Under the pieces are notes generated by a model, which had not been told where the DNA came from, made no database searches, and saw only the letters and a program-made list of their open reading frames with translations. Both the position numbers and the translations under genes were made by a program. Below, one piece after another: positions 1 through 64,000 of a stretch of 64,000 bases of DNA; positions within the stretch are counted from its first letter, which is position 1, and the number at the start of each line of letters is the position of its first letter. The stretch lies in contig OY970314.1 of NCBI GenBank assembly GCA_963716475.1, positions 564,790 to 628,789 on the forward strand, in the 5' to 3' direction. Source of the DNA: Candidatus Woesebacteria bacterium (lineage in GTDB: Bacteria > Patescibacteriota > Microgenomatia > UBA8517).

Positions 1-1542
1 TTTTCCGACGGGAGGAAATAGAAATTTTCCTTCTTTTGCTACGGTCCCGAATGGTTTAATTAGAGCCGTGTTTCTGGTACCGTCTTTTTGGAATAGGGAC
101 GGGGGATATTCAGACCAAGCCAAAAAGTACTTCAAAGAAGGCTCCCCTGCGCTGCTTATCATCACTTGATCATAATTTTTGGATTCGGAAATGGCCGAAC
201 TTACCATCTCCTGATACCCTGCCTGCCACCACCTCTCAGAATCCCAAGGATAATGGACAAAATAATAATGTAAATAATTAATAGTGCTCCAGAGAAGAAT
301 CCCCACAATTGCGAATGCCCAAACAAATTTAACATTTCCCTTCAGCAGCCTATAGACATAAACCAGTCCTATACTCGCTACGACTATTAAAGGAAAAACT
401 AACAAAAACTGCCTTGTTGCGTGATTTCCGCCGTCTTGAGTCAGAGCTCCGGGAATCGGGCTGGCGAAAAGAAGAAAAAGAAATGTATATTTTTCTTTAC
501 CTAAAATTGCTTTACGTCCGGTAAGAACAAAGCAAATGCCGGCAAGGATTAAGACAGATTCAACTGCGTATAATTCTCCCGAAGCGGAAGAGTTCTGACG
601 TGGGGAAGGATCTCCCTTTGTAAACAAAAAGTCCGTCGAAAAGGTTTCAAAATAGTTATCAATAAAAATGTTGCCAAAAACTATTAATTTGTTATGCAGA
701 ATTTTTCCAAGAAAAGGATTTTGGGATACATCGCCCATCTCCTGGTCTACTACACGGGGTGCCCCGATTTCCCCGCTTAAAGTCGGGTGATTAAATATAG
801 AAATAGAGTCGAAGCGGGCTACCCCTTGCCCAAAGACTGTATTTATAGCAAACGGAACGGTAATTAGTAAAAAAATTACAGAACTTATTACCAAATATAT
901 TTTCTTAATTTTAAAAATATCCTTGTGCCAAATCAAAAACATTGCGACAACAGTCAGGGGTAAAAATAATTTTGCGGTACTATAAATCCATGGCGTAAAA
1001 CCTAAAAGTATTGCCGTGGGTATAAGCCAAATATTTTTCCTTAGTCCATAAAGAAAAAACAGAATCCCTGCAAAGAAAAAGATGTAAAGCATGGTCGCTT
1101 CAAAACCCGCTCTGGAATAATGAATATGCCAGGGAAGTATTGATATTAGGATTGCAGAAATAAGTCCTATATATTTATTTTTAGTAAGCTCTTTGGTCAA
1201 AAAATAAGTTATCAGTATACCTAAAATACCAAATACTGCCGCAGGCAAACGAACGCCTAAGGAAGATATGCCAAAAAACGCTATTGTTGGAATGGATGCA
1301 TAAATGTATAAGGGGGTTCTCCATTCTGCCAAAGACTGAATATGCATGGGTAGAAAATTGCCTGAATAATCTCTGCCGGTTTTGAGAAGCGAAAGGGCCT
1401 GATAACCTACATCCAGCTCATCTCCAAAAAGGGAAACAGGATCTTTATCCAACCGATAAAGCCTTAAGAAAGATCCAAAAAAAATAGTAAAAACCAGGGA
1501 GATTAATATAAACCTTTTGTTCTTAATTATGTTACCCATCAT
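1..1542 (-). CDS. GT-C fold integral membrane glycosyltransferase, GT39/PMT_2-like (ArnT/Pmt family). The C-terminus runs off the window edge. Paralog of the next gene
   Basis: The ORF track omits it because there is no in-window stop. My translation from ATG at 1542 reads MMGNIIKNKRFILISLVFTIFFGSFLRLYRLDKDP...GDELDVGYQALSLLKTGRDYSGNFLP and stays open to position 1. The N-terminus is colinear with the 1539..3176 protein (RVYKITTLPMYGDELTTVYDTYSVLKTGHD). Its start overlaps the upstream stop as ATGA. Confidence 0.6.
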   Translation of the reverse strand, partial: MMGNIIKNKRFILISLVFTIFFGSFLRLYRLDKDPVSLFGDELDVGYQALSLLKTGRDYSGNFLPMHIQSLAEWRTPLYIYASIPTIAFFGISSLGVRLPAAVFGILGILITYFLTKELTKNKYIGLISAILISILPWHIHYSRAGFEATMLYIFFFAGILFFLYGLRKNIWLIPTAILLGFTPWIYSTAKLFLPLTVVAMFLIWHKDIFKIKKIYLVISSVIFLLITVPFAINTVFGQGVARFDSISIFNHPTLSGEIGAPRVVDQEMGDVSQNPFLGKILHNKLIVFGNIFIDNYFETFSTDFLFTKGDPSPRQNSSASGELYAVESVLILAGICFVLTGRKAILGKEKYTFLFLLFASPIPGALTQDGGNHATRQFLLVFPLIVVASIGLVYVYRLLKGNVKFVWAFAIVGILLWSTINYLHYYFVHYPWDSERWWQAGYQEMVSSAISESKNYDQVMISSAGEPSLKYFLAWSEYPPSLFQKDGTRNTALIKPFGTVAKEGKFLFPPVGK

Positions 1543-3176
1543 ACTTCTTTTTTAATAATAGACAACATTCGTTGACCTGTAGGGCTATAAACCCTGTTAA
1601 GTACCGTGCCTTCGACATTTTCAGTTACATCTATAACATATAAAACAGACCCGTTTATGCTGTTAATAAAATTAACAACTTCGTTATCGGGTATATTTGT
1701 GATATATACATTCCCAAATTTCTTAAACTTATATTTTCCGAAATCAAAAAGGGTTTTATTTGCAGCTATTACTATATTTGGATCAATTTTATTATAGACG
1801 GGGTACGCATATTGAATGTTGTCAATTTGATCGGATAAGAAAATGTAATCATATTGCCTCATATGATCATTAGCTATCCCTGCGGCCACCTCTGCAGGAT
1901 ATGACCAAAAGTTATAATACTTAACCGGCGAGAGAAAATAGAGTTTGTCTAAGAGGAATATAAACTGTAACAACCACGGAGCTCCTATCAGTAAAAAAAA
2001 CAAAAGTTTGTTTCTCCTATTTCTAATATCTGTAATCTCCGAAAGGCCAACTGCTGATAATAAAACAAGAGGTGGAAGCATAAATGAATCTCGTAAGGCG
2101 TGTGGTGTTATAAGGAGTGCGGCAGCCACGGGTGCAAGAAAGATCCAGGATACAAGAAAAATAAAGATTTTCCGGTTTTTATTCCAAAGAATCACTAGAC
2201 TTACAAGTATCAGCACTATCTCAACCAGATATAATTCTCCTATTCCCGTCATGTTATGGACAGGGTTCCCGTCCCCTGAAATAAACAAGAAGTTAAATGA
2301 TAAATTATCTAAGTAGGCATTTCTTAAAGAAACAAAATACTCAACCGGCCTATTATGAAAATATTGTGAGAGATTTTCCCCAATTGAATCAATAGATCTT
2401 TCAAAGTTAACTTTTTGAATTATTTGCTGTTTTATAGCCGGATCGGCAAATATATTAATATCGGTAAATCTTTGTTCAGATTTACCGAATAAAGTCTGTT
2501 GGACCGAAACAAGTACTGCAACCGCCCCTACTACTAAGGCAATTATCTTAAACCAACGATATCCTTTACTCAAAAAATTTCTAATGGCTCCTCTATCAAA
2601 CCAAATCAGAAGGGCGAGAATCAAAAACAAGGTAAGTTTATAAGTGGAATATGTATGTATGGAGAGTCCCCATGCGACTGCAAACCCCAAATAATATTTA
2701 GGGTTATCTTTGGCCATGAGAAAAAAAAGAAGCCCCAGGATAGCCAACATTAGGGCAAAATGGGCCTCAAATCCGCCTCTGGAAAGAGACAGGTCCCAAG
2801 GTGAAATTGCAATCAGAAAAGCTGCTATAAAACCGGTATTTTGGTTGAATAACCTCTTCCCCAAAAAATACATTATGACAATCATCCCGAGTCCCGAAAG
2901 AATCGAGAGGCTTCGGACTCCCAGTGCTGTTGGACCAAAAATAGCTACGAAAGGAATCGAGAAATAAATATATCCTGCCGGCCGTCCGGCACCCATTTGA
3001 AAAGTAATAGGGAGAAAATTCCCCAATTGATCATGACCGGTTTTAAGAACCGAGTAGGTATCATAAACCGTTGTCAGTTCGTCACCATACATCGGAAGTG
3101 TCGTAATTTTATAAACCCGAAGCAAAAACCCGAGCAGCAATATGCCAAAAAGAACCAAGATGGATTTACGGGACAT
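1539..3176 (-). CDS. GT39/PMT_2-like (ArnT/Pmt family) polytopic membrane glycosyltransferase
   Basis: 545 aa with about 12 predicted TM helices. It has a conserved first-loop acidic motif (YGDELTT) and an ArnT-like fold pattern with a C-terminal soluble domain. It is a paralog of the 1..1542 gene. Confidence 0.7.
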   Translation of the reverse strand: MSRKSILVLFGILLLGFLLRVYKITTLPMYGDELTTVYDTYSVLKTGHDQLGNFLPITFQMGAGRPAGYIYFSIPFVAIFGPTALGVRSLSILSGLGMIVIMYFLGKRLFNQNTGFIAAFLIAISPWDLSLSRGGFEAHFALMLAILGLLFFLMAKDNPKYYLGFAVAWGLSIHTYSTYKLTLFLILALLIWFDRGAIRNFLSKGYRWFKIIALVVGAVAVLVSVQQTLFGKSEQRFTDINIFADPAIKQQIIQKVNFERSIDSIGENLSQYFHNRPVEYFVSLRNAYLDNLSFNFLFISGDGNPVHNMTGIGELYLVEIVLILVSLVILWNKNRKIFIFLVSWIFLAPVAAALLITPHALRDSFMLPPLVLLSAVGLSEITDIRNRRNKLLFFLLIGAPWLLQFIFLLDKLYFLSPVKYYNFWSYPAEVAAGIANDHMRQYDYIFLSDQIDNIQYAYPVYNKIDPNIVIAANKTLFDFGKYKFKKFGNVYITNIPDNEVVNFINSINGSVLYVIDVTENVEGTVLNRVYSPTGQRMLSIIKKEV

Positions 3177-3184
3177 ATGTACAT

Positions 3185-3202
3185 TATAATTTAGCTGTGG
3201 AG
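3185..3202 (+). promoter_or_regulatory. candidate -10 box (TATAAT at 3185..3190) and GGAG ribosome-binding site (3199..3202) for the plus-strand membrane-protein gene. The divergent intergenic region is only about 35 nt
   Basis: TATAAT is read directly in the 3177..3211 gap. GGAG lies 9 nt upstream of the ATG at 3212, which is the likely real start. The tracked ORF starts at GTG 3197. Confidence 0.25.
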
Positions 3203-5059
3203 AAAATACTAATGGGGGGAATCGTCGGATTTGTCCTTTTTACACTAATTTCCTACGTGCTAATAGTGCTTAATATTCCATTTCTTATCATCCCAATTAC
3301 ACTTTTGGCAATTATTGTAGGTGCCAAACCTCTGGTGAAAACACTAAAACAAATCAAAATTAAATTTGACGGATTAACCATCCTAACCATAATTGTTTTC
3401 ATTGTCGGAATCGCCGGACAAATGCTGGTCATCTCCCCCAGCGGAATTTTTAAAAACGGGGACTTGCTTTTTTGGTCTTCTAACGGACACGACGGAGCCT
3501 GGCATATAGCACTGATGGAGGAGATAAAGAAAGGTTACCCGTTTCAAAACCCGGTTTTTGCAGGTGAAAAGCTTGTTAATTATCATTTCTTTTCGGATAT
3601 TGCGCCTGCAATAATTTCTAAATACCTCCCCTTATCCGACTTGAATTTATATTTCAGAATATTCCCTTTTATTTACTCCCTTTTCTTCGGTGTGTCTGCA
3701 TACTACCTTACTAAGAAAATTACGGATAGCCGCACCGCCGGGATCTGGGCAACTATTTTTACATATTTTGCGGGAAGCTTTGGATACATAATCGGTAAAG
3801 GTGAAAGTGTCTTCTGGGCAACTCAACCGCAAAGTGCCAGTGGAAATCCACCCCAAATAGTTTCTGATTTTATTCTAATGGCAGCACTTTACTTTCTGTT
3901 AGCGATGTTACAGAAAAATGAACACAAATATACATTCTGGATTTGTGTTCTTCTAACCGGCACCTTGGCTGAATTTAAAGTCTATGCTGCAATTGTAATT
4001 CTGGGGTCTCTATTTCTTGCCGGAATTTGGCAAATGCTAAGGGAGAGAAAAATTCAAATACTTCTTTTGACAATTCTTAGCGGAGCCCTTGCTGCAATTT
4101 TATATTTACCAAATTCGAGCGGATCGGTTTCTTTTCTGATTTTTCAACCCTGGTGGTATATCAGGACTATGATTGTCGAGCCTTCCCGCCTGAATTTATT
4201 GGACTGGGAACTTCGACGCCAAACATATATTTATGAACACAACTGGAAACGGGTGATATTTCTGGAAGGATTAGGATTTCTGATTTTCTTCTTCGGAAAC
4301 CTGGGAATGAGATTCGTTGGGCTTTGGGATGGCTTTAAATTTGTAAAAAGTTCCCTCAAGAATTATTTCAATTTAATTTTCATTTTAATTATCTTTTCTT
4401 CTTTAGTACTTCCGCTCTTGTTCCTGCAGAAAGGTGTTGCCAGTAATACCAGTCAATTCCTTCAATATTTCGTCCTTCTTATCGGAATACTTGCCGGTAT
4501 ATCGGTAGCAAGACTTATAAAATTTGTTAAATTTCCCGTCTTCCAGATACTTATAGCTCTGATATTTATAGCTACGATGATTCCTACTCAAATCGGTCTA
4601 CTTCGCGATTTCTACGGATCTCCCGGACATTTACGTCAGGCTTTTGCTAAAATTTCGGCATCCGAGATTCAAGCGCTTGGCTACATTAAAAACAACACTT
4701 CTCCGAAAACGGTCATTTTGACGCCCCCATATGATCAGTATCCGGAAGTCGGAGGTCTTACCCCAAACGTTTGGAACTGGTCTGATACCGGTTACGTTTC
4801 AGCATTTTCATCCAGAAGGACATATTTTGACGACCACGAACAGGTAGATATCATGGGTTATGAATGGAAAGGACGTCTAACGATAAAAGAGAAGATATTT
4901 AAGGAGAAGGACCCGAATATCTTCAGCCGGGAGGTTAATGAAACTAAGTCACAAATTCTGTATTTTCCTAAAGTTTTCCGCCCGCTGGTGGATCTGACAA
5001 AAACAGGGTTGACTAAGATTTATGAAAACTCTGAGGTAGAAGTCTGGAAAATAAGTTAG
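3197..5059 (+). CDS. polytopic membrane protein with C-terminal extracytoplasmic domain. Putative GT-C glycosyltransferase of an unnamed family B (paralog of 6791..8440)
   Basis: 620 aa with many TM helices. It shares the motif HDGAWHIALMEEIKKGYPFQNPVFAGEKLVNYHF with RDGVWHEALIGQLKLGIPPQNPGFAGVALTNYHY in the 6791..8440 protein. It is the only plus-strand gene in the GT-C block. The probable true start is ATG 3212 (MGGIVGF) after GGAG. Confidence 0.6.
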   Translation: MEKILMGGIVGFVLFTLISYVLIVLNIPFLIIPITLLAIIVGAKPLVKTLKQIKIKFDGLTILTIIVFIVGIAGQMLVISPSGIFKNGDLLFWSSNGHDGAWHIALMEEIKKGYPFQNPVFAGEKLVNYHFFSDIAPAIISKYLPLSDLNLYFRIFPFIYSLFFGVSAYYLTKKITDSRTAGIWATIFTYFAGSFGYIIGKGESVFWATQPQSASGNPPQIVSDFILMAALYFLLAMLQKNEHKYTFWICVLLTGTLAEFKVYAAIVILGSLFLAGIWQMLRERKIQILLLTILSGALAAILYLPNSSGSVSFLIFQPWWYIRTMIVEPSRLNLLDWELRRQTYIYEHNWKRVIFLEGLGFLIFFFGNLGMRFVGLWDGFKFVKSSLKNYFNLIFILIIFSSLVLPLLFLQKGVASNTSQFLQYFVLLIGILAGISVARLIKFVKFPVFQILIALIFIATMIPTQIGLLRDFYGSPGHLRQAFAKISASEIQALGYIKNNTSPKTVILTPPYDQYPEVGGLTPNVWNWSDTGYVSAFSSRRTYFDDHEQVDIMGYEWKGRLTIKEKIFKEKDPNIFSREVNETKSQILYFPKVFRPLVDLTKTGLTKIYENSEVEVWKIS

Positions 5060-5606
5060 AGTAAATACTTCTTATTATCATAATCTTACTTACAGGTTTA
5101 AAATATAGGACGATCGGAAGCCCCCCCGGATGTGTATCTTTATCGTAATTATAATGGTCTATCCAACTCGGCGGGTTTTGACTAAGAAAAACTTCAATCA
5201 GATCTTCGGGTCCTGCCCCGGGTGAGCTCAGGGTAAAAACATACACCTTATTTTCCGAATCAGGAATAGTATCAAATACAAATTTTACAAAACTACCATC
5301 CTGTACATTTTGGCCATTTATCACCGATGTTCTTATCGGGTTCATCTTATCATCGAAAAGATTCAATATAATGTCTTTCTTATTTTTTAAATTGGGGTTT
5401 TTTATTGACGTCCCTATCGCCGTCAGGTTTGCGTCCTGAGATGTAAACGTTTGGGTCACATTTCTAAAATCATAAATGCTCAACGTCTGGCTATAGCCTG
5501 GTTGATCGTCTCCGGGAATCAATTTTATCCCCAAGGCGAGTACGGCAGGAGCGACAAACACCAAAAATAATATTGTTATTGTAGTAAACCAGATTAGCTT
5601 TTTCAT
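5013..5606 (-). CDS. hypothetical signal-anchored secreted protein
   Basis: 197 aa with one N-terminal hydrophobic helix (MKKLIWFTTITILFLVFVAPAVLALG). No recognisable domain. Its 3' end overlaps the convergent gene by 47 nt. Confidence 0.4.
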   Translation of the reverse strand: MKKLIWFTTITILFLVFVAPAVLALGIKLIPGDDQPGYSQTLSIYDFRNVTQTFTSQDANLTAIGTSIKNPNLKNKKDIILNLFDDKMNPIRTSVINGQNVQDGSFVKFVFDTIPDSENKVYVFTLSSPGAGPEDLIEVFLSQNPPSWIDHYNYDKDTHPGGLPIVLYFKPVSKIMIIRSIYSNLFSRLLPQSFHKS

Positions 5607-5624
5607 AAAATTCTCTTTTTCGTA

Positions 5625-6791
5625 TTATGCCCCCTTAAAATTCTTGTACGTCATCACCAAACTTCCTGCTGCAAGTATCGAATGGAAAACAGCTATTATA
5701 TTATTGGGATCATAAACTTTCTGTATCACAGTAAACGGTGTAGGAAGCATATCGTACCATGTGCTAAATATCCTAAATAAAGAAATTGTCATAAACCTAT
5801 CTTGATAAAGAATGGGTATTGCAAAAGCTAGTATGCCAAAAAAGAATATCAGCCTGGAAAGGTTCGGTTTTTTTACTGATAAAATAACCAAAAAGGGAGC
5901 AATCCAAAGAAGCCACTGAATGTGAAATAGTGTGAAGGAAAAGATAATCAAAAATAATGTAACCCAATAATTAAAGACGTTCAATTTTTTATCGATAAGT
6001 ACTGCGTAAAAGAAAAGGATGGCGAGAGCCAAAGTTGTAAAATCAGACGTAAAAATGCCTGTGGTAAGCCCAGAAACCAGAGCTGATTGGAAAAAAGCCG
6101 TTGAGATAAACGGTAATACGATAACCCCAAAGATTATTATTGGAGTTGCGGCAAGAACGAATTTTTCCTTCACACTACGTCCCGACAAAAATAAAAATGG
6201 AACGAATAAAAGAGGATATAATTTAAATCCGGAAGCCAAACCGAGAATAAGCGAGGCGGAAAATAATTTTTGTTTTTTGATCATCAAAAATGCCAAGATC
6301 GTAAGTACTGCCGGAAAGATGTCTACGTTAGAAAATACATAAATCAGAACTATCGTGAAGGGGTTAAATAACCAAAATATATAAGCTTTTTTCTTATCTG
6401 CTTTGTTTTCAAAGAACTGCATTAGAAGAAACGCTACACCAATATCCAAAACCAAATACGGGAGCTTAAGCACAATAAGATACCTAAAGATATTCGGATT
6501 GTTAACAACAGAGTTGGCTCCGGCATCGGACAACCAAGATGTAAAGTTATTACCCAAAATCGGCGACACAATCCACTGATAGCCGCCTAAAGTAAAATAA
6601 GTCAAAGGAAAATAAACAAAATCATCTTTCAGCGGCAAAGATTTTTTATTATTAACCAGATAAGTGTAAATGTTAAAAACTCCCTTTTTCAGAAAAGATG
6701 CTTGATAATTGTAAGTTTTGATATCAGGGTGAAATAGAAACGCCGCCACCAAAACTCTTAAAAAAATTGCCAAAACCAGAAGTTTTTTCAT
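5625..6791 (-). CDS. polytopic membrane protein, DUF2029/GT87-like GT-C candidate (family C, paralog of 8437..9681)
   Basis: 388 aa. Shared block LKLPYLVLDIGVAFLL...FWLFNP...LILGLASGFKLYPLLF matches LKLPYLPFDIGTAFLL...FWIFNP...LLLGLGASFKIYPLLF in the paralog. Its start overlaps the upstream stop by 1 nt. Confidence 0.55.
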   Translation of the reverse strand: MKKLLVLAIFLRVLVAAFLFHPDIKTYNYQASFLKKGVFNIYTYLVNNKKSLPLKDDFVYFPLTYFTLGGYQWIVSPILGNNFTSWLSDAGANSVVNNPNIFRYLIVLKLPYLVLDIGVAFLLMQFFENKADKKKAYIFWLFNPFTIVLIYVFSNVDIFPAVLTILAFLMIKKQKLFSASLILGLASGFKLYPLLFVPFLFLSGRSVKEKFVLAATPIIIFGVIVLPFISTAFFQSALVSGLTTGIFTSDFTTLALAILFFYAVLIDKKLNVFNYWVTLFLIIFSFTLFHIQWLLWIAPFLVILSVKKPNLSRLIFFFGILAFAIPILYQDRFMTISLFRIFSTWYDMLPTPFTVIQKVYDPNNIIAVFHSILAAGSLVMTYKNFKGA

Positions 6792-8440
6792 TATTGTTCT
6801 ACCTCATATATGTTAACACTGTCATTTTCAAAAATCTTTTTCATGGAATACTCTCCCTCTGCCATTGGAAGCTGGTAAATCTTTGGTACATATACGTAAC
6901 GGATGTTATTACTCTTTAAAAACTGGTCGGACCAATTCAGATCTTTCTCGGTAAAAAAACGATCCGCCTCGTCAACCCTAACCGTATAATTTGTATTAAG
7001 AACAATCTGTTGTTCCGCATCCTCAATAAATACCGGCTTTCCTGAATATGCCGAAACATAGGCATTATCCGCATATACAAATAATGGGTATGGGTCGGTA
7101 TATTTATTTTTAAGGTTTGAGTCATAAGGGTGTTTTAAAATAACCCCGGGCGGTTCCAGTTTTAAAAAATTGAGCGCCTGATATTCCTTTAACGGTAAAT
7201 AAGCCGGCGGATTTGGGTAAAGTACGCTACGAAATGTGGCATATGAACTTATGGGAGTAATCAATAAAACTAAAACTAAAATAGGAATTGAAAACTTTGA
7301 CAACGCAAAAGCAGCATATAGACCCGTAAAATATAGAAAATAGTAAAAGAATTGAATAACATTCCAAGGGTTTCCTTTCTGGACAAAAAGAAGGGTGGGG
7401 AAGGTAGCAGCCCCCATCATCAGAAAGATAAAGAGATGAAGGTCAGACCTAAAAAACTTTTTACGAAGACCCCAGAGAGCGGTAATTCTTGTTCCCAAAT
7501 TTCCTACAAAAAATATTAATAAACTAATTAGCTCGATCGCACCGAAGCTTAACCACCTGTGTCCTCCAAAGTACGCAAAACGTCTTGCCGTAAAATTCGG
7601 AATGCCAACCCTATCCCCCGCATCTATCATTGTGTCAATTAACCAAAGCGGCTGAAATCCGATCAGACTTGCAGCGCCTTTCCCTATCGATAAATAAATA
7701 CCTATAAATATGACTGCCGAAAAAATGAAAACCGGCAACAAGGTATAATTTTTGTCAAAAAATATTTTCTTCAAAGTTAAGAAGAAGAGTGCGGCTATAA
7801 CTATCGCACCTGCATAAGCTTTAAACCCTACAAGTGCCCCCAATAAAACGGATAGCACCACTCCTTTAATCAGATTTGGTTTTTTAAGATAATTATCAAG
7901 AAGTATTACGCCAAATATTATTATCACCAGAGATATGGCATAAGGCGGATTGAGATTCATTGAAACCGGCTGGTTGGCCCAAAATGCCGATTCTCCGGCC
8001 AAAGGTTGGTGCTTAGCGAGACTTACTATCCAACCAAAACTACTTCCAAAATAGGCAAAAAATACCGCAAGTATACTTACCAGTTTACTGCCAAAAAGCC
8101 TTCGGGCGAGTAAATATGTCCCAATCCCTAAAAGAATCGAGAAAATTACCGGGAAAAACCGATATATGAGGAACGACGGGTTAATGGTAGATAATCTTGA
8201 AACAATTGCAACAAGTAAATCATAAAGATAGTGATAATTAGTAAGAGCCACTCCCGCAAACCCGGGGTTTTGTGGGGGAATACCTAATTTTAATTGACCG
8301 ATCAACGCTTCGTGCCAAACTCCATCCCGGGCCAATGGGCCAAAGTATCCGACACCATAATGATAAAGCTGGCCACTGCGAAACATGGCTACCCCCTGGA
8401 AAATTGTTCCCAAAATGGTTAAAACAATTAAAATAATCAT
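6791..8440 (-). CDS. family B polytopic membrane protein (paralog of 3197..5059), putative GT-C glycosyltransferase
   Basis: 549 aa. Shares the DGVWH...QNPGFAG motif and similar C-terminal soluble domain with 3197..5059. Confidence 0.6.
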   Translation of the reverse strand: MIILIVLTILGTIFQGVAMFRSGQLYHYGVGYFGPLARDGVWHEALIGQLKLGIPPQNPGFAGVALTNYHYLYDLLVAIVSRLSTINPSFLIYRFFPVIFSILLGIGTYLLARRLFGSKLVSILAVFFAYFGSSFGWIVSLAKHQPLAGESAFWANQPVSMNLNPPYAISLVIIIFGVILLDNYLKKPNLIKGVVLSVLLGALVGFKAYAGAIVIAALFFLTLKKIFFDKNYTLLPVFIFSAVIFIGIYLSIGKGAASLIGFQPLWLIDTMIDAGDRVGIPNFTARRFAYFGGHRWLSFGAIELISLLIFFVGNLGTRITALWGLRKKFFRSDLHLFIFLMMGAATFPTLLFVQKGNPWNVIQFFYYFLYFTGLYAAFALSKFSIPILVLVLLITPISSYATFRSVLYPNPPAYLPLKEYQALNFLKLEPPGVILKHPYDSNLKNKYTDPYPLFVYADNAYVSAYSGKPVFIEDAEQQIVLNTNYTVRVDEADRFFTEKDLNWSDQFLKSNNIRYVYVPKIYQLPMAEGEYSMKKIFENDSVNIYEVEQ

Positions 8441-9681
8441 ACCTGGTCAGTCCTTTTGGGGAAGTAATAATAAATATAAAAGGCAGCTACCGATACAAAA
8501 ACTGTCTGGAGAATGCTCCTCGCATAATTAATATCCACATTAATTCCTAAGCTTTGCCAAATACCAACCCGCCCGTAAAGTGAAGGAACTAAGGGTGAGA
8601 ACAGCCAGACGCTAAGACCCGGATCAAAAAAACTCACCTGACCAAGCCAAACAACCACTGCCAAAAGAGCCAGTGGCCAGTGTTTTAATTGTGATTTAAC
8701 TAAATCAATCACCAAAAACGGAGTCAACCAGGTAAACCATTGAGGATGAGTATGTGTAAAAATAAAGAATATGAGAATTACCACAAAAAATCTCTGCCAA
8801 AGATCACCAATCTTCGCTTTGTTGTAAAAGAAAACTATATATAAGAAAAGTATGAAAAGAGGGAAAAATATAATTGACTCCCCACCCGACACGGGAAGGG
8901 CCGCATAAAGACTTTTGGTTGTCTGTCCGGCGAGAAGAGCACTGCTCCTAAATCCGGAGGAGCCGATAAAGGGTAATATCCCGGCAACATAGGTTAACGC
9001 CCCGATTCCGACAATCTTTATGCGATCGGCCCACTTTTCCCTGAGAAGTGCAAGCGGAACCAAAAATAATAACGGATATATTTTAAAAGATGCTCCGAGA
9101 CCCAATAATAAAGAGGCAAAGAAATATTTTTCTTTCTTCACGGCAAGATAAAGTGCCGCAACCGTAATGAATGTAGGAATGATATCAAACTGTCCCATCA
9201 TGTAAGTTGCATATAAATTTACAGGATTAAATATCCAAAAAGTAAATGCCAGGAATTTATTTTTGGGGTTTTTAAAGAAATTAAAGAGTAAAAACGCGGT
9301 ACCTATATCAAACGGCAAATATGGAAGCTTGAGTGCCAGAAGAAGGAAGTTAAGCTGTAAATTCCCCAAGATCCCCGGCAAGTTAAAAATAAAATTATGA
9401 AGGATATCGCGGCTAAAAGGCAATGTTAACAAATGGGTTATCGGACCCAGGAAAAAATAAAATAAAGGCGGGTAGATAAAAAGATCCGTAGGATAAATCT
9501 TTAAGATCGGATCTGTTAGGGGAAGGTTTCTTAAATAATCATAGAAATTTAAGACATTGCCCTTGGCTATAACCTCGCCTGCATAATAGAATGCCTGGAT
9601 ATCCGAATGGAAGGTGGTAAAGGCCAAGAAGAAACGGACTAAAATTCCTATCACCAGAACTAAAATAATTTTTCTTTTCAT
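8437..9681 (-). CDS. family C DUF2029/GT87-like polytopic membrane protein (paralog of 5625..6791)
   Basis: 414 aa. See the shared motif block listed under 5625..6791. It has 4-nt ATGA overlaps on both sides. Confidence 0.55.
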   Translation of the reverse strand: MKRKIILVLVIGILVRFFLAFTTFHSDIQAFYYAGEVIAKGNVLNFYDYLRNLPLTDPILKIYPTDLFIYPPLFYFFLGPITHLLTLPFSRDILHNFIFNLPGILGNLQLNFLLLALKLPYLPFDIGTAFLLFNFFKNPKNKFLAFTFWIFNPVNLYATYMMGQFDIIPTFITVAALYLAVKKEKYFFASLLLGLGASFKIYPLLFLVPLALLREKWADRIKIVGIGALTYVAGILPFIGSSGFRSSALLAGQTTKSLYAALPVSGGESIIFFPLFILFLYIVFFYNKAKIGDLWQRFFVVILIFFIFTHTHPQWFTWLTPFLVIDLVKSQLKHWPLALLAVVVWLGQVSFFDPGLSVWLFSPLVPSLYGRVGIWQSLGINVDINYARSILQTVFVSVAAFYIYYYFPKRTDQV

Positions 9682-11246
9682 TTCTTTTTTCTAACAATAA
9701 TTGTAACGATAGCAAAAGCACTTAGCAAAGAAATTATATCGAATATTCCCCTAAACAATGTTTCTCTAAAGACAATCTTCACTTCGTGTTGACCTCCCGG
9801 TACGCTAAACTCTATCTGACCGTATGGTTTAGCAGCAGTAACCTGAACACTTTTGCCGTCAACCCAAGCCTGCCATCCCGGGAAATAGTATTTGTAATAA
9901 TCAAAAGTTGTGTCTTTTGTATAACTTACGTTGAAAATTGCATCCATCCCGGGATTTGGAGAAACTTTGTCGGGGCGTACCTCTGTGGCAACCGGAAGCC
10001 GGAGGTATTCTTCCTGCGTTTTTAAATATTCGGCGGATGCGGTGGGATAAGGAATATACCTATTTATATAATATTCATCGGTTCTACCCAAAAAATCCTG
10101 CGGTTTATAGTCAGTAAAATTAAGTGCAATTGCAGCGATTATTATAATAATACCGATGATTTTCCCAAATTTAATCTTGTCAAATACCAACACTAATATT
10201 GAAGTTGCAAACGTAGTTAAACTTAAAAATCTCCAAGGAAACTGAAAATAAGGCAAAAGAGGTACCAAATTCCAAATAAATGTTGATCTGTAATTCATCA
10301 TAAATACCGAGACACCAATCATCACAAGTGCCCAAGCCGTTACTTTATTTAATTTCTTGAAAAACACTATGGCAAGAATAATCAGGGCGATATTGACCGA
10401 TCCTAAAAAGAAACTCATGCCATCGTAAGGCCCGGGAACACTTGCTCCATAGCCAAAATACGGGGTAATCAGCTGTTTTAGTGTCGGAAAGTGATCAATA
10501 AAATTGAAAACAGTGTCATATTTCATCAATTTACTTTCGACAATTGCGGGCAGCCAAAAATACGAACTTAGCGTTAGACCCAAGGCAAATCCGTAAATCG
10601 ACCGCGCTATACCTTTCCACTGCCAAACGGCAAGGAGTACCAAAAACGGAACAAACATATAAGCCATAATGTTGTGTGACAATATGAGTCCGGCCGTTCC
10701 AATTGCCAGAAGTCCTATCCATTTAATTGATTTACCTTTACCAATTTTTGTAATTGCATAGGCAGCCATCGGTGGAAAAATAAATGCCAAGATTTCACCA
10801 ATAGAACCCCTGACATAAATATCGGTCGCCCGGTACGGTGTATAGATATACAAAACCGCGCCGGCAAGAGCTAGAATTCCCCCTGAGTGCTCTCTTAAAA
10901 ATTTGTACATCAGGTACATTGAAAAAGGCACACTCATAAAAAATACAGCCTTAATACAATCGACAAAGTTTAAACCCAACTTATGAAAAATTTCCCCGAT
11001 ATAGAAAGGCAGCGGAAAAACAAAATTAAAAAGCGGATAACCGAAACCAAAACTCAGATCCGGAACAAATCTCGGGGGAAACATACTCAAGCTTAATGTT
11101 CTATTCATTTCGTAAAGCCAGCCGATGTGTAAATCATCACTGGCACCATAAAAGCCATGAACAAAAAGTGCCCAAACCGCGGGAATGGTCAGCACAAGAG
11201 CTATCAAGAATGAATATTTATTTACGAATTTTTCAACTTTTTCCAT
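9678..11246 (-). CDS. YfhO-like polytopic membrane protein (GT-C candidate, family D, copy 1 of 3)
   Basis: 522 aa. N-terminal loop motif ASDDLHIGWLYEM...RFVPDLSFGFGYPLFNF. The C-terminal beta-rich domain ends with GGQHEVKIVF. Copies 2 and 3 have the same architecture. Confidence 0.5.
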   Translation of the reverse strand: MEKVEKFVNKYSFLIALVLTIPAVWALFVHGFYGASDDLHIGWLYEMNRTLSLSMFPPRFVPDLSFGFGYPLFNFVFPLPFYIGEIFHKLGLNFVDCIKAVFFMSVPFSMYLMYKFLREHSGGILALAGAVLYIYTPYRATDIYVRGSIGEILAFIFPPMAAYAITKIGKGKSIKWIGLLAIGTAGLILSHNIMAYMFVPFLVLLAVWQWKGIARSIYGFALGLTLSSYFWLPAIVESKLMKYDTVFNFIDHFPTLKQLITPYFGYGASVPGPYDGMSFFLGSVNIALIILAIVFFKKLNKVTAWALVMIGVSVFMMNYRSTFIWNLVPLLPYFQFPWRFLSLTTFATSILVLVFDKIKFGKIIGIIIIIAAIALNFTDYKPQDFLGRTDEYYINRYIPYPTASAEYLKTQEEYLRLPVATEVRPDKVSPNPGMDAIFNVSYTKDTTFDYYKYYFPGWQAWVDGKSVQVTAAKPYGQIEFSVPGGQHEVKIVFRETLFRGIFDIISLLSAFAIVTIIVRKKK

Positions 11247-12877
11247 AAATAGATTACTAGCAAGAATCCAAAAAGGCTTCCGGCAGACAAAATGTTTGCA
11301 AAAGTTCTTATGGTTGTGTTTTCAAACTCCCCTTTGACATGATACTCTCCTTTTCCCAGATTAATCTCAATCCTTCCCAAAACATTGTTATGAGAGTGAG
11401 AAAATACTTTATCGTTAACAATAACGGTCCAGTTCGGAAAATCGAAAACCGGGACAACTATACTTGAATCCTGTGTAACATTGACATCAAATTCCCATCG
11501 GTCTGACTTATTGACAAAGTTTGTTATAACTCCCGTACCCTGGGCAAAAAACGGAGATGCCGGAGCCGGTTCTCTCGGTTCCAACGCAGTTTTCGGCAAA
11601 TAATCCAAAAGAGCACCGGCCTGCTGATCGATAAAACTTTGCCCTGAAAGTAGCTCCTGATCTGTCAAATTATAATAAAAGTGCTCCGGTCTAAAGTACT
11701 GCCAATTTAAAAGAATCGCCAAAAAAATGATAATAGCTGCAATGATTGGTACCCATTTATCTTTCATTAATGAGACAAAATACGCACCAATCAGACTACC
11801 TGAGAAAATTACGATAGATAAAAACCGCCACGGAAATTGAACATAGGCCAGAATCTTTATAAATTCCCAAATCGGTGCAGATTTGTTATGCGTCATCAAT
11901 AGTGCCAATGCGAACATGGAAAGTAACAATACAAAAAGCGATATATTCTTCCTTTTTTTAGTAATTAATACCCAAATAATGGACACAACTACCAGCCACC
12001 AAAGCGGCCAACCTATTTGATAAGAAAGGGTAATCCGGGATTGAGGTTGAGATCCTGTGTAGTTCCAGGATCTGTCAATAAATAGCTGCGATACTTTGAC
12101 AAACTGAGCCCTGAAGTCTAATTCCGCCCGAGTTAGGGCTTCTGTTTGTACCAAACCCTTTTCGAAAAACGCCGGAAGTGTGAAAAATGCCGCAATTCCA
12201 AAAGCTAACCCAAAACATAACAGAGAAATTTTTAAACCCTTCCATTTTTCTATATACAGCCAATATAATACCCAAACAATAATTAACGGTGTAAAGATTA
12301 GTATCATAATATTGTGCGACACAAAGAATATGAAAGTCGAAATTGTAGCCAAGGCAAAATACTTTTTGTCTCTTATTTTTATCAAACGCAAGTAGAAGAA
12401 AAAGACAAAAGGAATAATAGCAAGCGCAAAACTCTCCCCCACTGCACCCCTAACGTATGAATCTAATGCTCTATACGGAGCAAAAAGAAAAAGAATAGCC
12501 CCCACAAGTCCTGGGGCTTTCCCAAAAAGATCTTTGGCCAAAAAATACATTCCGACTGCTCCAAAAACCAATGGCAAGAAAAACAGAAATTTAGCAGCAC
12601 CAATATAACCCAATACAAAACTGGCAACCGCTCCTACATAGTAGGCAACGGGGCCGTAGAAATTGAAAAGCGGATAACCGTTACCATAGCCCATGTCGGG
12701 AACCCACCTGCAGGGGATTTGTAAATCGGTAAAACATTTCCTCATTTCAAAAATGCGTATTACCTGAAGATTATCTTGATGAGAAAAATATCCCGGAATA
12801 AAAAGCGGCCATATAACCAAGCCGGATAGAGCAAAAATGAATATTAAAGGCCAATTATTTAGAAAGAACTTTTTCAT
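11222..12877 (-). CDS. YfhO-like polytopic membrane protein, family D copy 2
   Basis: 551 aa. Motif HQDNLQVIRIFEM...IPCRWVPDMGYGNGYPLFNFY. The C-terminus ends with GKGEYHVKGEF. Confidence 0.5.
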   Translation of the reverse strand: MKKFFLNNWPLIFIFALSGLVIWPLFIPGYFSHQDNLQVIRIFEMRKCFTDLQIPCRWVPDMGYGNGYPLFNFYGPVAYYVGAVASFVLGYIGAAKFLFFLPLVFGAVGMYFLAKDLFGKAPGLVGAILFLFAPYRALDSYVRGAVGESFALAIIPFVFFFYLRLIKIRDKKYFALATISTFIFFVSHNIMILIFTPLIIVWVLYWLYIEKWKGLKISLLCFGLAFGIAAFFTLPAFFEKGLVQTEALTRAELDFRAQFVKVSQLFIDRSWNYTGSQPQSRITLSYQIGWPLWWLVVVSIIWVLITKKRKNISLFVLLLSMFALALLMTHNKSAPIWEFIKILAYVQFPWRFLSIVIFSGSLIGAYFVSLMKDKWVPIIAAIIIFLAILLNWQYFRPEHFYYNLTDQELLSGQSFIDQQAGALLDYLPKTALEPREPAPASPFFAQGTGVITNFVNKSDRWEFDVNVTQDSSIVVPVFDFPNWTVIVNDKVFSHSHNNVLGRIEINLGKGEYHVKGEFENTTIRTFANILSAGSLFGFLLVIYLWKKLKNS

Positions 12878-14573
12878 TCTGTTTTAACTTTAACGCTAAA
12901 TAAATAATAACTCCAAAGCTTACCAATGTAATAATGTTTCCGATCCTCCTGTCCAATGTGTCGGTTAGTTTTGCTTCTACCATATGTTGACCTACCGATA
13001 AATTAAATGTGATTAGGCCTAAACAATATCTCTCACCGATACAGTCGTTATTTACATGAGGAACGACCTTGCCATCAACCTTGACCTCCATTCCCGGAAA
13101 ATCAAAAAGGGGAAGACGAACTAGAGAATCATTTGAAACCTCAACTACACCAGTTTGAAAATCACTCCCCTTTTTGTATTCCAAAAACTTAACGTTTCCT
13201 TTTAAAACTTCAGGTAAGTCAGGAGCTTTCGAATATGGAGGAAGTGTTGCGTAAATCGGTAAGTAGTCAAAAATGCTGATCGTAAGCTGCTTTTCCCACG
13301 AATCACCGGAAAATTTATCAGCATCAGTAATATTCAGCCACGTCTTGGGAACAAAATAATTAATGGTTAACGCAAAAGAGGCTGATACTAAAATTATTCC
13401 TAATAAATATTTATACTTTCCGGCTAAATAAACCAGAAGCCCGGTAAGTAAACAAAGTAAAAATATTGATACCGCCAAAAACCTCCAAGGAAATTGCATA
13501 TACCATAATATCGGAAGGTGTGCCCAGATAAAACTCGACTTCATATGAATCATAAAGATGCTGGCAAGAGTTACTCCGACTAAACCTAAAATCAAAAGTG
13601 AGATTTTTTTGTATTTTTTGAATCCAATAAGGGCTATAACCGGTGCAATAATTAGACCGGAAATCCACTGGACCATCCCGAGTGACAAATTAAGTTTTTC
13701 ATTTGGAAATCCGGATGAGCCATATCCCCATTCCCTTGAAATAAATAGTTTATACAAACTCACGAAATGCTGACGGTAATCAAAATATCCTGACAAAAGA
13801 CCTTCAGTATGGGTAAACTGCCTCTCCAAAAGAACCGGTAAAACAAAAAAGGCTGAAAGCCCGAATCCTAAAATTCCCCCCCAGACAATTTTCATCAGGT
13901 TCTTCCACTTATTTTGGTAAAGCCAGAATGCTGCCCAAAGGACTGCAACCGGTACAAAAATCATGGTCATTAGTACATGCGTCGTCATGAGGAGGAAAAT
14001 AGAAATGCACATCCATATTAGATACTTTGTTTTACCTGTTTTAATTAATTTATATATCGCCCAAAGGATTAGGGGAAAGAATATTTGTGCCCAAAACTCA
14101 CTCAAAGCACCCCGCACATAAACCTCTACTGCTTTATAGGGAATATAAGTATAGATAAGCGCAGCAACAAGACCTGCCCATTTATCATTCGAAATACTCC
14201 TGACAAGAATATATATAGTTACTGCGGAGAGGATATATCCCAAAATAAAGAGGATTTTTACAGTATCAATATATTGGAAACCAATCCTGTGCAAACCCGC
14301 TCCAAGATAATATGGCAGGGGCGGGTAGAAATTAAACTGCGGATAACCGTACTGATATCCCGCATCCGGCACCCACCTGCAGGGAATTTGAAGATCGGTG
14401 TAACATTTATCCATTTCATAAACCCTGAAGGCCTGCAAATCATCCTGCATCGGGAAAAAACCGGATTTAAAAAGCTTTGAATAAGTCGGGATTGTCAATA
14501 TGACCAAAGCAAAAATAGGTATTAGCCGCCTCCACCAATTGCCGGATTTAGATATTATTTTAAGCATATCCAT
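12855..14573 (-). CDS. YfhO-like polytopic membrane protein, family D copy 3
   Basis: 572 aa. Motif MQDDLQAFRVYEM...IPCRWVPDAGYQYGYPQFNFY. The C-terminus ends with VGQHMVEAKL. Confidence 0.5.
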   Translation of the reverse strand: MDMLKIISKSGNWWRRLIPIFALVILTIPTYSKLFKSGFFPMQDDLQAFRVYEMDKCYTDLQIPCRWVPDAGYQYGYPQFNFYPPLPYYLGAGLHRIGFQYIDTVKILFILGYILSAVTIYILVRSISNDKWAGLVAALIYTYIPYKAVEVYVRGALSEFWAQIFFPLILWAIYKLIKTGKTKYLIWMCISIFLLMTTHVLMTMIFVPVAVLWAAFWLYQNKWKNLMKIVWGGILGFGLSAFFVLPVLLERQFTHTEGLLSGYFDYRQHFVSLYKLFISREWGYGSSGFPNEKLNLSLGMVQWISGLIIAPVIALIGFKKYKKISLLILGLVGVTLASIFMIHMKSSFIWAHLPILWYMQFPWRFLAVSIFLLCLLTGLLVYLAGKYKYLLGIILVSASFALTINYFVPKTWLNITDADKFSGDSWEKQLTISIFDYLPIYATLPPYSKAPDLPEVLKGNVKFLEYKKGSDFQTGVVEVSNDSLVRLPLFDFPGMEVKVDGKVVPHVNNDCIGERYCLGLITFNLSVGQHMVEAKLTDTLDRRIGNIITLVSFGVIIYLALKLKQNEKVLSK

Positions 14574-14576
14574 TTT

Positions 14577-15473
14577 TTAAAATCTGGAAAATATTGCCTC
14601 ATCAGAAATCTTAGCTTCTTTCATCTCTTTACTTCTTTCCCTGATAATAACGTCAACCCTTCCTAGGGCCATTAAAACTACCCTTATATATCCGGGGTGT
14701 TTAGCTAATCTTTTAACCAGACCGACCACGTGCTTTCTGAAAAGATTCGTACTTGTAAGGTCTTTCCAGATAAAAAGAAGCTGATTCCGTTCCAATATTC
14801 TCTGAACATATTTCTTGGGAAAACCGCTTATAGTAGCTTCATGCATGTGCGCAACTTTTGCATCGGGGTCCCAAATAAGTTTATACCCTCTTTTAAGAGC
14901 GCGATAACATAAATCAACATCTTCCCAATAAAAAGGCGATAAAAGTTTTTCATCCATTCCGGTTAGTTCCATCCAAATACTTCTTCTAAAAACCCCACTA
15001 CCCCCACTGACCCAAAAAGTATCATGCGGGGTTGGTGTTTTTGGACCGGTAGAATGCCCAACGAATCCGTCAATAAAGAATCCTCGTGCCCATCCGAGAT
15101 CTCCAATTTCATTTAAGGAAACTGCAAAAACCTTTGGTTCTTGGAAATGTGAAAAAACAGATTCCAAAAAATTGTTTTCCGGCATCACATCAGAATTAAG
15201 AAGACATATCAAATCCCCTTTTGCAGCTCTGACTCCCGTATTTACAGTCGCTGAAAAACCTCTATTTATTTTATGTTTGACTAGCTTTATTTCGGGGAAC
15301 TTTGAAGTAATCATCTTCACACTGTTGTCCCGTGATCCGTCATCTACAACAATAATTTCTTCCATGCAGTTTCCCGGATTACCTTTTGCCAGAAAAAGTG
15401 ACGGCAAATTTTTTTCCAATAATTTTTCGCCATTGAAGTTTGGGATAATCACCGAAACTGTAAAATTATTCAT
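14577..15473 (-). CDS. family 2 glycosyltransferase (GT-A fold)
   Basis: Motifs VSVIIPNFNGEKLL, VVDDGSRDNS and LLNSDV (DxD-type) are present. Confidence 0.8.
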   Translation of the reverse strand: MNNFTVSVIIPNFNGEKLLEKNLPSLFLAKGNPGNCMEEIIVVDDGSRDNSVKMITSKFPEIKLVKHKINRGFSATVNTGVRAAKGDLICLLNSDVMPENNFLESVFSHFQEPKVFAVSLNEIGDLGWARGFFIDGFVGHSTGPKTPTPHDTFWVSGGSGVFRRSIWMELTGMDEKLLSPFYWEDVDLCYRALKRGYKLIWDPDAKVAHMHEATISGFPKKYVQRILERNQLLFIWKDLTSTNLFRKHVVGLVKRLAKHPGYIRVVLMALGRVDVIIRERSKEMKEAKISDEAIFSRF

Positions 15474-16123
15474 TTTCTGACTTTAATTAAATACAGCATT
15501 CCAAGAAGAAACTTCTTATTGATAACTATTTTAAAACCGGTTTTTTTTGAAATCTCAGCCAAATAGTTCCCTCTATAAGTTTGAATATGAGTATCTCTCC
15601 AAACCTTACCTCTCGGATAAAACCTGAGCCACAAAAACCAAACTATCCGGAAAAGCAAACTGTCAGAAGGAACCAAAAAAACAGCATATCCATTTCTATT
15701 CAGAACTCTTTTTACTTCATTCAACACTTTAATGGGATCAAAAACATGCTCCAAAACCTCTAAGGCAAATACTGCATCAAAGCTCTCCGAATTAAACGGA
15801 AGCTTGTGGGCATCCGCAACCATAAATTTCATTTTTCCCGTTTTTCCCCAATGGCTTTCTGCCCAATCCACGGTTTTTTTGACCACGTCTATGCCCACCA
15901 GCTGATCTGCGCCGGAAGCGTCAAGAACAACCTTTGAAAAGGTCCCGTCATTACAGCCTATGTCCAAAATCTTACCTTCTACAGGTTCTGCCACGGCAGA
16001 TACTTCTTCAAATCTTCTTTTGTGCCAAAACCTTTGCAATATATCCACCTTTATCGACTCAAAATACCAATCTTCCGGAACATTTCCGTGAAGCTTTTCT
16101 GCAGTGATCTTGCCATTTTTCAT
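15470..16123 (-). CDS. class I SAM-dependent methyltransferase
   Basis: ILDIGCNDGTFS is the glycine-rich motif I. An acidic motif II and the motif FALEVLEHVFDP follow. Confidence 0.8.
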   Translation of the reverse strand: MKNGKITAEKLHGNVPEDWYFESIKVDILQRFWHKRRFEEVSAVAEPVEGKILDIGCNDGTFSKVVLDASGADQLVGIDVVKKTVDWAESHWGKTGKMKFMVADAHKLPFNSESFDAVFALEVLEHVFDPIKVLNEVKRVLNRNGYAVFLVPSDSLLFRIVWFLWLRFYPRGKVWRDTHIQTYRGNYLAEISKKTGFKIVINKKFLLGMLYLIKVRK

Positions 16124-17154
16124 TTTCGGAGTATATAAAAAACAATATTATTTTCGAATGCTACTTCAGAGTACTTTTCAGCCGATTTTTTAGCGTTAAG
16201 TGCAATTTTATATAGCAATTTAGAATTAGTAACTAAACTCAGTGTCTTTTTAATCAAATTCATCGGTGTATTCCACATCAAACCGTTTTCTCCCTCGGCT
16301 ATTATTTCCTTATGCCCCCCTGCCCCATAAACAATAGGGACTGCTCCGCCCGCCATTGCTTCAACAACCGTTATTCCAAAATGCTCAACTTTTTCTGGAT
16401 TTTTCTCTTCATTTTCCCCAAAACCGGATGCGCTCCAGAAAATTTTGGCTGTTCCGTATAAATCTCTAAGCATTTTGTAACCCGGGCTTTCAATAATTTC
16501 TACAGGATAACCCCTCGCTAGGCTCTTTAACCTTTCGATAAAATTACCAACTCCGATTTCAACTCCCCCAGCCAAAATTAATTTCCAGTCCTTGAGTCCG
16601 CCATCATACATTTTTTTAAAAGTCTTAACTAAAATATCCTGACCCTTGTTTTGCAAAATTTGAGAAAATCTCCCGACAAACAGAATCAAATTTTCCTTTC
16701 TTTTGGATTTAATGCCTAATGTATCAACGGGAGGATAAATTACCAGACTTTCAACACCGTATTCTTTATCTATGATTTTTTTTGTAAAAACAGAGTTACA
16801 AACAATTTTATTTATCCTGAAGAGCTTCATTTTATTTAACAGACTTTTACCGCCAACTCCATGAAAAGGTACCTGGAAATGGAGAACATTCTTTCTCGCC
16901 CTGAGAAGAGGGATACTCCCGTCCGAAACCCAAAAACAAAGATCGTAGCCATCACCTCTTTTAACGTCTTTTACAATATTTACTCCGTCTAAACCAATAC
17001 CAAACCGGGTTCTCAGACTGTCTCTTATCCCGGTATCTTTCCACTGCATATCAACCGCATATCCATTCTTTACAAGAACTTCTGCAAAAACGGCGGTATA
17101 CCTTTCTCCTCCTCCCAAAGTATCTAAGTATGGATTATAAATTGCTGCGCGCAT
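16120..17154 (-). CDS. family 4 glycosyltransferase (GT-B fold)
   Basis: C-terminal EX7E-type motif EHFGITVVEAMAGGAVPIV. The preceding block VGRFSQ...KGQDILVKTF is typical of GT4. Confidence 0.8.
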   Translation of the reverse strand: MRAAIYNPYLDTLGGGERYTAVFAEVLVKNGYAVDMQWKDTGIRDSLRTRFGIGLDGVNIVKDVKRGDGYDLCFWVSDGSIPLLRARKNVLHFQVPFHGVGGKSLLNKMKLFRINKIVCNSVFTKKIIDKEYGVESLVIYPPVDTLGIKSKRKENLILFVGRFSQILQNKGQDILVKTFKKMYDGGLKDWKLILAGGVEIGVGNFIERLKSLARGYPVEIIESPGYKMLRDLYGTAKIFWSASGFGENEEKNPEKVEHFGITVVEAMAGGAVPIVYGAGGHKEIIAEGENGLMWNTPMNLIKKTLSLVTNSKLLYKIALNAKKSAEKYSEVAFENNIVFYILRK

Positions 17155-17158
17155 GTTC

Positions 17159-17917
17159 TTAGACGAGGTCGAAGCCTCGCTTTTTTTGTAGCTCCCAAAG
17201 CTTAGAATAAGTGATTAGCCTGCTAAAAGTTTGATAAATTATTTCTATTACTCCGACAGTTCCATCCAGAAAACCGAGTTTCATAACCCCTCTGTACCAC
17301 GCCTCCCTAAACCCAGCCGTAAAGAATCTGAAAATATTCATTTTCGGGTGTCCCGAAGCATACAATAATTTTGCTTCTATCTCAGACCAGTTGTTTGTCT
17401 TTTCCACCATATCGGACAAATTCCTATGACTTACATGAATTAAGGGTTCTTTCAAATGGCAGATTGTACCGGAAATTTCCGGTTGTTCGTGAAGCTCTCC
17501 TGTCCAACCTTTCAATTTATCCTTTTTAATCAGTCTAACGACAAAGTCCGGCCGCCATCCTCCCCAATGCATTTCATGACCCAGAAATATGTTTTTCCTC
17601 GGAATCGCGTACGCTGCAAATTCATTCGAGGGGATAACCTGAAGAATCATAGCCTTAAGTTTTGTGGTAACTTCTTCGTCACCGTCAATATATAAAAGCC
17701 ATTCGCCTTTTGCCATCTTTGCGCCAAGATTTCGCCAGTCAGCAAAACTTCCTTTTAAGTCTCTTGTCTCTACCTTTACGATTTCGCTAGCCCAGGAAAC
17801 AGAGTCTAAACACTTTTGTAACAGGGTTTTGTCATATTTCCCACCTATTAAAATTATTACTGAAACTCCAGGTAAGAGCGTCATATCAAATCTTAAGTTT
17901 CCTCCGGATCCTGTCAC
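17159..17917 (-). CDS. family 2 glycosyltransferase (WaaE/KdtX-like subgroup)
   Basis: Motifs VSVIILIGGKYD, YIDGDEEV and IPRKNIFLGHEMHWGGWRPD (paralogous to the next gene). It apparently starts at GTG. Confidence 0.7.
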   Translation of the reverse strand: MTGSGGNLRFDMTLLPGVSVIILIGGKYDKTLLQKCLDSVSWASEIVKVETRDLKGSFADWRNLGAKMAKGEWLLYIDGDEEVTTKLKAMILQVIPSNEFAAYAIPRKNIFLGHEMHWGGWRPDFVVRLIKKDKLKGWTGELHEQPEISGTICHLKEPLIHVSHRNLSDMVEKTNNWSEIEAKLLYASGHPKMNIFRFFTAGFREAWYRGVMKLGFLDGTVGVIEIIYQTFSRLITYSKLWELQKKRGFDLV

Positions 17918-18782
17918 CCAAGTTTCCGCTTTCCTTAAAAAGAGCGTCAGATTCCCAGTAGTGGATGTCCTTCTCTTCGTCTCTGATGATAGAAATAACT
18001 TCGCCCAATTTCGGATTCTGCGCGGTAAATTTTTCTTTCTGCCAAACTTTAAGATAAACCGTGAGTTCCGAAAAGGCCTGAAGAAGCGACAATGCTAAAC
18101 CATGCAGTCCGTCCTTATAACCCTCTCCAAAGAAATAGCGGCTTAAAAATTCGTTTGAAGGTCCTATTATCAAATCCTTCCAGGAAAATCTATATCCCTC
18201 TTTAACTTTCAATGCTGCGTGCTCGGTAGAATATCTGCCCATCCGTGTAAGATAGTCGTCAATCGAATCGTAGTTGTGATGAATTATGGCAAATTCCTCC
18301 TTAGCTTCAACTTCTCCACCGGTTCCTTGCGTCATCGGGACCGCATGGATCACTTCGTTCCAGGAGACTGAGCCCTTTTTGAACAGACGGATGTTGTAAT
18401 CCGGCCACCACCGCGAATGTCTCATCCAATATCCAAAAATTATATTTTTTCGCGGGATTCTAAAATAGTCAGCTTTTGGACTTTTTAGAATCCTTTTAAT
18501 CTCTGCTGCAAGCCTATCGGGAACTTCCTCGTCAGCATCCAAAACCATCACCCAGGGATTATTGGCTTTTGAAATAGCAAAATTTCTGGCCGGTTCTACA
18601 TATCCGGTTTTTTCATGAGTAAAAACTTTTGCACCCAAAGATTTTGCGATTTCAACCGTGCGGTCCCCGGACTCCATATCGCAAACAACAACTTCATCAG
18701 CAAAACCTTTGACAGAGGCAAGAGCGCGAGGCAGGCTCTTTTCCTCGTTTAAGGTATTAATAACTACGGTAAGCTTAGGCAC
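17886..18782 (-). CDS. family 2 glycosyltransferase (WaaE/KdtX-like subgroup)
   Basis: Motifs LTVVINTLNEEKSL, VLDADEEV and RIPRKNIIFGYWMRHSRWWPD. It apparently starts at GTG. Confidence 0.75.
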   Translation of the reverse strand: MPKLTVVINTLNEEKSLPRALASVKGFADEVVVCDMESGDRTVEIAKSLGAKVFTHEKTGYVEPARNFAISKANNPWVMVLDADEEVPDRLAAEIKRILKSPKADYFRIPRKNIIFGYWMRHSRWWPDYNIRLFKKGSVSWNEVIHAVPMTQGTGGEVEAKEEFAIIHHNYDSIDDYLTRMGRYSTEHAALKVKEGYRFSWKDLIIGPSNEFLSRYFFGEGYKDGLHGLALSLLQAFSELTVYLKVWQKEKFTAQNPKLGEVISIIRDEEKDIHYWESDALFKESGNLGDRIRRKLKI

Positions 18783-18797
18783 ACCCTATTGTACCAT

Positions 18798-20285
18798 TTA
18801 GGGAGTCCTATTTAGAAGTGTATTTAGGCTCCTTTTAATATCGGCCACCAGGGATAACCCCATCATGGACAGCATCGAAGCAGCATAAATAATTATTCCC
18901 GCGGCGGCAAGAATCATCATTGAGTTTAAACTAACGGGCAAGAACCTCTTCGCAATAATTAGAATTACACCCATAACAAGGGCCCCGATTGCCGGCTTTA
19001 CCATCGAGTCGGTAAGAGAAAAGTTAACATATTTTTTGGCAATAAATATTGCTACTACAGATGAAGCCCCGACTAATGAATAACCGATCGAGGCACCGAT
19101 TACACTAAACTTAAGTGCCAAAACCGGAATAAAAGCCCATGTCAGCACTGTCCACATAATCATCAGATAAAAAGTAATTCTAATTTTACCGATAGCATTC
19201 AACAAGTTTGTTAGTTGAGTAGTTGCAGCAGCAAAAGTAAAGTTTATCGAAACAAAAATAATTGGAATTAGAGCCGGGATCCATTGGTTGTATCTTGGTA
19301 TAATACGAACAAGGATGGGGGCCAAAACCGAAATACCAACCAAGCTTGGAAATACTAGAAGACAGATAAAAAATATTGATCTTGTCACGCTTCTTTCAAG
19401 ATGATCCGGGGCGTCCTGCATTCTGGAAAATGCCGGAAAAGTCACGCGTGTAACCGTATCCATGAAAAAGGTAAGCGGAAATCTGGCTATCTTTTGAGCA
19501 AAGGAAAGTACCCCTACCCCAATTGGCCCTAAAATACCTCCCAAGACGAGAGTCATCCCGTCATCCTTAAAAGTTGCCAGGAAAGTGTTTATTTGGTAGG
19601 GAATCCCGAATTTGAAAAGCCCTGACAGTGTTTTCCTGGAAAAAGCAAGGCCTGGCTTCCAGGGTTGAAGAATATAAATTGTGATAAGTCCTACTACTCC
19701 GCGGGTAAGTACCGCAAATGTAAAACTTTTTAGTCCGAATCCCTTCATAGCAAAAACAACCAGGACAACGTTATAAACCACCTGTTCCAGAATTTGAGGA
19801 AAAGCCAGCTTTACAAATTCGAGTTTCCGTTCCAAAAGCACCGAAGGTATACTTTTTAAAGAGGAGAAAAGCAGCGATGCCGCAAGAGCATACAAAAGTA
19901 TTTGACCATTATGATCAAGAGAATATTTTTGAGAAAAAAACGGAGTCAAGACAACAACAACGGCAATAATGGAAAGCACCAAGACCTGTTGAACGACAAA
20001 GGTTGTTTTTAAGTCCGTTTCTGTGGGTATTTCCTTCTTTTGAATCAGTGCTGCAGCCAAGCCAATATCCGAAAAATAAACAAGAAAATTTATAATTGCA
20101 CTGACAATTGCAAAAACCCCGAATTCATACTTACCCAAGTATGCAAATAAGAAAAGTTGGGCAACAAGTGCAATTACCTGCAGAAGAAAAGTGCGTCCGG
20201 TTAAAATGACAACCCCTCGTACCGAGCGTGCTTTTACGGTTTCCAAAGAAATTTCGCCGGTTGGGTCCATGTGTTCACCTTCCAT
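18798..20285 (-). CDS. Wzx-type oligosaccharide/polysaccharide flippase (MOP superfamily)
   Basis: 495 aa with about 12-14 TM helices. The N-terminal region has the pattern typical of Polysacc_synt proteins (GVVILTGRTFLLQVIALVAQLFLFAYLGKYEFGVFAIV). Confidence 0.75.
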   Translation of the reverse strand: MEGEHMDPTGEISLETVKARSVRGVVILTGRTFLLQVIALVAQLFLFAYLGKYEFGVFAIVSAIINFLVYFSDIGLAAALIQKKEIPTETDLKTTFVVQQVLVLSIIAVVVVLTPFFSQKYSLDHNGQILLYALAASLLFSSLKSIPSVLLERKLEFVKLAFPQILEQVVYNVVLVVFAMKGFGLKSFTFAVLTRGVVGLITIYILQPWKPGLAFSRKTLSGLFKFGIPYQINTFLATFKDDGMTLVLGGILGPIGVGVLSFAQKIARFPLTFFMDTVTRVTFPAFSRMQDAPDHLERSVTRSIFFICLLVFPSLVGISVLAPILVRIIPRYNQWIPALIPIIFVSINFTFAAATTQLTNLLNAIGKIRITFYLMIMWTVLTWAFIPVLALKFSVIGASIGYSLVGASSVVAIFIAKKYVNFSLTDSMVKPAIGALVMGVILIIAKRFLPVSLNSMMILAAAGIIIYAASMLSMMGLSLVADIKRSLNTLLNRTP

Positions 20286-21844
20286 TAGTTTACTTCAAAG
20301 AATAACAGTGCATCCTGCGGACCTTCCTGTTGATATTCTGTTGTTCCCGGAAGACGGGGTTCTTTGGGATATGACTCAATAAGTGTAAGGTTCAGTTTGG
20401 CCGGATCCGCTACTAAACGTGATTTATTGACAATAAAATAGGTCAAATTTCCGGAGAGTTTTGATTCAACCAATGGCTGTGGAACTTTGCTTATTGCCAG
20501 GCCTGTTCCGACTACTATGGTATTTGGCAAGTCCTGAACGTACATAGTAAAACCGTCAGGAAGAGTCCCAAAATATCCTTCGGTACCTACCACAATTTTC
20601 TTCCCGGGATTTTCAATGCGTACATTTCTAACATAATCAGCCGCTTCTTTTATCCCGATTCCCGATGTCCATTCCTGAAAATACCCCATTCGCTCGCGAC
20701 TGGGAAAATTAGCTTTCTCCGGATTTGTTACCAAAAACCAATCAAATATTCCGGCTTGGACTATAAATACTATAAAGGCCAAAACTGTTACATATTTCCA
20801 TTTTCCTGCCAAACCGGCAAAAGCTCCGGCAGCAAATACATAAAGAGGCGGAACCAAAAATAGAATATATCTTAATGTAAAACTTTTAGTATACTCGGCC
20901 TCGAACAGGAGTGGTGCCAAAAACCAAGCTCCGAGTATCAGAATGTATTTTCTATACTTTTTGAAATTTATTATTATTCCGATAGCTGCCAAAAGCATTA
21001 GACCAAAAGGCCCCATTGCCGTTAACCAACTGAGCGTGGTCGGAAGATTGTAACGGATGGGATCCGTCGGATTGGTCAAAATTCTTGAAAGCGGGAATAC
21101 ATAATCCCCGGTACGGGAAGAAAGAAGACTGAAATTCGGCCCCAGTCTCTGAATGTTATACATTCCAAATGCAATAAAATAAATTACCATTAAAAGCCCT
21201 GCGTATTTTAATATATTTTTCGGCTTTTTAAGTAGAATTACGGCCACGGGTATAAGAGCAGCGAAAAAAAGCGCCGGTGATTTGGTTAAAGACGCCAGGC
21301 CCAAGCTAAAACCCGTGATCATGGCCAGATCGAGACGTAAAGAATCGGCGGTAATGAGACTTAAGTAAAGTGTCCATATACCCAAGCAGGTCAGAAGTGA
21401 ATCGACAAGAGCCATCCTGTCAAAAAAGAGAGATAGAGGTGAGAGTGCCCAGAGGATTGAGGCGAAAAGCGCAGCCAATTTTGACTTAAAAATATAGTAA
21501 GTCAAAAGGAACAAGCCGATCATACTCCCAATTCCTGAGACGGCAGAAAGTAGTCTGCCTGCAAAAAGCGGGTCCGAAAGCCTTTTGACATAAAACATCA
21601 GGATCCACATAAAAAGAGGCTGTTTACCGTCAGATAGCGGCAAAAATCTTAACGTGGGTTCCGAAACCATAATTTGACTCCAACGTATGTATATGGCCTC
21701 ATCCGCAAACACCGGAATAATAGTCAGGTGAAAAAGCCTAAGTGCAAATCCGGCAAGAAGAATCCCCAATCCGGCCAGAACAACCCACCCCCACCCTTTC
21801 CAAAATTTCTGCATTCCTTCCGATATTATCTCACACCCTCCCAA
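20285..21844 (-). CDS. GT39/ArnT-like polytopic membrane glycosyltransferase
   Basis: First-loop motif IPVFADEAIYIRWSQ is the DE motif of ArnT/Pmt enzymes. 519 aa with a C-terminal soluble domain. An alternative start is MQKFWKG at about 21814. Confidence 0.75.
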   Translation of the reverse strand: MGGCEIISEGMQKFWKGWGWVVLAGLGILLAGFALRLFHLTIIPVFADEAIYIRWSQIMVSEPTLRFLPLSDGKQPLFMWILMFYVKRLSDPLFAGRLLSAVSGIGSMIGLFLLTYYIFKSKLAALFASILWALSPLSLFFDRMALVDSLLTCLGIWTLYLSLITADSLRLDLAMITGFSLGLASLTKSPALFFAALIPVAVILLKKPKNILKYAGLLMVIYFIAFGMYNIQRLGPNFSLLSSRTGDYVFPLSRILTNPTDPIRYNLPTTLSWLTAMGPFGLMLLAAIGIIINFKKYRKYILILGAWFLAPLLFEAEYTKSFTLRYILFLVPPLYVFAAGAFAGLAGKWKYVTVLAFIVFIVQAGIFDWFLVTNPEKANFPSRERMGYFQEWTSGIGIKEAADYVRNVRIENPGKKIVVGTEGYFGTLPDGFTMYVQDLPNTIVVGTGLAISKVPQPLVESKLSGNLTYFIVNKSRLVADPAKLNLTLIESYPKEPRLPGTTEYQQEGPQDALLFFEVN

Positions 21845-23229
21845 AGCAAGCCAACCCCATCAAAATCCCTTATAGCTTCAATTCCCTTGTATCCGGGAGG
21901 CACAACGATCGTAAAAATTTGCCTTTGATTTTTCAGAGGAGGCAAATCCGGCGTGGCACCGTAATAATTGAATAAAAACGGGTAACCAAATCCGTAACCA
22001 GGTTGAACACTCAGGGAGACTCCGTACCCCGATTTTCCGCCCATTTGAATAATCGTTTGAACGGCTTGCTCTTTTGCCCAAAGGTTCATCGGTTTTACGT
22101 GTATTTTCCAGGCTGCAATGTTAATAAATATCAGAAAAATAATAACTGCCAGAGTTACCACATCATATTTTTTGATTTTCTCAAAAACATAGCCGGATAA
22201 AATTATAAATGACGGAAGGGCTGACATTAAATAGTATTCCGAAAAATTAGATCTGTAAAAAAGGAAGAAAATGAAAGGGACAAAAAGAAAAAGCAGCGAG
22301 AGGGCCAACACCTTTCTATATTTAATTTCTTTCACTATTCCGACTACACAAGCTAAAATTGTTGCGACGAATATAACAATACGAAAAGCCACCGGGAAAA
22401 ACATGTAATAAAAACTGGCTGAGTTCGAGATTAAAGTCATAATAATCTTGCTTATGGGCGGGGCCAGCCCTGTTATAACAAGTCTAAATACTGAAAATAG
22501 TCTTCCAAAATTCACGAAACTGTGGGTCACATCAAAGACAATACTCGTTAGAAAACCTACAATCACTATCAATAGGGAGTAAAAAATCCATTTCCCGTCA
22601 AACTTAGGCTTAAACATTAACCAGTAGACAAGGGCTGCCGGAGGAAGAAGAAAAATCGCAAAATGTGCCTGAAATCCAATAACAAACCCCAAAAATGAAA
22701 CAAAAATCCCAAAAGGTTCTTTATCTGATATATAAACCCCATAAATAACCAAAAGTTCGGCAATATAAAAAAGCGATGGGGCCCAGGGACTTTGATCCCA
22801 AGTTATTAATGTTAAGGAAATGGTACTGAGGAGACTAAGTATCAGAGCGGTTTTTTCTGAATAGAACTTCCGGGTGAAGAAATATATCAAAAAAATAAAA
22901 CCTGCTCCCAAAAATACTGAGGTATAAGCACCGGCAATCGGATTACCGTTTGTGAAAATTGCGGATAGTCCCCAAAGATAGGTAAACCCCGGACCTATCG
23001 AATATCCTCCGAGACTTGTTTTTGGCCCTAAAAGTACCGGATGTCCTGATAAAAGATCTTTTGCCCTACCCGCAATTTCTTCCTGGTCCGCATCAAATGG
23101 AGTTCTTGTCTCTAATTTGTAAAGGCGCAAGAAAAGCGCAAGGAGGACTACCAAAATGATAGGTACAAATTTCACCAATTTATGAAGAAGTCGATTTAGA
23201 TTTGGGTTCCCCATGTCCGCCTCCGTCAA
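21826..23229 (-). CDS. ArnT-like GT-C polytopic membrane glycosyltransferase
   Basis: 467 aa. N-terminal pattern LRLYKLETRTPFDADQEEIAGRAKDLLSGHP. TM topology like the neighbouring GT39 paralogs. Confidence 0.65.
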   Translation of the reverse strand: MTEADMGNPNLNRLLHKLVKFVPIILVVLLALFLRLYKLETRTPFDADQEEIAGRAKDLLSGHPVLLGPKTSLGGYSIGPGFTYLWGLSAIFTNGNPIAGAYTSVFLGAGFIFLIYFFTRKFYSEKTALILSLLSTISLTLITWDQSPWAPSLFYIAELLVIYGVYISDKEPFGIFVSFLGFVIGFQAHFAIFLLPPAALVYWLMFKPKFDGKWIFYSLLIVIVGFLTSIVFDVTHSFVNFGRLFSVFRLVITGLAPPISKIIMTLISNSASFYYMFFPVAFRIVIFVATILACVVGIVKEIKYRKVLALSLLFLFVPFIFFLFYRSNFSEYYLMSALPSFIILSGYVFEKIKKYDVVTLAVIIFLIFINIAAWKIHVKPMNLWAKEQAVQTIIQMGGKSGYGVSLSVQPGYGFGYPFLFNYYGATPDLPPLKNQRQIFTIVVPPGYKGIEAIRDFDGVGLLWEGVR

Positions 23230-23242
23230 ATTCTAGCACATC

Positions 23243-24043
23243 TTAGACCCCGTATTTATTTTGAAGCGCATTCAGACGAACCATAATAAGACCACGAAAC
23301 CCTTCAATGGAATCCTTTATAGGATCTACTTTTGTCCCCTCTTTATGGTGCCAATCAACCGGAACTTCTGCAATTTTATATCCTAACTTTCGGGCAACAT
23401 AGAGAACTTCCAAATCAAATCCCGCTGTTACAGACGCACCTATATTTTTATTATTTGCGTCAAATATTTTAAGACGTTTGAATATTTCGTTTGCAGCCCC
23501 CCTCGTAAAAGCTTTGAAACCGCACTGTGTATCGTTAAAGGGAAGTCTGAGAATTAGAAGACGCAGGAAAGAAAACCCGGTAGCCATAATTTTTCGGATT
23601 ATCGGAGCCCCCTCCCTGCCATGACGTGAGCCGATTACGACGTCAAAGCCCTCTTTAAACTTGGGTAAAATCTTTGCCAGCTGGTCAATCGGTGTTGCCT
23701 GATCGGTATCTGTGAATAAAACTATTTCACCTTGGGCTTTCATAACCCCCGCGGTTACGGTTCCGCCTTTGCCACGGTGCGGCTCCCTTAAAATCTTAAA
23801 CTGTGGGTGTGTTTTAGCAAATTCTTCCGCAGTACTTGCAGTTTTGTCAGTTGAGCCATCATCAACAAACAAGATTTCCCAAGAATAATTCTGTTTCTCT
23901 AAATAATCGTAAACCGAGTCCAACACTCCTGTTCGGAGATTGTATTCTTCGTTAAATGCAGGTATAACAACGCTAAGAAATGTTTTCATTTTTTCTGCCA
24001 TACTTTCTGGCTGCAGTAAGAACTTTATCCACCGCCTGGTCAA
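23243..24043 (-). CDS. polyprenyl-phosphate hexosyltransferase, Dpm1/GtrB/ArnC-like GT2
   Basis: Motifs LSVVIPAFNEEYNL, ILFVDDGSTDKT, LFTDTDQATP and VIGSR. The true start is probably MAEKMK or MKTFLSVV, which reduces overlap with nrnA. Confidence 0.8.
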   Translation of the reverse strand: MTRRWIKFLLQPESMAEKMKTFLSVVIPAFNEEYNLRTGVLDSVYDYLEKQNYSWEILFVDDGSTDKTASTAEEFAKTHPQFKILREPHRGKGGTVTAGVMKAQGEIVLFTDTDQATPIDQLAKILPKFKEGFDVVIGSRHGREGAPIIRKIMATGFSFLRLLILRLPFNDTQCGFKAFTRGAANEIFKRLKIFDANNKNIGASVTAGFDLEVLYVARKLGYKIAEVPVDWHHKEGTKVDPIKDSIEGFRGLIMVRLNALQNKYGV

Positions 24044-24968
24044 ACGGCAAACCTTCTATTCTTGCGCCGGCGGCTGCTTTATGGCCGCCTCCGCCCACCT
24101 CCTGGGCTATCTGGGATACGTCAAAACCGGAACGGGATCTAAAACTCACGGAAAGAACTCCATTGTTTGTCTCCACCATAACTATTCCAAAATCGGTATC
24201 CTTAACAATCGGGAAAAACAGATTGGCGACATCCTCTTTAGCATATGGGTATTCTCCAAAATCTTTATAAGTAGCAAGCGAGATCGCAGACCAGACAAAG
24301 CCGTCCTCAATCTTCATACTTTCGATAAATTTGCCCCACATTTTTACTTCCTTATAATCGATATTTCTATAGATGTTAAAAATTATTTTATCTTTATCGG
24401 CTCCCGCATCCATAAGGGACGCTGCAATTCTAAGTGTTCCCTGGCCAACGTTCTGATATTGAAAAGATCCGGTGTCACCAATTATTCCGGTCAAAAGACA
24501 TTCTGCTGTCACCCGATCAATTTTTACATCCCAATCTTCAAAAATTTTGAATAAGAGCTCTCCCGTTGAGGTAGTTTTTGCGTCTATTAAATTAATTTTT
24601 CCAAACTTTTCACTTGAATAATGATGATCAATCATAATTGTATTAATGCTGGGTTTGTTATTATCCTTTAACCCCGTTACCATTGAATATGTTGAAGAGT
24701 CGATTGCGAGAAATAAGTCAAACTCCGAAAAATCGAAAGTTGAAAAATTAACCCTTTTAATTAAGTCCGCGCCGCTAAGAAATTTTAAATCCGCCGGAAC
24801 ATCACTTGGGCATACTATCTTAACTTCTTTACCCAAATTTCTAAGCACCCCGGAAAGTGCCAAGGCGCTTCCAACAGAATCCGAATCCGGACCCCGATGA
24901 CAATTAACCAGGATCTTATTGGCTTTCTTTATTTTCTCCAGTATTTTTGCAGATTCTTTGTAATTCAT
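23973..24968 (-). CDS. nrnA: DHH-DHHA1 phosphoesterase, NrnA-like bifunctional oligoribonuclease/pAp phosphatase
   Basis: DHH domain motifs NCHRGPDSDSVGSALAL and IMIDHH. The DHHA1 motif GGGGHKAAAGA is near the C-terminus. Confidence 0.8.
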   Translation of the reverse strand: MNYKESAKILEKIKKANKILVNCHRGPDSDSVGSALALSGVLRNLGKEVKIVCPSDVPADLKFLSGADLIKRVNFSTFDFSEFDLFLAIDSSTYSMVTGLKDNNKPSINTIMIDHHYSSEKFGKINLIDAKTTSTGELLFKIFEDWDVKIDRVTAECLLTGIIGDTGSFQYQNVGQGTLRIAASLMDAGADKDKIIFNIYRNIDYKEVKMWGKFIESMKIEDGFVWSAISLATYKDFGEYPYAKEDVANLFFPIVKDTDFGIVMVETNNGVLSVSFRSRSGFDVSQIAQEVGGGGHKAAAGARIEGLPFDQAVDKVLTAARKYGRKNENIS

Positions 24969-24974
24969 CGCAAC

Positions 24975-26489
24975 TTATTTTGTGTGTCCGAGCTTAAAAA
25001 GCGTACCGCCCCAAACCGGCCACTCGTCAACTATTTTAGTCCATCCGAAATTGGTAATCCAGGCAGAAGAGTTATGGGTTGGGTCACATTTTTCTATCGG
25101 CAATTCGCAGACAACAAAAAGCTGATCAGTTATTGTAAACGCAAGGGAGGAGGGATCAGTATCGACAACTTTGGCCCCCCAAAGAACAAGAAAATATTGA
25201 TAAACATCCCGATTATTAAGGTCTGAGATTGTAGCCAAATTAAATTTTTCTCCGTTCGCTTTTTCCTGTATTACCTTTGCTACCGAGATAGCCCTCTGCA
25301 TTTGATAAGTGGGGTCTGATAAAACCGGGGAGTTGATGATATTAACAACCACTAATAATAAAAGGTAGACTCCAAACATTAAAAATATGATCTTCGATTT
25401 TCTCAGGTTTTCTGCTACCGCGCCGATAAGCAAAAACGGAGCCGGGAAAAGAAAACCCAAGTAATGATCGAAGACCGGATTTTTATATACAGAAATTCCT
25501 GCCAGTCCAATAAGTAACCAGAGAACCACTAAACCTAATGGACTTTTAAACTTTTTGTTCATGATCACCCAAACCAAAACCGATAAAAATAACGCCAAAG
25601 TAACTACGCTTAGATATAAATTTTTAGCAGAAACTAAATTTGATGCAATCATAAATGCGGTTGAGCCGGATTTTGACAAAGAAGCACCTAGCGAAAACCC
25701 TATATCTTTTCTACTAGTCACAAGCGCTTCAATCGCGTGGACATTTGTCCCTCCGTGTCGGATATCGAAAATCAGTAGTGGTGACATTAAAATTAGGAAA
25801 AGCAAGATTCCAATCAAGGAATTTTTTATGAGGTTCTTCTTCATGTTGGTCTTCCTTATATTGATAAACGTCAAAAGCCAAAATACAAATAAAGTCGGCG
25901 CAAGCAATAAACCTAGGTAGTGGGATTGCAAAACAAACGCAAACGAAATCCCCAAAACGACTAGCCACTTAAATTTATTTTCCTTCCAAACTTTCCAGAT
26001 CGAATAAATTGAGAGAAGAGCAAAGAAAGGCATTATGTTCGGATTCCAAGAAGATTTGGAATAAACAATAATTATTGGAGAAATCGCATATAGTCCCGCA
26101 GCAACCAGACCTCCTAGCTTCCCAAACCACATCCTACCTGTCCACCAAACAAAGGCCACGGTGAGAATTCCCAAAACAGCTACCTGCACAGCCGGTCCTA
26201 CCGGAGAAAAGTTAGCAATAAGGAGTGCCGGAGCCATCATGTAGTAATAGAGGGGCCCCAAATACATATTACCGACAGATGTGCCGGGACCGATAAGCGG
26301 AGGGTGAAACTCGGTCAGAAACCTTCTGACAACAATAACGTCGCGGCCTTCATCTCCCAAAAATGTCATGTATTGATCGATCTTGTACAATCGGCAAAAG
26401 GCACCGATTACAATAATTGCCAACAATATCCAAAACTCCACAGGATTTTTCTTAATCCAATTTTTTAAATTTAGTGTAATTTTTTCCAC
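24975..26489 (-). CDS. GT39/ArnT-like polytopic membrane glycosyltransferase
   Basis: First-loop motif YMTFLGDEGRDVIVVRRF is the DE motif. 504 aa with ArnT-like topology. Confidence 0.75.
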   Translation of the reverse strand: MEKITLNLKNWIKKNPVEFWILLAIIVIGAFCRLYKIDQYMTFLGDEGRDVIVVRRFLTEFHPPLIGPGTSVGNMYLGPLYYYMMAPALLIANFSPVGPAVQVAVLGILTVAFVWWTGRMWFGKLGGLVAAGLYAISPIIIVYSKSSWNPNIMPFFALLSIYSIWKVWKENKFKWLVVLGISFAFVLQSHYLGLLLAPTLFVFWLLTFINIRKTNMKKNLIKNSLIGILLFLILMSPLLIFDIRHGGTNVHAIEALVTSRKDIGFSLGASLSKSGSTAFMIASNLVSAKNLYLSVVTLALFLSVLVWVIMNKKFKSPLGLVVLWLLIGLAGISVYKNPVFDHYLGFLFPAPFLLIGAVAENLRKSKIIFLMFGVYLLLLVVVNIINSPVLSDPTYQMQRAISVAKVIQEKANGEKFNLATISDLNNRDVYQYFLVLWGAKVVDTDPSSLAFTITDQLFVVCELPIEKCDPTHNSSAWITNFGWTKIVDEWPVWGGTLFKLGHTK

Positions 26490-27187
26490 AATCGTAAAAG
26501 ATCGACGAAGCTCTTAATTATGACATTCAGGTTTCTACCCGTTCCAGTACCTTTCAGCCTCGGATAATGTGTCACGGGTATTTCCACAATTTTAAAACCC
26601 GCCCGTTTTGCCTTTATAAGAAGTTCGCTGCTGACAAACGCTCCTCTTTGACTCTCCAGGTGCGGAATTGTGTCAACTACTTTTTTGGAAATTAGCTTAA
26701 ATCCACAATCAATATCACGTACTTTCAAGCCAAAAAGTGCAAAAACCGTCAGTTCCCAGAGCTTACTTGTCATCTTTTTAAAAACTGAAACTTGCCTTTT
26801 CTTGTAATACCCTATTACAAGGTCTGCGCCTGTTTCCTGACGCTTTGCAATAAAGTCCGTAATTTCGGCAAAATTGAACTGCCCATCCGAATCCATAAAG
26901 GCGATCCACGAATATTTACTTTCATATAAGCCGGAGGATATAGAAGCGCCGTACCCTTCATTTGCCCCGTGTGTTATAACGCGGATTCTTTTTTCCGACT
27001 CTGCCAGTTTATCAATCATTTCAGCTGATCCGTCGGTCGACCCGTCATTAACGATAATCAGCTCCCACTCAGCTGCCACATCCTGAAGCACTTTCTCTAT
27101 TGCCAAAACAACACTCTCAATATTTTCTTCTTCATTAAATATAGGTAGAAAAACCGAAAGTTCATCAATTATCTTAGCCACAAGCAC
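26471..27187 (-). CDS. polyprenyl-phosphate hexosyltransferase, Dpm1/GtrB/ArnC-like GT2
   Basis: Motifs LSVFLPIFNEEENI, IIVNDGSTDGS and FMDSDGQF. Confidence 0.8.
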   Translation of the reverse strand: MLVAKIIDELSVFLPIFNEEENIESVVLAIEKVLQDVAAEWELIIVNDGSTDGSAEMIDKLAESEKRIRVITHGANEGYGASISSGLYESKYSWIAFMDSDGQFNFAEITDFIAKRQETGADLVIGYYKKRQVSVFKKMTSKLWELTVFALFGLKVRDIDCGFKLISKKVVDTIPHLESQRGAFVSSELLIKAKRAGFKIVEIPVTHYPRLKGTGTGRNLNVIIKSFVDLLRLWKKLH

Positions 27188-27231
27188 AAGTCTAGCATAT
27201 TACGCCTACGTCGTGCTAATATCTAAGGTAC

Positions 27232-28392
27232 ATGAAAGGAGTGCTCAAAGGGTTTGCTGTTGCTGCCGTTTTATCGATTGTTCCGACACTTTTGATCTGG
27301 CTTCCTTTTTTCCTCCGAATAAGCAACTTTTGGAGTATTCCTCTTCCTCAAAACGGAATGGCTACGATAGTGGCTAATTATGACGGACCGCTTTATTTAG
27401 TTGCTGCAAAAACTCTTTACAGCAAAACGCAAATCGCTGCGAACTTTCAATTTCCCCTGCCTACTGAATATTACACAGCCCATTTCCCCCTATTCCCGCT
27501 TCTAATAAAATTTTTCGGTTTAGTAATTAATTACCCCTATGCAATGTTAATTGTAACGGCGCTATCTTCGATTTTGGCAATCTACTTCTTCATGAAATTA
27601 ATTTCACTTTACGTCGAAAGAAAGGATATTTTATTCCTAACCTTTCTTTTTTCAATTTTCCCGGCAAGGTGGCTTATCGTCAGGTCCGTCGGATCGGCCG
27701 ACCCGCTTTTTGTGGCTTCAATAATCGCTTCTCTCTACTATTTCAAAAATAAAAAATACTGGCTAGCCGGAATCTGGGGTGCCGTTGCCCAGATTACCAA
27801 GTCTCCGGGAATTCTGCTTTTTGTATCCTACCTAGTTTTTCTGTTAATTCCGATTATCAAAAATAAAGTATTTTTACCTGCCAGTAAATGGATCGAAAAT
27901 CTCAATCTTAGGAAGACCTTCCCGATCCTCCTAATTCCTCTTAGCCTTGTCGTTGTTTTCGGATTTTATAAAATCGTCCAGGGAGATTTTTGGGCATATT
28001 TCCATTCCGGTGATAATATCCATTTGGGCTTTCCACCGTTCCAAATATTTAATTTCTCAGCTCCCTGGGTGGGCACTTTCTGGTTGGAGGAAATAATTTT
28101 TGTTTATTTACTGGGGGCTATCGGAGTCTACAAGCTTTTTCAAAAGAAAGAGTTTGAGCTTGCTACGTTTGGTTCAATATTTTTTATACTTACGCTTTTT
28201 ATTGCACACCGTGATTTAATAAGATATTCACTTCCTTTGATTCCGTTTTTATTTGTGGCTTTTTCCGATACGTTGATAAAAAAGGAATTTAAAATCGGAC
28301 TTGCCGTAATTATTATTCCGATTTATTTATATTCTCTGGCATTCATTTCCCAGAATGTAATGCCCATATCCAATTGGGCACCCTTCCTGTAA
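27232..28392 (+). CDS. polytopic membrane protein, possible GT-C glycosyltransferase (unclassified)
   Basis: 386 aa with at least 10 hydrophobic helices. It is transcribed divergently from a Dpm1-like gene across a 44-nt gap. No diagnostic motif recognised. Confidence 0.45.
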   Translation: MKGVLKGFAVAAVLSIVPTLLIWLPFFLRISNFWSIPLPQNGMATIVANYDGPLYLVAAKTLYSKTQIAANFQFPLPTEYYTAHFPLFPLLIKFFGLVINYPYAMLIVTALSSILAIYFFMKLISLYVERKDILFLTFLFSIFPARWLIVRSVGSADPLFVASIIASLYYFKNKKYWLAGIWGAVAQITKSPGILLFVSYLVFLLIPIIKNKVFLPASKWIENLNLRKTFPILLIPLSLVVVFGFYKIVQGDFWAYFHSGDNIHLGFPPFQIFNFSAPWVGTFWLEEIIFVYLLGAIGVYKLFQKKEFELATFGSIFFILTLFIAHRDLIRYSLPLIPFLFVAFSDTLIKKEFKIGLAVIIIPIYLYSLAFISQNVMPISNWAPFL

Positions 28393-28432
28393 GCCAGCGT
28401 GGGTTTTTGTCATAACTTCAGACTAATCTATT

Positions 28433-28639
28433 ATGAGTACGGAAGCACCGCGTCACTGGAGGCTAAATCAACAAAGATATAATCTCGTCGGAGAAATGTG
28501 CCCGCACTGCGAAACTAAAATGTTCCCGCCGAGAGAAATTTGTAATAGTTGTGGAGAACCGATAAAAGGGGTTGGAGAAGAAGTGCAAACCGGTATCAGG
28601 ATTTCTTTGCCCACGGAAGTTTCCACGTCTTCCAAATAA
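28433..28639 (+). CDS. small zinc-ribbon protein (CPHC...CNSC), DUF35-like N-terminal ribbon without an OB domain
   Basis: 68 aa with motif CPHCETKMFPPREICNSCG. Its 3' end overlaps the convergent GT2-GtrA gene by about 44 nt. Confidence 0.4.
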   Translation: MSTEAPRHWRLNQQRYNLVGEMCPHCETKMFPPREICNSCGEPIKGVGEEVQTGIRISLPTEVSTSSK

Positions 28640-29738
28640 CCAGGTTGTACATCAGGTAGTTAAAGGGAAGCACCAAAACCACAATTATGAAAGGTAGTGT
28701 TATCTGTCTTGCCCCGACGCCTAACACTTTGTCACTTATTATTCCTGCAACAGTTTGAATAAGAAGGGCTCCCAAGGAGGTGCCATTGAAAGTTAGAAAC
28801 TTCTTGATGAGTGCGGCAAAGCCCGTAATTCTTTCACTCTTAAAAGTCCAGATGTTATTCAAGGTAAAGTTACTTATAATCGAAAGCTCGACAGGGACAG
28901 ACCAAGCAATTAAATTTGGAGAATTTAGCCCAGTCAGAATTTTTAGGGTAATTGCATTAATCAAATAGCCGACAAAACCCACCGTCCCGAATTTAATAAA
29001 CCTTTGTTTATCCAGAATTCCTAAAATAATTGCAAGTTTAAATGTCGAAACCATTTCCTTCCAGTTAAATTTGGATTTGTCTTTCGTACGGGCCTCAAAC
29101 TCAAGAGGAACTTCCACAGTCTTACCCGAGTTTTTAATTGATTGATAGAGAAGATCAACCTTATACGCAAACCTGTCAAGGTCTCTTAACTTCGTAAGTT
29201 CAATCTTATTTAACACTCCGTCAACTTTTGTTAATCTGAAACCTGTCGTTAAATCGTGAATTCTGAAATTAAGAAGAACGGTTCGGATAAACAAATTTCC
29301 AAAGAAACTTACCGCCTTCCGGCTCGCCGCCCACTCCTTAGGAACCGACCCTCCCTTAATATACCTGCTACCAATCACGTACTCAGCGCCATTCAGGTAT
29401 GCATCAACCATTGGTTTAACAAAGCGCGGCGGGTGTTGAAAATCGGCATCCATTTCCATAACTGCATCCGCGTGAAGTTCGTTAACGGCAAATTGCATCC
29501 CCCTTACATAAGCCCAACCCAACCCCGGTTTATCCTGCTCCAGAATATGAACATGCTTGTAAGCATTTGAGGCATCTTCTACGATTTCTGTTGTTCCGTC
29601 AGTTGAATGATTATCAACAATTAGAAGCTGCATATCGGCGTTGATTGTGGGGAATTCCCTTTTTACGAGCTCCTCAATCATCCTTTTAATATTCTCGACC
29701 TCGTTCCAAGCCGGCATCACTATCACAACTTTGTTCAT
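28596..29738 (-). CDS. fusion protein: Dpm1/GtrB-like polyprenyl-phosphate glycosyltransferase (GT2) plus C-terminal GtrA-like flippase domain
   Basis: N-terminal motifs VVIVMPAWNEVENI, LLIVDNHSTDGT and MEMDADFQHPP. The C-terminal 4-TM segment FIKFGTVGFVGYLINAITLKIL...NIWTF is GtrA-like. The start is re-called to ATG MNKVVIV at about 29738. The tracked ORF extends to 29903 and would overlap trmD. Confidence 0.75.
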   Translation of the reverse strand: MNKVVIVMPAWNEVENIKRMIEELVKREFPTINADMQLLIVDNHSTDGTTEIVEDASNAYKHVHILEQDKPGLGWAYVRGMQFAVNELHADAVMEMDADFQHPPRFVKPMVDAYLNGAEYVIGSRYIKGGSVPKEWAASRKAVSFFGNLFIRTVLLNFRIHDLTTGFRLTKVDGVLNKIELTKLRDLDRFAYKVDLLYQSIKNSGKTVEVPLEFEARTKDKSKFNWKEMVSTFKLAIILGILDKQRFIKFGTVGFVGYLINAITLKILTGLNSPNLIAWSVPVELSIISNFTLNNIWTFKSERITGFAALIKKFLTFNGTSLGALLIQTVAGIISDKVLGVGARQITLPFIIVVLVLPFNYLMYNLVIWKTWKLPWAKKS

Positions 29739-29760
29739 AGACAAATGATACAATATCATT

Positions 29761-30387
29761 GTGAAAATCGATATACTCACTCTTTTCCCCGACATGTTTG
29801 CCGGGCCTTTTGACGCCTCGATTGTTAAACGTGCCGAAAGCCAGGATTTAATTAAAATTGAAGTCCATGATTTGAGAAACTGGGGCGAAACCCATAGACG
29901 CAATGTTGATGATAGACCCTATGGGGGCGGGGTAGGAATGATACTCCGAGTCGATATTATCGATAACGCTTTGAAAGCATTAAGAACTGAAAAATCTCAC
30001 GTAGTTTTACTTGACGCCACAGGTGAAAAATTTGTTCAGAAAAAAGCTGTAAAACTTTCCAAACTCAATCATATCATTCTCATTGCAGGCCACTATGAAG
30101 GGGTTGACCATCGGGTTCACGAACATCTGGTTAATGAAGTAATTTCAATCGGAGATTATGTTTTGACAGGAGGAGAAATCCCGGCGATGGTTCTGGTTGA
30201 CAGTATTATCAGATTAATTCCCGGAGTTTTGGGAAAAGACGAGTCTTCCATCGATGAATCACACAAAGAACCGGGATATTTGGAATACCCCCAATACACA
30301 AGACCTGAAAATTACAAAGGCTGGAATGTTCCAAAAATTCTTCTTTCGGGAAACCACAAGGAGATTGAAAGGTGGAGAAAGTCTTAA
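29761..30387 (+). CDS. trmD: tRNA (guanine37-N1)-methyltransferase
   Basis: MKIDILTLFPDMF... and LIAGHYEGVDHRV...VLTGGEIPAMVLVDSIIRLIPGVLG match the SPOUT/TrmD family. It apparently starts at GTG. Confidence 0.9.
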   Translation: MKIDILTLFPDMFAGPFDASIVKRAESQDLIKIEVHDLRNWGETHRRNVDDRPYGGGVGMILRVDIIDNALKALRTEKSHVVLLDATGEKFVQKKAVKLSKLNHIILIAGHYEGVDHRVHEHLVNEVISIGDYVLTGGEIPAMVLVDSIIRLIPGVLGKDESSIDESHKEPGYLEYPQYTRPENYKGWNVPKILLSGNHKEIERWRKS

Positions 30388-32156
30388 ATTTCCTTCTTCC
30401 ATCCCGAAGACGGGGCAGTTACCCTACCAAATTTTTGACCGGCCCAGAGGACGGCGGTTACCAAAAAGTATTGAAAAACACCGTGATACCATTTCGCTGC
30501 TTTTACCAATCTTTCATTGGATACGGAAAGACCCGCCTTTTTAGATGCCTGGCCATGAAAGTGAATAAATTCTGCAGTAGGAACATAGTACACCGGAATA
30601 TTATTCGCTTTTGCCCTTCGGCAATAATCAATATCTTCAAAATACATAATGGTTGCTTCCTCAACAATTCCAATTTCGTTTATCACCCGATTCGGAATTA
30701 GAAAACAGGCCATTACTGCAACTTCTACCTTGGTAATACTCGTTGCCGATGGAGTAAACATAAAGTACCGGCCACGGCGCCCCAAAAAATACTCTTCAAA
30801 GGCATGCCAGGGTGTTGGAAGCATGAAACAGGAGTCTTGTGGTTTTCCGTTGCCGAAAAGCAGTTTTCCACAATAAATAGCCATATCACCAAGGCCTTCA
30901 ACCGCCTTGATAAGGTTCGATATGCTGTTCGGCTTTACCTTGATATCCGAATTAAGCATTAAGATATACCTCCCCAAGGAAAAATTAATCATTTGATTAT
31001 TTCCCCGTGCAAACCCGTTATTTGCTTTATTGGAAATAAATTTGATATTTGGGTAGGCGTTTAAAACTTCCGTTTTGCAGGATTCATCCGGAGAATTATC
31101 CAAAACTATTACTTCCGTCCCTCCCCTAACCTTATCAAAACCGGATCTTCCTTCAAAAACACTTTTTAAAAGCTGAAGAATCAGACCGGTTGTTTTGTAA
31201 TTAATAACAATAATAGAAAGTCCGAGAGGATATTCTATATTTTCCGGCTCCCTAGCCCCTTTCCAACCCCAAACTCCCCGATAATAGTCGATGATTCCTT
31301 CCTTTTGGGCTGGCCTTCCTTTTACTAGGAGCTTAAGAGCTTCCCTAAATAAGGCAAATCTTGTCCTAAAACCGGCATATTTATTGCCAATCCATAATCT
31401 ATTCCTTGTAATAAGATAGTCGCTCCAGGAAGAACCGATCCCGGTAGTCCGTGATACCTTGTGATAAATATATGCGCTCCCTGTATACCATTGTTCGTAC
31501 CCTGCGCGTTTTACCCGCTCAATCCAATCCGCATCTTCATAATAGGCAAATAATTTTTCCTCGAAGTAACCCACATTCTCGACCACTTCGCGCTTAACGA
31601 GAACGCAGCACCCGGTTATATAATTTGTTCTTTCGGTATTACCAAATTGTCCTTTATCAACTTTATCTATACCTCGATGAACGGATTTAACATTATTCCA
31701 ATCGAAACTGCCACCTGCGTACCAGACAACATTTCCCCGGTCATTTTTTGTATATTTATCTTTATAAAATTCATATCCGGGAGCGAAATATATTTTGGGG
31801 GAAACAAGTCCCGCCTTAGGATTAGTTTCAAAAACCCCAATCAACTTCTTTAATAAATTCCTATCCGGGAAAAGTGTATCGTTATTTATAATTAATATAA
31901 AATCTGCACCCCACTCCTTGGCGTATTTCATCCCGATATTAAATCCGCCGGCAAATCCCAAATTCTTACCGGTCTGCTTCCAAATTACATGAGGAAATTT
32001 TTCTATGACATCACGTACGGAAACATCAGAACCGTTATCAACTACGAGCCACAACATATTTAAACCTTCTGTATCCAGATTTTTTGCCGACTCGAGATAC
32101 TCCTTGGTATCCCGATGATTATTAAAGTCAACTGTGACAACCGCTACTTTAGTCAT
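30384..32156 (-). CDS. two-domain family 2 glycosyltransferase (tandem GT-A modules)
   Basis: Module 1 has VAVVTVDFNNHRDT, LVVDNGSDVS and IINNDTLF. Module 2 has LSIIVINYKTTGLI, IVLDNSPDES and MLNSDIKV. Confidence 0.8.
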   Translation of the reverse strand: MTKVAVVTVDFNNHRDTKEYLESAKNLDTEGLNMLWLVVDNGSDVSVRDVIEKFPHVIWKQTGKNLGFAGGFNIGMKYAKEWGADFILIINNDTLFPDRNLLKKLIGVFETNPKAGLVSPKIYFAPGYEFYKDKYTKNDRGNVVWYAGGSFDWNNVKSVHRGIDKVDKGQFGNTERTNYITGCCVLVKREVVENVGYFEEKLFAYYEDADWIERVKRAGYEQWYTGSAYIYHKVSRTTGIGSSWSDYLITRNRLWIGNKYAGFRTRFALFREALKLLVKGRPAQKEGIIDYYRGVWGWKGAREPENIEYPLGLSIIVINYKTTGLILQLLKSVFEGRSGFDKVRGGTEVIVLDNSPDESCKTEVLNAYPNIKFISNKANNGFARGNNQMINFSLGRYILMLNSDIKVKPNSISNLIKAVEGLGDMAIYCGKLLFGNGKPQDSCFMLPTPWHAFEEYFLGRRGRYFMFTPSATSITKVEVAVMACFLIPNRVINEIGIVEEATIMYFEDIDYCRRAKANNIPVYYVPTAEFIHFHGQASKKAGLSVSNERLVKAAKWYHGVFQYFLVTAVLWAGQKFGRVTAPSSGWKKEI

Positions 32157-33055
32157 AAAACTTTTAAAATATCATGGTAAATTCCGGCCCGGAGTTTATC
32201 CCCCGTCAGACCAAAAACTAACCACCTTTCTACTACACCAAACCAAATAACAACTTTCATCATAAAATCGTAATCCGGATAGTATTTCTTAAGGTAATAT
32301 CTTAGCCCCTGGATTTCACGGTTTAAAGGCTTCCCGATGTCATGGCCTGAGCTGGCCTTATCCAAATGGGTTATCTCAAATGAGGGCGTGTACCAAATTG
32401 CAAACCCCTGATCATTTATCCTACGGCTCCATTCAACCTCCTCCATGTACATAAAAAATTTTTCATCGAAGCCTTTGGTTTTTTCTACAACCTCACGCTT
32501 CATAAATAAAAACGCCCCCATAACCCAGCCCAGCTTACGATCCTTATCAAAAAATTGCTTTTGCTTAGGATGAACAGGCTTTAGTGAAAATTTATCCAAT
32601 CCAAACATCCATAGCATCGTATTAAAGGGGTCAGGCAAGTAACCTGCTGAGGGCTGCATTTTACCGTCTACAAATTTTAGCTTGCACCCTAAGACATCGC
32701 AGTTTTCGTTATAATTCATAAACCGGACAGCCTTCGATAAGGTTTCAGGAGCTACTAATGAATCCGTGTTAAGGAACAAATAATATTTTGTTTTTTTATT
32801 TGAAATTTTAATACCTAAATTATTTCCTTTGGCAAATCCTGTATTTTCTCCAGGATCCAAAAGTTTTACCCATGAATATTTGTTTTTAACAATCTCCCCT
32901 GTCCCATCCGTCCCGTTTTCGATAAGAATCGTCTCAACAGGTTTCTCTAAATAGTCAATACTTTTTTTCAATTTATCCAAACACTGAGAAGTCAGATCTT
33001 TGGTGTTATAAGAACAAATAATTACCGATATTTCAGGAGCAACACTGTTATGCAT
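32153..33055 (-). CDS. family 2 glycosyltransferase
   Basis: Motifs ISVIICSYNTKDL, LIENGTDGTG and FLNTDSLV. Confidence 0.8.
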   Translation of the reverse strand: MHNSVAPEISVIICSYNTKDLTSQCLDKLKKSIDYLEKPVETILIENGTDGTGEIVKNKYSWVKLLDPGENTGFAKGNNLGIKISNKKTKYYLFLNTDSLVAPETLSKAVRFMNYNENCDVLGCKLKFVDGKMQPSAGYLPDPFNTMLWMFGLDKFSLKPVHPKQKQFFDKDRKLGWVMGAFLFMKREVVEKTKGFDEKFFMYMEEVEWSRRINDQGFAIWYTPSFEITHLDKASSGHDIGKPLNREIQGLRYYLKKYYPDYDFMMKVVIWFGVVERWLVFGLTGDKLRAGIYHDILKVL

Positions 33056-33950
33056 AATTTATCCCTTTTTCGATTTTCCACAAACGGTATTTTTCTAACA
33101 TTGAGATTCCCAGTTTTACAATAATCATAACCGGCCATGGCCCAAGCTCTTTCCAATGCTTATTGATAAATATTCTCATTGCACTTGCGGCTGACTTTGC
33201 AGATTTTATTTTTGTTTCTTTGGTTACATCTTCTTTGGAAGTAGACCATAAACCGGATGATGATCCTTTGTAGTGCATTATTGTCTCCGACGGTTCATAC
33301 CAAATCTTATATCCAGCCTTTTTTATACGGTAGCAAAATTCAATGTCTTCACCATTCCACCAATAGTCAGTATCCCACCAATTAATTTTATCCAGAACTT
33401 TCCGCTTAACCATCAAAAATGTTCCGGAGATGCAGTCAATATAATGGCTTTTGTTTACATCCAAATAAGTAGCTTCATAACCTGCAAAAATTTGAGATTT
33501 GGGAAAAGACTTAGAAAGTTTGGTCCAAAAACAAAAGGTATTCCAAACCGTGGGAAGCCCACGATGGCAGGAATAATCTATTTTGCCGTTCGGTAACATC
33601 ACTTTGCAGGTTATAGCTCCCAGCTCGCTCCTTCCCGTCAGAATTTTCAGACATTTTTCTATCGCCCTACCTTTTACTTCCGTATCAGGGTTTAAAAACA
33701 AAACCGAGTCTCCCTTGGTAGCTTTCCGGGCTAAATTATTACCCGCAGCAAACCCCGAATTGGTAACATTTATAACCAGGTCAACTTCGGGGAAATTTTT
33801 CCTGATCATGTCAACGCTGCCATCAGACGAAGAATTATCGACTACTATAATTTGGAGGCTTTTGTCATTATATGTATCGTAAATTGCCTGAATAGCTTTC
33901 TTAAGCAATTTTTCTACATTATAAGATAGAATTATTACGGACAAGGCCAT
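33048..33950 (-). CDS. family 2 glycosyltransferase
   Basis: Motifs LSVIILSYNVEKLL, IVVDNSSSDGS and FLNPDTEV. Confidence 0.8.
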   Translation of the reverse strand: MALSVIILSYNVEKLLKKAIQAIYDTYNDKSLQIIVVDNSSSDGSVDMIRKNFPEVDLVINVTNSGFAAGNNLARKATKGDSVLFLNPDTEVKGRAIEKCLKILTGRSELGAITCKVMLPNGKIDYSCHRGLPTVWNTFCFWTKLSKSFPKSQIFAGYEATYLDVNKSHYIDCISGTFLMVKRKVLDKINWWDTDYWWNGEDIEFCYRIKKAGYKIWYEPSETIMHYKGSSSGLWSTSKEDVTKETKIKSAKSAASAMRIFINKHWKELGPWPVMIIVKLGISMLEKYRLWKIEKGINYA

Positions 33951-33959
33951 ACGAGGCTA

Positions 33960-34856
33960 TTATACAGCTCTCTTAACAAGCATATCTACTATCTGCCTCC
34001 AGGAGCTAAATTTAATTCCCAATTCTTTCTCGCTTGTTTCAACCTTTAACCCGCCAAATTTTGGGTATCTGACAGGGTTATCTGTGGTTTTTAGAAAATC
34101 ACCCAAGCTGATTCCTTCTACCGCATCTTTCTCCCCTCTGGCTTTCTCAATCAAATAAGACACCAATTTAAACGGAGTTGTTATATCACGGGAGCCGGCG
34201 TGGAATATCCCATGAAGATTATTGTCAATTATTTTCTCTAAAGCCATTGCAACCTCGTCTACAAATGCAATTGAAACTTGCTGATCCGTAAACATCGGGT
34301 AAAGTTCCCCGGCGTCAAACAGTGAAAGCGGTTTTCTTAAATAGTCGGGCTTTAAATCATATTTGGCACTCACCGGATAAATCAATCTTAAAATCGTCGC
34401 ATCCTTCCCAAACTTGCTAATCACTTCCTCTTCCCCAAGATTTTTTGTATAGCCATACCAAGTCAGTTCATCCTCTTTAAAAGTAGTCGGGTGATTTTCC
34501 TCATATGGTCCCGGGTCTTTTTCGGATCCCGGAAAAACCATATCCGTAGATATTTGAATAAAACGGCATTTTGGAGGCAACGCCTCAATCAGATTTTTAA
34601 CTCCGATAACATTTACCTTGTAGCAGTCCGCATTTTCGTCGCCTCTTTGTTTTTCGGCTTCTCCAACATTTGTGTAGGCTGCAAAGTTGACTATAACGTC
34701 GGGGTTTGTTTCTCTTACTGTATTAAATACGTTTTTTTTATCCGTCAGATCAAAATGAGGGTACCCCGGAGTTATAAAATCATACTTGGTTCTATATAGC
34801 CCAACAAATTTAGACCCGACTAAACCTGAAGCCCCCGTAACCAGTATCTTCTTCAT
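33960..34856 (-). CDS. rmlD: dTDP-4-dehydrorhamnose reductase
   Basis: SDR-type sequence ILVTGASGLVGS and FAAYTNVGEAE. A YGYTK catalytic YxxxK is present. It sits next to rmlC and rmlB. Confidence 0.8.
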   Translation of the reverse strand: MKKILVTGASGLVGSKFVGLYRTKYDFITPGYPHFDLTDKKNVFNTVRETNPDVIVNFAAYTNVGEAEKQRGDENADCYKVNVIGVKNLIEALPPKCRFIQISTDMVFPGSEKDPGPYEENHPTTFKEDELTWYGYTKNLGEEEVISKFGKDATILRLIYPVSAKYDLKPDYLRKPLSLFDAGELYPMFTDQQVSIAFVDEVAMALEKIIDNNLHGIFHAGSRDITTPFKLVSYLIEKARGEKDAVEGISLGDFLKTTDNPVRYPKFGGLKVETSEKELGIKFSSWRQIVDMLVKRAV

Positions 34857-35413
34857 CTTCCTTTAAACTTATCTGGAAACACGTTCCTTAACCTGGGGTT
34901 GGCTTTATCTCTATCCGAAATGATGGGTTTTTTGACCGGCCATATAATCGCCAAGTCGGGATCATCCCAGGCAATTCCTTTAGCCTTTGAGTCATCCCAA
35001 TACTCATCTACCAAGTATATATAGTGAAGATCTTGATCCCCTAGGGCACAGATAGAATTGCCTATTCCGCCACTCGGAAGAAAAAGGGCCTGATGGGGTG
35101 AATCTTCTTTCGTATTATCGATGGTTATATATTCGATTTTCTTAAATGTGGGGCTTTCCGGCCTAAGATCCACTATCGGTGCATATAAAATACCGGTTAC
35201 CGGATAAATTAATTTATTCCAATTTTCGGTATGTATCGCCCTTATTACCCCCGGCCTACTAAGCGAATGACTCAACTGAAGGGAATCAAATTTGATACCC
35301 GTTGCCACTTCCAATTCGTCTTTACGAAAAACCTCATGGAAAAAACCCCGCGAGTCTTTGTGTATCGGCCTCTCAATCAAAACCACTCCCGGAATTGATG
35401 TTTTTATAATCAT
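34853..35413 (-). CDS. rmlC: dTDP-4-dehydrorhamnose 3,5-epimerase
   Basis: IPGVVLIERPIHKDSRGFFHEVF and the cupin pattern match RmlC. Confidence 0.85.
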   Translation of the reverse strand: MIIKTSIPGVVLIERPIHKDSRGFFHEVFRKDELEVATGIKFDSLQLSHSLSRPGVIRAIHTENWNKLIYPVTGILYAPIVDLRPESPTFKKIEYITIDNTKEDSPHQALFLPSGGIGNSICALGDQDLHYIYLVDEYWDDSKAKGIAWDDPDLAIIWPVKKPIISDRDKANPRLRNVFPDKFKGR

Positions 35414-36417
35414 GTTTGTCCTGTTTTCTGATACAACTTATCTGCTTCCGCTTTCAAAGGTCTCCACCACCATTCGTTTCCCTTATACCATTCGACAGTC
35501 CTGGCTAACTGGTCTTCAAAATCAAAAGCAGGCTTCCAACCAAGGGTTTCGTTTATTTTAGTCCAATCAACTGCATATTTTCTATCGTGGCCGGGTCTAT
35601 CATTAACAAATTTAATTGCCGATTTATCTTTCTTAAATATCTTAATAAGCATACCGGCTACCTCAAGATTTGAAATATTCTCGGTCATTCCACCGATCAT
35701 GTAGGTCTCTCCAACTTTTCCATCTTTTAGTACCAATTCAATCGCCCTCACATGATCTTCCACATATAACCAATCGCGGACATTTAATCCATCGCCATAA
35801 ATTTTAACCTCGTTCCCATCTATGAGATCCGTAACCATTCTGGGAATAAATTTCTCCGGATCCTGAAATGGTCCAAAATTGTTGGAGCAGTTGGTAATAG
35901 TTACGGGAAGACTGTAGGTATGAAAATAGGATCTGACCAAATGATCGGACGAGGCCTTGGAGGCAGCATACGGACTCCTGGGAGCATACGGAGTCTCCTC
36001 ATCAAATTTCTCTTTAGAATCTATAGCCAAAGACCCGAAAACTTCATCGGTTGAAATATGATTAAATCTTTTTATATTATTCTCACGGGCTGAATCCAAA
36101 AGGATCTGTGTTCCTTCGATGTTTGTTTTCACGAAGATGTCAGGCCCCACTATGGATCTGTCTACGTGAGACTCTGCGGCGAAATGAACAACATAATCCG
36201 CACCATCCATCGCCTTCTTGGCTGTCTTTCGGTCACAAATATCTCCTTCAATAAATTTATATTTAGGGTTCTTTTCAAAATCCTTAGTTGAAGAAAGATG
36301 TCCTGCATAAGTCAGTTTATCCAAATTAACAATGTCGTCACCTTTGTGATTTCTTAACCAATATCTAATAAAGTTTGATCCGATGAATCCGGCACCGCCT
36401 GTGACAAGAAGTTTCAT
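35410..36417 (-). CDS. rmlB: dTDP-glucose 4,6-dehydratase
   Basis: LLVTGGAGFIGSNF, HFAAESHVDRS, STDEVFG and YAASKASSDHLV (YxxxK) are present. Confidence 0.9.
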   Translation of the reverse strand: MKLLVTGGAGFIGSNFIRYWLRNHKGDDIVNLDKLTYAGHLSSTKDFEKNPKYKFIEGDICDRKTAKKAMDGADYVVHFAAESHVDRSIVGPDIFVKTNIEGTQILLDSARENNIKRFNHISTDEVFGSLAIDSKEKFDEETPYAPRSPYAASKASSDHLVRSYFHTYSLPVTITNCSNNFGPFQDPEKFIPRMVTDLIDGNEVKIYGDGLNVRDWLYVEDHVRAIELVLKDGKVGETYMIGGMTENISNLEVAGMLIKIFKKDKSAIKFVNDRPGHDRKYAVDWTKINETLGWKPAFDFEDQLARTVEWYKGNEWWWRPLKAEADKLYQKTGQT

Positions 36418-36425
36418 TATTTATA

Positions 36426-37160
36426 TTAAGCCGCACCTTCCGAATATCCGCTTTTGGCAGCCCAGTAGCTACTTGCCTTAAAAAGGCTTGCGAAAGTTCC
36501 CGCGTCAGTCCAAAACCCATTTAGCTCCGCCCAACCCAGGGCATGCTTTTCTATATAAGCGTTATTAACATCGGTAATCTCAAGCTGGCCCCTTCCGGAC
36601 GGTTTAATCCTTTTAATTGTTTCAAAAACCGAATGATCAAAAATGTATAAACCCGTTACGGCATGGTTGGACTTAGGCTTATCCGGTTTTTCTTCAATCT
36701 TTACTATTCTTTTTTCATTATCAAACTCAGGAACACCATAACGCTCGGGGTCCGGCACGTTTTTCAAAAAAACAAACGCACCTTCTTTAAATGAAGACAC
36801 TTCTTTCTTGATATCCGCGTCGGTTGTGTTATCGCCAAGAATTACAATAATTGGCCCGTTATCAGAAAAGTCTTCCGCTAAGGCCAGAGCATCGGCAATT
36901 CCCCCATCGGGCTTCTCCTGAAATGCATATTCAAGATGATTCAAGCCTAACTCTTTTCCGTTTTTCAGGACTCTTAAAAAATGTCCAGCATGTGGCCCGC
37001 TTGATACTACCAAAACATCTTTCACTCCAGCCTTAACAAGCGTTTCTATGGGATAATAAATCATGGGCTTGTCGTAAACAGGAAGTAGATGTTTATTTGT
37101 CGCCCAAGTGAGAGGATAGAGCCTAGTTCCCAAGCCTCCTGCCAGAATAACCCCCTTCAT
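36426..37160 (-). CDS. rmlA: glucose-1-phosphate thymidylyltransferase, short form
   Basis: GVILAGGLGTRLYPLT...KHLLPVYDKPMIYYP and LEITDVN match RmlA. It is colinear with RmlA except for a truncated C-terminus. Confidence 0.75.
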   Translation of the reverse strand: MKGVILAGGLGTRLYPLTWATNKHLLPVYDKPMIYYPIETLVKAGVKDVLVVSSGPHAGHFLRVLKNGKELGLNHLEYAFQEKPDGGIADALALAEDFSDNGPIIVILGDNTTDADIKKEVSSFKEGAFVFLKNVPDPERYGVPEFDNEKRIVKIEEKPDKPKSNHAVTGLYIFDHSVFETIKRIKPSGRGQLEITDVNNAYIEKHALGWAELNGFWTDAGTFASLFKASSYWAAKSGYSEGAA

Positions 37161-37179
37161 AGATAATGTATATTATATC

Positions 37180-37680
37180 TCAGGTGTGCTTATCTGCAAC
37201 AGTAGAAGCTCCCCAGCTATCAGGCTTGGTTTTAGCCTTATAGCCGTTTCCCTGAACCATACCTACCACCTCTTTTATCATTTCGCGGGTGGGTCCCATA
37301 GGGCCAACATCTATGTGAATCTCCAGGTCGTACTTGGCAGGCGGAACTGCTTGTCTTAAAAGAGGTACTATTTCTGCGGCAGTGGCCAAAGACATGGTCG
37401 TTTCTGTATATATTTTATCCCTTAAAACAGGCACTTTTTGCATTTTTACCTTTTTCCAAAAATATCTTGCGCCGCTTCCGGTTCTATGCACAATCAGAGC
37501 CGTGACATAGTCTATTTCGCCCACTCCCTTTATATGCTTAGCCTGCGAATCCGAGCCTATTACGACACGATAAAATCTCTCAGGCTCCTCATTGATAAAT
37601 TCCGATATATCCGAGACTGCCTGAGACGGAGTCATTTCACCTTTGGTTGGACTAATAAACAGACCGTCTTTCATATCCAT
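37180..37680 (-). CDS. YkuK/DUF458-like RNase H-fold protein (tentative)
   Basis: 166 aa with motifs VIGSDSQ and DYVTALIVH. It lies between rmlA and galU. The family call is from memory of the DUF458 signature only. Confidence 0.4.
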   Translation of the reverse strand: MDMKDGLFISPTKGEMTPSQAVSDISEFINEEPERFYRVVIGSDSQAKHIKGVGEIDYVTALIVHRTGSGARYFWKKVKMQKVPVLRDKIYTETTMSLATAAEIVPLLRQAVPPAKYDLEIHIDVGPMGPTREMIKEVVGMVQGNGYKAKTKPDSWGASTVADKHT

Positions 37681-37716
37681 AGTAGGCTCAAATTATACGC
37701 TTTTTGTACCTTGAAG

Positions 37717-38616
37717 TTAAATATCGAGTGATTTAAGGAATTCCCGAAACTTATCACTTAGCTCCCTGTGTTTTAGAGCAAATTCGACTACTGTTTTAAG
37801 ATATTCAAGTTTATTACCAGTATCATAATATTTACCGTCTTTAATCTCTTTCGCATAAATTGCTTTCCCGTCGTTAAGCATCAGTTTAAGGGCATCGTTA
37901 TAGTAAAACTCATCACCCTCGTTAAGATTGTCCTCGGCCTCCTTAAGATAGGTAAAGATATCCTGCGTAAATAAAAAGCCTGAAACATTGGCTAAATCTG
38001 ACGGTGCATTTTCCTTACCGGGTTTTTCTACAACTTCTCTTATCTTCATAACACCGTCTTCGATCATCTCCCCGCCGGCAAAACCGTACCTGTCATAATC
38101 TTCGTCTTTTGTAGCCTTAATGCTGCCAAGAACACTTCCACCGTATTTTTCATATGTTTCTATGAGCTGTCTGAATCTTGACGGATTTGCCACGATAAAA
38201 TCATCACTCCAGGTATAAATAAAGGGTTCGTCACCAACGATATGCTGAACGTTAAGGAGTGGAGTGCCGTTTCCGTATGGACCCTTTTGCCTTACATAAA
38301 TAAAATTTGCCATTTCAGAGATTTTTTCGACTTCATCAAGAAGTGGCTTTTTCTTATCCCCGCCCATTCGCAGGTTTTCAATAAGATCTAAGTTCGGCAT
38401 GTCAAAATGGTCTTCAATTGTACGCTTGTGGTACCCGGTAACTATAATTATATCTTTTATACCGGCTTCCACGAGCTCTTCAACAACATACTGAATCACG
38501 GGTTTATCAACTATCGGAAGCATCTCTTTGGGCATTGCCTTTGTTTGGGGAAGAAAACGCGTGCCGAAGCCCGCTGCCGGGATCACCGCTTTCCTAACTT
38601 TCTGAATATTAGGCAT
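37717..38616 (-). CDS. galU: UTP--glucose-1-phosphate uridylyltransferase
   Basis: KAVIPAAGFGTRFLP...KEMLPIVDKPVIQYVVEE, YVRQKGPYGNG and LGDEPF... match GalU. Confidence 0.85.
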   Translation of the reverse strand: MPNIQKVRKAVIPAAGFGTRFLPQTKAMPKEMLPIVDKPVIQYVVEELVEAGIKDIIIVTGYHKRTIEDHFDMPNLDLIENLRMGGDKKKPLLDEVEKISEMANFIYVRQKGPYGNGTPLLNVQHIVGDEPFIYTWSDDFIVANPSRFRQLIETYEKYGGSVLGSIKATKDEDYDRYGFAGGEMIEDGVMKIREVVEKPGKENAPSDLANVSGFLFTQDIFTYLKEAEDNLNEGDEFYYNDALKLMLNDGKAIYAKEIKDGKYYDTGNKLEYLKTVVEFALKHRELSDKFREFLKSLDI

Positions 38617-38628
38617 GATTGAAGTATA

Positions 38629-38889
38629 TCATGTACGAACGATCATTGAAAAAATCAACACAAATCCCAATGTTGCCACAACAAGATATTCTATAACGGT
38701 TTCTATGTGCAGGTCTCTATGAAGGTAGTGGTGGGTAACTCCCCAGGCAACATAGGATAGTAAGAGAGCCAGGGCTATCGCTACTTGAAAATTTTTGTCG
38801 TAAGAAAAAAGAATCAATCCGGCAAAAGCCGCCAGGAGTATTCCAAAAAGAACCATGTAATGAGACAGGTGTTTGGTAAAAGATTTCAT
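38629..38889 (-). CDS. small two-helix membrane protein, hypothetical
   Basis: 86 aa with two hydrophobic helices. Its start overlaps the upstream CAP gene stop by 4 nt (ATGA), which suggests coupling. Confidence 0.45.
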   Translation of the reverse strand: MKSFTKHLSHYMVLFGILLAAFAGLILFSYDKNFQVAIALALLLSYVAWGVTHHYLHRDLHIETVIEYLVVATLGFVLIFSMIVRT

Positions 38890-39824
38890 ATAATTTGGCC
38901 CGCCCTTAATATTAATATTACAGCTAAAATCATACCGAAATATGCCAGATGTGCCAGGGTTCTTCCGCCAATTCTTGCAATTCTGCGTCTTCGGACAACG
39001 ATAAGGTCAATCGATAAAACCAGAATCAATATTCCCGTCACCAAAAGCGAGATGTTTTTGGTCGACCTGAATGGCGACACAAAGGTAACCGAGGATGCAG
39101 GTGTACTTTGTTTGTAGGCAACTGCTTCAGCGGGTGTAGGAGTCGGTGTTGGTGATGGTGTCGGAATAGGAGCCGAGGTCGGTTTTATAATTGCAGGTTT
39201 AACAGTTGAGGGCGGAACTTCTTTTGCCTGAGCTACAGGAATAGAAGGCTCACCGGCAAGGGGTGCCCCAAAAAACTGAACTATCACGGTCGTATCGGCC
39301 CCTGCAAGGTTTCCCTCAACTACTCCAATTCCAATCTCACGGTAATTAGGATTTAAAATATTTTCTTTATGTGACGGGGAATTCATCCAAGCATTCATGG
39401 CAGAGGAAGCATCCGGAAAATCTCTGGCCAAATTCTCCCCCGCATATTTATATTTATATCCAAAGCTAAGAAAAAAACTCCATGGAGAAGTTCCGTCGGG
39501 TGCAAAATGAGCCCAATAACCTTTTGCAAGCATATCGTTCCCCTTGGCAAGTGCGGCTGCATCCAGTGATGAATTTTCTGTCAGTGCGCTAAGTCCGTTT
39601 GCCGCTCTCTGAACATTGGTTAATCTTATTACTTCGGTAGGTGAGATATTCGCCGCATATCCTAAAACCTTAGGAAAAGCTTTGTGCACAACCCCCAACG
39701 CTAACTGAAAAGTGACAAGACCAATGATAATAAGGAGTAGACTGCTTGAATGCAAAAGCTTCGCCTTTTGGTTGTTACTTTCGTGTGGAATAAATAAATG
39801 TCTTAAGGTTTCAAAAAACTGCAT
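38886..39824 (-). CDS. CAP/SCP/PR-1 domain protein (YkwD-like). N-terminal TM, Pro/Thr-rich linker and C-terminal TM anchor
   Basis: CAP motifs GYWAHFAPDG, AGENLARDF and MNSPSHKENILNPNYREIGIGV. Linker PIPTPSPTPTPTP. C-terminal hydrophobic helix. Confidence 0.7.
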   Translation of the reverse strand: MQFFETLRHLFIPHESNNQKAKLLHSSSLLLIIIGLVTFQLALGVVHKAFPKVLGYAANISPTEVIRLTNVQRAANGLSALTENSSLDAAALAKGNDMLAKGYWAHFAPDGTSPWSFFLSFGYKYKYAGENLARDFPDASSAMNAWMNSPSHKENILNPNYREIGIGVVEGNLAGADTTVIVQFFGAPLAGEPSIPVAQAKEVPPSTVKPAIIKPTSAPIPTPSPTPTPTPAEAVAYKQSTPASSVTFVSPFRSTKNISLLVTGILILVLSIDLIVVRRRRIARIGGRTLAHLAYFGMILAVILILRAGQII

Positions 39825-40816
39825 TAATTCATATTAGCATATCCGTTGGGGTGATTTTTGTGCCAGAGATAGGCAGTGTCAACAATTTCTTTTAACCCGT
39901 ATTTCGGCTGCCATCCAAAGTCTTTTTTAATGCTTTCAATTGAAGCATAAAGTGCGTCTGCATCCCCCGCACGCCGCCCACTATATTTAATTTTGAGGTT
40001 CATCCCCGTAACCTGCCTTACCATTTCTATTACTTCCTTATTCGAAAACCCTTTACCCATTCCGACGTTATAGAAATTACTCTCTGCCTTACCAAGCAGT
40101 TTCTGCATCGCAATCGAATGCGTTTCCACCAAATCCAAAACATGAATATAGTCCCTGATATTGGTTCCGTCCGGCGTTTTATAATCATTGCCGAAAATTT
40201 CAATTTCTTCACCCTTGAGAGCTTTCTTAACAATATTGGGAATTAAATGGCTTTCTTCAGGATGATCTTCACCAATAGTTCCATCAAGTGCCGCACCCGC
40301 CGCATTAAAATATCTGATCCCCATAAACTTTATTCCGTAAGCCGCGTCGTAATCCTCGAGCATTCTTTCCATTATGTATTTAGTTTCACCGTAAGGGTTA
40401 AGAGGATTTTTCGGATCACTCTCTACAATCGGAAGTTTAACCGGATTTCCATACACCCCGGCTGTACTGGAAATAATAATATTATTTGTACCAGATTTTT
40501 TCATTGAATCCAGTAAGTTCATAAATCCGAAAACATTATTCCGGTAATATTTGGCCGGGTTGGTATATGATTCACCCATTTGAATAAAACTGGCCATATG
40601 TATGACCCCGTCAAACCTCTCCGAGGCAAGGAATGCGTCCAACTTTTCTTTTTCTGTAACCAAATCCATCACTTCAAGTCTAAAACCGGTAACGGCCATG
40701 TCGTGCCCTTGAGAAAGATTATCTAAAATTACCGGGTCAAATCCTTTAGACCGGAGTTCACGGACCATGAAGCTGCCTATATAACCTGCTCCTCCCGTAA
40801 CCAAAATCTTTTTCAT
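39824..40816 (-). CDS. galE: UDP-glucose 4-epimerase
   Basis: ILVTGGAGYIGS, catalytic YGETKYIME (YxxxK) and NVFGF... match GalE. Confidence 0.85.
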   Translation of the reverse strand: MKKILVTGGAGYIGSFMVRELRSKGFDPVILDNLSQGHDMAVTGFRLEVMDLVTEKEKLDAFLASERFDGVIHMASFIQMGESYTNPAKYYRNNVFGFMNLLDSMKKSGTNNIIISSTAGVYGNPVKLPIVESDPKNPLNPYGETKYIMERMLEDYDAAYGIKFMGIRYFNAAGAALDGTIGEDHPEESHLIPNIVKKALKGEEIEIFGNDYKTPDGTNIRDYIHVLDLVETHSIAMQKLLGKAESNFYNVGMGKGFSNKEVIEMVRQVTGMNLKIKYSGRRAGDADALYASIESIKKDFGWQPKYGLKEIVDTAYLWHKNHPNGYANMN

Positions 40817-40846
40817 TTATCTAATTTTTAATTTGATAAGCTTCGC

Positions 40847-41296
40847 TTAAGTTATTCCGAATTGTAGCAAAAAAGTCTGAAACTTTTTGGGAAGCCTGGG
40901 TAAAAATCTGTAAATTAAGTAAATAACCACTCCCGCTCCAATTCCGTCTATAAAAACGTCCCTTACCCTGGCTTCCCTGCCTTGGGTAAACATTTGATGA
41001 AATTCGTCGGTTGCTCCATAGAAGAATGCCGAAATTACCGCCCATATTCCAGCTTTTTGGCGGCTGAGTCCCTGTCCGACTAATGCACGGTAAATCAGAA
41101 CCGCAAGTGCCCCAAAAAGAAGAAAGTGTCCTATTTTTTTAACTGCAAAGTCCTGCCAATAAATTTGTGAGGCAATCGGAATTGTCCCTGAGGAAAATTT
41201 ATATATAAGACCGGCCCACAAAAGCACCGGAAGCCACAGGTTAAGAGATTTGATTATTTTTACCTTCACTCTCAGTATTATAGCTTTTTTTGGCAC
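40847..41296 (-). CDS. VanZ-like membrane protein
   Basis: Motif GATDEFHQMFTQGREARVRDVFIDGIGAGV is the VanZ signature. The tracked start overlaps the upstream LTD gene by 56 nt, so the true start may be an internal TTG. Confidence 0.6.
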   Translation of the reverse strand: MPKKAIILRVKVKIIKSLNLWLPVLLWAGLIYKFSSGTIPIASQIYWQDFAVKKIGHFLLFGALAVLIYRALVGQGLSRQKAGIWAVISAFFYGATDEFHQMFTQGREARVRDVFIDGIGAGVVIYLIYRFLPRLPKKFQTFLLQFGIT

Positions 41297-42353
41297 TCTT
41301 AATAATACTGAAAACCGAAAAACCTATCAGTCCCGTGCCTAAAATGACCAACCCGACGGCTGCCAACGGAAATTTTACCTTTGGATTTTCGGTCAGATTT
41401 TGGGCAGGCTCTGGTGCCTGCGGACTTGAAACAGTCACACCCTCACCTAAAACGGTGGACTCCGTTATATTAATTGGGGTTGAGCTTGGGGTTTGGGTAG
41501 CAACAGGGGTCGTCGACCGGGTTGGGGTTGGAGCGGGAGTTTTGGGTGGAATCGGACTAGGAGAGGGAGTCGGGGAAATAGTAACCTGTTTATTTAAAAC
41601 CGGGTTCACTTCCATATTCATCCCGTTCAGAAGATCCCTCGTATCTTCCCAACTTGTATAATTATCTTTTCTTAGACTGATAATGTGTATGCCGAAGTCA
41701 CAACTTATCCCCAAATAGCATTCATTCCCCGGATAAAATTCCAAGATTTCATCATCCTCGTGGTGAATATAATGCCCGTCGACATAAATTTGAACACTGG
41801 TTAACTCCGAACCTGCACCATCTTCGGGTTTATTAATTTTGTATATTGCCTTGGACGGTGTTTGCGTCGGATTGGGAGAAGGAGTCGGGGTAGGTTTAAA
41901 ATTACCGGAGCCTATTGTCCATGTTAAATTCATCTGCCAAACGTCTGAGGCGCCAGGAATTCTTCCCGTACTTTTATCCGCATCCGGTGTGCCGACAGCG
42001 TCACCGCTATGACCATAGATCACTGAATTTATAAGATCATCCGAAGCATCTTTTAAATTAATGGCATCTCCGCCGGAATTATTTAGCCACCCCTGAAGTC
42101 TTTCAAATACAAAGAATCCGTTTCCCGGAATTACTCCCGATAAGTTTTCTATATGATTTGCTTCATCTACAAGTTTCCATCCCGTTAAATTAATGTCAGT
42201 TGGTCCGACATTATAAAGTTCCACCCACTCGGGATTACTATTGGAGCTAAATTCATTTATTACAACCTGGGCACGGACGGTTCGGGTAGTAAACAAGAAC
42301 ATTATCAATCCAAATATTACTGCCGTAATATTTTCCCCAACGATTCGATTCAT
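41241..42353 (-). CDS. secreted lamin-tail-domain (LTD) protein with Pro/Thr-rich linkers and C-terminal membrane anchor
   Basis: LTD signature VVINEFSSNSNPEWVELYNVGPTDINLTGWKL. A signal-like N-terminus is present. PTPTPSPNPTQTP and PSPSPIPPKTPAPTP linkers. A C-terminal hydrophobic helix followed by a lysine-containing tail. Confidence 0.7.
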   Translation of the reverse strand: MNRIVGENITAVIFGLIMFLFTTRTVRAQVVINEFSSNSNPEWVELYNVGPTDINLTGWKLVDEANHIENLSGVIPGNGFFVFERLQGWLNNSGGDAINLKDASDDLINSVIYGHSGDAVGTPDADKSTGRIPGASDVWQMNLTWTIGSGNFKPTPTPSPNPTQTPSKAIYKINKPEDGAGSELTSVQIYVDGHYIHHEDDEILEFYPGNECYLGISCDFGIHIISLRKDNYTSWEDTRDLLNGMNMEVNPVLNKQVTISPTPSPSPIPPKTPAPTPTRSTTPVATQTPSSTPINITESTVLGEGVTVSSPQAPEPAQNLTENPKVKFPLAAVGLVILGTGLIGFSVFSIIKSAKKSYNTESEGKNNQIS

Positions 42354-42453
42354 CGAAGTAATACAGATTTAACATATACATCATATCATAAATATAAAGA
42401 TTAGAAATATAGAAACTATAAAATTATTCCGTTAATATCTTTCCCTTTTCTTA

Positions 42454-43647
42454 TTAATTGAAGCTTGCGGTAAAAACCATTTTGATATTATTAACGGAAT
42501 ACTTGTCCCCAAAATTTTTGTCTCCCCCATTCTCCAAGAAGGGGTCATTCATCACATAATTACCACCGCTGCCGCTTTTCAGGACTATATAGTGATCAGG
42601 GCCCGAGTAAAGACCGACTATCACGGGACCTATTGATAACTTCTGGTCAAGCTCCGAGGTAGATACGGAATTTAAGTTTACATTTATGCCATTCACACTA
42701 AATTGCCAATATAAAAGAGCTGTATCGGAATTCGGACTAAAAAAAGCGCTTGGAGTATTGGCAATATCGACGGGCTTAAGATTTTTCCCCGCGTGGGTTG
42801 CCATCATTGCCACGGAAGTGACCAAACAACCATAGTCCGCCATGGTCAGATGACTTGAACCCAGGTAACCATTTCCCCACTCCCCGTCTCTTTGGTTATA
42901 GTAATATCCCCAGGAACCCTGTTGAACCGTTTGATTTTGCAAAATCGAAGCGCCGCCCTGAGAGTTAACGAAAGAGAGAAATGAGTTTCTCTGGGCAATA
43001 GCCTGAGCCAATAACGACTGGTATTTAACCTCATCGTTTTTTGTGGCGATAAGAAGATTATTTTTAGCCACTTTTTGAGTATTTAAATTTGTCTGCTGTG
43101 TTTGCAGCTGTTTTTGCAAAGTTTCCTGATCTGCTTTTTGACCCTGATAGCTCGTTTGCGCGGTTTGTAATTTATCTAGCAGGCTCCTGTCTTCCTCTTG
43201 GATTTTTTGAAGATAATGAAGCCTGGAAACCGCGTCCGTCAGATCAGTTGCGGAAAGAATAAAAGTAAAATTATTCTCAAATCTTGAAAGTTTGTAGGTT
43301 TCGACAGCTCTTGATGAAAAAGCGGCGGTCAAGGAAGTTAGTGAATCTCCAAGTTGGACGATTCTTCCACCCAAAAGTGCAATTTGATCTTGAGTCTGGG
43401 AAATCTTGAGAGTGGTTAATTTTATTTGGGCATTAAACTGGGCAATTTGATTTGAAAGAGTCCCTGCTTGCTTTTGAAGAACGGTTATTTGTTTACTGCA
43501 TTCATCCGCAACCTGCTGACAGCTTGCGCTATCATTACAGCTATCCGTACAAGATACGGCAAGAATTCTCCCGTGTGTTATCAGCAGAAAATAAATTCCG
43601 GTTAAGAGGATTATGAAAAGTAAACATTTCTTTCCATTTATTTTCAT
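42454..43647 (-). CDS. coiled-coil protein with C-terminal C39-like (Peptidase_C39_2) cysteine peptidase domain. PcsB-like putative FtsEX-coupled cell-wall hydrolase
   Basis: Signal or TM N-terminus. About 200 aa of Q/L-rich heptad sequence. C-terminal motif YGCLVTSVAMMA with a downstream H (GPDHYIVL). It lies immediately downstream of ftsE-ftsX with a 4-nt overlap. Confidence 0.6.
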   Translation of the reverse strand: MKINGKKCLLFIILLTGIYFLLITHGRILAVSCTDSCNDSASCQQVADECSKQITVLQKQAGTLSNQIAQFNAQIKLTTLKISQTQDQIALLGGRIVQLGDSLTSLTAAFSSRAVETYKLSRFENNFTFILSATDLTDAVSRLHYLQKIQEEDRSLLDKLQTAQTSYQGQKADQETLQKQLQTQQTNLNTQKVAKNNLLIATKNDEVKYQSLLAQAIAQRNSFLSFVNSQGGASILQNQTVQQGSWGYYYNQRDGEWGNGYLGSSHLTMADYGCLVTSVAMMATHAGKNLKPVDIANTPSAFFSPNSDTALLYWQFSVNGINVNLNSVSTSELDQKLSIGPVIVGLYSGPDHYIVLKSGSGGNYVMNDPFLENGGDKNFGDKYSVNNIKMVFTASFN

Positions 43648-44558
43648 CTCGCTTTTTTAACTCTCGAGATTGCGATCAAACTCCCTGAAAGGGCAAGTAT
43701 CGCACCGGTAGCAATTTCAATAGTGAATATTATTCCAAACAGCTCAAAAATTCCCAGCGCGTCCCGGGGCAGGATCGGAATTTCTCCAAAATAGGCAACA
43801 ACCGTAGGAGCCAGGTATAAAACCGCAATAAACGAAATTGCCCATCCTAATATCACACCAAAAAGCGTATACATAAAAGCTTCGATGATTATCGGGCTTC
43901 TGATAAATCCTTTGGTTGCTCCGATTAAATTAAGAATTTCCACTTCCTCTCTCCTACCGACTACCCGCATGCTGGTTATTACAAGAAGAACAACCAGGGA
44001 TGTTGCGACCAGGAGACCCACAAACACAATTCCACCTATTCTTACGTAAGTAGTAATAGTTTTTAACCTCGCAACAACATCGTTTAAGCTGGTCTCGCCA
44101 CCGAGAGCCGCCGTAAAACCGACCGAATCAACAATAGTTTCACCTTTGACTTTATCGATAATACTTTGGGCAAAAGACAGATCAGTTACCGAAAACTCAA
44201 GCGATGCCGGAAAAATTGACGGGCTCACGAGTTGCCCCAGAAGGGGGTTATCGCTTGTCGCTTTTTTATAAATCGACAGGGCTTCCTCTTTACTCACGTA
44301 TTTAATGTCTTTTATATGCGTATCCGCGGAAAGATTGTGCTGTAAATTGGCAATATCGGTATCCGTCGCGTCGGACTTTAAAAATGCAATTACCTGAGGT
44401 CTGGTCTCAAAATAAGTAATCAGTTGTGACGAAGAATAGACCAAAACCGACACTATGGTTATAACAAAAAATGTAAGCGTAAGAACAAAAGAGGCGGCAA
44501 TCGCCTGAAACGGAGAACGCCTGATGTAATCCCAGGCAGTTTTAAAATGAATGTTCAT
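43644..44558 (-). CDS. ftsX: cell division permease-like protein FtsX
   Basis: 304 aa. N-terminal TM, periplasmic domain and three C-terminal TMs (FtsX topology). Coupled to ftsE. Confidence 0.85.
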   Translation of the reverse strand: MNIHFKTAWDYIRRSPFQAIAASFVLTLTFFVITIVSVLVYSSSQLITYFETRPQVIAFLKSDATDTDIANLQHNLSADTHIKDIKYVSKEEALSIYKKATSDNPLLGQLVSPSIFPASLEFSVTDLSFAQSIIDKVKGETIVDSVGFTAALGGETSLNDVVARLKTITTYVRIGGIVFVGLLVATSLVVLLVITSMRVVGRREEVEILNLIGATKGFIRSPIIIEAFMYTLFGVILGWAISFIAVLYLAPTVVAYFGEIPILPRDALGIFELFGIIFTIEIATGAILALSGSLIAISRVKKAR

Positions 44559-45229
44559 TTACTTTTAATTGTACCACCGACAATATTTATAACTCTTTTT
44601 TTATATTTCTTGACGATTTCCAGATTATGAGTTGCCATAATAATGGTTTTGCCCTCCTTATTTATTTTTTCAAATAGGTCCATGAGATTGTCTGAAGTTT
44701 CCCAATCAAGATTTCCGGTAGGCTCATCCGCCAAAAGAATTTTAGGATTAACTGCCAAAGCCCTGGCCAGAGAAACTCTTTGGAGTTCGCCTCCGGACAA
44801 TTGCGACGGGAAAAGATTTGTCTGCCTGGAAAGTCCTGCAAGCTTTAATACATGTTCCACTCTTACGTCCCACTCAGCTTCCGGAAGCCCTATTACGGCG
44901 AGAGCAACCGCTACATTTTCGGCAACTGTGCGTTCAGGGAGAACTTTGAAGTCCTGAAAAACTGTTCCGATTTTTTGGCGGTATCGGGGCAGATCCTTGC
45001 TATCCACCTTTGAAATGTTAAATCCGTCAACCGTTACTTCTCCTGTATCGGCAGTAACCTCCCCCAGTATCAATTTCAAAATCGTGGTTTTTCCGGCACC
45101 GGAAGGACCGGTAATAAATATAAATTCGCCATTTTTTACATCAAAAGTAACATCGCTCAAAGCAATCAGAGAACCAAATCTTTTGGTGACACCTTCAAAA
45201 TGAACTATTCCGGTTTCTTCCTTTGGCAT
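44555..45229 (-). CDS. ftsE: cell division ATP-binding protein FtsE
   Basis: Walker A GPSGAGKTT, ABC signature LSGGELQRVSLARAL and Walker B LLADEPTGNLD. Confidence 0.9.
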   Translation of the reverse strand: MPKEETGIVHFEGVTKRFGSLIALSDVTFDVKNGEFIFITGPSGAGKTTILKLILGEVTADTGEVTVDGFNISKVDSKDLPRYRQKIGTVFQDFKVLPERTVAENVAVALAVIGLPEAEWDVRVEHVLKLAGLSRQTNLFPSQLSGGELQRVSLARALAVNPKILLADEPTGNLDWETSDNLMDLFEKINKEGKTIIMATHNLEIVKKYKKRVINIVGGTIKSK

Positions 45230-45287
45230 GTGTTTTGAGACAGTAACAGAGTAGCAAGTGAAAACAAAGAAAGCCAGTGTTAAACCG

Positions 45288-45719
45288 TTATGGTGTCACT
45301 TGAACTTTGGCTACGTCCATCAGCCAGCCAACCTTTTTTGAAGCTAGGGTTTGACCCCAGATTTGTACCTTTCTGTCAATAAAATTAGTCAGATCTACCA
45401 CGCTCGAGGTCAAATAAACATACTTGGAGGCTCCCCCGTCACGAACCAGATGAAAAGTCCCCTCTCCGTTAAGCCCGCCCGTTTGTATAACCCCCGTCGC
45501 GGTGTCATATGTAACTTTAGGGTCCAGTGCACCTGCTTCATTTGAGGTCGCTTTAGTTCCCGGCGCAGCCGTTGAAGTTCCTTTCGTCATACGTCCGGAG
45601 ATTATCCAGGCGGTTCCAACACCCACTAAGATCACCAAAAAGGCTCCAACCAGATATGGCCAAACTTTTTTAATTCCGCCTTTTGGAAAAGCACTAACGA
45701 CCGTATTCTGAGGTTCCAT
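45288..45719 (-). CDS. hypothetical membrane-anchored protein
   Basis: Single TM (VWPYLVGAFLVILVGVGTAWII) followed by a soluble domain. The start is re-called to MEPQNTVV. Confidence 0.5.
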   Translation of the reverse strand: MEPQNTVVSAFPKGGIKKVWPYLVGAFLVILVGVGTAWIISGRMTKGTSTAAPGTKATSNEAGALDPKVTYDTATGVIQTGGLNGEGTFHLVRDGGASKYVYLTSSVVDLTNFIDRKVQIWGQTLASKKVGWLMDVAKVQVTP

Positions 45720-45769
45720 ATTCCTACCACAATATAACACTAAAAAAAGCAAAAACGCAAATCAGGTAA

Positions 45770-46819
45770 CTAAAGCTTGAGTTCCGCGTCAACAAACTCG
45801 TCAATTTCCCCGTCAAGCACAGCTTCTGTATTTCCGGTTTCAATATCGGTGCGAAGATCTTTAACCATTTTGTAAGGGTGAAGAACATAGCTCCTGATCT
45901 GGGTTCCCCATGAGGCCGGACGGTAGTCCCCCTTAAGCTCTTTTTTTACCCCCTTTGCGACTTCCTGCTGCATCAGCCAAAGTTTACCGCGAAGTAGCTC
46001 CAGAGCGATTTTCCTGTTTTGTTCCTGAAAACGCTCCGTAGAAGCGGTAATAACTATACCCGTTGGGACATGAGTAAGCCGTACTGCCGTAGCAACCTTG
46101 TTTACATTTTGACCACCGTGCCCTCCGGCGTGGATAAACTGCCAATCAAGGTCTTCATCTTTAATTTTAACGTCTTTAAGATCAACGTCCGCAAGTTCCG
46201 GTATAACTTCAACCAAAGCAAAAGAGGTTTGTCTGAGCTTATCCGCATTAAACGGAGATTGCCTGACAAGTCTGTGTGTACCGGCCTCACCCTTGAGGTA
46301 GCCGTAGGCATAATGCCCCGTAACCTTGAAGGTAATGCTCTTCACCCCGGCCTCTTCCCCCGCTGTATAATCCAGTGTCTCCGTAGGCCACCCCTTACGC
46401 TCACAGAAGCGTAGGTACATACGATACAGCATGTTAGACCAATCCATAGCTTCCGTGCCTCCCTGACCCGCGTGTACCGAAACTAGGGCATTTTTAGCAT
46501 CGTATTCACCGGAAAGATAGGATATTAGCTCCAAGCGTGAGAGTGTCTTTTCGGCTTTCCTTACCTCAGCCTCATCCTGCACCTCTTTTAGAATTTCCAT
46601 CGTCTCCGAAAGCTCGGTTATTTCCCCTACTTCCTTCTTAAGATCCGAAAGCTCCTGGTTAACGGCTCTGGCATTAGTTGGGTCACTCCAAAGATTCGGT
46701 TCGGCAGCTTTAGCCTCAAGGTCTTCTATTTTTTTCTTTTTATCACCAAGTTTAATCACCCCGATAAGTTTATCGAGCCGCGCCGATTGTTCATCAATTT
46801 TTTGTTTGAGATCCTGCAT
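45770..46819 (-). CDS. prfB: peptide chain release factor 2
   Basis: SPF tripeptide (RQSPFNA) and GGQ motif (HAGGHGGQNVNK). The single ORF is contiguous and colinear with the RF2 N-terminus. Confidence 0.9.
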   Translation of the reverse strand: MQDLKQKIDEQSARLDKLIGVIKLGDKKKKIEDLEAKAAEPNLWSDPTNARAVNQELSDLKKEVGEITELSETMEILKEVQDEAEVRKAEKTLSRLELISYLSGEYDAKNALVSVHAGQGGTEAMDWSNMLYRMYLRFCERKGWPTETLDYTAGEEAGVKSITFKVTGHYAYGYLKGEAGTHRLVRQSPFNADKLRQTSFALVEVIPELADVDLKDVKIKDEDLDWQFIHAGGHGGQNVNKVATAVRLTHVPTGIVITASTERFQEQNRKIALELLRGKLWLMQQEVAKGVKKELKGDYRPASWGTQIRSYVLHPYKMVKDLRTDIETGNTEAVLDGEIDEFVDAELKL

Positions 46820-46857
46820 ACCTAGAAGTATAACCCAAGTTTGGTGAACTTGAAAAA

Positions 46858-47319
46858 CTACGGCTGGCAGAAGATTGTTTTAACTTTTTTGATATCGGTA
46901 GGGTTTAGGCTTTGAAGGAGTTCGACCGCTCCGGCCACGGTGGCATTTTCCCTGGCAAGTGACGGGGGAACCTGGTCCTTTATTCCCAAAACCTGAATTA
47001 GCTTATTTCTTCCCGCATCAAGGGCTAGTGAAATCGGGGCCGGGGCATTTTTCCAACCAAGAACACTTGTCAACGCAGTTCTGCCCCCGATTATCAAAAA
47101 TCCTTCGAGAATAAGTGCCAGTAAAAATCCGAAGAAGATTCCGAAAACGGCACCTTTAACCGACCAGTCTACAAAATGCCGACGGAATTGGGCCATAAGT
47201 AAAATGAGGATAAAAACTAAAAAAACTATCAACGCCGCCTGCGCGTAAGCTACCGAAAACGAAAGATTCCCTATATTAATATCAAACTTTCCGAAAAGCA
47301 TCCGAAAGATGTTGCCCAT
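46858..47319 (-). CDS. hypothetical membrane protein
   Basis: 153 aa with two or three hydrophobic helices. No recognised domain. Confidence 0.5.
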   Translation of the reverse strand: MGNIFRMLFGKFDINIGNLSFSVAYAQAALIVFLVFILILLMAQFRRHFVDWSVKGAVFGIFFGFLLALILEGFLIIGGRTALTSVLGWKNAPAPISLALDAGRNKLIQVLGIKDQVPPSLARENATVAGAVELLQSLNPTDIKKVKTIFCQP

Positions 47320-47346
47320 GATAATTTATCATAGCACAGGGAAGAA

Positions 47347-48003
47347 TTATTGCGGAGTTCCTGTTGGGGCAGGAGTTAGAGTTGGGGTGGGTGTCGCGGA
47401 AGGCTTAGCGGTTGCACCTTTTCTTAATCCTGTTGTGATTACAATATCATACGTGGTAGATGCAGAAGTGGTTGTTGTAACACTTTGATAAAGAGAGTTA
47501 AGTTTAGCTGTAATTTCCGTCACAACAGAACCTGAAAGGGTACCGGCAAAACTGACTTGAGTGGCGGTTAAATTCTGTTGCGTAGAATTGCCTACAGCAA
47601 TATTTGTGTAACCCAAATCTTTTAGCTGAGTCTGAAGGTAGGCTGCTTCACCGTTTATACCTGTTCCGTTTTGCACCTGAATTTTTACCTTTGTTTTATC
47701 AACCGTCACGGGAGCGGTACTTGGTGCCGGTGTAGAAACAGTTGAGTTCTGAGTGGGGGCGTTCAGATTCTCAAAAGGAGTCGGTTCATTCAATGTCTCC
47801 TGATTTTTATTGCTGGCACTTTTATAAATAACAAAACCCAGAATTCCGACTAAAATTAAAACTCCGACGATCAGAAGTGTTTTTGCCCCGCCCGATTTCT
47901 TGGGTCCGCCAACTGTGGGAAAGGAAACCCCGCTCTGGGTAGCGGGAGTGGATTCCTGAGGTGCTTCTTGTTTTTGACTTTCCGTATTTTGACTTTCTTC
48001 CAT
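47347..48003 (-). CDS. membrane-anchored LytR_C (LytR/CpsA/Psr C-terminal) domain protein
   Basis: N-terminal TM. Central block VKIQVQNGTGINGEAAYLQTQLKDLGY fits the LytR_C pattern. Thr/Pro-rich tail. Confidence 0.6.
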   Translation of the reverse strand: MEESQNTESQKQEAPQESTPATQSGVSFPTVGGPKKSGGAKTLLIVGVLILVGILGFVIYKSASNKNQETLNEPTPFENLNAPTQNSTVSTPAPSTAPVTVDKTKVKIQVQNGTGINGEAAYLQTQLKDLGYTNIAVGNSTQQNLTATQVSFAGTLSGSVVTEITAKLNSLYQSVTTTTSASTTYDIVITTGLRKGATAKPSATPTPTLTPAPTGTPQ

Positions 48004-48030
48004 ATAGGTGCCGCAGTATAAACGGATCAG

Positions 48031-49155
48031 TTACTTGCTGTCAAGAGCATCCCGAAGTTTCTCCATATCTGATCGAATCTTATTCATAAGAATTGAGTAA
48101 AAACGTAAATTGTGAATAGTCGCCAGGCGTCCCGCAGTAAAATCTCCGATACGAAATAGGTGTGCGAGGTATGCTTTTGAGTACTTTTTACAAAGGAGGC
48201 AGTCGCAGGCTGAGCTTACGGGAGAATCGTCCGACAAATGTTTTACTCCTTCGGGGTTGTAAAATGAATAAAAATTCGATTCATCTATATCAATGTTATC
48301 GATAGAGATGGCGTTATAGACATAAAGCCTGCCGTGCCGCGCGTCGCGGGTAGGAAGGACACAATCAAAAATGTTGTATCCAAGTCGTGCACAAGCAACA
48401 ATATCATCAGGCTTCCCTATTCCAAGCCCATAAAGAAAATAATTTTTAGGTGCACAGGCGGCAATAGTTTTTGCCGAATCAAAGTCAAATTTCCCCTCAC
48501 CGGTCATAGGCCAGCCGCCGTAACCGAATCCGTCAAAACCGATCTTGGCAAGCTCTGCCGCGCAATATTTTCTTAGATCCTGGAAACGACCGCCCTGAAC
48601 CACACCCAAAATATAGGGGCTGTCTCTCTTTGCAAGTTTTTTCTTTTTACATATTCTTAAAAATTCCTCTTTGCTCCGCCTTGCCCATGTGATCGTCCGC
48701 TCAACGGACTGTCTTGCCTCCGTCTTCCCGGCTTTTGGGTCGGTAAAATCGTCAAGCACAACAACCATATCCGGCTTAAGACTCATTTGAAATTCAACAG
48801 ATTTTTCCGGAGTCAGAATAACCTTATGATTCTTAGAGGGATAAAGGATAATACCCTGGTCGGTTATTTTTCCTTTCATTGCACCGGACTTAATCACGGA
48901 CATTACCTGAAAACCCCCAGAATCGGAAATTATTCCGCCGTGCCAATCCATAAAATTTCCTATTCCTCCAAATCTCTCCATGAGTTCATCTCCAATTTCC
49001 TGCCAAAGATGAAACGTATTCACCAAAACTCCGGTGGTTCTAGTTGCCTCAATGTCCGAAGTATCGAGAGAACGTACAACCGCCCGTGTGGCATCAGGGA
49101 AAAAAACAGGAAGCGGGATGCTTTGTCCGTGTGACTTAAAAAATTTTTGCGTCAT
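48031..49155 (-). CDS. tgt: queuine tRNA-ribosyltransferase (tRNA-guanine transglycosylase)
   Basis: VNTFHLW, DSGGFQVMS, DCVLPTRDARHG and the zinc site CDCLLCKKYSKAYLAHL match Tgt. Confidence 0.9.
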   Translation of the reverse strand: MTQKFFKSHGQSIPLPVFFPDATRAVVRSLDTSDIEATRTTGVLVNTFHLWQEIGDELMERFGGIGNFMDWHGGIISDSGGFQVMSVIKSGAMKGKITDQGIILYPSKNHKVILTPEKSVEFQMSLKPDMVVVLDDFTDPKAGKTEARQSVERTITWARRSKEEFLRICKKKKLAKRDSPYILGVVQGGRFQDLRKYCAAELAKIGFDGFGYGGWPMTGEGKFDFDSAKTIAACAPKNYFLYGLGIGKPDDIVACARLGYNIFDCVLPTRDARHGRLYVYNAISIDNIDIDESNFYSFYNPEGVKHLSDDSPVSSACDCLLCKKYSKAYLAHLFRIGDFTAGRLATIHNLRFYSILMNKIRSDMEKLRDALDSK

Positions 49156-49697
49156 ATATGGAAAATTTTTAGGATACCAAATCCGACATAGGCCAGAATT
49201 ACAAATTTAATAAGTTTTCCGCTAAACACTGCAATTAAGTACTTGCGGATGGAAATTCCCGAGGCACCCGAAACGATTCCCGCCAGATCAAAAAAAGGAT
49301 TAGGAATAACGGCTAAAATAAAAACTACCCAAAGCCCATATTTGTCCATCCATTTCCTAACTTTGTCGATATTTTTATTATTCTCGACCAACTCTCCGCC
49401 CCCGACCCCCGTGTAATATCCGGTAAGTTCGCCAATTGTGGATCCCGCAGCCGAGACTGTCCCGGCCAAAAGCGGATTAAGAAAAGCCCCCGCAGCAATT
49501 GTTGTAACAAGCGCGGGGACGGGTAAAATAATTGTCGCAGAACCAATCAGGTTAATAATAAAAAGACCAAAATAACCAAGATTTTGGAGATTTGTAGCCC
49601 GGTTTCCTATAAAGTATGCCAAAACTCCAAAACCCAGGGAAAGAATTAATATCAGAAGCCCAAAGTGCTTTTTAGATAATTTAATCTTGAACATCAC
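49152..49697 (-). CDS. DedA/SNARE-associated (VTT domain) membrane protein
   Basis: 181 aa. VTT-like motif FIINLIGSATIILPVPALVTTIAAGAF and a four-helix topology. Confidence 0.75.
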   Translation of the reverse strand: MMFKIKLSKKHFGLLILILSLGFGVLAYFIGNRATNLQNLGYFGLFIINLIGSATIILPVPALVTTIAAGAFLNPLLAGTVSAAGSTIGELTGYYTGVGGGELVENNKNIDKVRKWMDKYGLWVVFILAVIPNPFFDLAGIVSGASGISIRKYLIAVFSGKLIKFVILAYVGFGILKIFHI

Positions 49698-50203
49698 TCA
49701 ACCGCCAGAAGTTCTACTTCAAAAATTAATGTTGCACCCCCTGGAATTACCCCCGGAATTCCCTGATCCCCGTATCCCAAAGACGAAGGAATTGTAAGTT
49801 TCCTTTTTCCCCCAACTTTCATACCGGCTACTCCCTGATCCCAACCCTGAATGACTTCTCCGGCTCCGAGATTGAAACTAAACGGCGTCCCGTGGTCATA
49901 GGAACTATCAAATTTTGTTCTGTCAGCCAAAGTCCCAATATAATTAACAGTTACTTTCTTACCGGCGGCGGCAGTTGCACCCGTGCCGACTGTTTCGTCT
50001 AGAATAATCAATTTATTTTCTTGTACCATGGGTTTTGCGGAAGCTGTTGCAGTTGGCTCCGTAGTACTTTCGATTGTAGCGGTTGGAGGCTGTGTTGCCA
50101 ATGGCTGATTATTCGATGATCCTTTTGAAGAGAAGAGAGCAATTCCTCCGATGATAAGAAGCACTACAAGGAAAATTGTTGCGAATAAATATTTTTTATT
50201 CAT
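49694..50203 (-). CDS. FKBP-type peptidyl-prolyl cis-trans isomerase with N-terminal membrane anchor
   Basis: KVTVNYIGTLADRTKFDSSYDHGTPFSFNLGAGEVIQGWDQGVAGMKVGGKRKLTIP is the FKBP core. Confidence 0.85.
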   Translation of the reverse strand: MNKKYLFATIFLVVLLIIGGIALFSSKGSSNNQPLATQPPTATIESTTEPTATASAKPMVQENKLIILDETVGTGATAAAGKKVTVNYIGTLADRTKFDSSYDHGTPFSFNLGAGEVIQGWDQGVAGMKVGGKRKLTIPSSLGYGDQGIPGVIPGGATLIFEVELLAVE

Positions 50204-50249
50204 TGGGAAATTATATCAGATTTATTTCAAAAGCATATAAGGGTAACTC

Positions 50250-50870
50250 TTATATTTTCTCTAACCGACAGGTATCTCCGTCGATATACAAGTATTGTTT
50301 ATTATTTAAAAGAATAACTTCAACGTCCTCAACATAGATTGTATCAAAACTCTTTCCGTATTCTACTTTAAAATCCGAACTTCCCCAATGAGGCAAAATG
50401 GCAAAATCGACAATTTCTAATCCGTCGGATTTTAAATCGGGTGCTTTGGATCTATCGTCAATTTTAGAAACTAAATCAATTCTTTTACCAACAATCATTG
50501 AACCCGCACTTGAACCAATATATAAACAGCCATCTGCAATTTTTTTCTTAAGAATTTTATCAAAACCTGTTTTTACTGTTTGATCCAAAAGATAAAAGGT
50601 GTTTCCTCCGCAAACAAAAATACCGTTTTTGCCTTTCATTTTTTCTTCCAATTGGGAAGTATCCATCCCGGTAATTGAGAATTCATCGACATCAAAACCC
50701 AATTTAATAAGTTTCTCTTTATCGGCTGTTACCCACCAGTGTTCCCCGTCTTCAACCTCGGAAGCCGTGGTAATAAAAGCCAATTTATAAAAGTTTGGCT
50801 TTTGATGTAAATGTTTTACAACATCCTCCAAAACCATATCTGCACTCGAAGTTAAAAAAAGTTGTTTCAT
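50250..50870 (-). CDS. peptidase S51 family (PepE/cyanophycinase-like) protein
   Basis: FVCGGNTFYLL and IGSSAGSM motifs are present. The start is re-called to MKQLFLTSS, leaving a 6-nt gap to the secA stop. Confidence 0.7.
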   Translation of the reverse strand: MKQLFLTSSADMVLEDVVKHLHQKPNFYKLAFITTASEVEDGEHWWVTADKEKLIKLGFDVDEFSITGMDTSQLEEKMKGKNGIFVCGGNTFYLLDQTVKTGFDKILKKKIADGCLYIGSSAGSMIVGKRIDLVSKIDDRSKAPDLKSDGLEIVDFAILPHWGSSDFKVEYGKSFDTIYVEDVEVILLNNKQYLYIDGDTCRLEKI

Positions 50871-50875
50871 TTTAT

Positions 50876-53596
50876 TTATCCAAGCTGTGGATAGTGGCAC
50901 TTCTTCCACTTTTTGCCGCTTCCGCACCAGCATGGATCGTTGCGGCCCAGCTTACGGCCCGGCGTTTGGGACCCGTCGCCCGACGGAAAAGCTTTTTGGC
51001 CTGATTTGGCCGTCTCTTCGGCATTCCCGGAAAGACCTGTTGTATCAGACCTGTCAATATTTTCGCGGGCAAGGTTAAGTGGAATTTCGGGCTGTGGCAT
51101 GGCTACCCCGATTCTAAAAATCCTATGGGAAAGTTCTTCGTCGACTCGGTCAACTAAACGCTCAAATAAATTGTATGCTTCATTTTTAAACTCGACCAAA
51201 GGATCACGCTGCCCATAAGCTCTCAGGGTTACACCTTCACGAAGGTCATCGATGTGGTCAATGTGATCCATCCAAAGATGATCGATAGATCCCAGATAGG
51301 CATATTTTTCAACCTCACGCATAACAGATGGTCCCAGATCTTTTTCTCTTTTTTCATAAACGTCCTTTAGGACCGATTCCAGGAAATTCTGAATTTCGTC
51401 CTGAGATTTAAAGGCCGAGGTTTGTGAAGCGATTCTCTTGAGCGAAGCATCATCGAAAGGAATTATTTCGGCAAGTCCGATACCCAACCTTTCATAATCA
51501 AATTTTTCATCAACCACGGATTTGCCCATAAGAATGTTTTTTTCAATTTGGTGAATGAGTTTTTCCTGAACCTCTTTTTTAACATCGGTAGAGTCCAAAA
51601 TTCTCCGGCGGAGTTTATAAATAATATCCCTTTGCTGATTGGCAACGTCATCAAACTCTACAAGACGTTTACGGATATCAAAATGGAAGCCTTCAACTTT
51701 TACCTGTGCTTGCTCAATAGCTCGGCCTATCAACGCATTTTCAATCGGCTGGTTTTCGGGAAGATTTAGACGACCCATGATTCCTGAGATTTGTTCTCCT
51801 CCGAAAATTCTCATGAGGTCGTCTTCCATCGACAGATAAAATCTGGAAGAACCCGGATCTCCCTGACGCCCTGAGCGGCCTCTGAGTTGATTATCAACAC
51901 GTCTGGCCTCATGCCGTTCGGTTCCTATTACATGAAGACCTCCGGCCTTGACAACTTTTTGATGAGCTTCTTCCCATTTTTTATATTCTTTGGATTTTGT
52001 AAATTCGTCATTGGATATTCCCGCTTTCCTGTCCGGTTGGGCTCCGCCGAGAACTATATCAACACCGCGGCCTGCCATATTTGTGGCAACTGTAACTCCG
52101 CCGATTTTTCCGGCCTCAGCAATAATTTCTGCTTCCCTTTCGTGATTTTTAGCATTTAAAACATTATGGGGAACTTTTTTGTGCTTAAGATATTCGGATA
52201 TTATTTCGTTTTTCTCAATCGATGTAGTTCCGACCAGAACAGGCTGGCCTTTTTTATAACACTCCGAAATTTCTTCGACTATGGCTCCGTATTTGCCGCG
52301 AAGAGTTTTATAAATCACATCTTGCTGGTCTTTTCTGATCATTGGCTGATTGGTCGGCACCACAACTACCTCCAATTTGTAAATCTTTCGAAATTCTTCC
52401 GCCTCGGTTGCGGCTGTACCCGTCATTCCGCTTAAGTGTTCATACATTCTGAAGTAATTCTGGAAGGAAATTGTCGCCAGTGTTTTACTTTCCTGCTGGA
52501 TAGTTACCCCTTCTTTTGCCTCAACTGCCTGATGAAGTCCGTCGCTCCAACGCCTTCCGACCATCAGACGTCCTGTAAACTCATCAACTATTGTTACCTG
52601 ATTATCTTTAACAACATAATCTTTATCCCGGAGGTAGAGAGTTTTTGCTCTGAGAGCATTTTCAATGTGGTGAATTGATTCAAAATCTTTCTCATAAAGG
52701 TTATCTACTCCGAGTATCTTTTCTACTCGAGTAATTCCTGTCTCCGTAAGGGATGCACTTTTGGATTTTTCATCAATTGTGTAGTCGGTATCGGGGTTTA
52801 GTTTATCCACCATTGAGGCAAACGTATAATATTTCTGTGTGGGTTCGGTATCCGGTGCTGAAATAATTAAGGGGGTACGGGCCTCGTCGATTAAAATAGA
52901 ATCAACCTCGTCAACAATCGCAAAATAGTGTCCGCGCTGCACCATTTCGGGGAGAGAACTGACCATGTTGTCCCTAAGGTAATCAAAACCGAATTCATTA
53001 TTTGTTCCGTATAAAATATCGCTTTGATAGGCAAGTTTTCTTTCGGCTGGTTTAAGATGAGCCAGTCTTTCATCACCGTGACTCGAATCGGTAAAGTCGG
53101 GGTCATATGTAAAAGACTTCGTTTCCTGAATAATTGAGCCGACTGTCATTCCCAATAGATGAAATACGGGGGCGTTCCAACCGGCGTCTCTCCTGGCCAG
53201 ATAATCGTTAACAGTAACAAGATGTGCCCCCCGCCCGGTTAAGGCATGAAGATAAAGTGCGGGAACGGCAGAAAGTGTTTTTCCTTCACCCGTTTTTTGT
53301 TCCGCAACCTTGCCTTCAAAAAGAGCAATTGCAGCCATAAGCTGGACATCATAGTGGCGCATTCCCAAGAGGCGATATGAAACCTCCCTTACAACCGCAT
53401 AAGCCTCGGGAAGAAGCTGGTCCAAAGTTTCACCCTTTGCTAAACGGCTTTTAAACTCCTCGGTCTTTTTGACAAAATCCTTATCCTTAAGTTTTTTAAC
53501 TTCGGGTTCAAAAGAGTTTACTTTGGCAACAATTTTTTTAAGTCTGTCGATTTCCCTGGCATTAAGATCCAGGAATCTGGAAAATATATTAAGCAT
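50876..53596 (-). CDS. secA: preprotein translocase ATPase SecA
   Basis: 906 aa. Motifs GKVAEQKTGEGKTL and VTVNDYLARRD. C-terminal zinc motif CWCGSGKKWKKCH. Confidence 0.95.
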   Translation of the reverse strand: MLNIFSRFLDLNAREIDRLKKIVAKVNSFEPEVKKLKDKDFVKKTEEFKSRLAKGETLDQLLPEAYAVVREVSYRLLGMRHYDVQLMAAIALFEGKVAEQKTGEGKTLSAVPALYLHALTGRGAHLVTVNDYLARRDAGWNAPVFHLLGMTVGSIIQETKSFTYDPDFTDSSHGDERLAHLKPAERKLAYQSDILYGTNNEFGFDYLRDNMVSSLPEMVQRGHYFAIVDEVDSILIDEARTPLIISAPDTEPTQKYYTFASMVDKLNPDTDYTIDEKSKSASLTETGITRVEKILGVDNLYEKDFESIHHIENALRAKTLYLRDKDYVVKDNQVTIVDEFTGRLMVGRRWSDGLHQAVEAKEGVTIQQESKTLATISFQNYFRMYEHLSGMTGTAATEAEEFRKIYKLEVVVVPTNQPMIRKDQQDVIYKTLRGKYGAIVEEISECYKKGQPVLVGTTSIEKNEIISEYLKHKKVPHNVLNAKNHEREAEIIAEAGKIGGVTVATNMAGRGVDIVLGGAQPDRKAGISNDEFTKSKEYKKWEEAHQKVVKAGGLHVIGTERHEARRVDNQLRGRSGRQGDPGSSRFYLSMEDDLMRIFGGEQISGIMGRLNLPENQPIENALIGRAIEQAQVKVEGFHFDIRKRLVEFDDVANQQRDIIYKLRRRILDSTDVKKEVQEKLIHQIEKNILMGKSVVDEKFDYERLGIGLAEIIPFDDASLKRIASQTSAFKSQDEIQNFLESVLKDVYEKREKDLGPSVMREVEKYAYLGSIDHLWMDHIDHIDDLREGVTLRAYGQRDPLVEFKNEAYNLFERLVDRVDEELSHRIFRIGVAMPQPEIPLNLARENIDRSDTTGLSGNAEETAKSGQKAFPSGDGSQTPGRKLGRNDPCWCGSGKKWKKCHYPQLG

Positions 53597-53610
53597 CGTT
53601 ATCTATTGTA

Positions 53611-53647
53611 TCAGAATAAAACTACGCTGCTAAACACAGCGTAGTTT
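53611..53647 (-). terminator. Rho-independent terminator candidate for the spermidine-synthase-like gene
   Basis: Perfect 11-bp inverted repeat AAACTACGCTG / CAGCGTAGTTT with a 7-nt loop. On the minus strand it is followed by TTTATTCT. Confidence 0.5.
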
Positions 53648-53710
53648 GGCGCCTAGTGTGGATTTGTATTTTGCACTTGAAGCCAAACTCCCCCGATATT
53701 AATTGAAAAA

Positions 53711-54322
53711 TTATGATCGGCATAAGAACAATAAATTGGCTTCAGGATAAAACCATTCTACTTTGGAAAATATCTTCTGCAATTTATTCCCGAACTTGAC
53801 CGCTTCCGGACGTTTATCACCATAATAAGTTCGATTGAATACCGCAACTCCCTGCTGCCTAAGAGATGTCTTCACCTTATTCAGAAATTCTTCATTCCCA
53901 AACTTTTTGGGAAACTTGTCACCATTGTAGAGATCAATAATTATTAAATCGGCCTTTTCATCAAAATCATAGGCATCTTGAACTTCTATGCCGACGTTTA
54001 TTTTATCCAGTCCTAAATACTTTTTCCCGAGTTCAATCATGACAGGATCGATATCGACCCCCATAATTTCTGCTTCCGGCCAAAGCAGTCTTACATATTT
54101 CGCAGCAGTTCCTCCACCCAAGCCCAGTATTAAACAACTTTTGACTGTCAACTTTTCACTTTTAACTTTTTTAAGAGTCGGTTTCCAGATTACGTTGACA
54201 ATCCCGCCCGACTGTGTAAGTCCTTCGGCTTGAATATAAGTTCCAAATCCCAAACTTCGTAACACCTTCAGGTGCCCATTACACTTCGATTCCCTTTCTT
54301 CCAAAACTTTTGTCCCAAGCAT
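53711..54322 (-). CDS. spermidine-synthase-family methyltransferase-fold protein (short)
   Basis: LILGLGGGTAAKYV and GVDIDPVMIELGKKY match the spermine/spermidine synthase fold. Confidence 0.6.
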   Translation of the reverse strand: MLGTKVLEERESKCNGHLKVLRSLGFGTYIQAEGLTQSGGIVNVIWKPTLKKVKSEKLTVKSCLILGLGGGTAAKYVRLLWPEAEIMGVDIDPVMIELGKKYLGLDKINVGIEVQDAYDFDEKADLIIIDLYNGDKFPKKFGNEEFLNKVKTSLRQQGVAVFNRTYYGDKRPEAVKFGNKLQKIFSKVEWFYPEANLLFLCRS

Positions 54323-54433
54323 AATTAATTATAGCGTAAGCTGGGGCGCACACTTGTTTCGTCCGCCTGCATCGCTATGCGAAACATTGCGGGCAGGGGT
54401 TTTATTTGGGTTTTATTAGGTTATAATACAGCT

Positions 54434-55594
54434 ATGACAAATATACCACTCCCGGAACTTCTTAGACCGAAAACGCTTAAGGACTTTGTCGGCCAGGAAG
54501 ATTTGGTCGGAACAGGCGGAATTATAAGAAAACTTCTTAAAACAAAAGATTTTTTTCCGTCTTTAATTTTTTGGGGGCCACCGGGATCCGGAAAAACTAC
54601 TCTGGCAAGAATAATAGCCAATACACTAAAACGGGAGTTTTTTGAATTCTCCGCAGTTAATACCAAAGTAAAGGACATCGAGGCTTTGATACAAGATAAG
54701 AAACAATTGAAACTGCTTAATTCCCCGATTGTTTTTCTTGACGAAATTCACAGATTTAACAAGGCCCAGCAGGACAAGCTTCTTCCGCACGTAGAACATG
54801 GCGACATAATTTTGATCGGCGCCACTACCGAAAATCCTTCTTTCGAAGTAATCAGTCCGCTTCTCTCGCGTACACGGGTTCTCGTTCTTAATCAATTGAG
54901 TGAAAAGGATCTGTTTAAAATTTTGGATAAAGCATTAAAACACGTAAAGAAAAAATTGAATAAAGAATCGGAAAAATTCTTGCTGGAAGCCGCAGACGGA
55001 GACGCGCGGGTAATGCTCAATGTTTTGGAAATCGCGGCAAGTCTTGTTAATACTCCGACAATAAAAATTCCGGACCTGGAAACTGCACTCCAAAGAAGAC
55101 AATACACTTTTGATAAACGCGGGGAAGATTTCTATAACGTAATTTCGGCATTTATTAAATCTATGCGGGCAAGTGATGTGGATGCAGCGCTTTACTACCT
55201 GGCCCGGATGGTCGCGGCAGGACAGGACCCGCTTTATATTGCCAGACGGATGGTTGTTTTTGCTTCGGAGGATGTGGCCTCCCCAACGGCTCTCGTTGTT
55301 GCCAATGCGGTATTCCAAGCGTGTGACGAAATCGGTTTTCCGGAGTGTCAGGAAAACTTGGCAGCGGGAGTGGTATATCTAGCTACCGCCAAAAAAGACC
55401 GCTCGGCTTATACCGCTTATATGGAAGCTCTTGCCGACGTAAATCAATACGGCAATCTTCCTGTTCCTCTTAAGATTAGAAATCCGGTTACAAAATTAAT
55501 GAAAGAGGTCGGCTATGGAGAGGGTTACGAAAAATACGACACCCAAAGCTACTTGCCGGAAAAATTAAGCGGTAAAAAGTATTTCAGAAAATAA
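54434..55594 (+). CDS. rarA: replication-associated recombination protein A (AAA+ ATPase)
   Basis: Walker [12 protein letters not shown] and [15 protein letters not shown] match the MgsA/RarA family. The start is re-called to [10 protein letters not shown]. Confidence 0.9.
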
Positions 55595-55834
55595 TACTCA
55601 AATTACCTGTTGAAATCTTCTTTTTTCTCGCTATCCTTTAATTGATACAGCATGGAGCGAGAACCCAACCCTTTAACCCTTTTCCAACAACTAATTAATA
55701 AGCTTCCCTTAAATCCGCTTCCAGAAATCCCCAGAACAAACGGATCAAAACCGGCAGAACTTCTAAGAATTGCCGAACAGTGCAAAAAACATTTCAAAAG
55801 AGATGGGAGAAAATAACTTCAAAAATGTGGGTCT

Positions 55835-56449
55835 CTAAGAATTAGACTCCCTCAAAAACTTTGCCAATCTCTCTGCCACAGGTCTTTTGTGGCTGTGCGA
55901 TTTTAATTCTTCTTCTGTCAGCTCGGCATATGTTTTTCCCAGCTCGGGAAGGAAGTGTATTGTCCTAAACGGGTATCCCGGAATTAATACCGGCCCCGGG
56001 ACTTCGGCAATTACACCCGGCGAGTGCGCAATGTCTTCAAAAATTATTTTTCCTCCGGGGTCGGAAAGAGCCGCTGCTGAAGTCAATTTAACTGTCCTTT
56101 TTTCCAATGGAACTCCTTTCATTTTTTCTAAAACTATCTCAATTAAATCCTGATCTGTTCCTTCTTTCCCGCCTGGCAAAATTCTTCTGCTTTTTGTCCC
56201 CGGCCAGCCGCCAAGATAATCTATCTCGTAACCCCCGTCATCAGCAAAAACAAACTGATTTGTGTACTTTGCATACCACGAAGCTTTAATTCTCGCATTA
56301 TCTACAAAGGTTTCTCCGGTCTCTTCGGGTTCGGGAATATGGCTGAATCTAAAAAGGTCATCCGTCCCAATTCCAAATTCTTGGAAAAAGGATCTCCATT
56401 CGTTAACTTTACCGATATTTTTCGAGCCGATTACTATTCTTTCCGTCAT
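55835..56449 (-). CDS. rdgB: non-canonical purine NTP pyrophosphatase (Ham1/RdgB family)
   Basis: IVIGSKNIGKVNEW, ETGETFVDNARIKA, FADDGGYEIDYLGGWPG and SHSHKR match RdgB/Ham1. The start is re-called to MTERIV. Confidence 0.8.
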   Translation of the reverse strand: MTERIVIGSKNIGKVNEWRSFFQEFGIGTDDLFRFSHIPEPEETGETFVDNARIKASWYAKYTNQFVFADDGGYEIDYLGGWPGTKSRRILPGGKEGTDQDLIEIVLEKMKGVPLEKRTVKLTSAAALSDPGGKIIFEDIAHSPGVIAEVPGPVLIPGYPFRTIHFLPELGKTYAELTEEELKSHSHKRPVAERLAKFLRESNS

Positions 56450-56519
56450 GACATTTATTAAATGACATATCAATATTCAAGTCAATTCTAAATTGAATAC
56501 AGAAAATTCTTGAAAATTG

Positions 56520-57110
56520 TTATAATCCTAAATCTTTGGAGATATTCTGCATTGCTTTCAGGGCAATTGCAATGAAGTTGTTAAGTTTAATCCCCAATTT
56601 TTCCTCACACATTTCAATCTGTTCTCTTTTTACTCCCGCCGCAAAACTTTTTGAATCCCATTTACTTAAAATATTTTCAACCGTAACTGATGCCAATTTC
56701 TTTTCGGGACGGACTAAAGTTACCGCAACGATTAGCCCCGTCAGCTCATCGCAACAAAAGAGAGACCATTCCAAATTATTTTTGGGCGGATTTTGTCCTG
56801 TATGGGAAAAGTTGTGGGATAAGATTGCATCTAAAATTTCTTTATCGGTCTCTCCTTTTTCTTTAAGCCACTCCGCCATTAATATCGTATGTTTTTCGGG
56901 AGTAGCTTTTGTTTCCTCGTAATCTCCGTCATGAAGAAGTCCGACGACTTCCCACTTGTCCGCCACAGCTTTAGCGTCGGCGGATTTATCCTTACTCGCA
57001 AAATATACGGCAAGTGATCGCATCACAGCCGCAACAGCGTAACAATGCTTACGCAAATTCTGCGACTGCATTTTTGAGTGCAGAAGTTTAAGTGCTTGCT
57101 CCCTGGTCAT
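56520..57110 (-). CDS. HD-domain phosphohydrolase
   Basis: H...LHDGD...D pattern (LRKHCYAVAAVM, GLLHDGD and CCDELTG). Confidence 0.6.
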   Translation of the reverse strand: MTREQALKLLHSKMQSQNLRKHCYAVAAVMRSLAVYFASKDKSADAKAVADKWEVVGLLHDGDYEETKATPEKHTILMAEWLKEKGETDKEILDAILSHNFSHTGQNPPKNNLEWSLFCCDELTGLIVAVTLVRPEKKLASVTVENILSKWDSKSFAAGVKREQIEMCEEKLGIKLNNFIAIALKAMQNISKDLGL

Positions 57111-57113
57111 CAG

Positions 57114-57401
57114 TTATTTCTTAGAAGCCTTTTTTGCTTTCCATTCACCTCTCATCATTCTCTTCATTCGGAACTTCATAACCATATAAACAATATATTT
57201 AATAATCGAGAAGGCAAATACTATTCCTGCGACTATAATAATCCACTTAATTACAACGTAAGGATTAATTGCCGGAAAAACAAAACCAAGTCCGAAAATC
57301 AAAAGCATTCCAAAAACGGAAAAAGATACGGACATTAAAATATCCATATTTACCTGCTTTCGCATCCACTTCATTCTCTCCCACATCATGTCATCTTTCA
57401 C
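57114..57401 (-). CDS. small basic two-helix membrane protein, hypothetical
   Basis: 95 aa. It fills the gap between lysK and the HD gene and overlaps the lysK stop by 4 nt. It could be spurious. Confidence 0.35.
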   Translation of the reverse strand: MKDDMMWERMKWMRKQVNMDILMSVSFSVFGMLLIFGLGFVFPAINPYVVIKWIIIVAGIVFAFSIIKYIVYMVMKFRMKRMMRGEWKAKKASKK

Positions 57402-58963
57402 CTTTTATCACCTTCTTTCATGATACTGGTAATTCTACCAAGAACTTTCTCTTTTCCAAAATTTGCCAGAAGGACCCCGGCTCTCGGGCCGTGAGTTTTG
57501 CCGATAAAAGCAAGGTAAATTGCAGCAAAGGCATCGCTCGGTTTTATATTTAATTGTTTGGAAAGATTATATAGAGCAAGCTGCAGTGAGTCCGCGTCAA
57601 GAGTTTTTTCAAAAAGTTTCGCAACACCCCGAAGATATTCCTTCTGTCCGAAACTCAATTCTTTGGATTCTTCCGGAATTTTTTCCGTCATTTCAAATTT
57701 ATATTCATCGGGCGCATAATTTTCCAGCCAAACTTTAGCGTACTTTATTCTTTCCTTAAACGTTCCGTCTTTCCCCTGAGACATTTTTTCCGCTATTTCT
57801 TTTTCGCTTAGCCCCTGCGATAAATAATTTGCCACATCTCGGAATCTTGGAGCAATAAATCCTTTTTCTTTTTCCGGAATATCCTTAACCTGGGATAAAA
57901 CAAAAGTTCTGGCCAAATTTTCATTTCCGTTTTCGTCATACGCCTCCCGTGCTTTATCGTACTCATCGAACAAATCGGGAATTGCCATGGTTCCAATAGG
58001 GTCAAAATTACTCTGCGAACCGATATCGGCACTTACGAAAAGAAACCTTGCAACATCGGCAGGTAAAATCTTCACCAAGTCGTGAGCCTTAAGCCCAACC
58101 CCTTTCGAAGATGACATTTTTTTGCCGCCAATGAGAATAAATTCATACGGAAACTTGAATGGCTCAGGGAAATTGAATACTTCCCTGCAAATAGTCATCG
58201 CAATATCAAAAGAACCTCCTGCTGAAGCATGGTCCTTGCCGGCTCCTTCGATTGTTACCCCCATGACTTTCCAGTGTGCAGCCCAGTCAACTTTCCATGG
58301 CAGCTTTCCTGTCCCGCCAAAAGGAGAAACACTCCCTTCATGACCGCATCCTTTGGCCCAAGGTACAAGATCCTGCTCACACCGATAGGAAACCTTTTCT
58401 CCGTCCCAGGCGAACACTTTGGTTGTCCCTAATTTTCCGCATTTCTCACAAATTACCTGAAAAGGAAGCCAGCCGGCCTCTTTCTTGGCACTCCCCGAAA
58501 CCTTTTGGTAAATATCCTGAATTTTTTCGGAATTGTCCAGGGCAAGCCTGATTACCTCATCGAATTTACCCTGATGATAAAGATCCCATGAAGAAATATA
58601 TTTCGCCTCAAACCCTAAATACTCTACCGATTTTTTAAGATCATCGGCCAGAAAGTCCGCCAAGTTTTCAAAAGTAGAATCCGGCGGTGGGATCATTTTT
58701 AGAGGTTCGCCCTGGTGACCCTCCAGTGACTTTTTGAGAATATCCGGAAATTCATCTGCGGGATCAAAATCATTAAAAACGTAGGTTAAGATTGCTTCTC
58801 CTCCTGCGTCTTTAAGGGCTCGATAGACGGCACTATGGATTACCGGGCCAAGCATGGAACCGATATGGGCAAATCCCGAAGGTGTTTTCATATCGTCAAC
58901 CCAATAGGGCTTATACTTACCTGAAGCAATAATTTCCCGCGCTATTTTGTCTGCCCAATGCAT
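57398..58963 (-). CDS. lysK: lysine--tRNA ligase, class I (archaeal type)
   Basis: HIGS variant of HIGH (FAHIGSMLGP). KMSSSKG variant of KMSKS. A Zn-binding cysteine cluster CEKCGK...CEQD is present. Confidence 0.85.
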   Translation of the reverse strand: MHWADKIAREIIASGKYKPYWVDDMKTPSGFAHIGSMLGPVIHSAVYRALKDAGGEAILTYVFNDFDPADEFPDILKKSLEGHQGEPLKMIPPPDSTFENLADFLADDLKKSVEYLGFEAKYISSWDLYHQGKFDEVIRLALDNSEKIQDIYQKVSGSAKKEAGWLPFQVICEKCGKLGTTKVFAWDGEKVSYRCEQDLVPWAKGCGHEGSVSPFGGTGKLPWKVDWAAHWKVMGVTIEGAGKDHASAGGSFDIAMTICREVFNFPEPFKFPYEFILIGGKKMSSSKGVGLKAHDLVKILPADVARFLFVSADIGSQSNFDPIGTMAIPDLFDEYDKAREAYDENGNENLARTFVLSQVKDIPEKEKGFIAPRFRDVANYLSQGLSEKEIAEKMSQGKDGTFKERIKYAKVWLENYAPDEYKFEMTEKIPEESKELSFGQKEYLRGVAKLFEKTLDADSLQLALYNLSKQLNIKPSDAFAAIYLAFIGKTHGPRAGVLLANFGKEKVLGRITSIMKEGDKR

Positions 58964-58970
58964 ATACGTT

Positions 58971-58998
58971 CCAAACTTTCTTTAAAAAGAAAGTTTGG
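58971..58998 (-). terminator. AT-rich hairpin downstream of greA (possible weak bidirectional terminator)
   Basis: Perfect palindrome CCAAACTTTCTTT-aa-AAAGAAAGTTTGG. It lacks a clean U-tract and has low GC, so it is marginal. Confidence 0.3.
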
Positions 58999-59048
58999 CA
59001 AAGAAAGCAAACACATATACAAGGCTAATTTTAACCTGAAGACCGCAG

Positions 59049-59516
59049 TTATTCAATCGCAAGAATTTCGTACTGGACGCTTCCGGCGGGGGCTTCAACT
59101 TCTACCTTCTCTCCGACCTTCTTACCAGCCAGCGCAAGTCCCAAAGGCGAGTCGTGTGAAATTTTCTTATTAATAGGGTCCGCTTCCCATTCCCCTACAA
59201 TATCAAAAACGGTTTTAACACCGTTTACTTTGACTGTTACTTTTGTTCCCACACCAATTCCACCGTTTTCGGCTTTTCCGGAACCGGAAACAACAGATGC
59301 GGTTTTTACAACCTCCTCAAGTTCGTCGATTCTTCCGTCCAAAAATTCAAGCTCCTCTTTGGCACTTTGGTAATCACTATTCTCGCTAAGATCACCCTGG
59401 GAACGGGCGTTTGCCAGCCTTTCGACTATTTTTGGCCTTTTGACATCACGAAGCCCCTCAAGTTCGGTTCTTAGGGTATCCAATCCTTTTTTGGTCAATT
59501 TAACGGTACTTTTCAT
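59049..59516 (-). CDS. greA: transcription elongation factor GreA
   Basis: LTKKGLDTLRTELEGLRD...ARSQGDLSENSDYQSAKEEL and the C-terminal FKBP-like domain match GreA. Confidence 0.9.
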   Translation of the reverse strand: MKSTVKLTKKGLDTLRTELEGLRDVKRPKIVERLANARSQGDLSENSDYQSAKEELEFLDGRIDELEEVVKTASVVSGSGKAENGGIGVGTKVTVKVNGVKTVFDIVGEWEADPINKKISHDSPLGLALAGKKVGEKVEVEAPAGSVQYEILAIE

Positions 59517-59752
59517 ACAGTATTCTTAAGTCTGCAACAAAAAATCCCTCTATTTATTTCTTTAGAGAGATTGTAAATTTATAACTTTCTCTCCAAGTCT
59601 AGGTAAACCCAATAGGGTCCCTAAAGCTATCGGTGGAGAGACAAAAAGTCATATATTCAACCCAACGAGGGAGATTTTATCCTCTTGCGAAGCTAAAGTC
59701 AATATATCGATCCCAATCAATTTAGATACTATGCACCTTAGTTATCCTATTG

Positions 59753-59825
59753 TGACCCCATTGGGACTCGAACCCAAGTTACCAGGATGAGAACCTGGTG
59801 TCCTAGACCGCTAGACGATGGGGCC
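59753..59825 (-). tRNA. tRNA-Glu (anticodon CUC)
   Basis: Minus-strand sequence GGCCCCATCGTCTAGCGGTCTAGGACACCAGGTTCTCATCCTGGTAACTTGGGTTCGAGTCCCAATGGGGTCA. 7-bp acceptor stem, TCGTCTAG..GG D-arm typical of tRNA-Glu and a CUC anticodon loop. GGTTCGAGTCC T-loop. The 3' CCA is not encoded. Confidence 0.8.
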
Positions 59826-59896
59826 GTTCCGGCTCTGGCACCACGACGGGCGCTACCGGGCCTTGTCGCAATTGTATCAAATTTGAAGCTGAGAGA

Positions 59897-62317
59897 CTAA
59901 TTTGCCGCCAGGAGAGTCGGAATTGAAGTAAATTTCCCCTGTATTTTGATAACAGGTGTCCATTTTTTGAGAGCAACTTTAAGAACGTCCTCTACCTCTT
60001 CCGCAAAAACAAAATTTATATCTTTCTTGACCTGAACCGGAATATCATCAAGATCTTTCCTGTTGTCCTTGGGTACGATAATTGTCTTTAAGCCCGCCCT
60101 ATGTCCGGCAATGGACTTCTCTTTCAGTCCCCCGATTTCAAGCACTCTACCCCTCAGGGTTACCTCTCCGGTCATACCCACATCCCTCTTAACGGGAATT
60201 CCCGTGAGAGCCGAAACAAGGGCCGTAGTAATTGCCACTCCTGCCGAAGGCCCGTCTTTGGGAACCGCCCCTTCCGGAACGTGAATATGAACATCAATGT
60301 TTTCGGCAAAATTAGCTTTAAGGCCAAGCTCGTTATAATGTGATCTTGTCCAGGTAAACGCAGCTTTTGCCGACTCCCTCATCACATCCCCAAGTTGTCC
60401 CGTAAGGGTAAGTTTGCCTTTGCCCGGCATCAGAGAAACTTCTATAAACAGAATTTCTCCGCCGAAGGGGGTGACAGAAAGACCCGTACTCATTCCTACT
60501 TCATCTTTTTTTTCGGCAATCTGGGAGGTAAATCTCTGCGATCCCAAAAACTTCCGCACGTCCGCAACTTCAATTTTCCTGGGGAATTTTTTCTTCTCCG
60601 CAACTAAGCGTGCCACTTTTCTGCATACATTTGCCAAATTTCTTTCCAGATTCCTGACTCCCGCCTCACGGGTATAGCTTCCGATAACTTCTTTAAGTCC
60701 GGCATCGGTTATCTCAATCTTCTTTGATTCAAGACCCTGGGCCTCAAGCTGCTTTGGCCAGAGGAATTTCCTGGCAATATGGAATTTTTCGGTTTCGGTG
60801 TAACCCGGGAAGGTAATAACTTCCATTCTGTCTCTTAAAGGATCCGGAATCGTATCCAGCATATTACCGGTACAAATAAACATTACCTCAGAGAGATCAA
60901 ACGGAACTTCAAGATAATGATCTGAAAATTCTCTATTTTGTTCGGGATCAAGGGCCTCAAGAAGGGCGCTTGATGGATCCCCTCTAAAATCCACTCCAAT
61001 TTTGTCTATTTCATCCAGCATAAAGACAGGGTTTTTCGTACCTGCATTTTTCATTCCCTGAATAATTCTTCCCGGCATCGCTCCAACATATGTGCGCCTG
61101 TGGCCCCTGATTTCGGCTTCATCCCTGATTCCGCCCAGAGAAACTCTGACAAACTTACGGTTTAGGGCTTTGGCAATTGATTTTCCGATTGAAGTTTTTC
61201 CGACTCCCGGAGGACCTATGAAACAAAGGATTGTCGGATGAGCCCCTGCAACATCCTTTTTGGAATGTCTTTCTTCCTTTTTCAACTTCATTACGGCCAA
61301 AAATTCCATAATTCTCTCCTTGGCTTTTTCGATTCCATAGTGGTCATCCTCCAGAATCTTGGCCGCTTTCTTCATCGCCACATTATTTGGGGTAGCTTTA
61401 CTCCAAGGCATATCACAAAGCCAATCCAAATAATTTCTGATGTATGCCCCTTCGGGATTATTCGGAGACATTTCACTTAGTCTCTTTAATTCTTTTTCTG
61501 CACGAGTTTTTACGTCGGGCGGCATTCCTGCCTCCTTAATTTTGGTCTTATATTCCTTAAATTCTTCACCCGTGATTTCACCCTCTTCGTCCATCTCGCC
61601 AAGCTCCTCTTCGATGGTTCTTTTCTTTTCTCTAAGCATCGCTTTCTTCATTTGATCCTCAAATCTTTTTTGGGTTTTTGAAGAGATGGTGTGTTCAATT
61701 TCAAGAGCGTTTACTTCTTTGGCCAGATATTCCAAAACAATCCCAAGTCTTTTTCTGACATTTATCTCTTCCAGGATTTTTTGCTTTTCCGAAGGTTTAA
61801 TTTCAAGAAGGGATGCTACCTGGTCGCTCATTTCGATGGGTTCAACGTTTCCTGAAACCAGCTTCATAACAGTCATTATTTCCGCCTGTTTACCGAGGTT
61901 GATCGATTTTTTGAAAAGTTCCTGAAGTTTTCTGGCCAAAACCCCTATCTCGGGAGATTCGTCAATTTCTTCCGGTATTTCTTCAACTTTTCCGATCAGA
62001 TACGGCTCTTGGGCAATAATTTCCTTGAGAGTAACTCTTGCCTGTCCGCGAATCAGGGCATGGATTTCCCCTTCAGTTGACATCATTTGGGTGATCGTGG
62101 CAATGGTTCCGATTACGTTAAGATCCTCCTGCCCGGGATCTGCGGTTCTGGGATCTTTTTGAGAAAAAATGGCAATTACTTTATCTTCCTGAAAAGCAGA
62201 ACTGACCGCGGTCACACTTTTTGTGCGCCCAAAGGATAGAAGTGTATCTGTATGCGGAAAAACAACCGAACCCCGCACCGGAACTATCGGAACCCGTCTT
62301 GTAGTGTCTTTTGCCAT
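59897..62317 (-). CDS. lon: ATP-dependent Lon protease
   Basis: 806 aa. Lon N-terminal domain, Walker A GPPGVGKTS and the serine site PKDGPSAGVAITTAL. Confidence 0.95.
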   Translation of the reverse strand: MAKDTTRRVPIVPVRGSVVFPHTDTLLSFGRTKSVTAVSSAFQEDKVIAIFSQKDPRTADPGQEDLNVIGTIATITQMMSTEGEIHALIRGQARVTLKEIIAQEPYLIGKVEEIPEEIDESPEIGVLARKLQELFKKSINLGKQAEIMTVMKLVSGNVEPIEMSDQVASLLEIKPSEKQKILEEINVRKRLGIVLEYLAKEVNALEIEHTISSKTQKRFEDQMKKAMLREKKRTIEEELGEMDEEGEITGEEFKEYKTKIKEAGMPPDVKTRAEKELKRLSEMSPNNPEGAYIRNYLDWLCDMPWSKATPNNVAMKKAAKILEDDHYGIEKAKERIMEFLAVMKLKKEERHSKKDVAGAHPTILCFIGPPGVGKTSIGKSIAKALNRKFVRVSLGGIRDEAEIRGHRRTYVGAMPGRIIQGMKNAGTKNPVFMLDEIDKIGVDFRGDPSSALLEALDPEQNREFSDHYLEVPFDLSEVMFICTGNMLDTIPDPLRDRMEVITFPGYTETEKFHIARKFLWPKQLEAQGLESKKIEITDAGLKEVIGSYTREAGVRNLERNLANVCRKVARLVAEKKKFPRKIEVADVRKFLGSQRFTSQIAEKKDEVGMSTGLSVTPFGGEILFIEVSLMPGKGKLTLTGQLGDVMRESAKAAFTWTRSHYNELGLKANFAENIDVHIHVPEGAVPKDGPSAGVAITTALVSALTGIPVKRDVGMTGEVTLRGRVLEIGGLKEKSIAGHRAGLKTIIVPKDNRKDLDDIPVQVKKDINFVFAEEVEDVLKVALKKWTPVIKIQGKFTSIPTLLAAN

Positions 62318-62365
62318 ATTCGTTTTAGCAGTCTATCAATCCGTCTGCTAAATGTCAAGCTGGAA

Positions 62366-62866
62366 TTACCTCTTTTTTCTGACTTTATGAAGAAGCTCGA
62401 AAAAATGGACTTTTTCGGCAACTACAGCCACAAGAGTCCCAATAAGAGCTCCTCCCAATATATCAACCGGGTAATGAACGTTTGCCAAGACTCTGGCCAC
62501 TCCGATAATAAGTGCACCCGCCAGATAAAACCACCCCACCCTTCTGTCATGCATAAAGACAGTTACAGCCAGGCTAAACGCCAGAGCCGTGTGGGCCGAC
62601 GGGAACGCCGCATCGGTCGGCCTAAATAAAACGTCAACCCCTCCTCCGTTTCTAACAAAAGGCCGTATTGTCGGAAAGAAATGCTTTATAAGCAAGGTTA
62701 TTATCCAGGCAGCCAGGCTTGCCAAAAGCGCGTGGATTACCTGCTCTTTCTTAATACGGCCGTCTATAAACCACAAAACGATAAGCCCGGCATAAAGAAA
62801 CCAGATGAAAAATGTTGCAAAAAATTCAATGATCAGATCGTGCATATCGTGATGTCTTCCATACAT
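62366..62866 (-). CDS. PAP2-family phosphatase, candidate polyprenyl-diphosphate phosphatase
   Basis: PAP2 motifs PSAHTA and ARVLANVHYPVDIL. Small, about 5 TM. Confidence 0.7.
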   Translation of the reverse strand: MYGRHHDMHDLIIEFFATFFIWFLYAGLIVLWFIDGRIKKEQVIHALLASLAAWIITLLIKHFFPTIRPFVRNGGGVDVLFRPTDAAFPSAHTALAFSLAVTVFMHDRRVGWFYLAGALIIGVARVLANVHYPVDILGGALIGTLVAVVAEKVHFFELLHKVRKKR

Positions 62867-62914
62867 TCAATGCTAGCATAATGAATTAATATTATCTTCC
62901 TGCTAATATAAGTT

Positions 62915-63148
62915 GTGAAGAAGTGGTCGTTTATTTCAATTCTCAGAGCAACTGTAACTGCCGTACTCTCAATTTTTTTCGTTTTTTATGCTTTTAATTT
63001 CGTTACCCGGGATTTAAACATACTTGCAACCAGGAGTTTCGAGAGGCAGGTTCTGGACTACGTAATTAATTTCATTCTATTTTTTGCAGCAATCTATCTT
63101 CTCGCCTCACTGGCAACTTTCATTTACCAAAAATTGCTTAAGCATTAA
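62915..63148 (+). CDS. small two-helix membrane protein, hypothetical
   Basis: 77 aa with two hydrophobic segments. No other support. Confidence 0.3.
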   Translation: MKKWSFISILRATVTAVLSIFFVFYAFNFVTRDLNILATRSFERQVLDYVINFILFFAAIYLLASLATFIYQKLLKH

Positions 63149-63171
63149 CCGCCGAAATGGTATCATAAGTC

Positions 63172-63537
63172 ATGGAAAGCACACACTCCCTTTATAAAAG
63201 TTTCAAATTTGCATTTAACGGCCTTGCTACCGCCGTCACCAAGGGCAGAAACTTCAGAATCCAGATCCTTATCGGAGCTGCCTCGGTTATCTTGGCATTC
63301 ATTTATAGAATTTCGAGTCTTGAGTGGCTTAGCCTGATTCTGATCATCGCTTCCGTGCTTATCTTGGAACTCGTCAATACCGCAATCGAGGAAATAGTTA
63401 ATATTGTAAGCCCCGAAATTCAGGAAAGGGCAAAGATCGCAAAAGACGTTTCGGCGGCAAGCGTACTTATCGCCGCGATAGCCGCAATTTTCATCGGGAT
63501 TGTCATTTTCGTTCCAAGATTTTTCCCCCAGTTTTAA
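63172..63537 (+). CDS. dgkA: prokaryotic diacylglycerol-kinase-family protein (DgkA / undecaprenol-kinase-like)
   Basis: ELVNTAIEEIVNIVSPE and AKDVSAASVLIAAIAAIFIG match the DgkA signature region. Three TM. Confidence 0.8.
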   Translation: MESTHSLYKSFKFAFNGLATAVTKGRNFRIQILIGAASVILAFIYRISSLEWLSLILIIASVLILELVNTAIEEIVNIVSPEIQERAKIAKDVSAASVLIAAIAAIFIGIVIFVPRFFPQF

Positions 63538-63623
63538 GCCTCATTTGACTATAGGCTTTAATGGTGATATTATAGGCCGCCCTTTGAAAAAGTGCGTTCA
63601 AATTCTGATCCTTGAGGAGACAT

Positions 63624-64000
63624 ATGCTAACGATAACGCTCGTTTTGGTGAAGCTGGGTTCTATAAACCCACTCACGGAACCGATAGTCCAATGGTTCCA
63701 GAAACTCGGTTTTTGGAATGACGATATTGAGCGTCGAATTCTTGCAGCAAGGCTGTTTTTACCGCTCGATGTCGAGACCGAGTTCCGAAATGAACTCAGG
63801 CTTCCCCTGGGGAATTCAACAAAAAACCTATTCAACACGATCGTTGAGGAGCAAAGTACGATATACATATCACAACCCAAGATCTGGACGGAGAAAAGAT
63901 ACTGCGTCAGCGAGCTGATAAAGCTTCAGCTTGCCCGGATACAGGGAGAGGAGGGTTTAGTTATACCCAACCCAATCGCGTACGACCCAAGAACACAGTT
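63624..64000 (+). CDS. hypothetical protein, 3' end truncated by window edge (unassigned)
   Basis: My translation from ATG 63624 is open to the window end (MLTITLVLVKLGSINPLTEPIVQWFQKLGFWNDDIERRILAARLF...). It overlaps a minus-strand ORF (63503..63880) that may be the real gene instead. Confidence 0.3.
   Translation, partial: MLTITLVLVKLGSINPLTEPIVQWFQKLGFWNDDIERRILAARLFLPLDVETEFRNELRLPLGNSTKNLFNTIVEEQSTIYISQPKIWTEKRYCVSELIKLQLARIQGEEGLVIPNPIAYDPRTQ

Follow-up and report, generated by a model that had tools for sequence, protein, structure and literature searches.

The gene array

The window, meaning the whole 64-kb stretch of DNA analyzed here, lies on a contig of about 0.98 Mb from a tiny-genome groundwater bacterium, Candidatus Woesebacteria (CPR, Microgenomates). 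Its first 14,573 nucleotides carry an array of nine polytopic proteins of four families (A, 2; B, 2; C, 2; D, 3) and one membrane-anchored protein. The open reading frames noted at first pass were confirmed. The genes, with their predicted GT-C assignments, are:

o1, <1-1542, minus strand: family A GT-C (PMT/PMT_2-like), C-terminus cut by the window edge; 30% identical to o2
o2, 1539-3176, minus strand: family A GT-C (PMT_2-like), by Pfam PMT_2
o3, 3197-5059, plus strand: family B GT-C, second paralog; 30% identical to o6 (E 5e-78)
o4, 5013-5606, minus strand: membrane-anchored protein of 197 aa, one N-terminal TM, predicted beta-sandwich with CBM-like fold
o5, 5625-6791, minus strand: family C GT-C (GT87/PIG-M-like), by Pfam; 35% identical to o7
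o6, 6791-8440, minus strand: family B GT-C, unannotated OST-like family; DGxWH in the first outer loop, AglB-S-like C-terminal globular domain
o7, 8437-9681, minus strand: family C GT-C (GT87/PIG-M-like), by Pfam
o8, 9678-11246, minus strand: family D GT-C (PF10131-like); E 5e-60 to o9
o9, 11222-12877, minus strand: family D GT-C (PF10131), PTPS_related match
o10, 12855-14573, minus strand: family D GT-C (PF10131), PTPS_related match; 38% identical to o9

Hydropathy peaks number 6-14 in each of o1-o3 and o5-o10, in line with the roughly 8-13 TM helices of GT-C proteins, and one in o4, so that the ten polytopic proteins counted in the first-pass annotation are nine plus the lone anchored protein that it had correctly placed among them. 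In all-vs-all BLASTP, similarity within the four paralog families is far above chance (o1/o2, E 4e-45; o5/o7, E 5e-37; o8/o9/o10, 28-38% identity, E 5e-60 to 2e-108), which bears out the 2/2/2/3 grouping first proposed, as well as the alternation C-B-C (o7-o6-o5) and the D triplet (o10-o9-o8).

Minus-strand neighbors overlap by 4 nt at o2/o1 (ATGA), o8/o7 and o7/o6, by 1 nt at o6/o5, and by 23 and 25 nt at o10/o9 and o9/o8; an 18-nt gap separates o5 and o4. The o3 gene, which has an alternative ATG start at 3212, overlaps the convergent o4 by 47 nt, and only 20 nt lie between it and the divergent o2. Because o3 is on the opposite strand, the array must comprise at least three transcription units, not the single transcript suggested earlier. 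Promoter and terminator scans barely exceeded shuffled expectation.

Families A, C and D

The GT-C fold of families A, C and D is predicted from Pfam membership. Family D matches PF10131, family A PF13231/PF02366 (PMT_2/PMT) and family C PF09594/PF05007 (GT87/PIG-M), above thresholds and with modest scores (27-55 bits). PF10131 (PTPS_related) and the Pfam families matched by A and C belong to the GT-C clan, CL0111 (PMC7801869).

In family A, o1 matches PMT at 40.2 bits (cut-off 22.7) and PMT_2 at 36.6 bits (cut-off 26.1), and o2 matches PMT_2 at 48.3 bits, above the gathering threshold, with an additional weak match to STT3. The family A profile matched STT3 (E 0.005) and ArnT (E 0.15) weakly among PDB sequences; families C and D showed no sequence-level link to solved structures. 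In family C, o5 matches GT87 at 35.3 bits (cut-off 25) and Mannosyl_trans at 27.2 bits (cut-off 23.4), and o7 matches Mannosyl_trans at 37.4 bits and GT87 at 35.7 bits, both above the gathering threshold. In family D, PTPS_related is matched by o9 at 54.8 bits and by o10 at 30.2 bits (gathering threshold 26.4); o8, at 21.1 bits, falls under the threshold, yet it is a clear paralog of o9. The earlier label "YfhO-like" for this family holds only approximately: the sole match to YfhO (PF09586) is that of o10, at 18.9 bits against a cut-off of 28.5, and PF10131 matches instead. A true YfhO-domain gene (774 aa) adjoins the array in one relative (L001); there is none in the window.

In all four families an acidic residue within positions 25-40, just past TM1, is invariant: D32-E33 in the first outer loop of A (family alignment A5), where the DE motif of PMT_2/PMT is present; D39 in B; D27 in C, by family alignment; and D35 in the first loop of D. 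From the topology, these residues would sit outside the membrane. Families A, C and D reach no NCBIfam cut-off. The modest Pfam scores, the sub-threshold o8 and the absence of NCBIfam matches above cut-off therefore point to divergent, CPR-specific subfamilies.

Family B

The proteins o3 and o6 belong to a family of more than 1800 sequence clusters. Relatives of o6 labelled Candidatus Woesebacteria are 73-74% identical to it. The DGxWH motif noted at first pass is confirmed by 42 family B sequences, all of which have D39, G40 and H43, with W42 conserved in at least 90%. All residues invariant in the family B alignment (A1) are present in o3, which has two extra N-terminal TMs. Pfam returned nothing meaningful at E up to 5 for o3, o6, o4, o18 or o23, and STT3 (PF02516) did not match family B even at E 5. 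Searches of PDB sequences, with single sequences and with a profile, found no OST and only chance GPCR-type matches. Family B gave a signal with family A in hhalign, and no relationship with D or C.

In the o6 model, DSSP and hydropathy give about 11 long, hydrophobic helices. When the family B model was compared by Foldseek, the best 21 matches were OST catalytic subunits, DPY19 among them (E 1.6e-8 to 1e-5), while ArnT and AftA scored only about 1e-4. The structural matches also include AftB, AftD, PimE, ALG3, ALG9 and ALG12; the first transporter appears at rank 34 with a probability of 0.16, and none is among the significant matches. At the level of the predicted structure, family B is thus shown to have a GT-C fold, and its model is closest to the OSTs (STT3/AglB/PglB), C-terminal globular core domain included. 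A Wzy/WaaL-type polymerase or ligase was considered and rejected, no such structures being found among the structural matches. With the Pfam matches of A, C and D, the fold of family B supports the initial view of a dense run of GT-C enzymes of four families acting outside the cytoplasm.

Family B differs from STT3/AglB/PglB (GT66) in several ways: i) it occurs in CPR bacteria; ii) it lacks both a Pfam STT3 match and the WWDYG motif that opens the C-terminal domain, there being no WWD in 42/42 aligned sequences and the equivalent stretch reading K-H-P-(F/Y)-D ... V-Y-A-D-N-A-Y-V-S-A; iii) it has about 11 TM helices as against 13; and iv) in most species (57/72) a conserved extracytoplasmic N-domain of ~450 aa is fused to it. 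This domain has no match in Pfam or among PDB sequences and no counterpart within the window. For the OST catalytic constellation (EL1 Asp, a second acidic motif, the EL5 TIXE/SVSE Glu and a basic residue for the pyrophosphate), the alignment offers as candidates D39, E150 (GGES), D273 of T270-M271-I272-D273 within the long loop that follows TM7, and the basic residues R277 and R318; of these, D39, E150, D273 and R318 are the putative equivalents of PglB catalytic residues.

The wider glycan locus

The array forms the outer-face portion of a larger glycan locus of roughly 40 kb. Beyond the array, the locus contains three more PMT_2-like genes, a Wzx flippase, three GT2s resembling polyprenyl-phosphate-sugar synthases, and rmlABCD. 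Its features, named by sequence similarity, are:

14577-18782, minus strand: cytoplasmic tailoring genes (GT2, SAM methyltransferase, GT4, GT2-like, GT2), by Pfam, directly upstream of the array
18798-20285, minus strand: Wzx/MOP-type flippase (Polysacc_synt_3, 178 bits; MOP and O-glycosylation flippase models)
20285-23229, minus strand: o17 (PMT_2, 40.6 bits) and o18 (PMT_2-like, no Pfam match)
23243-24043, minus strand: small GT2, polyprenyl-phosphate-sugar-synthase-like
24975-27187, minus strand: o21 (PMT_2 GT-C, 52.4 bits) overlapping an ArnC-like small GT2 (GT2, 101.7 bits)
28596-29903, minus strand: GT2 fused to a GtrA/DPMS TM domain, a synthase with a putative flippase-type domain (Glycos_transf_2, 91 bits; GtrA_DPMS_TM, 50.7 bits)
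30384-40816, minus strand: rhamnosyltransferase-like GT2s, rmlD, rmlC, rmlB, rmlA and a GalU-like nucleotidyltransferase, by Pfam
38886-39824, minus strand: CAP-domain protein, by Pfam
39824-40816, minus strand: NAD-dependent epimerase, by Pfam

Just 3 nt separate the first tailoring GT2 (14577-15473) from o10. The GT-C run continues past 14573 with PMT_2-type genes at 20285-21844, 21826-23229 and 24975-26489; the proteins o18 and o21 share 25% identity (E 2e-20). The small GT2s score far under the NCBIfam equivalog cut-offs, and their best similarities in that set are PgfS and dolichyl-phosphate hexose transferase for the gene at 23243 and undecaprenyl-phosphate Ara4FN transferase for the ArnC-like one. 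The latter and o21 look like a classic pair of donor synthase and GT-C. A rhamnosyltransferase-like GT2 matches TIGR01556 at 100.8 bits, below its cut-off. The 30384-40816 segment, in which a PF04308 RNaseH-like gene is interposed, appears to be the nucleotide-sugar supply and cytoplasmic part of the locus. Neither an initiating phosphoglycosyltransferase (WecA/WbaP type) nor an LCP ligase catalytic domain was found in the 64-kb window.

Conservation across Microgenomates

The synteny check proposed at first pass was made on 72 species-level loci from Woesebacteria, Daviesbacteria, Collierbacteria and others. In 72 Microgenomates species the genes keep both their order (o10>o9>o8>(o7)>o6) and their paralog identity, at 45-55% identity to the specific paralog; the duplications are therefore ancient. 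Positional orthologs are 45-80% identical to a specific paralog (45-77% for o8), whereas paralogs within the window are 28-38% identical, which places the duplications before the Woesebacteria/Daviesbacteria split, with all copies kept, and rules out recent tandem duplication. The first-pass annotation understated the feature, which is no local set of duplications but part of a ~40-kb glycan locus and of an array of ancient origin that Microgenomates have conserved.

In 67/72 loci, D genes are found upstream of B, the order being D...D>(C)>(wzx)>B. The wzx gene is immediately upstream of the o6-type B gene in 60/72 species, and one protein (P0122) is a Wzx-B fusion; in the present genome wzx is 10 kb from B and not adjacent. 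GT2-family D fusion proteins are present in relatives, and o3 orthologs occupy the same inverted position in 19 loci. The anchored gene of the o4 type follows C (C>sa) in all 22 of the 22 loci that possess it, making o4 a conserved partner of the o5-type C gene. The CBM-like fold of its predicted structure suggests a glycan acceptor.

Proposed pathway

The reading that we favor, with a probability of roughly 0.78, is that 1-14573 encodes the extracytoplasmic half of a ~40-kb cell-surface glycan locus operating by multi-component transmembrane glycosylation. In Gram-positive bacteria, the general mechanism of GT-A synthase, flippase and GT-C has been established for both wall polymers and proteins (PMC8035078; PMC12041528). 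Nucleotide sugars would come from cytoplasmic enzymes whose genes lie farther along on the same strand (rmlABCD, GalU-like, epimerase), and GT2, GT4 and methyltransferase enzymes would assemble a lipid-linked glycan. Three small GT2s resembling ArnC, PgfS and DPM1 would load polyprenyl phosphate with single sugars, and the Wzx flippase and the GtrA-type domain would carry the lipid-linked donors to the outer face of the membrane. There, nine GT-C-fold transferases (at least 12 in the whole locus) would differ from one another in the sugar or linkage added, since other lineages have a conserved ortholog of every single paralog. Family B, coupled genetically to Wzx, most likely handles the Wzx-flipped lipid-linked glycan, either transferring it to the final acceptor or decorating it, and o4 probably holds the glycan acceptor for the neighboring o5-type GT87-like enzyme. 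Counting against this reading are the failure to find an initiating phosphoglycosyltransferase or an LCP ligase domain in the window, the distance of wzx from B in this genome and the low NCBIfam scores of the small GT2s.

The array probably builds an elaborate cell-surface glycan outside the membrane. Donors linked to lipid phosphate are suggested by the locus context (three GT2s, Wzx and the GtrA domain) and by the GT2-D fusions in relatives. How the reactions are ordered and what o4 does are likewise inferred; the acceptors may be a polysaccharide of the wall or surface, Ser/Thr/Pro-rich linkers in envelope proteins, or both.

Alternative readings

Most bacterial GT-C enzymes use monophosphate donors, and family B might be a GacL-type enzyme that transfers side-chain monosaccharides, with a GacK-like Wzx flipping a polyprenyl-P-monosaccharide whose sugar is added to a rhamnose-containing wall polysaccharide. 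The locus has rmlABCD and rhamnosyltransferase-like GT2s, and a Wzx-type flippase beside a rhamnan-decorating GT-C has been proposed for S. pyogenes GacK/GacL (PMC8035078). However, the structural ranking puts OSTs above ArnT and PMT-type enzymes, no ABC transporter for a rhamnan backbone was found in the locus, and the conserved N-domain of B has no counterpart in GacL-type systems. This assignment is possible, though the odds are somewhat against it.

Alternatively, family B would be an en-bloc oligosaccharyltransferase, a WWDYG-less relative of STT3/AglB/PglB: D, C and A would extend a Wzx-flipped polyprenyl-PP-oligosaccharide on the outer face, much as ALG3/9/12/6/8/10 work in the ER lumen, and B would transfer it to a protein or wall acceptor. 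The OST-first structural ranking, in which ArnT and AftA are weaker, the wzx gene directly upstream of B, the Wzx-B fusion and the conserved gene order agree with this, but HP(F/Y)D...YADNAY in place of WWDYG and the lack of STT3 matches in Pfam or sequence-level matches in PDB make it doubtful. Extended to a bacterial counterpart of the eukaryotic/archaeal lumenal ALG-plus-OST pathway in Microgenomates, in which a fixed series of D, C and A enzymes extends the same oligosaccharide and B, as a deeply divergent STT3/AglB homolog, transfers it en bloc to a non-sequon protein or cell-wall acceptor and the ~450-aa domain and o4 are acceptor-handling modules, the proposal is distinctly speculative and improbable.

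The acceptors could also be protein rather than polysaccharide, the array serving mainly Pmt/Pgf-type O-glycosylation of Ser/Thr/Pro-rich linkers in membrane-anchored envelope proteins. Family A is PMT/PMT_2-like, the small GT2s resemble PgfS, and S/T/P-rich stretches occur in the CAP (38886-39824), LTD (41241-42353) and LytR_C (47347-48003) proteins and in an anchored FKBP PPIase (49694-50203), classes that parallel the streptococcal glycoproteins PrsA and LytR/BrpA (PMC12041528). Such linkers are common, however, the CBM-like o4 suggests a glycan acceptor, and at least 12 GT-Cs, Wzx, rml and many GT2/GT4 enzymes far exceed the needs of known O-glycosylation systems, so we consider a mainly protein-directed array rather unlikely.

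That the array encodes transporters or permeases, or recently duplicated, redundant paralogs lacking distinct functions, fits its polytopic proteins and the absence of a family match for o3 and o6, but is scarcely credible, given paralogs far less alike than their positional orthologs; the transporter reading, which the first-pass annotation had named along with a lack of GT-C matches as grounds for abandoning its view, is ruled out by the GT-C Pfam matches of A, C and D and the structural matches of B.

Relation to known systems and significance

The favored multi-component pathway would follow the logic of GtrA/GtrB/GtrV, CsbB/GtcA/YfhO, ArnC/ArnT, GacI-J-K-L and PgfS/PgfM1, in which a GT-A/GT2 synthase and a GtrA/Wzx-type flippase feed an outside GT-C (PMC8035078). 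GT2/GT-C gene pairs and fusions are shared with these systems. Whereas they have one or two GT-Cs, the present locus packs 12 or more GT-C genes, from at least four families, into 28 kb in conserved order. One of these families lacks a Pfam model, and the locus adds a dedicated anchored partner with a CBM-like fold. With the mycobacterial EmbA/B/C, AftA-D, PimE and GT87 sets and eukaryotic ALG3/9/12/6/8/10, the array would share many GT-C paralogs working in sequence on one growing lipid- or wall-linked glycan with polyprenyl-P-sugar donors. The genes of those sets are largely dispersed, whereas here they form one conserved array in a ~1 Mb genome. A search of the literature on CPR with GT-C, OST and mannosyltransferase found no paper describing the array or family B. 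We regard the array as a real, uncharacterized variant of such transmembrane glycosylation by several components, with donors and acceptors that we infer.

CPR/Patescibacteria are tiny, mostly uncultured and host-dependent; their surfaces mediate attachment, and their envelope chemistry is almost unknown. The commitment of ~40 kb of a ~1 Mb genome, with at least 12 GT-Cs, and an array order fixed across class-level lineages together suggest strongly that the biology of these bacteria centers on an elaborate glycan put together externally. Family B, with its OST-like architecture in bacteria and its tight link to Wzx, offers a concrete candidate, open to testing, for a new reaction of glycan transfer and adds to the data on how STT3-type enzymes evolved.

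Organization of the array

The array at 1-14573 is made up of ten ORFs, o1-o10, assigned to four paralog families, A to D:

ORFs of the array
<1-1542, minus strand: o1, family A; C-terminus truncated by the window edge
1539-3176, minus strand: o2, family A
3197-5059, plus strand, opposite to the rest of the array: o3, family B
5013-5606, minus strand: o4, anchored protein, 197 aa
5625-6791, minus strand: o5, family C
6791-8440, minus strand: o6, family B
8437-9681, minus strand: o7, family C
9678-11246, minus strand: o8, family D
11222-12877, minus strand: o9, family D
12855-14573, minus strand: o10, family D

Nine of the ten are polytopic, with 6-14 hydropathy peaks each; o4 has one helix only, at the N-terminus. 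The first-pass annotation had therefore counted one polytopic protein too many. Its inventory of 2+2+2+3 family members and a lone anchored protein is correct by all-vs-all BLASTP and hydropathy, as are the C-B-C alternation and the D triplet.

The same-strand junctions are tight: overlaps of 4, 4, 4 and 1 nt, a longer pair of 23-25 nt, and a single gap of 18 nt. o3 is convergent with o4, their coding ends overlapping by 47 nt (5013-5059), and divergent from o2, 20 nt away (3176-3197). Because o3 lies on the opposite strand, the single transcript proposed at first is impossible. The module o5>o4>o3, with o3 inverted, is kept in 19 other loci, so promoters must sit within coding sequence. A TATAAT-like sequence is present within the 20-nt o2/o3 intergenic stretch.

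The NCBI/ENA gene copy of o9 is 490 aa, vs 551 aa for the ORF and the Logan gene call. The shorter call would lack TM1 as well as D35, the invariant Asp of the first loop, and the public annotation thus probably starts too late. The exact o3 product is not among the proteins of the collection, probably owing to a different start choice (GTG 3197 vs ATG 3212).

Paralog families and the GT-C fold

The four families were defined by all-vs-all BLASTP (E-values 5e-37 to 2e-108), with identities of 30% (A), 30% (B), 35% (C) and 28-38% (D). The catalytic Asp of GT-C enzymes, polytopic extracytoplasmic glycosyltransferases, sits directly past TM1. Family alignments show an invariant acidic residue in every family 25-40 residues from the N-terminus, directly past TM1: D32-E33 in A, D39 in B, D27 in C and D35 in D. 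Families A, C and D, as expected from the first reading, match Pfam models of the GT-C clan CL0111, which includes PMT, PMT_2, GT87, STT3 and PTPS_related (PMC7801869). Family A matches PMT (40.2 bits) and PMT_2 (36.6 and 48.3 bits); family C, GT87 (35.3 and 35.7 bits) and PIG-M Mannosyl_trans (27.2 and 37.4 bits); and family D, PTPS_related (PF10131; 54.8, 30.2 and 21.1 bits, cut-off 26.4). Each of these families thus adds members to a kind already known from Pfam. YfhO scored 18.9 bits in family D, below its cut-off of 28.5, so "YfhO-like", as D was originally called, holds as a loose label only. No array protein reached an NCBIfam cut-off.

The surrounding glycan locus

The array forms the downstream end of a ~40-kb glycan locus, mostly on the minus strand:

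Genes beyond the array
14577-18782: GT2, SAM methyltransferase, GT4, GT2-like gene, GT2
18798-20285: Wzx/MOP flippase
20285-21844: PMT_2-type GT-C
21826-23229: PMT_2-type GT-C, recognizable only via BLASTP to the 24975-26489 gene
23243-24043: small GT2
24975-26489: PMT_2-type GT-C
26471-27187: small GT2
28596-29903: small GT2 fused to a GtrA/DPMS domain
30384-33950: rhamnosyltransferase-like GT2s
33960-37160: rmlD, rmlC, rmlB, rmlA
past the rml genes: GalU-like enzyme, epimerase
past these: envelope and division genes (VanZ, LTD protein, PcsB-like protein, FtsX, FtsE), then housekeeping genes

The GT-C run does not end at 14573, where the first-pass annotation had closed it. Among NCBIfam models, the small GT2s (three in all) most resemble ArnC, PgfS, dolichyl-phosphate hexose transferase and PpgS, with scores under the curated cut-offs throughout. 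Neither a WecA/WbaP-type initiating transferase nor an LCP catalytic domain was found in the 64-kb window.

At 27232-28392 lies the second plus-strand gene of the locus, whose 386-aa product has ~10 TMs and matches no Pfam model. Below threshold, it weakly resembles the NCBIfam model [quoted passage not shown] (E 7e-9), and it may be another glycan-handling membrane enzyme. A DHH/DHHA1 phosphoesterase gene (23973-24968) is embedded between the GT2/GT-C pairs, and a PF04308 RNaseH-like gene (37180-37680) lies between rmlA and the GalU-like gene. The lysyl-tRNA synthetase at 57398-58963 is of class I (PF01921), as is typical in archaea but found in only a minority of bacteria.

Conservation across related loci

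One genome per species was scanned, and the loci were annotated with HMMs from the window families. Family B occurs in 72 loci from Woesebacteria, Daviesbacteria, Collierbacteria and other Microgenomates, with a mean of 7.9 GT-C ORFs per locus (no locus longer than 21.7 kb). In 67 of the 72, B has D genes on its upstream side, and the order o10>o9>o8>(o7)>o6 recurs. Daviesbacteria ORFs are 45-55% identical to a specific window paralog, whereas the window paralogs are mutually 28-38% identical. The duplications are thus older than the divergence of the lineages and each copy was kept, which argues for GT-C copies that catalyze distinct, non-redundant reactions.

In 60/72 loci, the gene that directly precedes o6-type B is wzx. 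In 57/72 the o6-type gene, near locus position 10001, is fused to a conserved ~450-aa extracytoplasmic N-terminal domain (L014 and L016-L075; P0121, P0123, P0127 and other relatives). This domain has a signal peptide and motifs that include NPVRG..FWD, AWW.DSYSL, QANDY and GLENSY; no Pfam match, PDB-sequence match or homolog in the window was found. One protein, P0122 (1639 aa), joins Wzx, the N-domain and B. The window lineage is a rearranged version: its B has lost the N-domain, and its wzx has shifted to about 10 kb from o6. GT2-family D (PF10131) fusion proteins, present in five related loci (L003, 4362-6773; L008; L010; L013; L015), tie a cytoplasmic sugar-lipid synthase to an outer-face transferase in Rosetta-stone fashion.

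Daviesbacteria-type arrays (L018, L021, L028-L057) carry additional paralogs: a further D gene, the fourth, situated between o8/o7 and wzx, and, next downstream of the o6-type gene, a B gene of a third subtype (best match o3, 33-43% identity). Since these are missing from the window, its array is a reduced version. Many array-bearing contigs (L007, L010, L012-L014, L017, L025, etc.) bear the record title "uncultured Gammaproteobacteria" or "uncultured Pseudomonadales" (TPA assemblies), and one "Spirochaetia"; their gene content suggests that these titles are placeholder or wrong taxonomic labels.

Family B

No Pfam or NCBIfam match to o3 or o6 was found even at E 5; the DGxWH motif ascribed to the family is borne out by alignment. 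A database search returned 156 relatives, every one "hypothetical" and with no Pfam domain, those named being Candidatus Woesebacteria. The family profile found 1843 relatives among 1.84 billion representatives at E<=1e-3, and 944 at E<=1e-30.

Built on 42 aligned sequences, the AlphaFold2 model of o6 is of high confidence (pLDDT 88.2, pTM 0.87) and has the GT-C fold that had been proposed. In Foldseek, places 1-21 are taken by AglB, STT3 and PglB, with DPY19 (E 1.6e-8 to 1e-5), followed by AftA and ArnT (~1e-4) and Pmt4 (7e-3). hhalign gives B a weak link to A, the PMT_2-like family (79% probability, E 1.6e-5), and none to C or D. This ranking and the weak link to A indicate that B is a genuine GT-C family, its predicted architecture nearest to that of oligosaccharyltransferases (OSTs). 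B is not filed as an OST because two defining features are missing: i) WWDYG, the equivalent stretch being KHP(F/Y)D...VYADNAYVSA; and ii) a match to the STT3 Pfam model. It may nevertheless work in an OST-like manner. Of two readings, each of fairly low and nearly equal probability, one makes B a GacL-like single-sugar decorating enzyme fed by a Wzx-type flippase (marginally ahead), the other an OST-like en-bloc transferase of the Wzx-flipped glycan.

The anchored protein o4

o4 has 205 homologs, all hypothetical and with no Pfam domain. In its model (pLDDT 88.4), a membrane helix is followed by a beta-sandwich (~residues 30-170) and then, at the C-terminus, by an amphipathic helix, an arrangement consistent with a CBM-like partner of the GT-C array. 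The gene directly follows the o5-type C gene in all 22 related loci that contain o4. A review speculates that small GT-C enzymes may require a separate acceptor-binding protein (PMC8035078); o4 is a candidate for such a partner.

A model for transmembrane glycosylation

[quoted passage not shown] The underlying scheme of synthase, flippase and GT-C has been established for the wall polymers and proteins of Gram-positive bacteria (PMC8035078, PMC12041528). Folds, family memberships, gene linkage and conservation are what the analysis shows; we infer which donors and acceptors are used and in what sequence the steps run. GT2 synthases would load polyprenyl phosphate with sugars, Wzx- and GtrA-type flippases would bring the donors to the outer face, and a fixed set of GT-C enzymes would then add the sugars there.

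The acceptor may be a surface polymer that contains rhamnose, the Ser/Thr/Pro-rich linkers of neighboring secreted or anchored envelope proteins, or both:

Ser/Thr/Pro-rich envelope proteins
38886-39824: CAP-domain protein
41241-42353: LTD (lamin-tail domain) protein
47347-48003: LytR_C protein
49694-50203: anchored FKBP PPIase

Counted in these proteins, the stretches contain 53-77% S/T/P per 30 aa (e.g., TPSPTPTPTP). These four proteins are possible, putative O-glycosylation acceptors, and belong to the same protein classes as streptococcal O-glycoproteins (PMC12041528).

No description of the array was found in the searchable literature. Its parts include a GT-C family hitherto without annotation, OST-like and coupled to Wzx, as well as a putative CBM-like partner. 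The array, with at least 12 GT-C genes conserved in ~1 Mb genomes, is real and larger than first read; its function is so far inferred, and it supplies testable candidates.

Follow-up and report, generated by a model that had tools for sequence, protein, structure and literature searches.

Three adjacent genes in the window (the whole stretch of 64,000 nucleotides of Candidatus Woesebacteria DNA that we analysed) probably encode, taking all parts of this explanation jointly, catalytically intact and mutually non-redundant integral-membrane glycosyltransferases of Pfam family PF10131 with a GT-C fold (GT-C_A-like). By analogy with known systems, they would most likely act outside the cytoplasm, using lipid-sugar donors to decorate a surface glycan that contains rhamnose. 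The genes are:

12855..14573, minus strand: paralog C, 572-aa ORF, first in the trio; GT-C fold with 12 TM helices, PF10131 score 30.2 bits
11222..12877, minus strand: paralog B, 551-aa ORF, second in the trio; PF10131 at 54.8 bits
9678..11246, minus strand: paralog A, 522-aa ORF, third in the trio; PF10131 at 21.1 bits, under every Pfam cut-off

These ORF limits agree exactly with the three back-to-back paralogs at 9678-14573 proposed in a preliminary description of this DNA, and consecutive frames overlap, C with B by 23 nt and B with A by 25 nt. The proteins are 31-36% identical in pairwise comparison and tblastn between them returns E-values of 1e-52 to 1e-99; they are true paralogs, and chance similarity is excluded. 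Every universal residue of the family is retained in each of A, B and C, which we read as showing that all three are catalytically intact. The host in which these genes lie side by side is a groundwater bacterium with a tiny genome.

Structural modelling assigns the trio to the GT-C fold, in a clade without a characterised member. AlphaFold2 predicts the same fold for B (pLDDT 92.5, pTM 0.92) and A (pLDDT 88.5, pTM 0.91), and all Foldseek matches of these two models to the PDB at E <= 0.1 are GT-C proteins (STT3, AftD, ArnT, AglB, PglB, ALG12, Pmt4, Emb and AftA), with query-normalised TM-scores to solved enzymes of ~0.31-0.48 at 12-15% identity; a sequence search against the PDB detected no entry for the trio. 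Each protein has ~12 predicted TM helices with cytoplasmic N- and C-termini, and the 12-TM, N-in model fits the positive-inside rule in all loops. On this predicted topology the conserved polar residues all fall on the outer face, and universally conserved columns amount to 27-40% in outside loops versus 0-6% in TM helices.

The best structural match is to STT3 subunits for B (E 1.3e-5) and to AftD, a polysaccharide arabinofuranosyltransferase, for A. Were the trio oligosaccharyltransferases of the STT3/PglB/AglB type, transferring a lipid-pyrophosphate glycan en bloc to protein Asn, the first of these matches, the weak Pfam STT3 match of B (17.8 bits) and the Wzx flippase of the operon would be accounted for, but this is very improbable: the STT3 score of B falls below the cut-off of 24.5 bits, the WWD(Y/W)G motif was looked for in A, B and C and is absent from them, AftD acts on polysaccharide, and the trio has a ~125-residue beta-sandwich followed by a terminal TM helix where oligosaccharyltransferases have a large C-terminal soluble domain.

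By sequence profile, A, B and C are ordinary members of PF10131 (PTPS_related), an enzyme family already catalogued. B and C score above its cut-off, and it matches 60 of 73 family members, compared with 27 for PMT_2 (weakly), 10 for YfhO and 4 for STT3. Its name, 6-pyruvoyl-tetrahydropterin synthase-related membrane domain (clan CL0111), is the one used in public annotations of close homologs. The Pfam model starts at about residue 71-80 here and so omits TM1, the invariant Asp and the PxRxVPD segment discussed below; A scores below threshold, as do most A orthologs. To our knowledge, no PF10131 member has a demonstrated activity. Against a PMT_2 protein from the same window, hhalign gives 93.9% probability over TM2-TM7, the alignment beginning at residue 55. 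The family already sits in the Pfam GT-C clan, with its function listed as unknown (PMC7801869), so the clade is not an unrecognised one; the earlier proposal of an uncharacterised GT-C clade survives in its fold and in the lack of a characterised member, and neither Pfam nor Foldseek at E <= 0.1 assigns the trio to a non-glycosyltransferase family. The label “YfhO-like” had to be dropped: YfhO (PF09586) was rejected as an identity because C scores only 18.9 bits where 28.5 are required, and neither A nor B matches.

The proposed catalytic residue lies in a motif of the first loop:

14412..14444, minus strand: C, D44-D-L-Q-A-F-R-V-Y-E-M54; D44, proposed catalytic Asp, begins a juxtamembrane helix
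12743..12775, minus strand: B, D35-N-L-Q-V-I-R-I-F-E-M45; D35, proposed catalytic Asp
11106..11138, minus strand: A, D37-DLHIGWLYEM47; D37, proposed catalytic Asp

The D-D-L-x(5)-E-M motif previously reported as shared is present in all three proteins, except that B reads D-N rather than D-D. Conservation extends to other genomes: of the 120 homologs closest to B nearly all have the motifs, and so do 142 domains (50%-identity cluster representatives) and 201 copies drawn from 79 species-representative genomes. The first Asp of the loop motif is D in 198/198 non-gap copies (79 species) and in 139/142 cluster-representative domains. The second position is variable (D174/E7/L7/N5/Y4), and the Glu of “EM” alternates with Gln (E137/Q56), Q being commoner than E in C orthologs; because this position is E or Q, its Glu cannot be an essential acid. 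The suggested catalytic acidic pair thus reduces to the first Asp. Placed on the predicted structure, this residue lies in the first extracytoplasmic loop, 8-9 residues past TM1 and followed by hydrophobic residues (in the AlphaFold2 model of B, TM1 is helix 9-26 and the next helix 38-50), while the other acids of the motif vary. GT-C enzymes carry a DDX/DEX-type motif after TM1, where the catalytic Asp of solved structures is found (PMC5836110, PMC11127046), and the PMT_2 proteins of the window have D-E in the equivalent place (GDE..., ADE...). From topology and motif position we infer that the invariant Asp is catalytic, and that D35 would be equivalent to the catalytic Asp of ArnT, PglB or AftD.

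Further conserved segments are:

12656..12715, minus strand: B residues 55-74, P-C-R-W-V-P-D...G-Y-P-L-F-N-F-Y, second half of the first outside loop
14325..14384, minus strand: C residues 64-83, PCRWVPD...GYPQFNFY, equivalent of B 55-74
11019..11078, minus strand: A residues 57-76, PPRFVPD...GYPLFNFV, equivalent of B 55-74, without the Cys pair
11822..11839, minus strand: B residues 347-352, Q-F-P-W-R-F, near-invariant, outer end of TM10
10227-10244, minus strand: A, equivalent of B 347-352
13479-13496, minus strand: C, equivalent of B 347-352

GYPxFNF is common to the trio (GYPLFNFV in A, GYPLFNFY in B, GYPQFNFY in C); IPCRWVPD, described earlier for all three, is confined to B and C, A reading FPPRFVPD. 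Within B 55-74, P55, R57, D61, G67, P69 and F71 are invariant, and so are K96, R143, E148, H188, E239 and QFPWR351, which together with R57 and D61 all lie on predicted outside loops. C48 and C56 (B numbering) occur together in 145 copies, neither is present in 56, and one is never found singly. A C48-C56 disulfide in B is probable from this pattern, and the perfect co-occurrence in loop 1 is consistent with an extracytoplasmic bond, in support of the topology.

The C-terminal beta-rich domain noted in each protein is borne out:

11318..11695, minus strand: B residues 395-520, extracytoplasmic linker and 8-stranded beta-sandwich between TM11 and terminal TM12 (AlphaFold2)
9759..10109, minus strand: A residues ~380-496, equivalent linker and beta-sandwich (AlphaFold2)
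12954..13352, minus strand: C residues ~408-540, equivalent domain, placed by alignment

The AlphaFold2 models contain 8 strands in B (443-518) and 6 of at least 3 residues in A (435-493), followed in both by a single last TM helix. This sandwich of ~125 residues, between the last two helices, varies more across the family than any other region; that of B has weak Foldseek matches to glycoside hydrolase beta-sandwich modules (ranks 36, 44 and 48), and the C domain carries an additional Cys-x6-Cys insertion (NNDCIGERYCLG), kept in P0122.

The triplication is ancient, a cassette with fixed gene order. The order C-B-A recurs in Woese-, Davies-, Collier- and other Microgenomates-group genomes: C orthologs take array position 1 in 36/37 three-copy loci, B orthologs position 2 in 31/37 and A orthologs position 3 in 32/37, each doing so in 11/11 four-copy loci, and the L001 ortholog of C shares 74% identity with it. 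We count this conservation across groups as support for non-redundancy. The triplication had been taken to suggest diversified specificity; we see an ancient cassette rather than local diversification, and A, B and C may plausibly, if tentatively, be held to differ in donor or acceptor specificity, the type-specific positions that separate them being few.

Strict order combined with overlapping reading frames, which suggests translational coupling, could also indicate that the three proteins form the subunits of a single hetero-oligomeric GT-C complex, the trio being fixed by obligatory assembly. Two copies are fused as one polypeptide in some gene calls (P0121, P0123), and the PDB holds, by entry title, the hetero-oligomeric GT-C structures EmbA-EmbB and Pmt1-Pmt2. 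Copy number makes such a complex decidedly unlikely: although 37 of 79 loci have three copies and 11 have four, 12 have two and 19 only one, mostly C-type (some of these single- and two-copy loci end at contig edges), and the single-copy loci imply that the enzyme can work without partners. Moreover, all three proteins have the full catalytic-site residue set, so that none resembles a degenerate scaffold subunit.

The trio, which we thus favour as three separate enzymes, belongs to a ~30-kb operon containing rmlABCD, many GT2 and GT4 genes (among them rhamnosyltransferase-like GT2s and three polyprenyl-phosphate-sugar-synthase-like GT2s), a methyltransferase, a Wzx flippase and a GtrA fusion; about ten GT-C-like genes lie in the window. 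Relevant features are:

14577..15473, minus strand: soluble GT2 glycosyltransferase, 3 nt upstream of C; 64% identical to the syntenic L001 ortholog
18798..20285, minus strand: Wzx-type flippase of the trio's operon (Polysacc_synt_3, 2.6e-52)
23243..24043, minus strand: GT2, candidate donor synthase, nearest PgfS and dolichyl-phosphate hexose transferase; under curated cut-offs
26471..27187, minus strand: GT2, candidate donor synthase, nearest ArnC, PgfS and PpgS; under curated cut-offs
28596..29903, minus strand: fusion of GT2 and GtrA-type membrane domain, candidate lipid-sugar synthase with flippase
33960..37160, minus strand: rmlD, rmlC, rmlB and rmlA (dTDP-L-rhamnose pathway), head of the island

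All three candidates for lipid-sugar synthesis fall well short of the NCBIfam equivalog cut-offs. The GT2 adjoining or fused to the C-type copy is soluble and rhamnosyltransferase-like, not a lipid-sugar synthase of the CsbB/GtrB type; in relatives, C-type copies carry such a GT2 at their N-terminus (five cluster representatives, five genomic loci), which links the family to this glycan pathway and bears out the cytoplasmic N-terminus.

In the mechanism we propose, a cytoplasmic GT2 would place a monosaccharide on polyprenyl phosphate, and the GtrA-fused or Wzx-type protein of the island would flip the lipid-sugar across the membrane. At the outer leaflet, basic residues of the GT-C enzyme (K96, R57, R143, H188 and R351, B numbering) would bind the lipid phosphate, and the Asp after TM1 (B D35, A D37, C D44) would activate an acceptor hydroxyl for inverting sugar transfer, with the acceptor held by the beta-sandwich and the flexible TM7-TM8 loop. 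We take the most likely acceptor to be a cell-wall glycopolymer that contains rhamnose and is produced by this operon, which encodes rmlABCD, rhamnosyltransferase-like GT2s, GT4, methyltransferase and Wzx, and each enzyme of the C-B-A cassette may add a different sugar or linkage.

Proteins would instead be the acceptors if the trio transferred single sugars from polyprenyl-phosphate onto Ser/Thr-rich surface, S-layer or pilus proteins, in the manner of O-mannosyltransferases or Pgf. The kinship with PMT_2 (by hhalign and the weak matches in 27/73 members), the presence of Pmt4 and Pmt1-Pmt2 among the Foldseek matches and the nearness of two island candidate lipid-sugar synthases to PgfS all point this way; PgfS is part of a streptococcal system for protein glycosylation, and Ser/Thr-rich regions are described as glycosylated in streptococci (PMC12041528). 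We nonetheless consider protein acceptors unlikely, as the operon has the make-up of a usual polysaccharide pathway and the proteins carry, in the B model, only a small beta-sandwich in place of the acceptor-binding MIR/TPR domains of PMT/TMTC.

Decoration of a surface glycan has known analogues in multi-component transmembrane glycosylation systems (PMC8035078). The three-component YfhO/CsbB/GtcA system, which glycosylates teichoic acid in Firmicutes, resembles the trio in the predicted GT-C fold of YfhO, in the placement of the principal extracellular domain between the final two helices (of 13 TM in YfhO, PMC5836110, and 12 in the trio), in the weak Pfam matches of C and 10/73 members, some at the C-terminal region, and in the expected use of lipid-phosphate sugar outside the membrane (PMC8035078). 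However, the extracellular domain of YfhO has 389 residues against ~125, CsbB has C-terminal TM helices whereas the neighbouring GT2 here is soluble, and no catalytic residue is predictable for YfhO (PMC5836110), whereas the trio has its invariant Asp.

With ArnT, PMT_2 and PMT (GT83/GT39-type GT-C_A), the trio shares an Asp-acid pair directly after TM1, followed by an amphipathic helix, the TM2-TM7 profile match, and structural matches that include ArnT and Pmt4. The conserved Lys at the outer start of TM2 may resemble the phosphate-binding Lys of ArnT. The trio differs in its sub-threshold PMT_2 scores (A 16.9 versus 26.1 bits), in distinct later motifs (PY-R..YVRG..GE, SHN and QFPWRF) and in the additional beta-sandwich and terminal TM helix.

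Mycobacterial embC-embA-embB is likewise a tandem trio of paralogous GT-C arabinosyltransferases, extracytoplasmic and acting on cell-wall polysaccharide from a lipid-phosphate sugar donor; their C-terminal domain is reported to be a carbohydrate-binding module. Foldseek matches include Emb structures, weakly (E 0.02-0.1), but at 1030-1090 residues Emb proteins have roughly double the length, show no detectable sequence similarity to the trio, and belong to another phylum with presumably another sugar.

In the streptococcal GacI/GacL, SccN/SccM and SccP/SccQ systems the GT-C enzymes are PMT_2-type or without a Pfam domain, not PF10131 (PMC8035078, Table 2), while the window has far more GT-C genes. 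These systems nevertheless combine several GT-A/GT-C pairs, each of which attaches a side-chain sugar of its own, outside the cell and with Und-P-sugar as donor (PMC8035078, PMC11754754), with SccN/SccM and SccP/SccQ decorating polyrhamnose (PMC11754754), and the window resembles them in its rhamnose pathway, rhamnosyltransferases, three lipid-sugar-synthase-like GT2s and multiple GT-C-like genes.

Three tandem minus-strand paralogs, transcribed in the order C-B-A, have ORF limits identical to those that the preliminary description had assigned to the trio:

12855-14573, minus strand: paralog C, ORF of 572 aa
11222-12877, minus strand: paralog B, ORF of 551 aa
9678-11246, minus strand: paralog A, ORF of 522 aa

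Consecutive frames overlap, by 23 nt between C and B, 25 nt between B and A, and 4 nt between A and the gene that follows it. Full-length alignment of the three proteins gives 31-36% identity (31-32% for A against the other two). The first-loop motif quoted from this triplet is present in all three (D37-DLHIGWLYEM in A, D35-NLQVIRIFEM in B, D44-DLQAFRVYEM in C; residue numbers hereafter are those of B unless stated), but the paired aspartates are found in A and C only, B having D-N; in the same way, IPCRWVPD occurs in B and C, but A reads FPPRFVPD. GYPxFNF is common to all three, as is a later motif, QFPWRF, and the reported C-terminal beta-rich domain is borne out by AlphaFold2 strands at 443-518 in B and 435-493 in A.

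The annotated B protein (P0001) is 490 aa long and begins at Met62, omitting the N-terminal 61 codons (12695-12877) and with them TM1, an invariant Asp (see below) and PCRWVPD. The longer N-terminus is conserved in more than 100 orthologs, and the full 551-aa form is called in a Logan assembly (P0391). Nothing clearly resembling a Shine-Dalgarno sequence lies 5' of the A, B or C starts, so that it is the N-terminal conservation that supports the long start; judged from these sequences, the annotation very probably miscalls the start of B.

All three proteins are members of PF10131 (PTPS_related), a catalogued but uncharacterised family of membrane glycosyltransferases of the GT-C fold. B (54.8 bits) and C (30.2 bits) exceed the gathering threshold of 26.4 bits, applied to the whole-protein score; A (21.1 bits) falls below it when taken singly, but is an evident paralog with 31-32% identity and the same fold. 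The designation “YfhO-like” does not hold: C alone matches YfhO (PF09586), at 18.9 bits against a threshold of 28.5, and we rejected membership on this score. STT3 is matched by B only (17.8 bits, cut-off 24.5) and PMT_2 by A only (16.9 bits, cut-off 26.1); the trio does not belong to the PMT_2/ArnT-like families (GT39/GT83), to which it is related at the profile level. Among 73 orthologs and paralogs, 60 match PF10131 and 10 YfhO (both at E ≤ 0.01), with 27 matching PMT_2, 4 STT3 and 3 DUF6541. PF10131, which Pfam already includes in its GT-C clan as a family of “function unknown” (PMC7801869), is a remote relative of PMT_2/ArnT, STT3 and YfhO. It is a very large family with no characterised member: 16,596 clusters (50% identity) match the profile of the trio's family, and for 5,098 the match reaches E ≤ 1e-30. 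Our literature search turned up no functional work on PF10131 or on GT-C enzymes from Microgenomates. NCBIfam has no family for A, B or C. Because the Pfam model begins at about residue 71-80 of the trio proteins, TM1, the Asp motif and PxRxVPD all lie outside it, and the model therefore leaves out the segment most likely to carry the catalytic Asp.

Sequence searches of the PDB with a single protein, a 3-sequence profile and a 137-sequence profile returned nothing relevant, and the tie to solved structures accordingly comes from fold comparison. AlphaFold2 models from deep alignments (B, pLDDT 92.5 and pTM 0.92; A, pLDDT 88.5 and pTM 0.91) were compared with the PDB using Foldseek, and every match with E ≤ 0.1 was a GT-C enzyme (STT3, AftD, ArnT, AglB, PglB, ALG12, Pmt4, Emb, AftA and AftB), the best being STT3 for B (E = 1.3e-5) and AftD for A (E = 6.4e-4). 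The AftD alignment has an rmsd of 5.7-6.1 Å across approximately 430 columns, and the matches have 12-15% identity and query-normalised TM-scores of only about 0.31-0.48. On these predicted models, we regard assignment to the GT-C fold as solid. AlphaFold2 secondary structure and hydropathy together give 12 TM helices, within the 8-13 of GT-C enzymes, with both termini predicted inside; K and R are enriched in every short cytoplasmic loop, and the positive-inside rule is kept at all loops. The beta-sandwich, of approximately 125 residues, is predicted to be extracytoplasmic and to be followed by one TM helix; YfhO shares this general layout, having many TM helices, the last two of which flank its main outside domain (PMC5836110). 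An N-oligosaccharyltransferase role of the STT3/PglB/AglB type (GT66) is unlikely despite the Foldseek match of B: there is no WWD(Y/W)G motif in A, B or C, on which ground we rejected this role, the STT3 score of B is sub-threshold, and the small sandwich with its TM helix differs from a large C-terminal soluble domain.

Conservation was assessed in 137 aligned homologs, in 142 domains from 50%-identity cluster representatives, and in 201 copies from 79 species-representative genomes, the last of which provides the residue counts below.

Conserved residues of the trio family (counts among 201 copies; gaps account for the remainder)
D35 (first Asp): D in 198 of 198 non-gap copies
Position 36: D 174, E 7, L 7, N 5, Y 4
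E44: E 137, Q 56
R57: R 198
D61: D 192
K96: K 194
R143: R 198
E148: E 198
H188: H 200
E239: E 194, D 6
Q347 and W350: 197 each
R351: R 198

The first-loop motif is therefore retained in homologs from other genomes, as judged by its first Asp, which is also D in 139 of the 142 cluster-representative domains. The proposal that it provides a catalytic acidic pair fails at the second position, where D, E, L, N and Y all occur, and the Glu is exchanged for Gln, which is the majority residue among C orthologs; a “D-D...E” catalytic set was rejected for the same variability. With positions 36 and 44 variable, the motif reduces to a single invariant Asp, with which an amphipathic helix begins. The 12-TM model places all the tabulated residues on the outer face, and in outside loops EL1b, EL2, EL3 and EL5 27-40% of columns are universally conserved, against 0-6% in TM helices and 4% in the beta-sandwich. 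Two cysteines of loop 1, C48 and C56, occur together in 145 copies and are both missing from 56, with no copy having only one; B and C types have the pair and the A type does not, a pattern which would fit an extracytoplasmic disulfide.

Hydrophobic residues follow the invariant Asp, which is separated from TM1 by 8-9 residues. A DDX or DEX motif occupies this place in the first loop of GT-C enzymes (PMC5836110), and solved GT-C structures have a proposed catalytic Asp after TM1 (PMC11127046); more generally, the class is recognised by an acidic motif, DXD or a modified form (DDX, DEX and others), in one of the extracytoplasmic loops and most often in loop 1 (PMC5836110, PMC11127046), where A and C have D-D-L and B has D-N-L. 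PMT_2-type proteins encoded in the window have G-D-E or A-D-E at the matching place. By analogy, the first Asp is likely to be catalytic. Alignment of the family profile to one of these PMT_2 proteins (24975-26489; hhalign probability 93.9%) covers TM2-TM7 and stops short of the Asp motif, and the equivalence of this motif to the “DE” motif of PMT/ArnT is one of position only. Beyond the Pfam model, our analysis contributes a topology model, a likely catalytic Asp and a set of outward-facing residues, of which D35, R57, D61, K96, R143, E148, H188, E239 and R351 are suitable for mutagenesis.

Both A and B have their own orthologs in Patescibacteria, Woesebacteria and Daviesbacteria among them, with identities down to approximately 52%. 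In a relative approximately 70% identical (locus L001) the entire gene order is kept, with one-to-one orthologs of C (74%), B (68%) and A (71%). Across 79 species-representative loci, array size and order were as follows:

3 tandem copies: 37 loci; position 1 is C type in 36, position 2 B type in 31, position 3 A type in 32
4 tandem copies: 11 loci; positions 1, 2 and 3 are C, B and A type in all 11
2 tandem copies: 12 loci
1 copy: 19 loci, 17 of them C type

Because array position predicts paralog type and single copies are mostly C type, the trio is an old, fixed cassette of the Microgenomates group; a fourth type comes after A, chiefly in Daviesbacteria and in arrays closely related to theirs. 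Such fixity argues for non-redundant roles. The suggestion that triplication reflects diverging donor or acceptor specificity is plausible but gains little support from type-specific residues: a region-by-region scan gave only 16 positions that are conserved within but differ between types, and these are scattered and too few to argue for divergence of donor as opposed to acceptor, so that any functional difference is not visible in sequence. The constant gene order and the overlap of reading frames would suit A, B and C forming a hetero-oligomeric complex in the style of EmbA-EmbB or Pmt1-Pmt2; genomes with a single copy, and active sites intact in all three proteins, as expected if each is its own enzyme, make such a complex distinctly improbable.

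Some Daviesbacteria-like arrays contain, after the A-type copy, shortened members of approximately 385-400 aa (L015 12508-13656, L016 11217-12425, L025 12531-13691, L026 11208-12413) which match only profile positions of about 5-248 and 425-544, keeping TM1-TM7 and the beta-sandwich and lacking TM8-TM11. Arrays of the family also occur in many metagenome-assembled genomes titled “uncultured Gammaproteobacteria bacterium ... binchicken” (L007, L010, L011, L013 and others); these arrays share synteny and 50-55% identity with Microgenomates loci, and the organism names in the titles look like placeholders or mislabels.

The cassette sits in a rhamnose-linked glycan operon that represents approximately 3% of a genome of about 1 Mb. 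In order of transcription, its genes are:

37160-33960, minus strand: rmlA, rmlB, rmlC and rmlD, the complete dTDP-L-rhamnose pathway, transcribed first
30384-33950, minus strand: three rhamnosyltransferase-like GT2 genes after rmlD, one of them a double GT2 fusion (30384-32156, 590 aa), its two halves corresponding to separate GT2 genes in L001
28596-29903, minus strand: GT2-GtrA fusion
27232-28392, plus strand: lone gene that breaks the string
26471-27187, minus strand: ArnC-like GT2, followed on the same strand by a PMT_2 GT-C gene and a DHH phosphoesterase
23243-24043, minus strand: PgfS-like GT2
21826-23229, minus strand: multi-TM protein of 467 aa with no family match, followed by a PMT GT-C gene (minus strand)
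18798-20285, minus strand: Wzx, followed on the same strand by two GT2 genes, a GT4, a methyltransferase and another GT2, then C, B and A
After A, minus strand: GT87-like gene, multi-TM protein, second GT87-like gene

The rml genes and rhamnosyltransferase-like GT2s point to a rhamnose-based surface glycan. Approximately 10 GT-C-like genes (three PF10131, three PMT/PMT_2, two GT87-like and two or three unassigned) fall within about 28 kb (1539-29903) of a genome with a largest contig of approximately 0.98 Mb; for a reduced genome, so much coding capacity given to extracytoplasmic glycosylation is unusual. The lone plus-strand gene scores 35 bits, against a cut-off of 150, with [quoted passage not shown]. 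The 467-aa protein has FDADQEE after its first TM helix and, from this motif, looks like another divergent GT-C enzyme.

A rhamnosyltransferase-like GT2 of approximately 265 aa is recurrently fused to the N-terminus of C-type copies in relatives (proteins P0122, P0132, P0135, P0149 and P0189; loci L006 5515-8001, L043 5452-7950, L044 5632-8001, L045 5575-8013 and L054 7008-9635), a fusion that links the PF10131 family with this glycan pathway and confirms its N-terminus as cytoplasmic. In L001 this GT2 is a separate gene overlapping the C ortholog, and in the window it is absent from that position. Both the GT2 that adjoins C here (14577-15473) and the fused GT2s are soluble and MftF/rhamnosyltransferase-like. 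YfhO, by contrast, has as operon partner a CsbB/GtrB-type GT2 with C-terminal TM helices (PMC5836110), and no such partner was found beside the trio; candidate lipid-sugar synthases lie 9-15 kb away. From their operon context, which includes three lipid-sugar-synthase-like GT2s, the GtrA fusion and the Wzx flippase, the trio would probably use a polyprenyl-phosphate-sugar donor on the extracytoplasmic face.

Polyprenyl-phosphate sugars would then be made by the cytoplasmic GT2s, flipped across the membrane, and moved outside the cell by the GT-C enzymes onto what is probably a rhamnose-containing polymer. Such a scheme would parallel streptococcal polyrhamnose, on which SccN/SccM and SccP/SccQ place distinct glucose side chains (PMC11754754). 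Protein O-glycosylation of the PMT/Pgf-like kind would supply a different acceptor; the polysaccharide-type operon favours a glycopolymer, and we consider the protein alternative improbable. A more far-reaching and less probable reading is that C-B-A, with the fourth type in Daviesbacteria, may constitute an ancient, Microgenomates-wide extracytoplasmic glycan assembly line built from PF10131 enzymes only, possibly as a hetero-oligomer, and fused in some lineages to a cytoplasmic rhamnosyltransferase-like GT2 such that one polypeptide would work on both sides of the membrane. Were this so, identifying the product would assign a first function to a family that exceeds 16,000 sequence clusters, and would define a cell-wall glycopolymer for the first time in a bacterium of the candidate phyla radiation. 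The trio reveals no new kind of enzyme, mechanism or system; the fixed C-B-A(-D) cassette and its recurrent GT2 fusions are what the genomic comparison adds, and they are of use in annotating candidate-phyla-radiation envelopes and as a clear experimental entry point.

Further genes of the window merit mention. Two multi-TM proteins with no Pfam or NCBIfam match, at 6791-8440 (minus strand, 549 aa) and 3197-5059 (plus strand, 620 aa), are both syntenic in L001, where the ortholog of each matches the other window gene at 29-31% identity, and both have D-G-x-W-H after the first hydrophobic helix (RDGVWHEAL and HDGAWHIAL, respectively). They appear from these similarities to be paralogs, and may form one more family of membrane glycosyltransferases or polymerases in the same island, as yet unrecognised. 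Three minus-strand genes downstream of the sugar-nucleotide genes encode proteins that are possibly secreted or wall-associated: one with a CAP domain (38886-39824), one with a Lamin-tail domain (41241-42353) and one that is PcsB-like/peptidase_C39_2 (42454-43647).

Follow-up and report, generated by a model that had tools for sequence, protein, structure and literature searches.

A probable cell-envelope glycosylation cluster with a DPMS-like synthase and several GT-C transferases in Woesebacteria

Positions 20285-29903 of the window (the whole 64-kb stretch of DNA analysed) encode three GT2 enzymes of the Dpm1/GtrB/ArnC type along with four membrane transferases of the GT-C class (Table 1). 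Judged from sequence, this locus is probably the conserved core of a supercluster for glycosylation of the cell envelope in Woesebacteria (Microgenomates, Patescibacteria; candidate phyla radiation), working by the three steps proposed below. All seven genes of an earlier sequence-only reading are present, with slightly corrected coordinates; of the membrane proteins adjoining the GT2s, two match PMT_2, and AlphaFold models give two divergent ones the GT-C fold. The domains and the best PDB and NCBIfam matches bear out the proposal in that reading that the genes are the component set of extracytoplasmic polyprenyl-phosphate-dependent glycosylation systems.

Table 1. Positions of the features in the window, with the evidence for each
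Feature	Position	Strand	Evidence or remark
Remaining co-directional glycan operon	1539..18782	-	Pfam, TM counts, paralogy
Further GT-C-like proteins	1539, 5625, 8437, 9678, 11222, 12855	-	within 1539..18782
Paralogue of no known family	3197-5059	+	within 1539..18782 range; pairs with 6791-8440
Paralogue of no known family	6791-8440	-	multi-pass; pairs with 3197-5059
GT2 genes	14577, 17159, 17886	-	within 1539..18782; Pfam
Methyltransferase	15470	-	within 1539..18782; Pfam
GT4	16120	-	within 1539..18782; Pfam
Wzx-type MOP flippase	18798..20285	-	Pfam Polysacc_synt_3 178 bits; NCBIfam MOP flippase family 123 bits; 12 TM segments
PMT_2 GT-C, FADEA motif after TM1	20285..21844	-	Pfam PMT_2 40.6 bits (cutoff 26.1), PMT 27.5 bits; ~9 TM segments
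Divergent PMT_2/ArnT-like GT-C, FDADQEE motif after TM1	21826..23229	-	homologues with PF13231; AlphaFold
GT2a, soluble DPMS/GtrB-like polyprenyl-phosphate sugar synthase candidate, ~251 aa	23243..23998	-	Pfam Glycos_transf_2 100 bits
DHH/DHHA1 phosphoesterase (NrnA-like)	23973..24968	-	Pfam DHH and DHHA1; NCBIfam NrnA 106 bits, below 350-bit cutoff
PMT_2 (GT39/GT83-like) GT-C, 504 aa, GDEGRD motif after TM1	24975..26489	-	Pfam PMT_2 52.4 bits; ~10 TM segments
GT2b, soluble ArnC/GtrB-like polyprenyl-phosphate sugar synthase candidate, 238 aa	26471..27187	-	Pfam Glycos_transf_2 102 bits
Gpi18-like GT-C membrane glycosyltransferase	27232..28392	+	homologue names, AlphaFold fold; invariant NYDGPLY motif after TM1
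DPMS-like polyprenyl-phosphate hexose synthase (predicted), 380 aa	28596..29738	-	Pfam, phmmer, motifs, hydrophobicity
trmD	29761-30387	+	longer TTG ORF of third GT2 runs into it
Flanking sugar-nucleotide and cytoplasmic GT genes	30384..40816	-	Pfam, NCBIfam
Double GT2	30384	-	then GT2 x2, rmlD, rmlC, rmlB; Pfam
rmlA	36426	-	NCBIfam 250 bits, below cutoff
RNaseH-like gene	37180-37680	-	amid sugar-nucleotide genes; glycan link not evident
galU-like	37717	-	NCBIfam 270 bits, below cutoff
CAP-domain secreted protein gene	38886-39824	-	amid sugar-nucleotide genes; glycan link not evident
galE	39824	-	NCBIfam 381 bits, above 262-bit cutoff

Arrangement and conservation of the locus

Most of the 80 related loci compared, which belong to Woesebacteria, Amesbacteria and other Patescibacteria, repeat the gene order trmD / DPMS / Gpi18-like GT-C / GT2 / PMT_2 / DHH / GT2, and many of those that miss a gene end at a contig edge; the arrangement is thus not a product of chance. 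Among these 80 loci, trmD is kept in 71, GT2a in 68 and GT2b in 62, the PMT_2 gene (24975-26489) comes next after GT2b in 57, the DHH gene occupies the identical position in 42, and rmlBCD keeps its side of trmD in 34-40. The most conserved neighbour of the DPMS-like gene is the Gpi18-like GT-C, which adjoins it in 64 loci (median identity 62%) and in the window converges with it tail to tail, the stop codons lying about 200 nt apart. Since the relatives span 42-85% identity, a neighbourhood confined to a few near-identical genomes is unlikely; relatives of the DPMS-like protein come from groundwater, peat and lakes. The multiplicity of synthases, first taken as unusual, is therefore a trait that this lineage, Woesebacteria and their relatives, has conserved.

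Reading frames that overlap or nearly abut (26471-26489, 21826-21844, 20285) indicate a single operon; a scan of the window for promoters and terminators gave a result no better than shuffled sequence. Of the "three or more copies" counted from sequence, the three GT2s stand, but the membrane transferases were undercounted: about 12 multi-pass membrane proteins lie between 1539 and 28392, ten of them with GT-C evidence (Pfam or fold), and the multi-pass paralogues 3197-5059 and 6791-8440 have no family match. The DHH/DHHA1 gene inside the operon probably has no part in the glycosylation chemistry. Besides the CAP-domain protein, another secreted protein, with a lamin-tail domain, is encoded nearby at 41241-42353.

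The DPMS-like synthase

The third GT2 gene is correctly bounded at 28596-29738, a 100%-identical database protein (P0001) having 380 aa. On the longer ORF (28596-29903), Pfam finds Glycos_transf_2 (91 bits) and, at ORF residues 304-424, GtrA_DPMS_TM (50.7 bits, cutoff 26.1), which confirms the C-terminal GtrA-like 4-TM domain proposed earlier. In the 380-aa protein, the GT2 catalytic domain and interface helices take up approximately residues 1-245 and the GtrA-like domain approximately residues 249-369 (nt 28632-28994); hydrophobicity peaks four times, at residues 252-268, 276-292, 325-341 and 346-362. By phmmer, residues 3-370 align end to end with residues 24-373 of 374 of Pyrococcus furiosus DPMS (PfDPMS; PDB 5MLZ) at E 5e-36 and 32% identity. 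Both proteins are one polypeptide (380 vs ~352 aa) with the same order of GT2 domain, interface helices and GtrA-like four-helix TM domain; further reference structures are PDB 5MM0, 5MM1 and 9EP0 (PMC5526996, PMC12992685). The fusion of synthase and flippase domains is therefore not unusual, as had been supposed, but an already known architecture, that of the archaeal dolichol-phosphate-mannose synthase, which has been solved and gives its name to the Pfam family 'GtrA/DPMS, transmembrane domain'. It is also conserved in relatives: the protein has at least 4325 homologues, 286 clusters made at 50% identity pass E<=1e-30, and the 120 best homologues all carry both domains.

A "type-III DPMS" was defined by motifs in 2026 and stated to be confined to hyperthermophilic archaea (PMC12992685), whereas the window protein is bacterial (Patescibacteria). 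We applied that published definition to the window protein and 120 homologues. DADFQHPP (DADxQHPP in the comparison with PfDPMS), S116-R117-Y118, R131, S135, K178, N248, N277 and N341 are kept and are invariant or nearly so among the homologues; E12, G68, L69, R202 and K208 are likewise kept in the window protein. The three asparagines, which line a polar pocket that in the P. furiosus crystal binds the headgroup of a flipped Dol-P-Man (PMC12992685), are invariant in 120/120, and at 341 the window protein has Asn as do archaeal members outside Thermococcales. Among the proposed flipping-path residues, the sole loss in the bacterial family is the gating F338, which is Leu here and in 107/120 homologues, with a conserved aromatic (F or Y) two positions further, at 340. 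Other differences from PfDPMS are KVD in place of KIL, Asn (here and in 98/120 homologues) in place of the guanine-binding Asp39 (PMC5526996), and Glu in place of Arg63, a position that is Glu or Gln across the window protein and its homologues. The window holds no GDP-mannose gene, its sugar-nucleotide genes being rmlABCD, galU-like and galE only. The product may therefore not be a mannolipid. The acceptor would be bacterial polyprenyl phosphate, not dolichyl phosphate.

Soluble synthase candidates and GT-C transferases

For all three GT2s the top PDB matches are polyprenyl-phosphate sugar synthases (DPMS, GtrB, ArnC), and the top NCBIfam matches are PgfS, ArnC, dolichyl-phosphate hexose transferase, AglJ and PpgS; none of the three reaches an NCBIfam equivalog cutoff. 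GT2b is nearest ArnC in the PDB (E 2e-20, residues 5-214) and in NCBIfam (80 bits, far under the 529-bit cutoff), and its frame overlaps that of the next gene (24975-26489) by 19 nt. GT2a best matches GtrB (E 5.5e-16) and DPMS (E 1.1e-15) in the PDB and PgfS in NCBIfam (83 bits), and its N-terminal half also matches glucosyl-3-phosphoglycerate synthase and PgaC. Its start is probably ATG 23998 or 23989 rather than TTG 24043, since the latter would produce a 71-nt overlap with the DHH gene (23973-24968). A scan for TM or hydrophobic segments found none in GT2a or GT2b. In a blastp matrix the three GT2s scored 44-99 bits with PfDPMS, ArnC and GtrB, compared with 16-47 bits for the window's seven remaining GT2 domains; by these scores they side with polyprenyl-phosphate transferases, as predicted, rather than with cytoplasmic synthases. 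Their pairwise identity is only 22-27% and their best references differ, which fits the several distinct lipid-linked donors suggested by the sequence-only reading, or at least different subfamilies.

Each of the four GT-Cs has an acidic motif directly past TM1. The protein encoded at 20285-21844, likely starting at ATG 21814, is a paralogue of 1539-3176 (phmmer E 6e-9), and that at 21826-23229, whose database copy begins at M6 (23214), is a paralogue of 24975-26489 (phmmer E 1e-23 to 4e-25). The 21826-23229 protein and the Gpi18-like one have no direct Pfam match; judged from their models, both have the GT-C fold. For 21826-23229, most of 107 homologues carry PMT_2, and the AlphaFold model (pLDDT 94) matches ArnT first (5F15, E 3e-6, TM 0.62) and then solely GT-C enzymes. 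The Gpi18-like protein has 3076 homologues, many labelled 'Gpi18-like mannosyltransferase' by JGI, with weak PMT_2 matches in 11/40, and its model (pLDDT 77, pTM 0.83) matches GT-C enzymes alone (AglB, ALG9, ArnT, PglB, ALG12, PimE).

Proposed mechanism and relation to known systems

By homology, the three distantly related GT2s would each load one sugar from a nucleotide sugar onto polyprenyl phosphate at the cytoplasmic face: the DPMS-like enzyme as a monomeric, membrane-embedded relative of the archaeal type-III enzyme, and GT2a and GT2b as soluble ArnC/GtrB/DPMS-type catalytic domains, presumably acting at the membrane surface via amphipathic C-terminal helices. The lipid-linked sugars would then be brought to the outer face. 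The DPMS-like product may be flipped by the enzyme's own GtrA-like domain, which keeps the three headgroup-binding asparagines; the products of GT2a and GT2b could be flipped by the Wzx-type protein, next in the operon and a candidate also for a lipid-linked oligosaccharide, or by some other protein. Finally, as fold and motifs suggest, the four GT-Cs and approximately six upstream proteins with GT-C evidence would use these sugars to glycosylate extracytoplasmic acceptors, most likely proteins of the cell surface, a wall polysaccharide containing rhamnose that the neighbouring rml/GT2/GT4/Wzx genes would produce, or both.

As in GtrA/GtrB/GtrC, CsbB/GtcA/YfhO and ArnC/ArnEF/ArnT, GT2 synthases lie side by side with GT-Cs, here PMT_2/ArnT-like and YfhO/PTPS-related. 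However, the window has neither a stand-alone GtrA-like ORF nor an SMR-type flippase gene, the two TM helices at the C-terminus of GtrB and ArnC are missing from GT2a and GT2b, and one operon strings several systems together. The GacI/GacJ/GacK/GacL and WpsA/WpsB/WpsG/WpsJ systems of streptococci and lactococci, which offer a precedent for a soluble GT2, Wzx and GT-Cs in rhamnose polysaccharide clusters (PMC10821137), likewise combine in one locus a DPMS-like GT2 without a TM domain, a Wzx-type flippase, GT-Cs, dTDP-rhamnose genes and multiple cytoplasmic GTs. The window differs in its Patescibacterial host, its many more GT-C paralogues, its extra self-contained DPMS-type enzyme, and in that a search of it revealed no small membrane activator like GacJ/WpsB.

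That the four-helix domain is simply a membrane anchor and polyprenyl-chain site, with all lipid-linked sugars flipped by the Wzx-type protein, by a scramblase or by a GtrA whose gene lies outside the window, is a real possibility, though somewhat the less likely reading. The conserved aromatic at 340, the lack of a separate GtrA in the window and the invariance of three asparagines located inside the membrane domain argue against an anchor, whereas the loss of the gating Phe338 and the Wzx-type gene in the same operon are consistent with it; furthermore, the isoprenoid chain merely rests on TMH4 in the 2017 PfDPMS structures (PMC5526996), and flipping is the 2026 authors' hypothesis from one crystal state (PMC12992685). 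For GT2a and GT2b, the alternative is that they are ordinary cytoplasmic GT2s, extending a lipid-pyrophosphate oligosaccharide or glycosylating a soluble metabolite, and adjoin GT-Cs merely as members of a large polysaccharide operon. We regard this as improbable: their best matches span 160-210 residues, including the region past the DxD motif that is the lipid-phosphate-binding part in ArnC, GtrB and DPMS, their scores with these enzymes (PfDPMS, ArnC, GtrB) are two- to four-fold higher than with the window's other GT2s, and 57-62 of the 80 loci retain GT2b followed by PMT_2, a pair whose frames overlap. The missing TM segments, the family scores far under curated cutoffs and the N-terminal matches of GT2a would suit ordinary enzymes, as would the many other GT2 and GT4 genes in the operon and the lack of a GacJ-like partner in the window. 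Soluble polyprenyl-phosphate sugar synthases nevertheless exist, such as human DPM1 and the mycobacterial Ppm catalytic domains. GacI/WpsA are soluble synthases that require a small partner (PMC10821137).

In the actinobacterial Ppm1/Pmt system (PMC8698208 for Streptomyces Pmt), a polyprenyl-phosphate mannose synthase of the Dpm1 family provides the donor for a PMT-like GT-C of family GT39, in bacteria without an outer membrane. The window resembles it in pairing a predicted Dpm1-family synthase with PMT-like GT-Cs; Ppm1 is not known to have a GtrA-like domain, nor are the actinobacterial genes known to cluster as in the window. That the locus serves protein O-mannosylation in this way is possible but doubtful; the DPMS-like enzyme would then charge polyprenyl phosphate with mannose, which the PMT_2 proteins would transfer to secreted or surface proteins, leaving polysaccharides undecorated. 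The Pfam PMT and PMT_2 matches would agree with this, but PMT_2 is a broad profile common to ArnT-like enzymes, and ArnT is the top structural match of 21826-23229. The catalytic DPMS motifs are intact, the JGI labels of homologues include 'dolichol-phosphate mannosyltransferase' and 'Gpi18-like mannosyltransferase', and the CAP-domain and lamin-tail-domain genes are close by; against these stand the Asn at position 39, the absence of a GDP-mannose gene from the window, and the surrounding rmlABCD, Wzx and numerous cytoplasmic GT genes, a setting typical of loci for rhamnose wall polysaccharides. We thus prefer the broader reading of the locus as the core of a cell-envelope glycosylation supercluster. 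Its DPMS-like member belongs to a bacterial family with type-III motifs, which is at odds with the stated restriction of this type to hyperthermophilic archaea and is, in our view, of moderate interest.

Predicted synthases and transferases of the glycosylation cluster

In the window, whose G+C content is about 40%, nearly all of the sequence from 1539 to about 40800 is devoted to glycan biosynthesis and lies on the minus strand. Within 20285-29903, the GT2 matches and the evidence for GT-C folds point to three candidates for lipid-sugar synthases and to four GT-C transferases (Table). The sequence-only reading had placed three GT2 genes beside GT-C-type membrane genes, and both Pfam and the predicted folds bear this out. 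That reading also placed the third GT2 correctly, at 28596-29738: the 100%-identical database protein has 380 aa, and the longer open reading frame merely extends into trmD. For the first GT2 (GT2a) the gene was recognized by Pfam, but a start at 23998 or 23989 is likelier than the one at 24043 proposed earlier. A promoter and terminator scan of 26900-30100 gave nothing better than shuffled sequence.

Table. Features of the window, with Pfam matches, acidic motifs directly after the first TM helix, and presence at the related loci (tblastn)
Feature	Position	Strand	Pfam match	Acidic motif	Loci (of 80)
9-10-TM protein	3197-5059	+			
GT87/PIG-M-like gene	5625-6791				
9-10-TM protein	6791-8440	-			
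GT87/PIG-M-like gene	8437-9681				
Three tandem membrane proteins	9678-14573	-			
Wzx-type flippase	18798-20285		Polysacc_synt_3		
GT-C	20285-21844	-	PMT_2 + PMT	FADEA	
GT-C	21826-23229	-	no Pfam family	FDADQEE	
GT2a	23243-24043	-	Glycos_transf_2		68
DHH gene	23973-24968	-	DHH/DHHA1		42
GT-C	24975-26489	-	PMT_2	GDEGRD	57
GT2b	26471-27187	-	Glycos_transf_2		62
Gpi18-like GT-C	27232-28392	+	no Pfam family	NYDGPLY	64
Third GT2 (DPMS-like), longer ORF	28596-29903	-	Glycos_transf_2 + GtrA_DPMS_TM		
trmD	29761-30387	+	TrmD		71
rmlA, rmlB, rmlC, rmlD (other side)	33960-37160				34-40 (rmlBCD)
CAP-domain gene	38886-39824	-			
Lamin-tail-domain gene	41241-42353	-			
VTT/DedA-family protein	49152-49697	-	VTT/DedA		
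PAP2-like protein	62366-62866	-			
DgkA-like protein	63172-63537	+			

Among PDB sequences, the second GT2 (GT2b) was closest to ArnC (E = 2e-20, residues 5-214) and GT2a to GtrB and DPMS (E of about 1e-15 to 5e-16), and for all three GT2s the polymer synthases and other GT2s ranked far below. The top NCBIfam matches of all three were PgfS, ArnC, dolichyl-phosphate hexose transferase, AglJ and PpgS; no equivalog cutoff was approached. In a blastp matrix, for which aligned fragments from the PDB output served as reference sequences, the three scored 44-99 bits with PfDPMS (the dolichol-phosphate-mannose synthase of Pyrococcus furiosus), ArnC and GtrB; with the remaining seven GT2 domains of the window their scores were 16-47 bits. 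Neither the PDB ranks nor the matrix grouped them with cytoplasmic polymer synthases, and we regard them, as had been proposed, as candidate polyprenyl-phosphate sugar synthases, the synthase component of a GtrABC-type system. A hydropathy scan found no TM segment in GT2a or GT2b. The pairwise identity among the three GT2s is 22-27% and each is nearest to a different reference enzyme; they are thus old paralogues of three subfamilies, and a recent tandem duplication as their origin was rejected.

Two of the GT-C proteins (20285-21844 and 24975-26489) resemble GT39/GT83 (PMT/ArnT) enzymes by direct profile matches, and 21826-23229 does so by its homologues and fold. Most of the 107 homologues of the latter have PMT_2 and some are ArnT-like by JGI name. 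Its AlphaFold model (pLDDT 94, pTM 0.92) best matches ArnT (5F15, E = 3e-6, TM 0.62), followed by STT3/AglB, AftB, ALG9 and Pmt, and the protein is paralogous to 24975-26489 (phmmer E about 1e-24). For the Gpi18-like protein 3076 homologues were found, many of them called 'Gpi18-like mannosyltransferase', with weak PMT_2 matches in 11 of 40 sampled; the structural matches of its model (pLDDT 77, pTM 0.83) are GT-C enzymes only. Both of these proteins, which match no Pfam family, are accordingly predicted to be GT-C enzymes from their models. The PMT_2 matches, the GT-C folds and the conserved adjacency agree with a GT-C enzyme beside a synthase, as in GtrABC-type systems.

Further membrane proteins are encoded in the same region. 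Three tandem paralogues of 522-572 aa (phmmer E of 1e-60 to 1e-104 mutually) were matched by PTPS_related and, weakly, by YfhO, PMT_2 or STT3; they look as though a further GT-C-like family of the operon had expanded recently. The two 9-10-TM proteins, which sit among GT87/PIG-M-like genes and are paralogous to each other (E about 1e-72), have DG(A/V)WH in common after their first helices and gave no Pfam or NCBIfam match.

The component set of GtrABC-type systems, which the sequence-only reading had recognized here, is present as regards the synthase and the adjacent GT-C, but not as regards a separate small flippase gene. Among the window ORFs of 80-220 aa with at least three TM segments, no GtrA- or SMR-type flippase was found; the small multi-TM candidates are VanZ, VTT/DedA, PAP2-like and DgkA-like, none resembling GtrA. 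The last three families, called by Pfam (VTT/DedA) or from motifs by eye (PAP2-like and DgkA-like), are tied to recycling of the polyprenyl phosphate carrier and occur in the window together with the glycosylation cluster.

The locus also has a Wzx-type (MOP) flippase and the dTDP-rhamnose genes, as do the GacIJKL/WpsABGJ systems. At the operon level it most resembles the rhamnose-polysaccharide machinery of streptococci and lactococci, where polymers are decorated or attached by a DPMS-like GT2, Wzx and GT-C enzymes (PMC10821137). Whereas that machinery has a small activator (PMC10821137), no small ORF suitable for a GacJ/WpsB-like membrane activator was found in 5000-30400, a stretch with a single intergenic gap, of 203 nt (28393-28595). 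The CAP-domain and lamin-tail-domain genes are just beyond the sugar-nucleotide genes; their products may be secreted or surface proteins, which would make them possible glycosylation substrates.

The DPMS-like fusion protein

The C-terminal segment of the third GT2, in which a GtrA-like domain had been suspected, matches PF04138 over the whole profile (positions 1-117 of 117) with 50.7 bits, above the gathering score of 26.1 (E = 2.5e-13), and the hydropathy scan shows four hydrophobic peaks within the C-terminal 130 residues. Residues 3-370 align with residues 24-373 of the 374-residue PfDPMS chain 5MLZ (E = 5e-36), with an overall identity of 32%. P. furiosus DPMS was crystallised in 2017 (PMC5526996). 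The same group, in 2026, called its TM part GtrA-like and, from an upside-down Dol-P-Man in one crystal state, proposed that it flips the product (PMC12992685). The Pfam name of PF04138 is now 'GtrA/DPMS, transmembrane domain'. The fusion is kept in relatives: both domains occur in all of the 120 best homologues, each of about 380 aa. At least 4325 proteins are homologous at E<=1e-10, and a library of 50%-identity representatives gave 286 clusters at E<=1e-30, with 90 of the best 150 being full-length. The GT2 and GtrA-like fusion is a known and common architecture, and not the unusual one for which it had been taken.

The 2026 paper defines type-III DPMS by motifs and states that, so defined, the type is confined to archaea, each of them a hyperthermophile (PMC12992685). 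The PfDPMS sequence, which we recovered from the alignment as printed (with an offset of 22 in the numbering), was aligned to the window protein together with 120 homologues; residue numbers follow PfDPMS. Type III joins a GT2 catalytic domain to four GtrA-like TM helices in a single monomeric polypeptide (PMC12992685); in the window protein, too, Pfam, the 5MLZ alignment and hydropathy put both parts on one chain. Type III has the motif 89-DADxQHPP-96, with Leu, Phe or Tyr as x (PMC12992685); the window protein has DADFQHPP, and x is Phe in 113 of the 120 homologues. The phosphate-coordinating residues Arg117 (in SRY), Arg131 and Ser135 (PMC12992685) are represented by S116-R117-Y118, R131 and S135, which are invariant or nearly so across the homologues. 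The polar pocket of type III has Asn248, Asn277 and, at 341, either Arg or Asn (PMC12992685); the window protein keeps N248, N277 and N341, each present in 120/120 homologues, and Asn at 341 is also that of archaeal members outside Thermococcales. Lys178 of type III lies within 178-KIL-180 (PMC12992685). In the window family a Lys at or near this position (178 or 180, depending on the alignment) is invariant, and the motif is K-V-D, not K-I-L. The gating residue of type III is Phe338, with Tyr tolerated (PMC12992685); here the position is occupied by Leu, in the window protein as in 107 of the 120 homologues, and a conserved Phe or Tyr is found at position 340.

When the 90 full-length representatives were considered, all three asparagines were found in 45, an aromatic residue at 338 in 14 and the strict DAD[LFY]QHPP in four; only one had every type-III motif. 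Judged by this pattern, the window family is a near variant of type III. Type III is stated to be hyperthermophilic-archaeal (PMC12992685), whereas the window family is bacterial, and the record titles of 80 related loci show that relatives were sampled from groundwater, peat and lakes. A type-III-like family in non-archaeal hosts qualifies the archaea-only distribution claimed in that paper; it is no new kind of enzyme.

Conservation of the neighbourhood

The 80 loci came from a scan of species-representative genomes (42-85% identity) and belong to Woesebacteria, Amesbacteria, Shapirobacteria, Microgenomates and unclassified Patescibacteria. Their neighbouring genes have the same order and orientation as in the window; many of the absences in the tblastn counts, for which the window proteins were the queries, are loci cut by contig ends. 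The median identity of the Gpi18-like protein is 62%, compared with 60% for TrmD. Conservation equal to that of TrmD suggests strong constraint on the DPMS-like enzyme and the Gpi18-like GT-C as a pair.

In five loci (L019, L046, L054, L069 and L077), a second DPMS-like gene, 31-33% identical to the window protein, lies directly upstream of the orthologue. The DHH/DHHA1 (NrnA-like) gene is embedded among the glycosylation genes at the same position wherever it was counted, and in some loci (L053, L057) is present in two or three tandem copies; it has no evident link to glycosylation. Many loci (L002, L005, L009, L012, L013 and others) are titled 'uncultured Gammaproteobacteria bacterium' (binchicken MAGs), labels that look wrong because the gene order is of the Patescibacteria type at 60-77% identity. 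Searches of the accessible literature library gave nothing relevant on this cluster in CPR bacteria.

Donor sugar, translocation and possible role

With GDP-mannose as its donor, type III forms Dol-P-Man (PMC12992685); in PfDPMS, Asp39, the backbone of Gly68 and Leu69 recognise the guanine (PMC5526996). The window protein retains G68 and L69, as well as E12, R202 and K208; F177 is replaced by Tyr, the equivalent of Arg63 is Glu or Gln, and that of Asp39 is Asn, as in 98 of the 120 homologues (Asp in 20). The variation at position 39 hints at a split nucleotide-sugar preference within the DPMS-like family. No genes for GDP-mannose enzymes were found in the window, where the sugar-nucleotide genes are rmlA, rmlB, rmlC, rmlD, a galU-like gene and galE. 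Given this and Asn39, 'mannose' is an annotation by homology only. Prediction of the sugar from phylogeny, which had been suggested earlier, is unreliable, since every NCBIfam score falls far short of its equivalog cutoff and the references are only the aligned PDB fragments.

The mechanism that we propose is that the three GT2s make lipid-linked monosaccharides at the inner face of the membrane. The product of the DPMS-like enzyme would be translocated perhaps by its own TM domain, and those of GT2a and GT2b by the Wzx-type MOP flippase or another protein; the GT-C enzymes would then pass the sugars to extracytoplasmic acceptors. By analogy with actinobacterial Ppm1/Pmt, protein O-glycosylation is equally possible for the PMT_2 proteins. 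Going further, the fusion protein might be a bifunctional polyprenyl-phosphate hexose synthase and translocator, forming with the tail-to-tail Gpi18-like GT-C a minimal two-protein system for extracytoplasmic glycosylation without a separate flippase, a proposal that we consider rather unlikely. If it is true, the type-III DPMS class would reach from hyperthermophilic archaea to mesophilic bacteria, and the long-open question of how lipid-phosphate-monosaccharides cross the membrane would gain a tractable system, with ordinary bacterial lipids and at moderate temperature.

Overall, what the sequence-only reading observed holds and its functional interpretation mostly does, but its claim of unusualness does not; the kind of system is already known and is named by automatic annotation. 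The interest is modest and lies in a type-III-like DPMS outside hyperthermophilic archaea with the putative flipping pocket intact. A DPMS-like family with nearly all type-III hallmarks, among them the residues thought by the 2026 authors to hold the flipped headgroup, is abundant in groundwater, peat and lake bacteria and offers alternative proteins for testing the self-flipping hypothesis. The 100%-identical database protein is on a contig of 982,852 bp, and Patescibacteria genomes are about 1 Mb; roughly 40 kb of the present one is devoted to envelope glycosylation. This outlay, with a core that Woesebacteria and allied groups have kept, makes it probable that surface glycans matter for these bacteria, whose way of life is believed to rely on host attachment.
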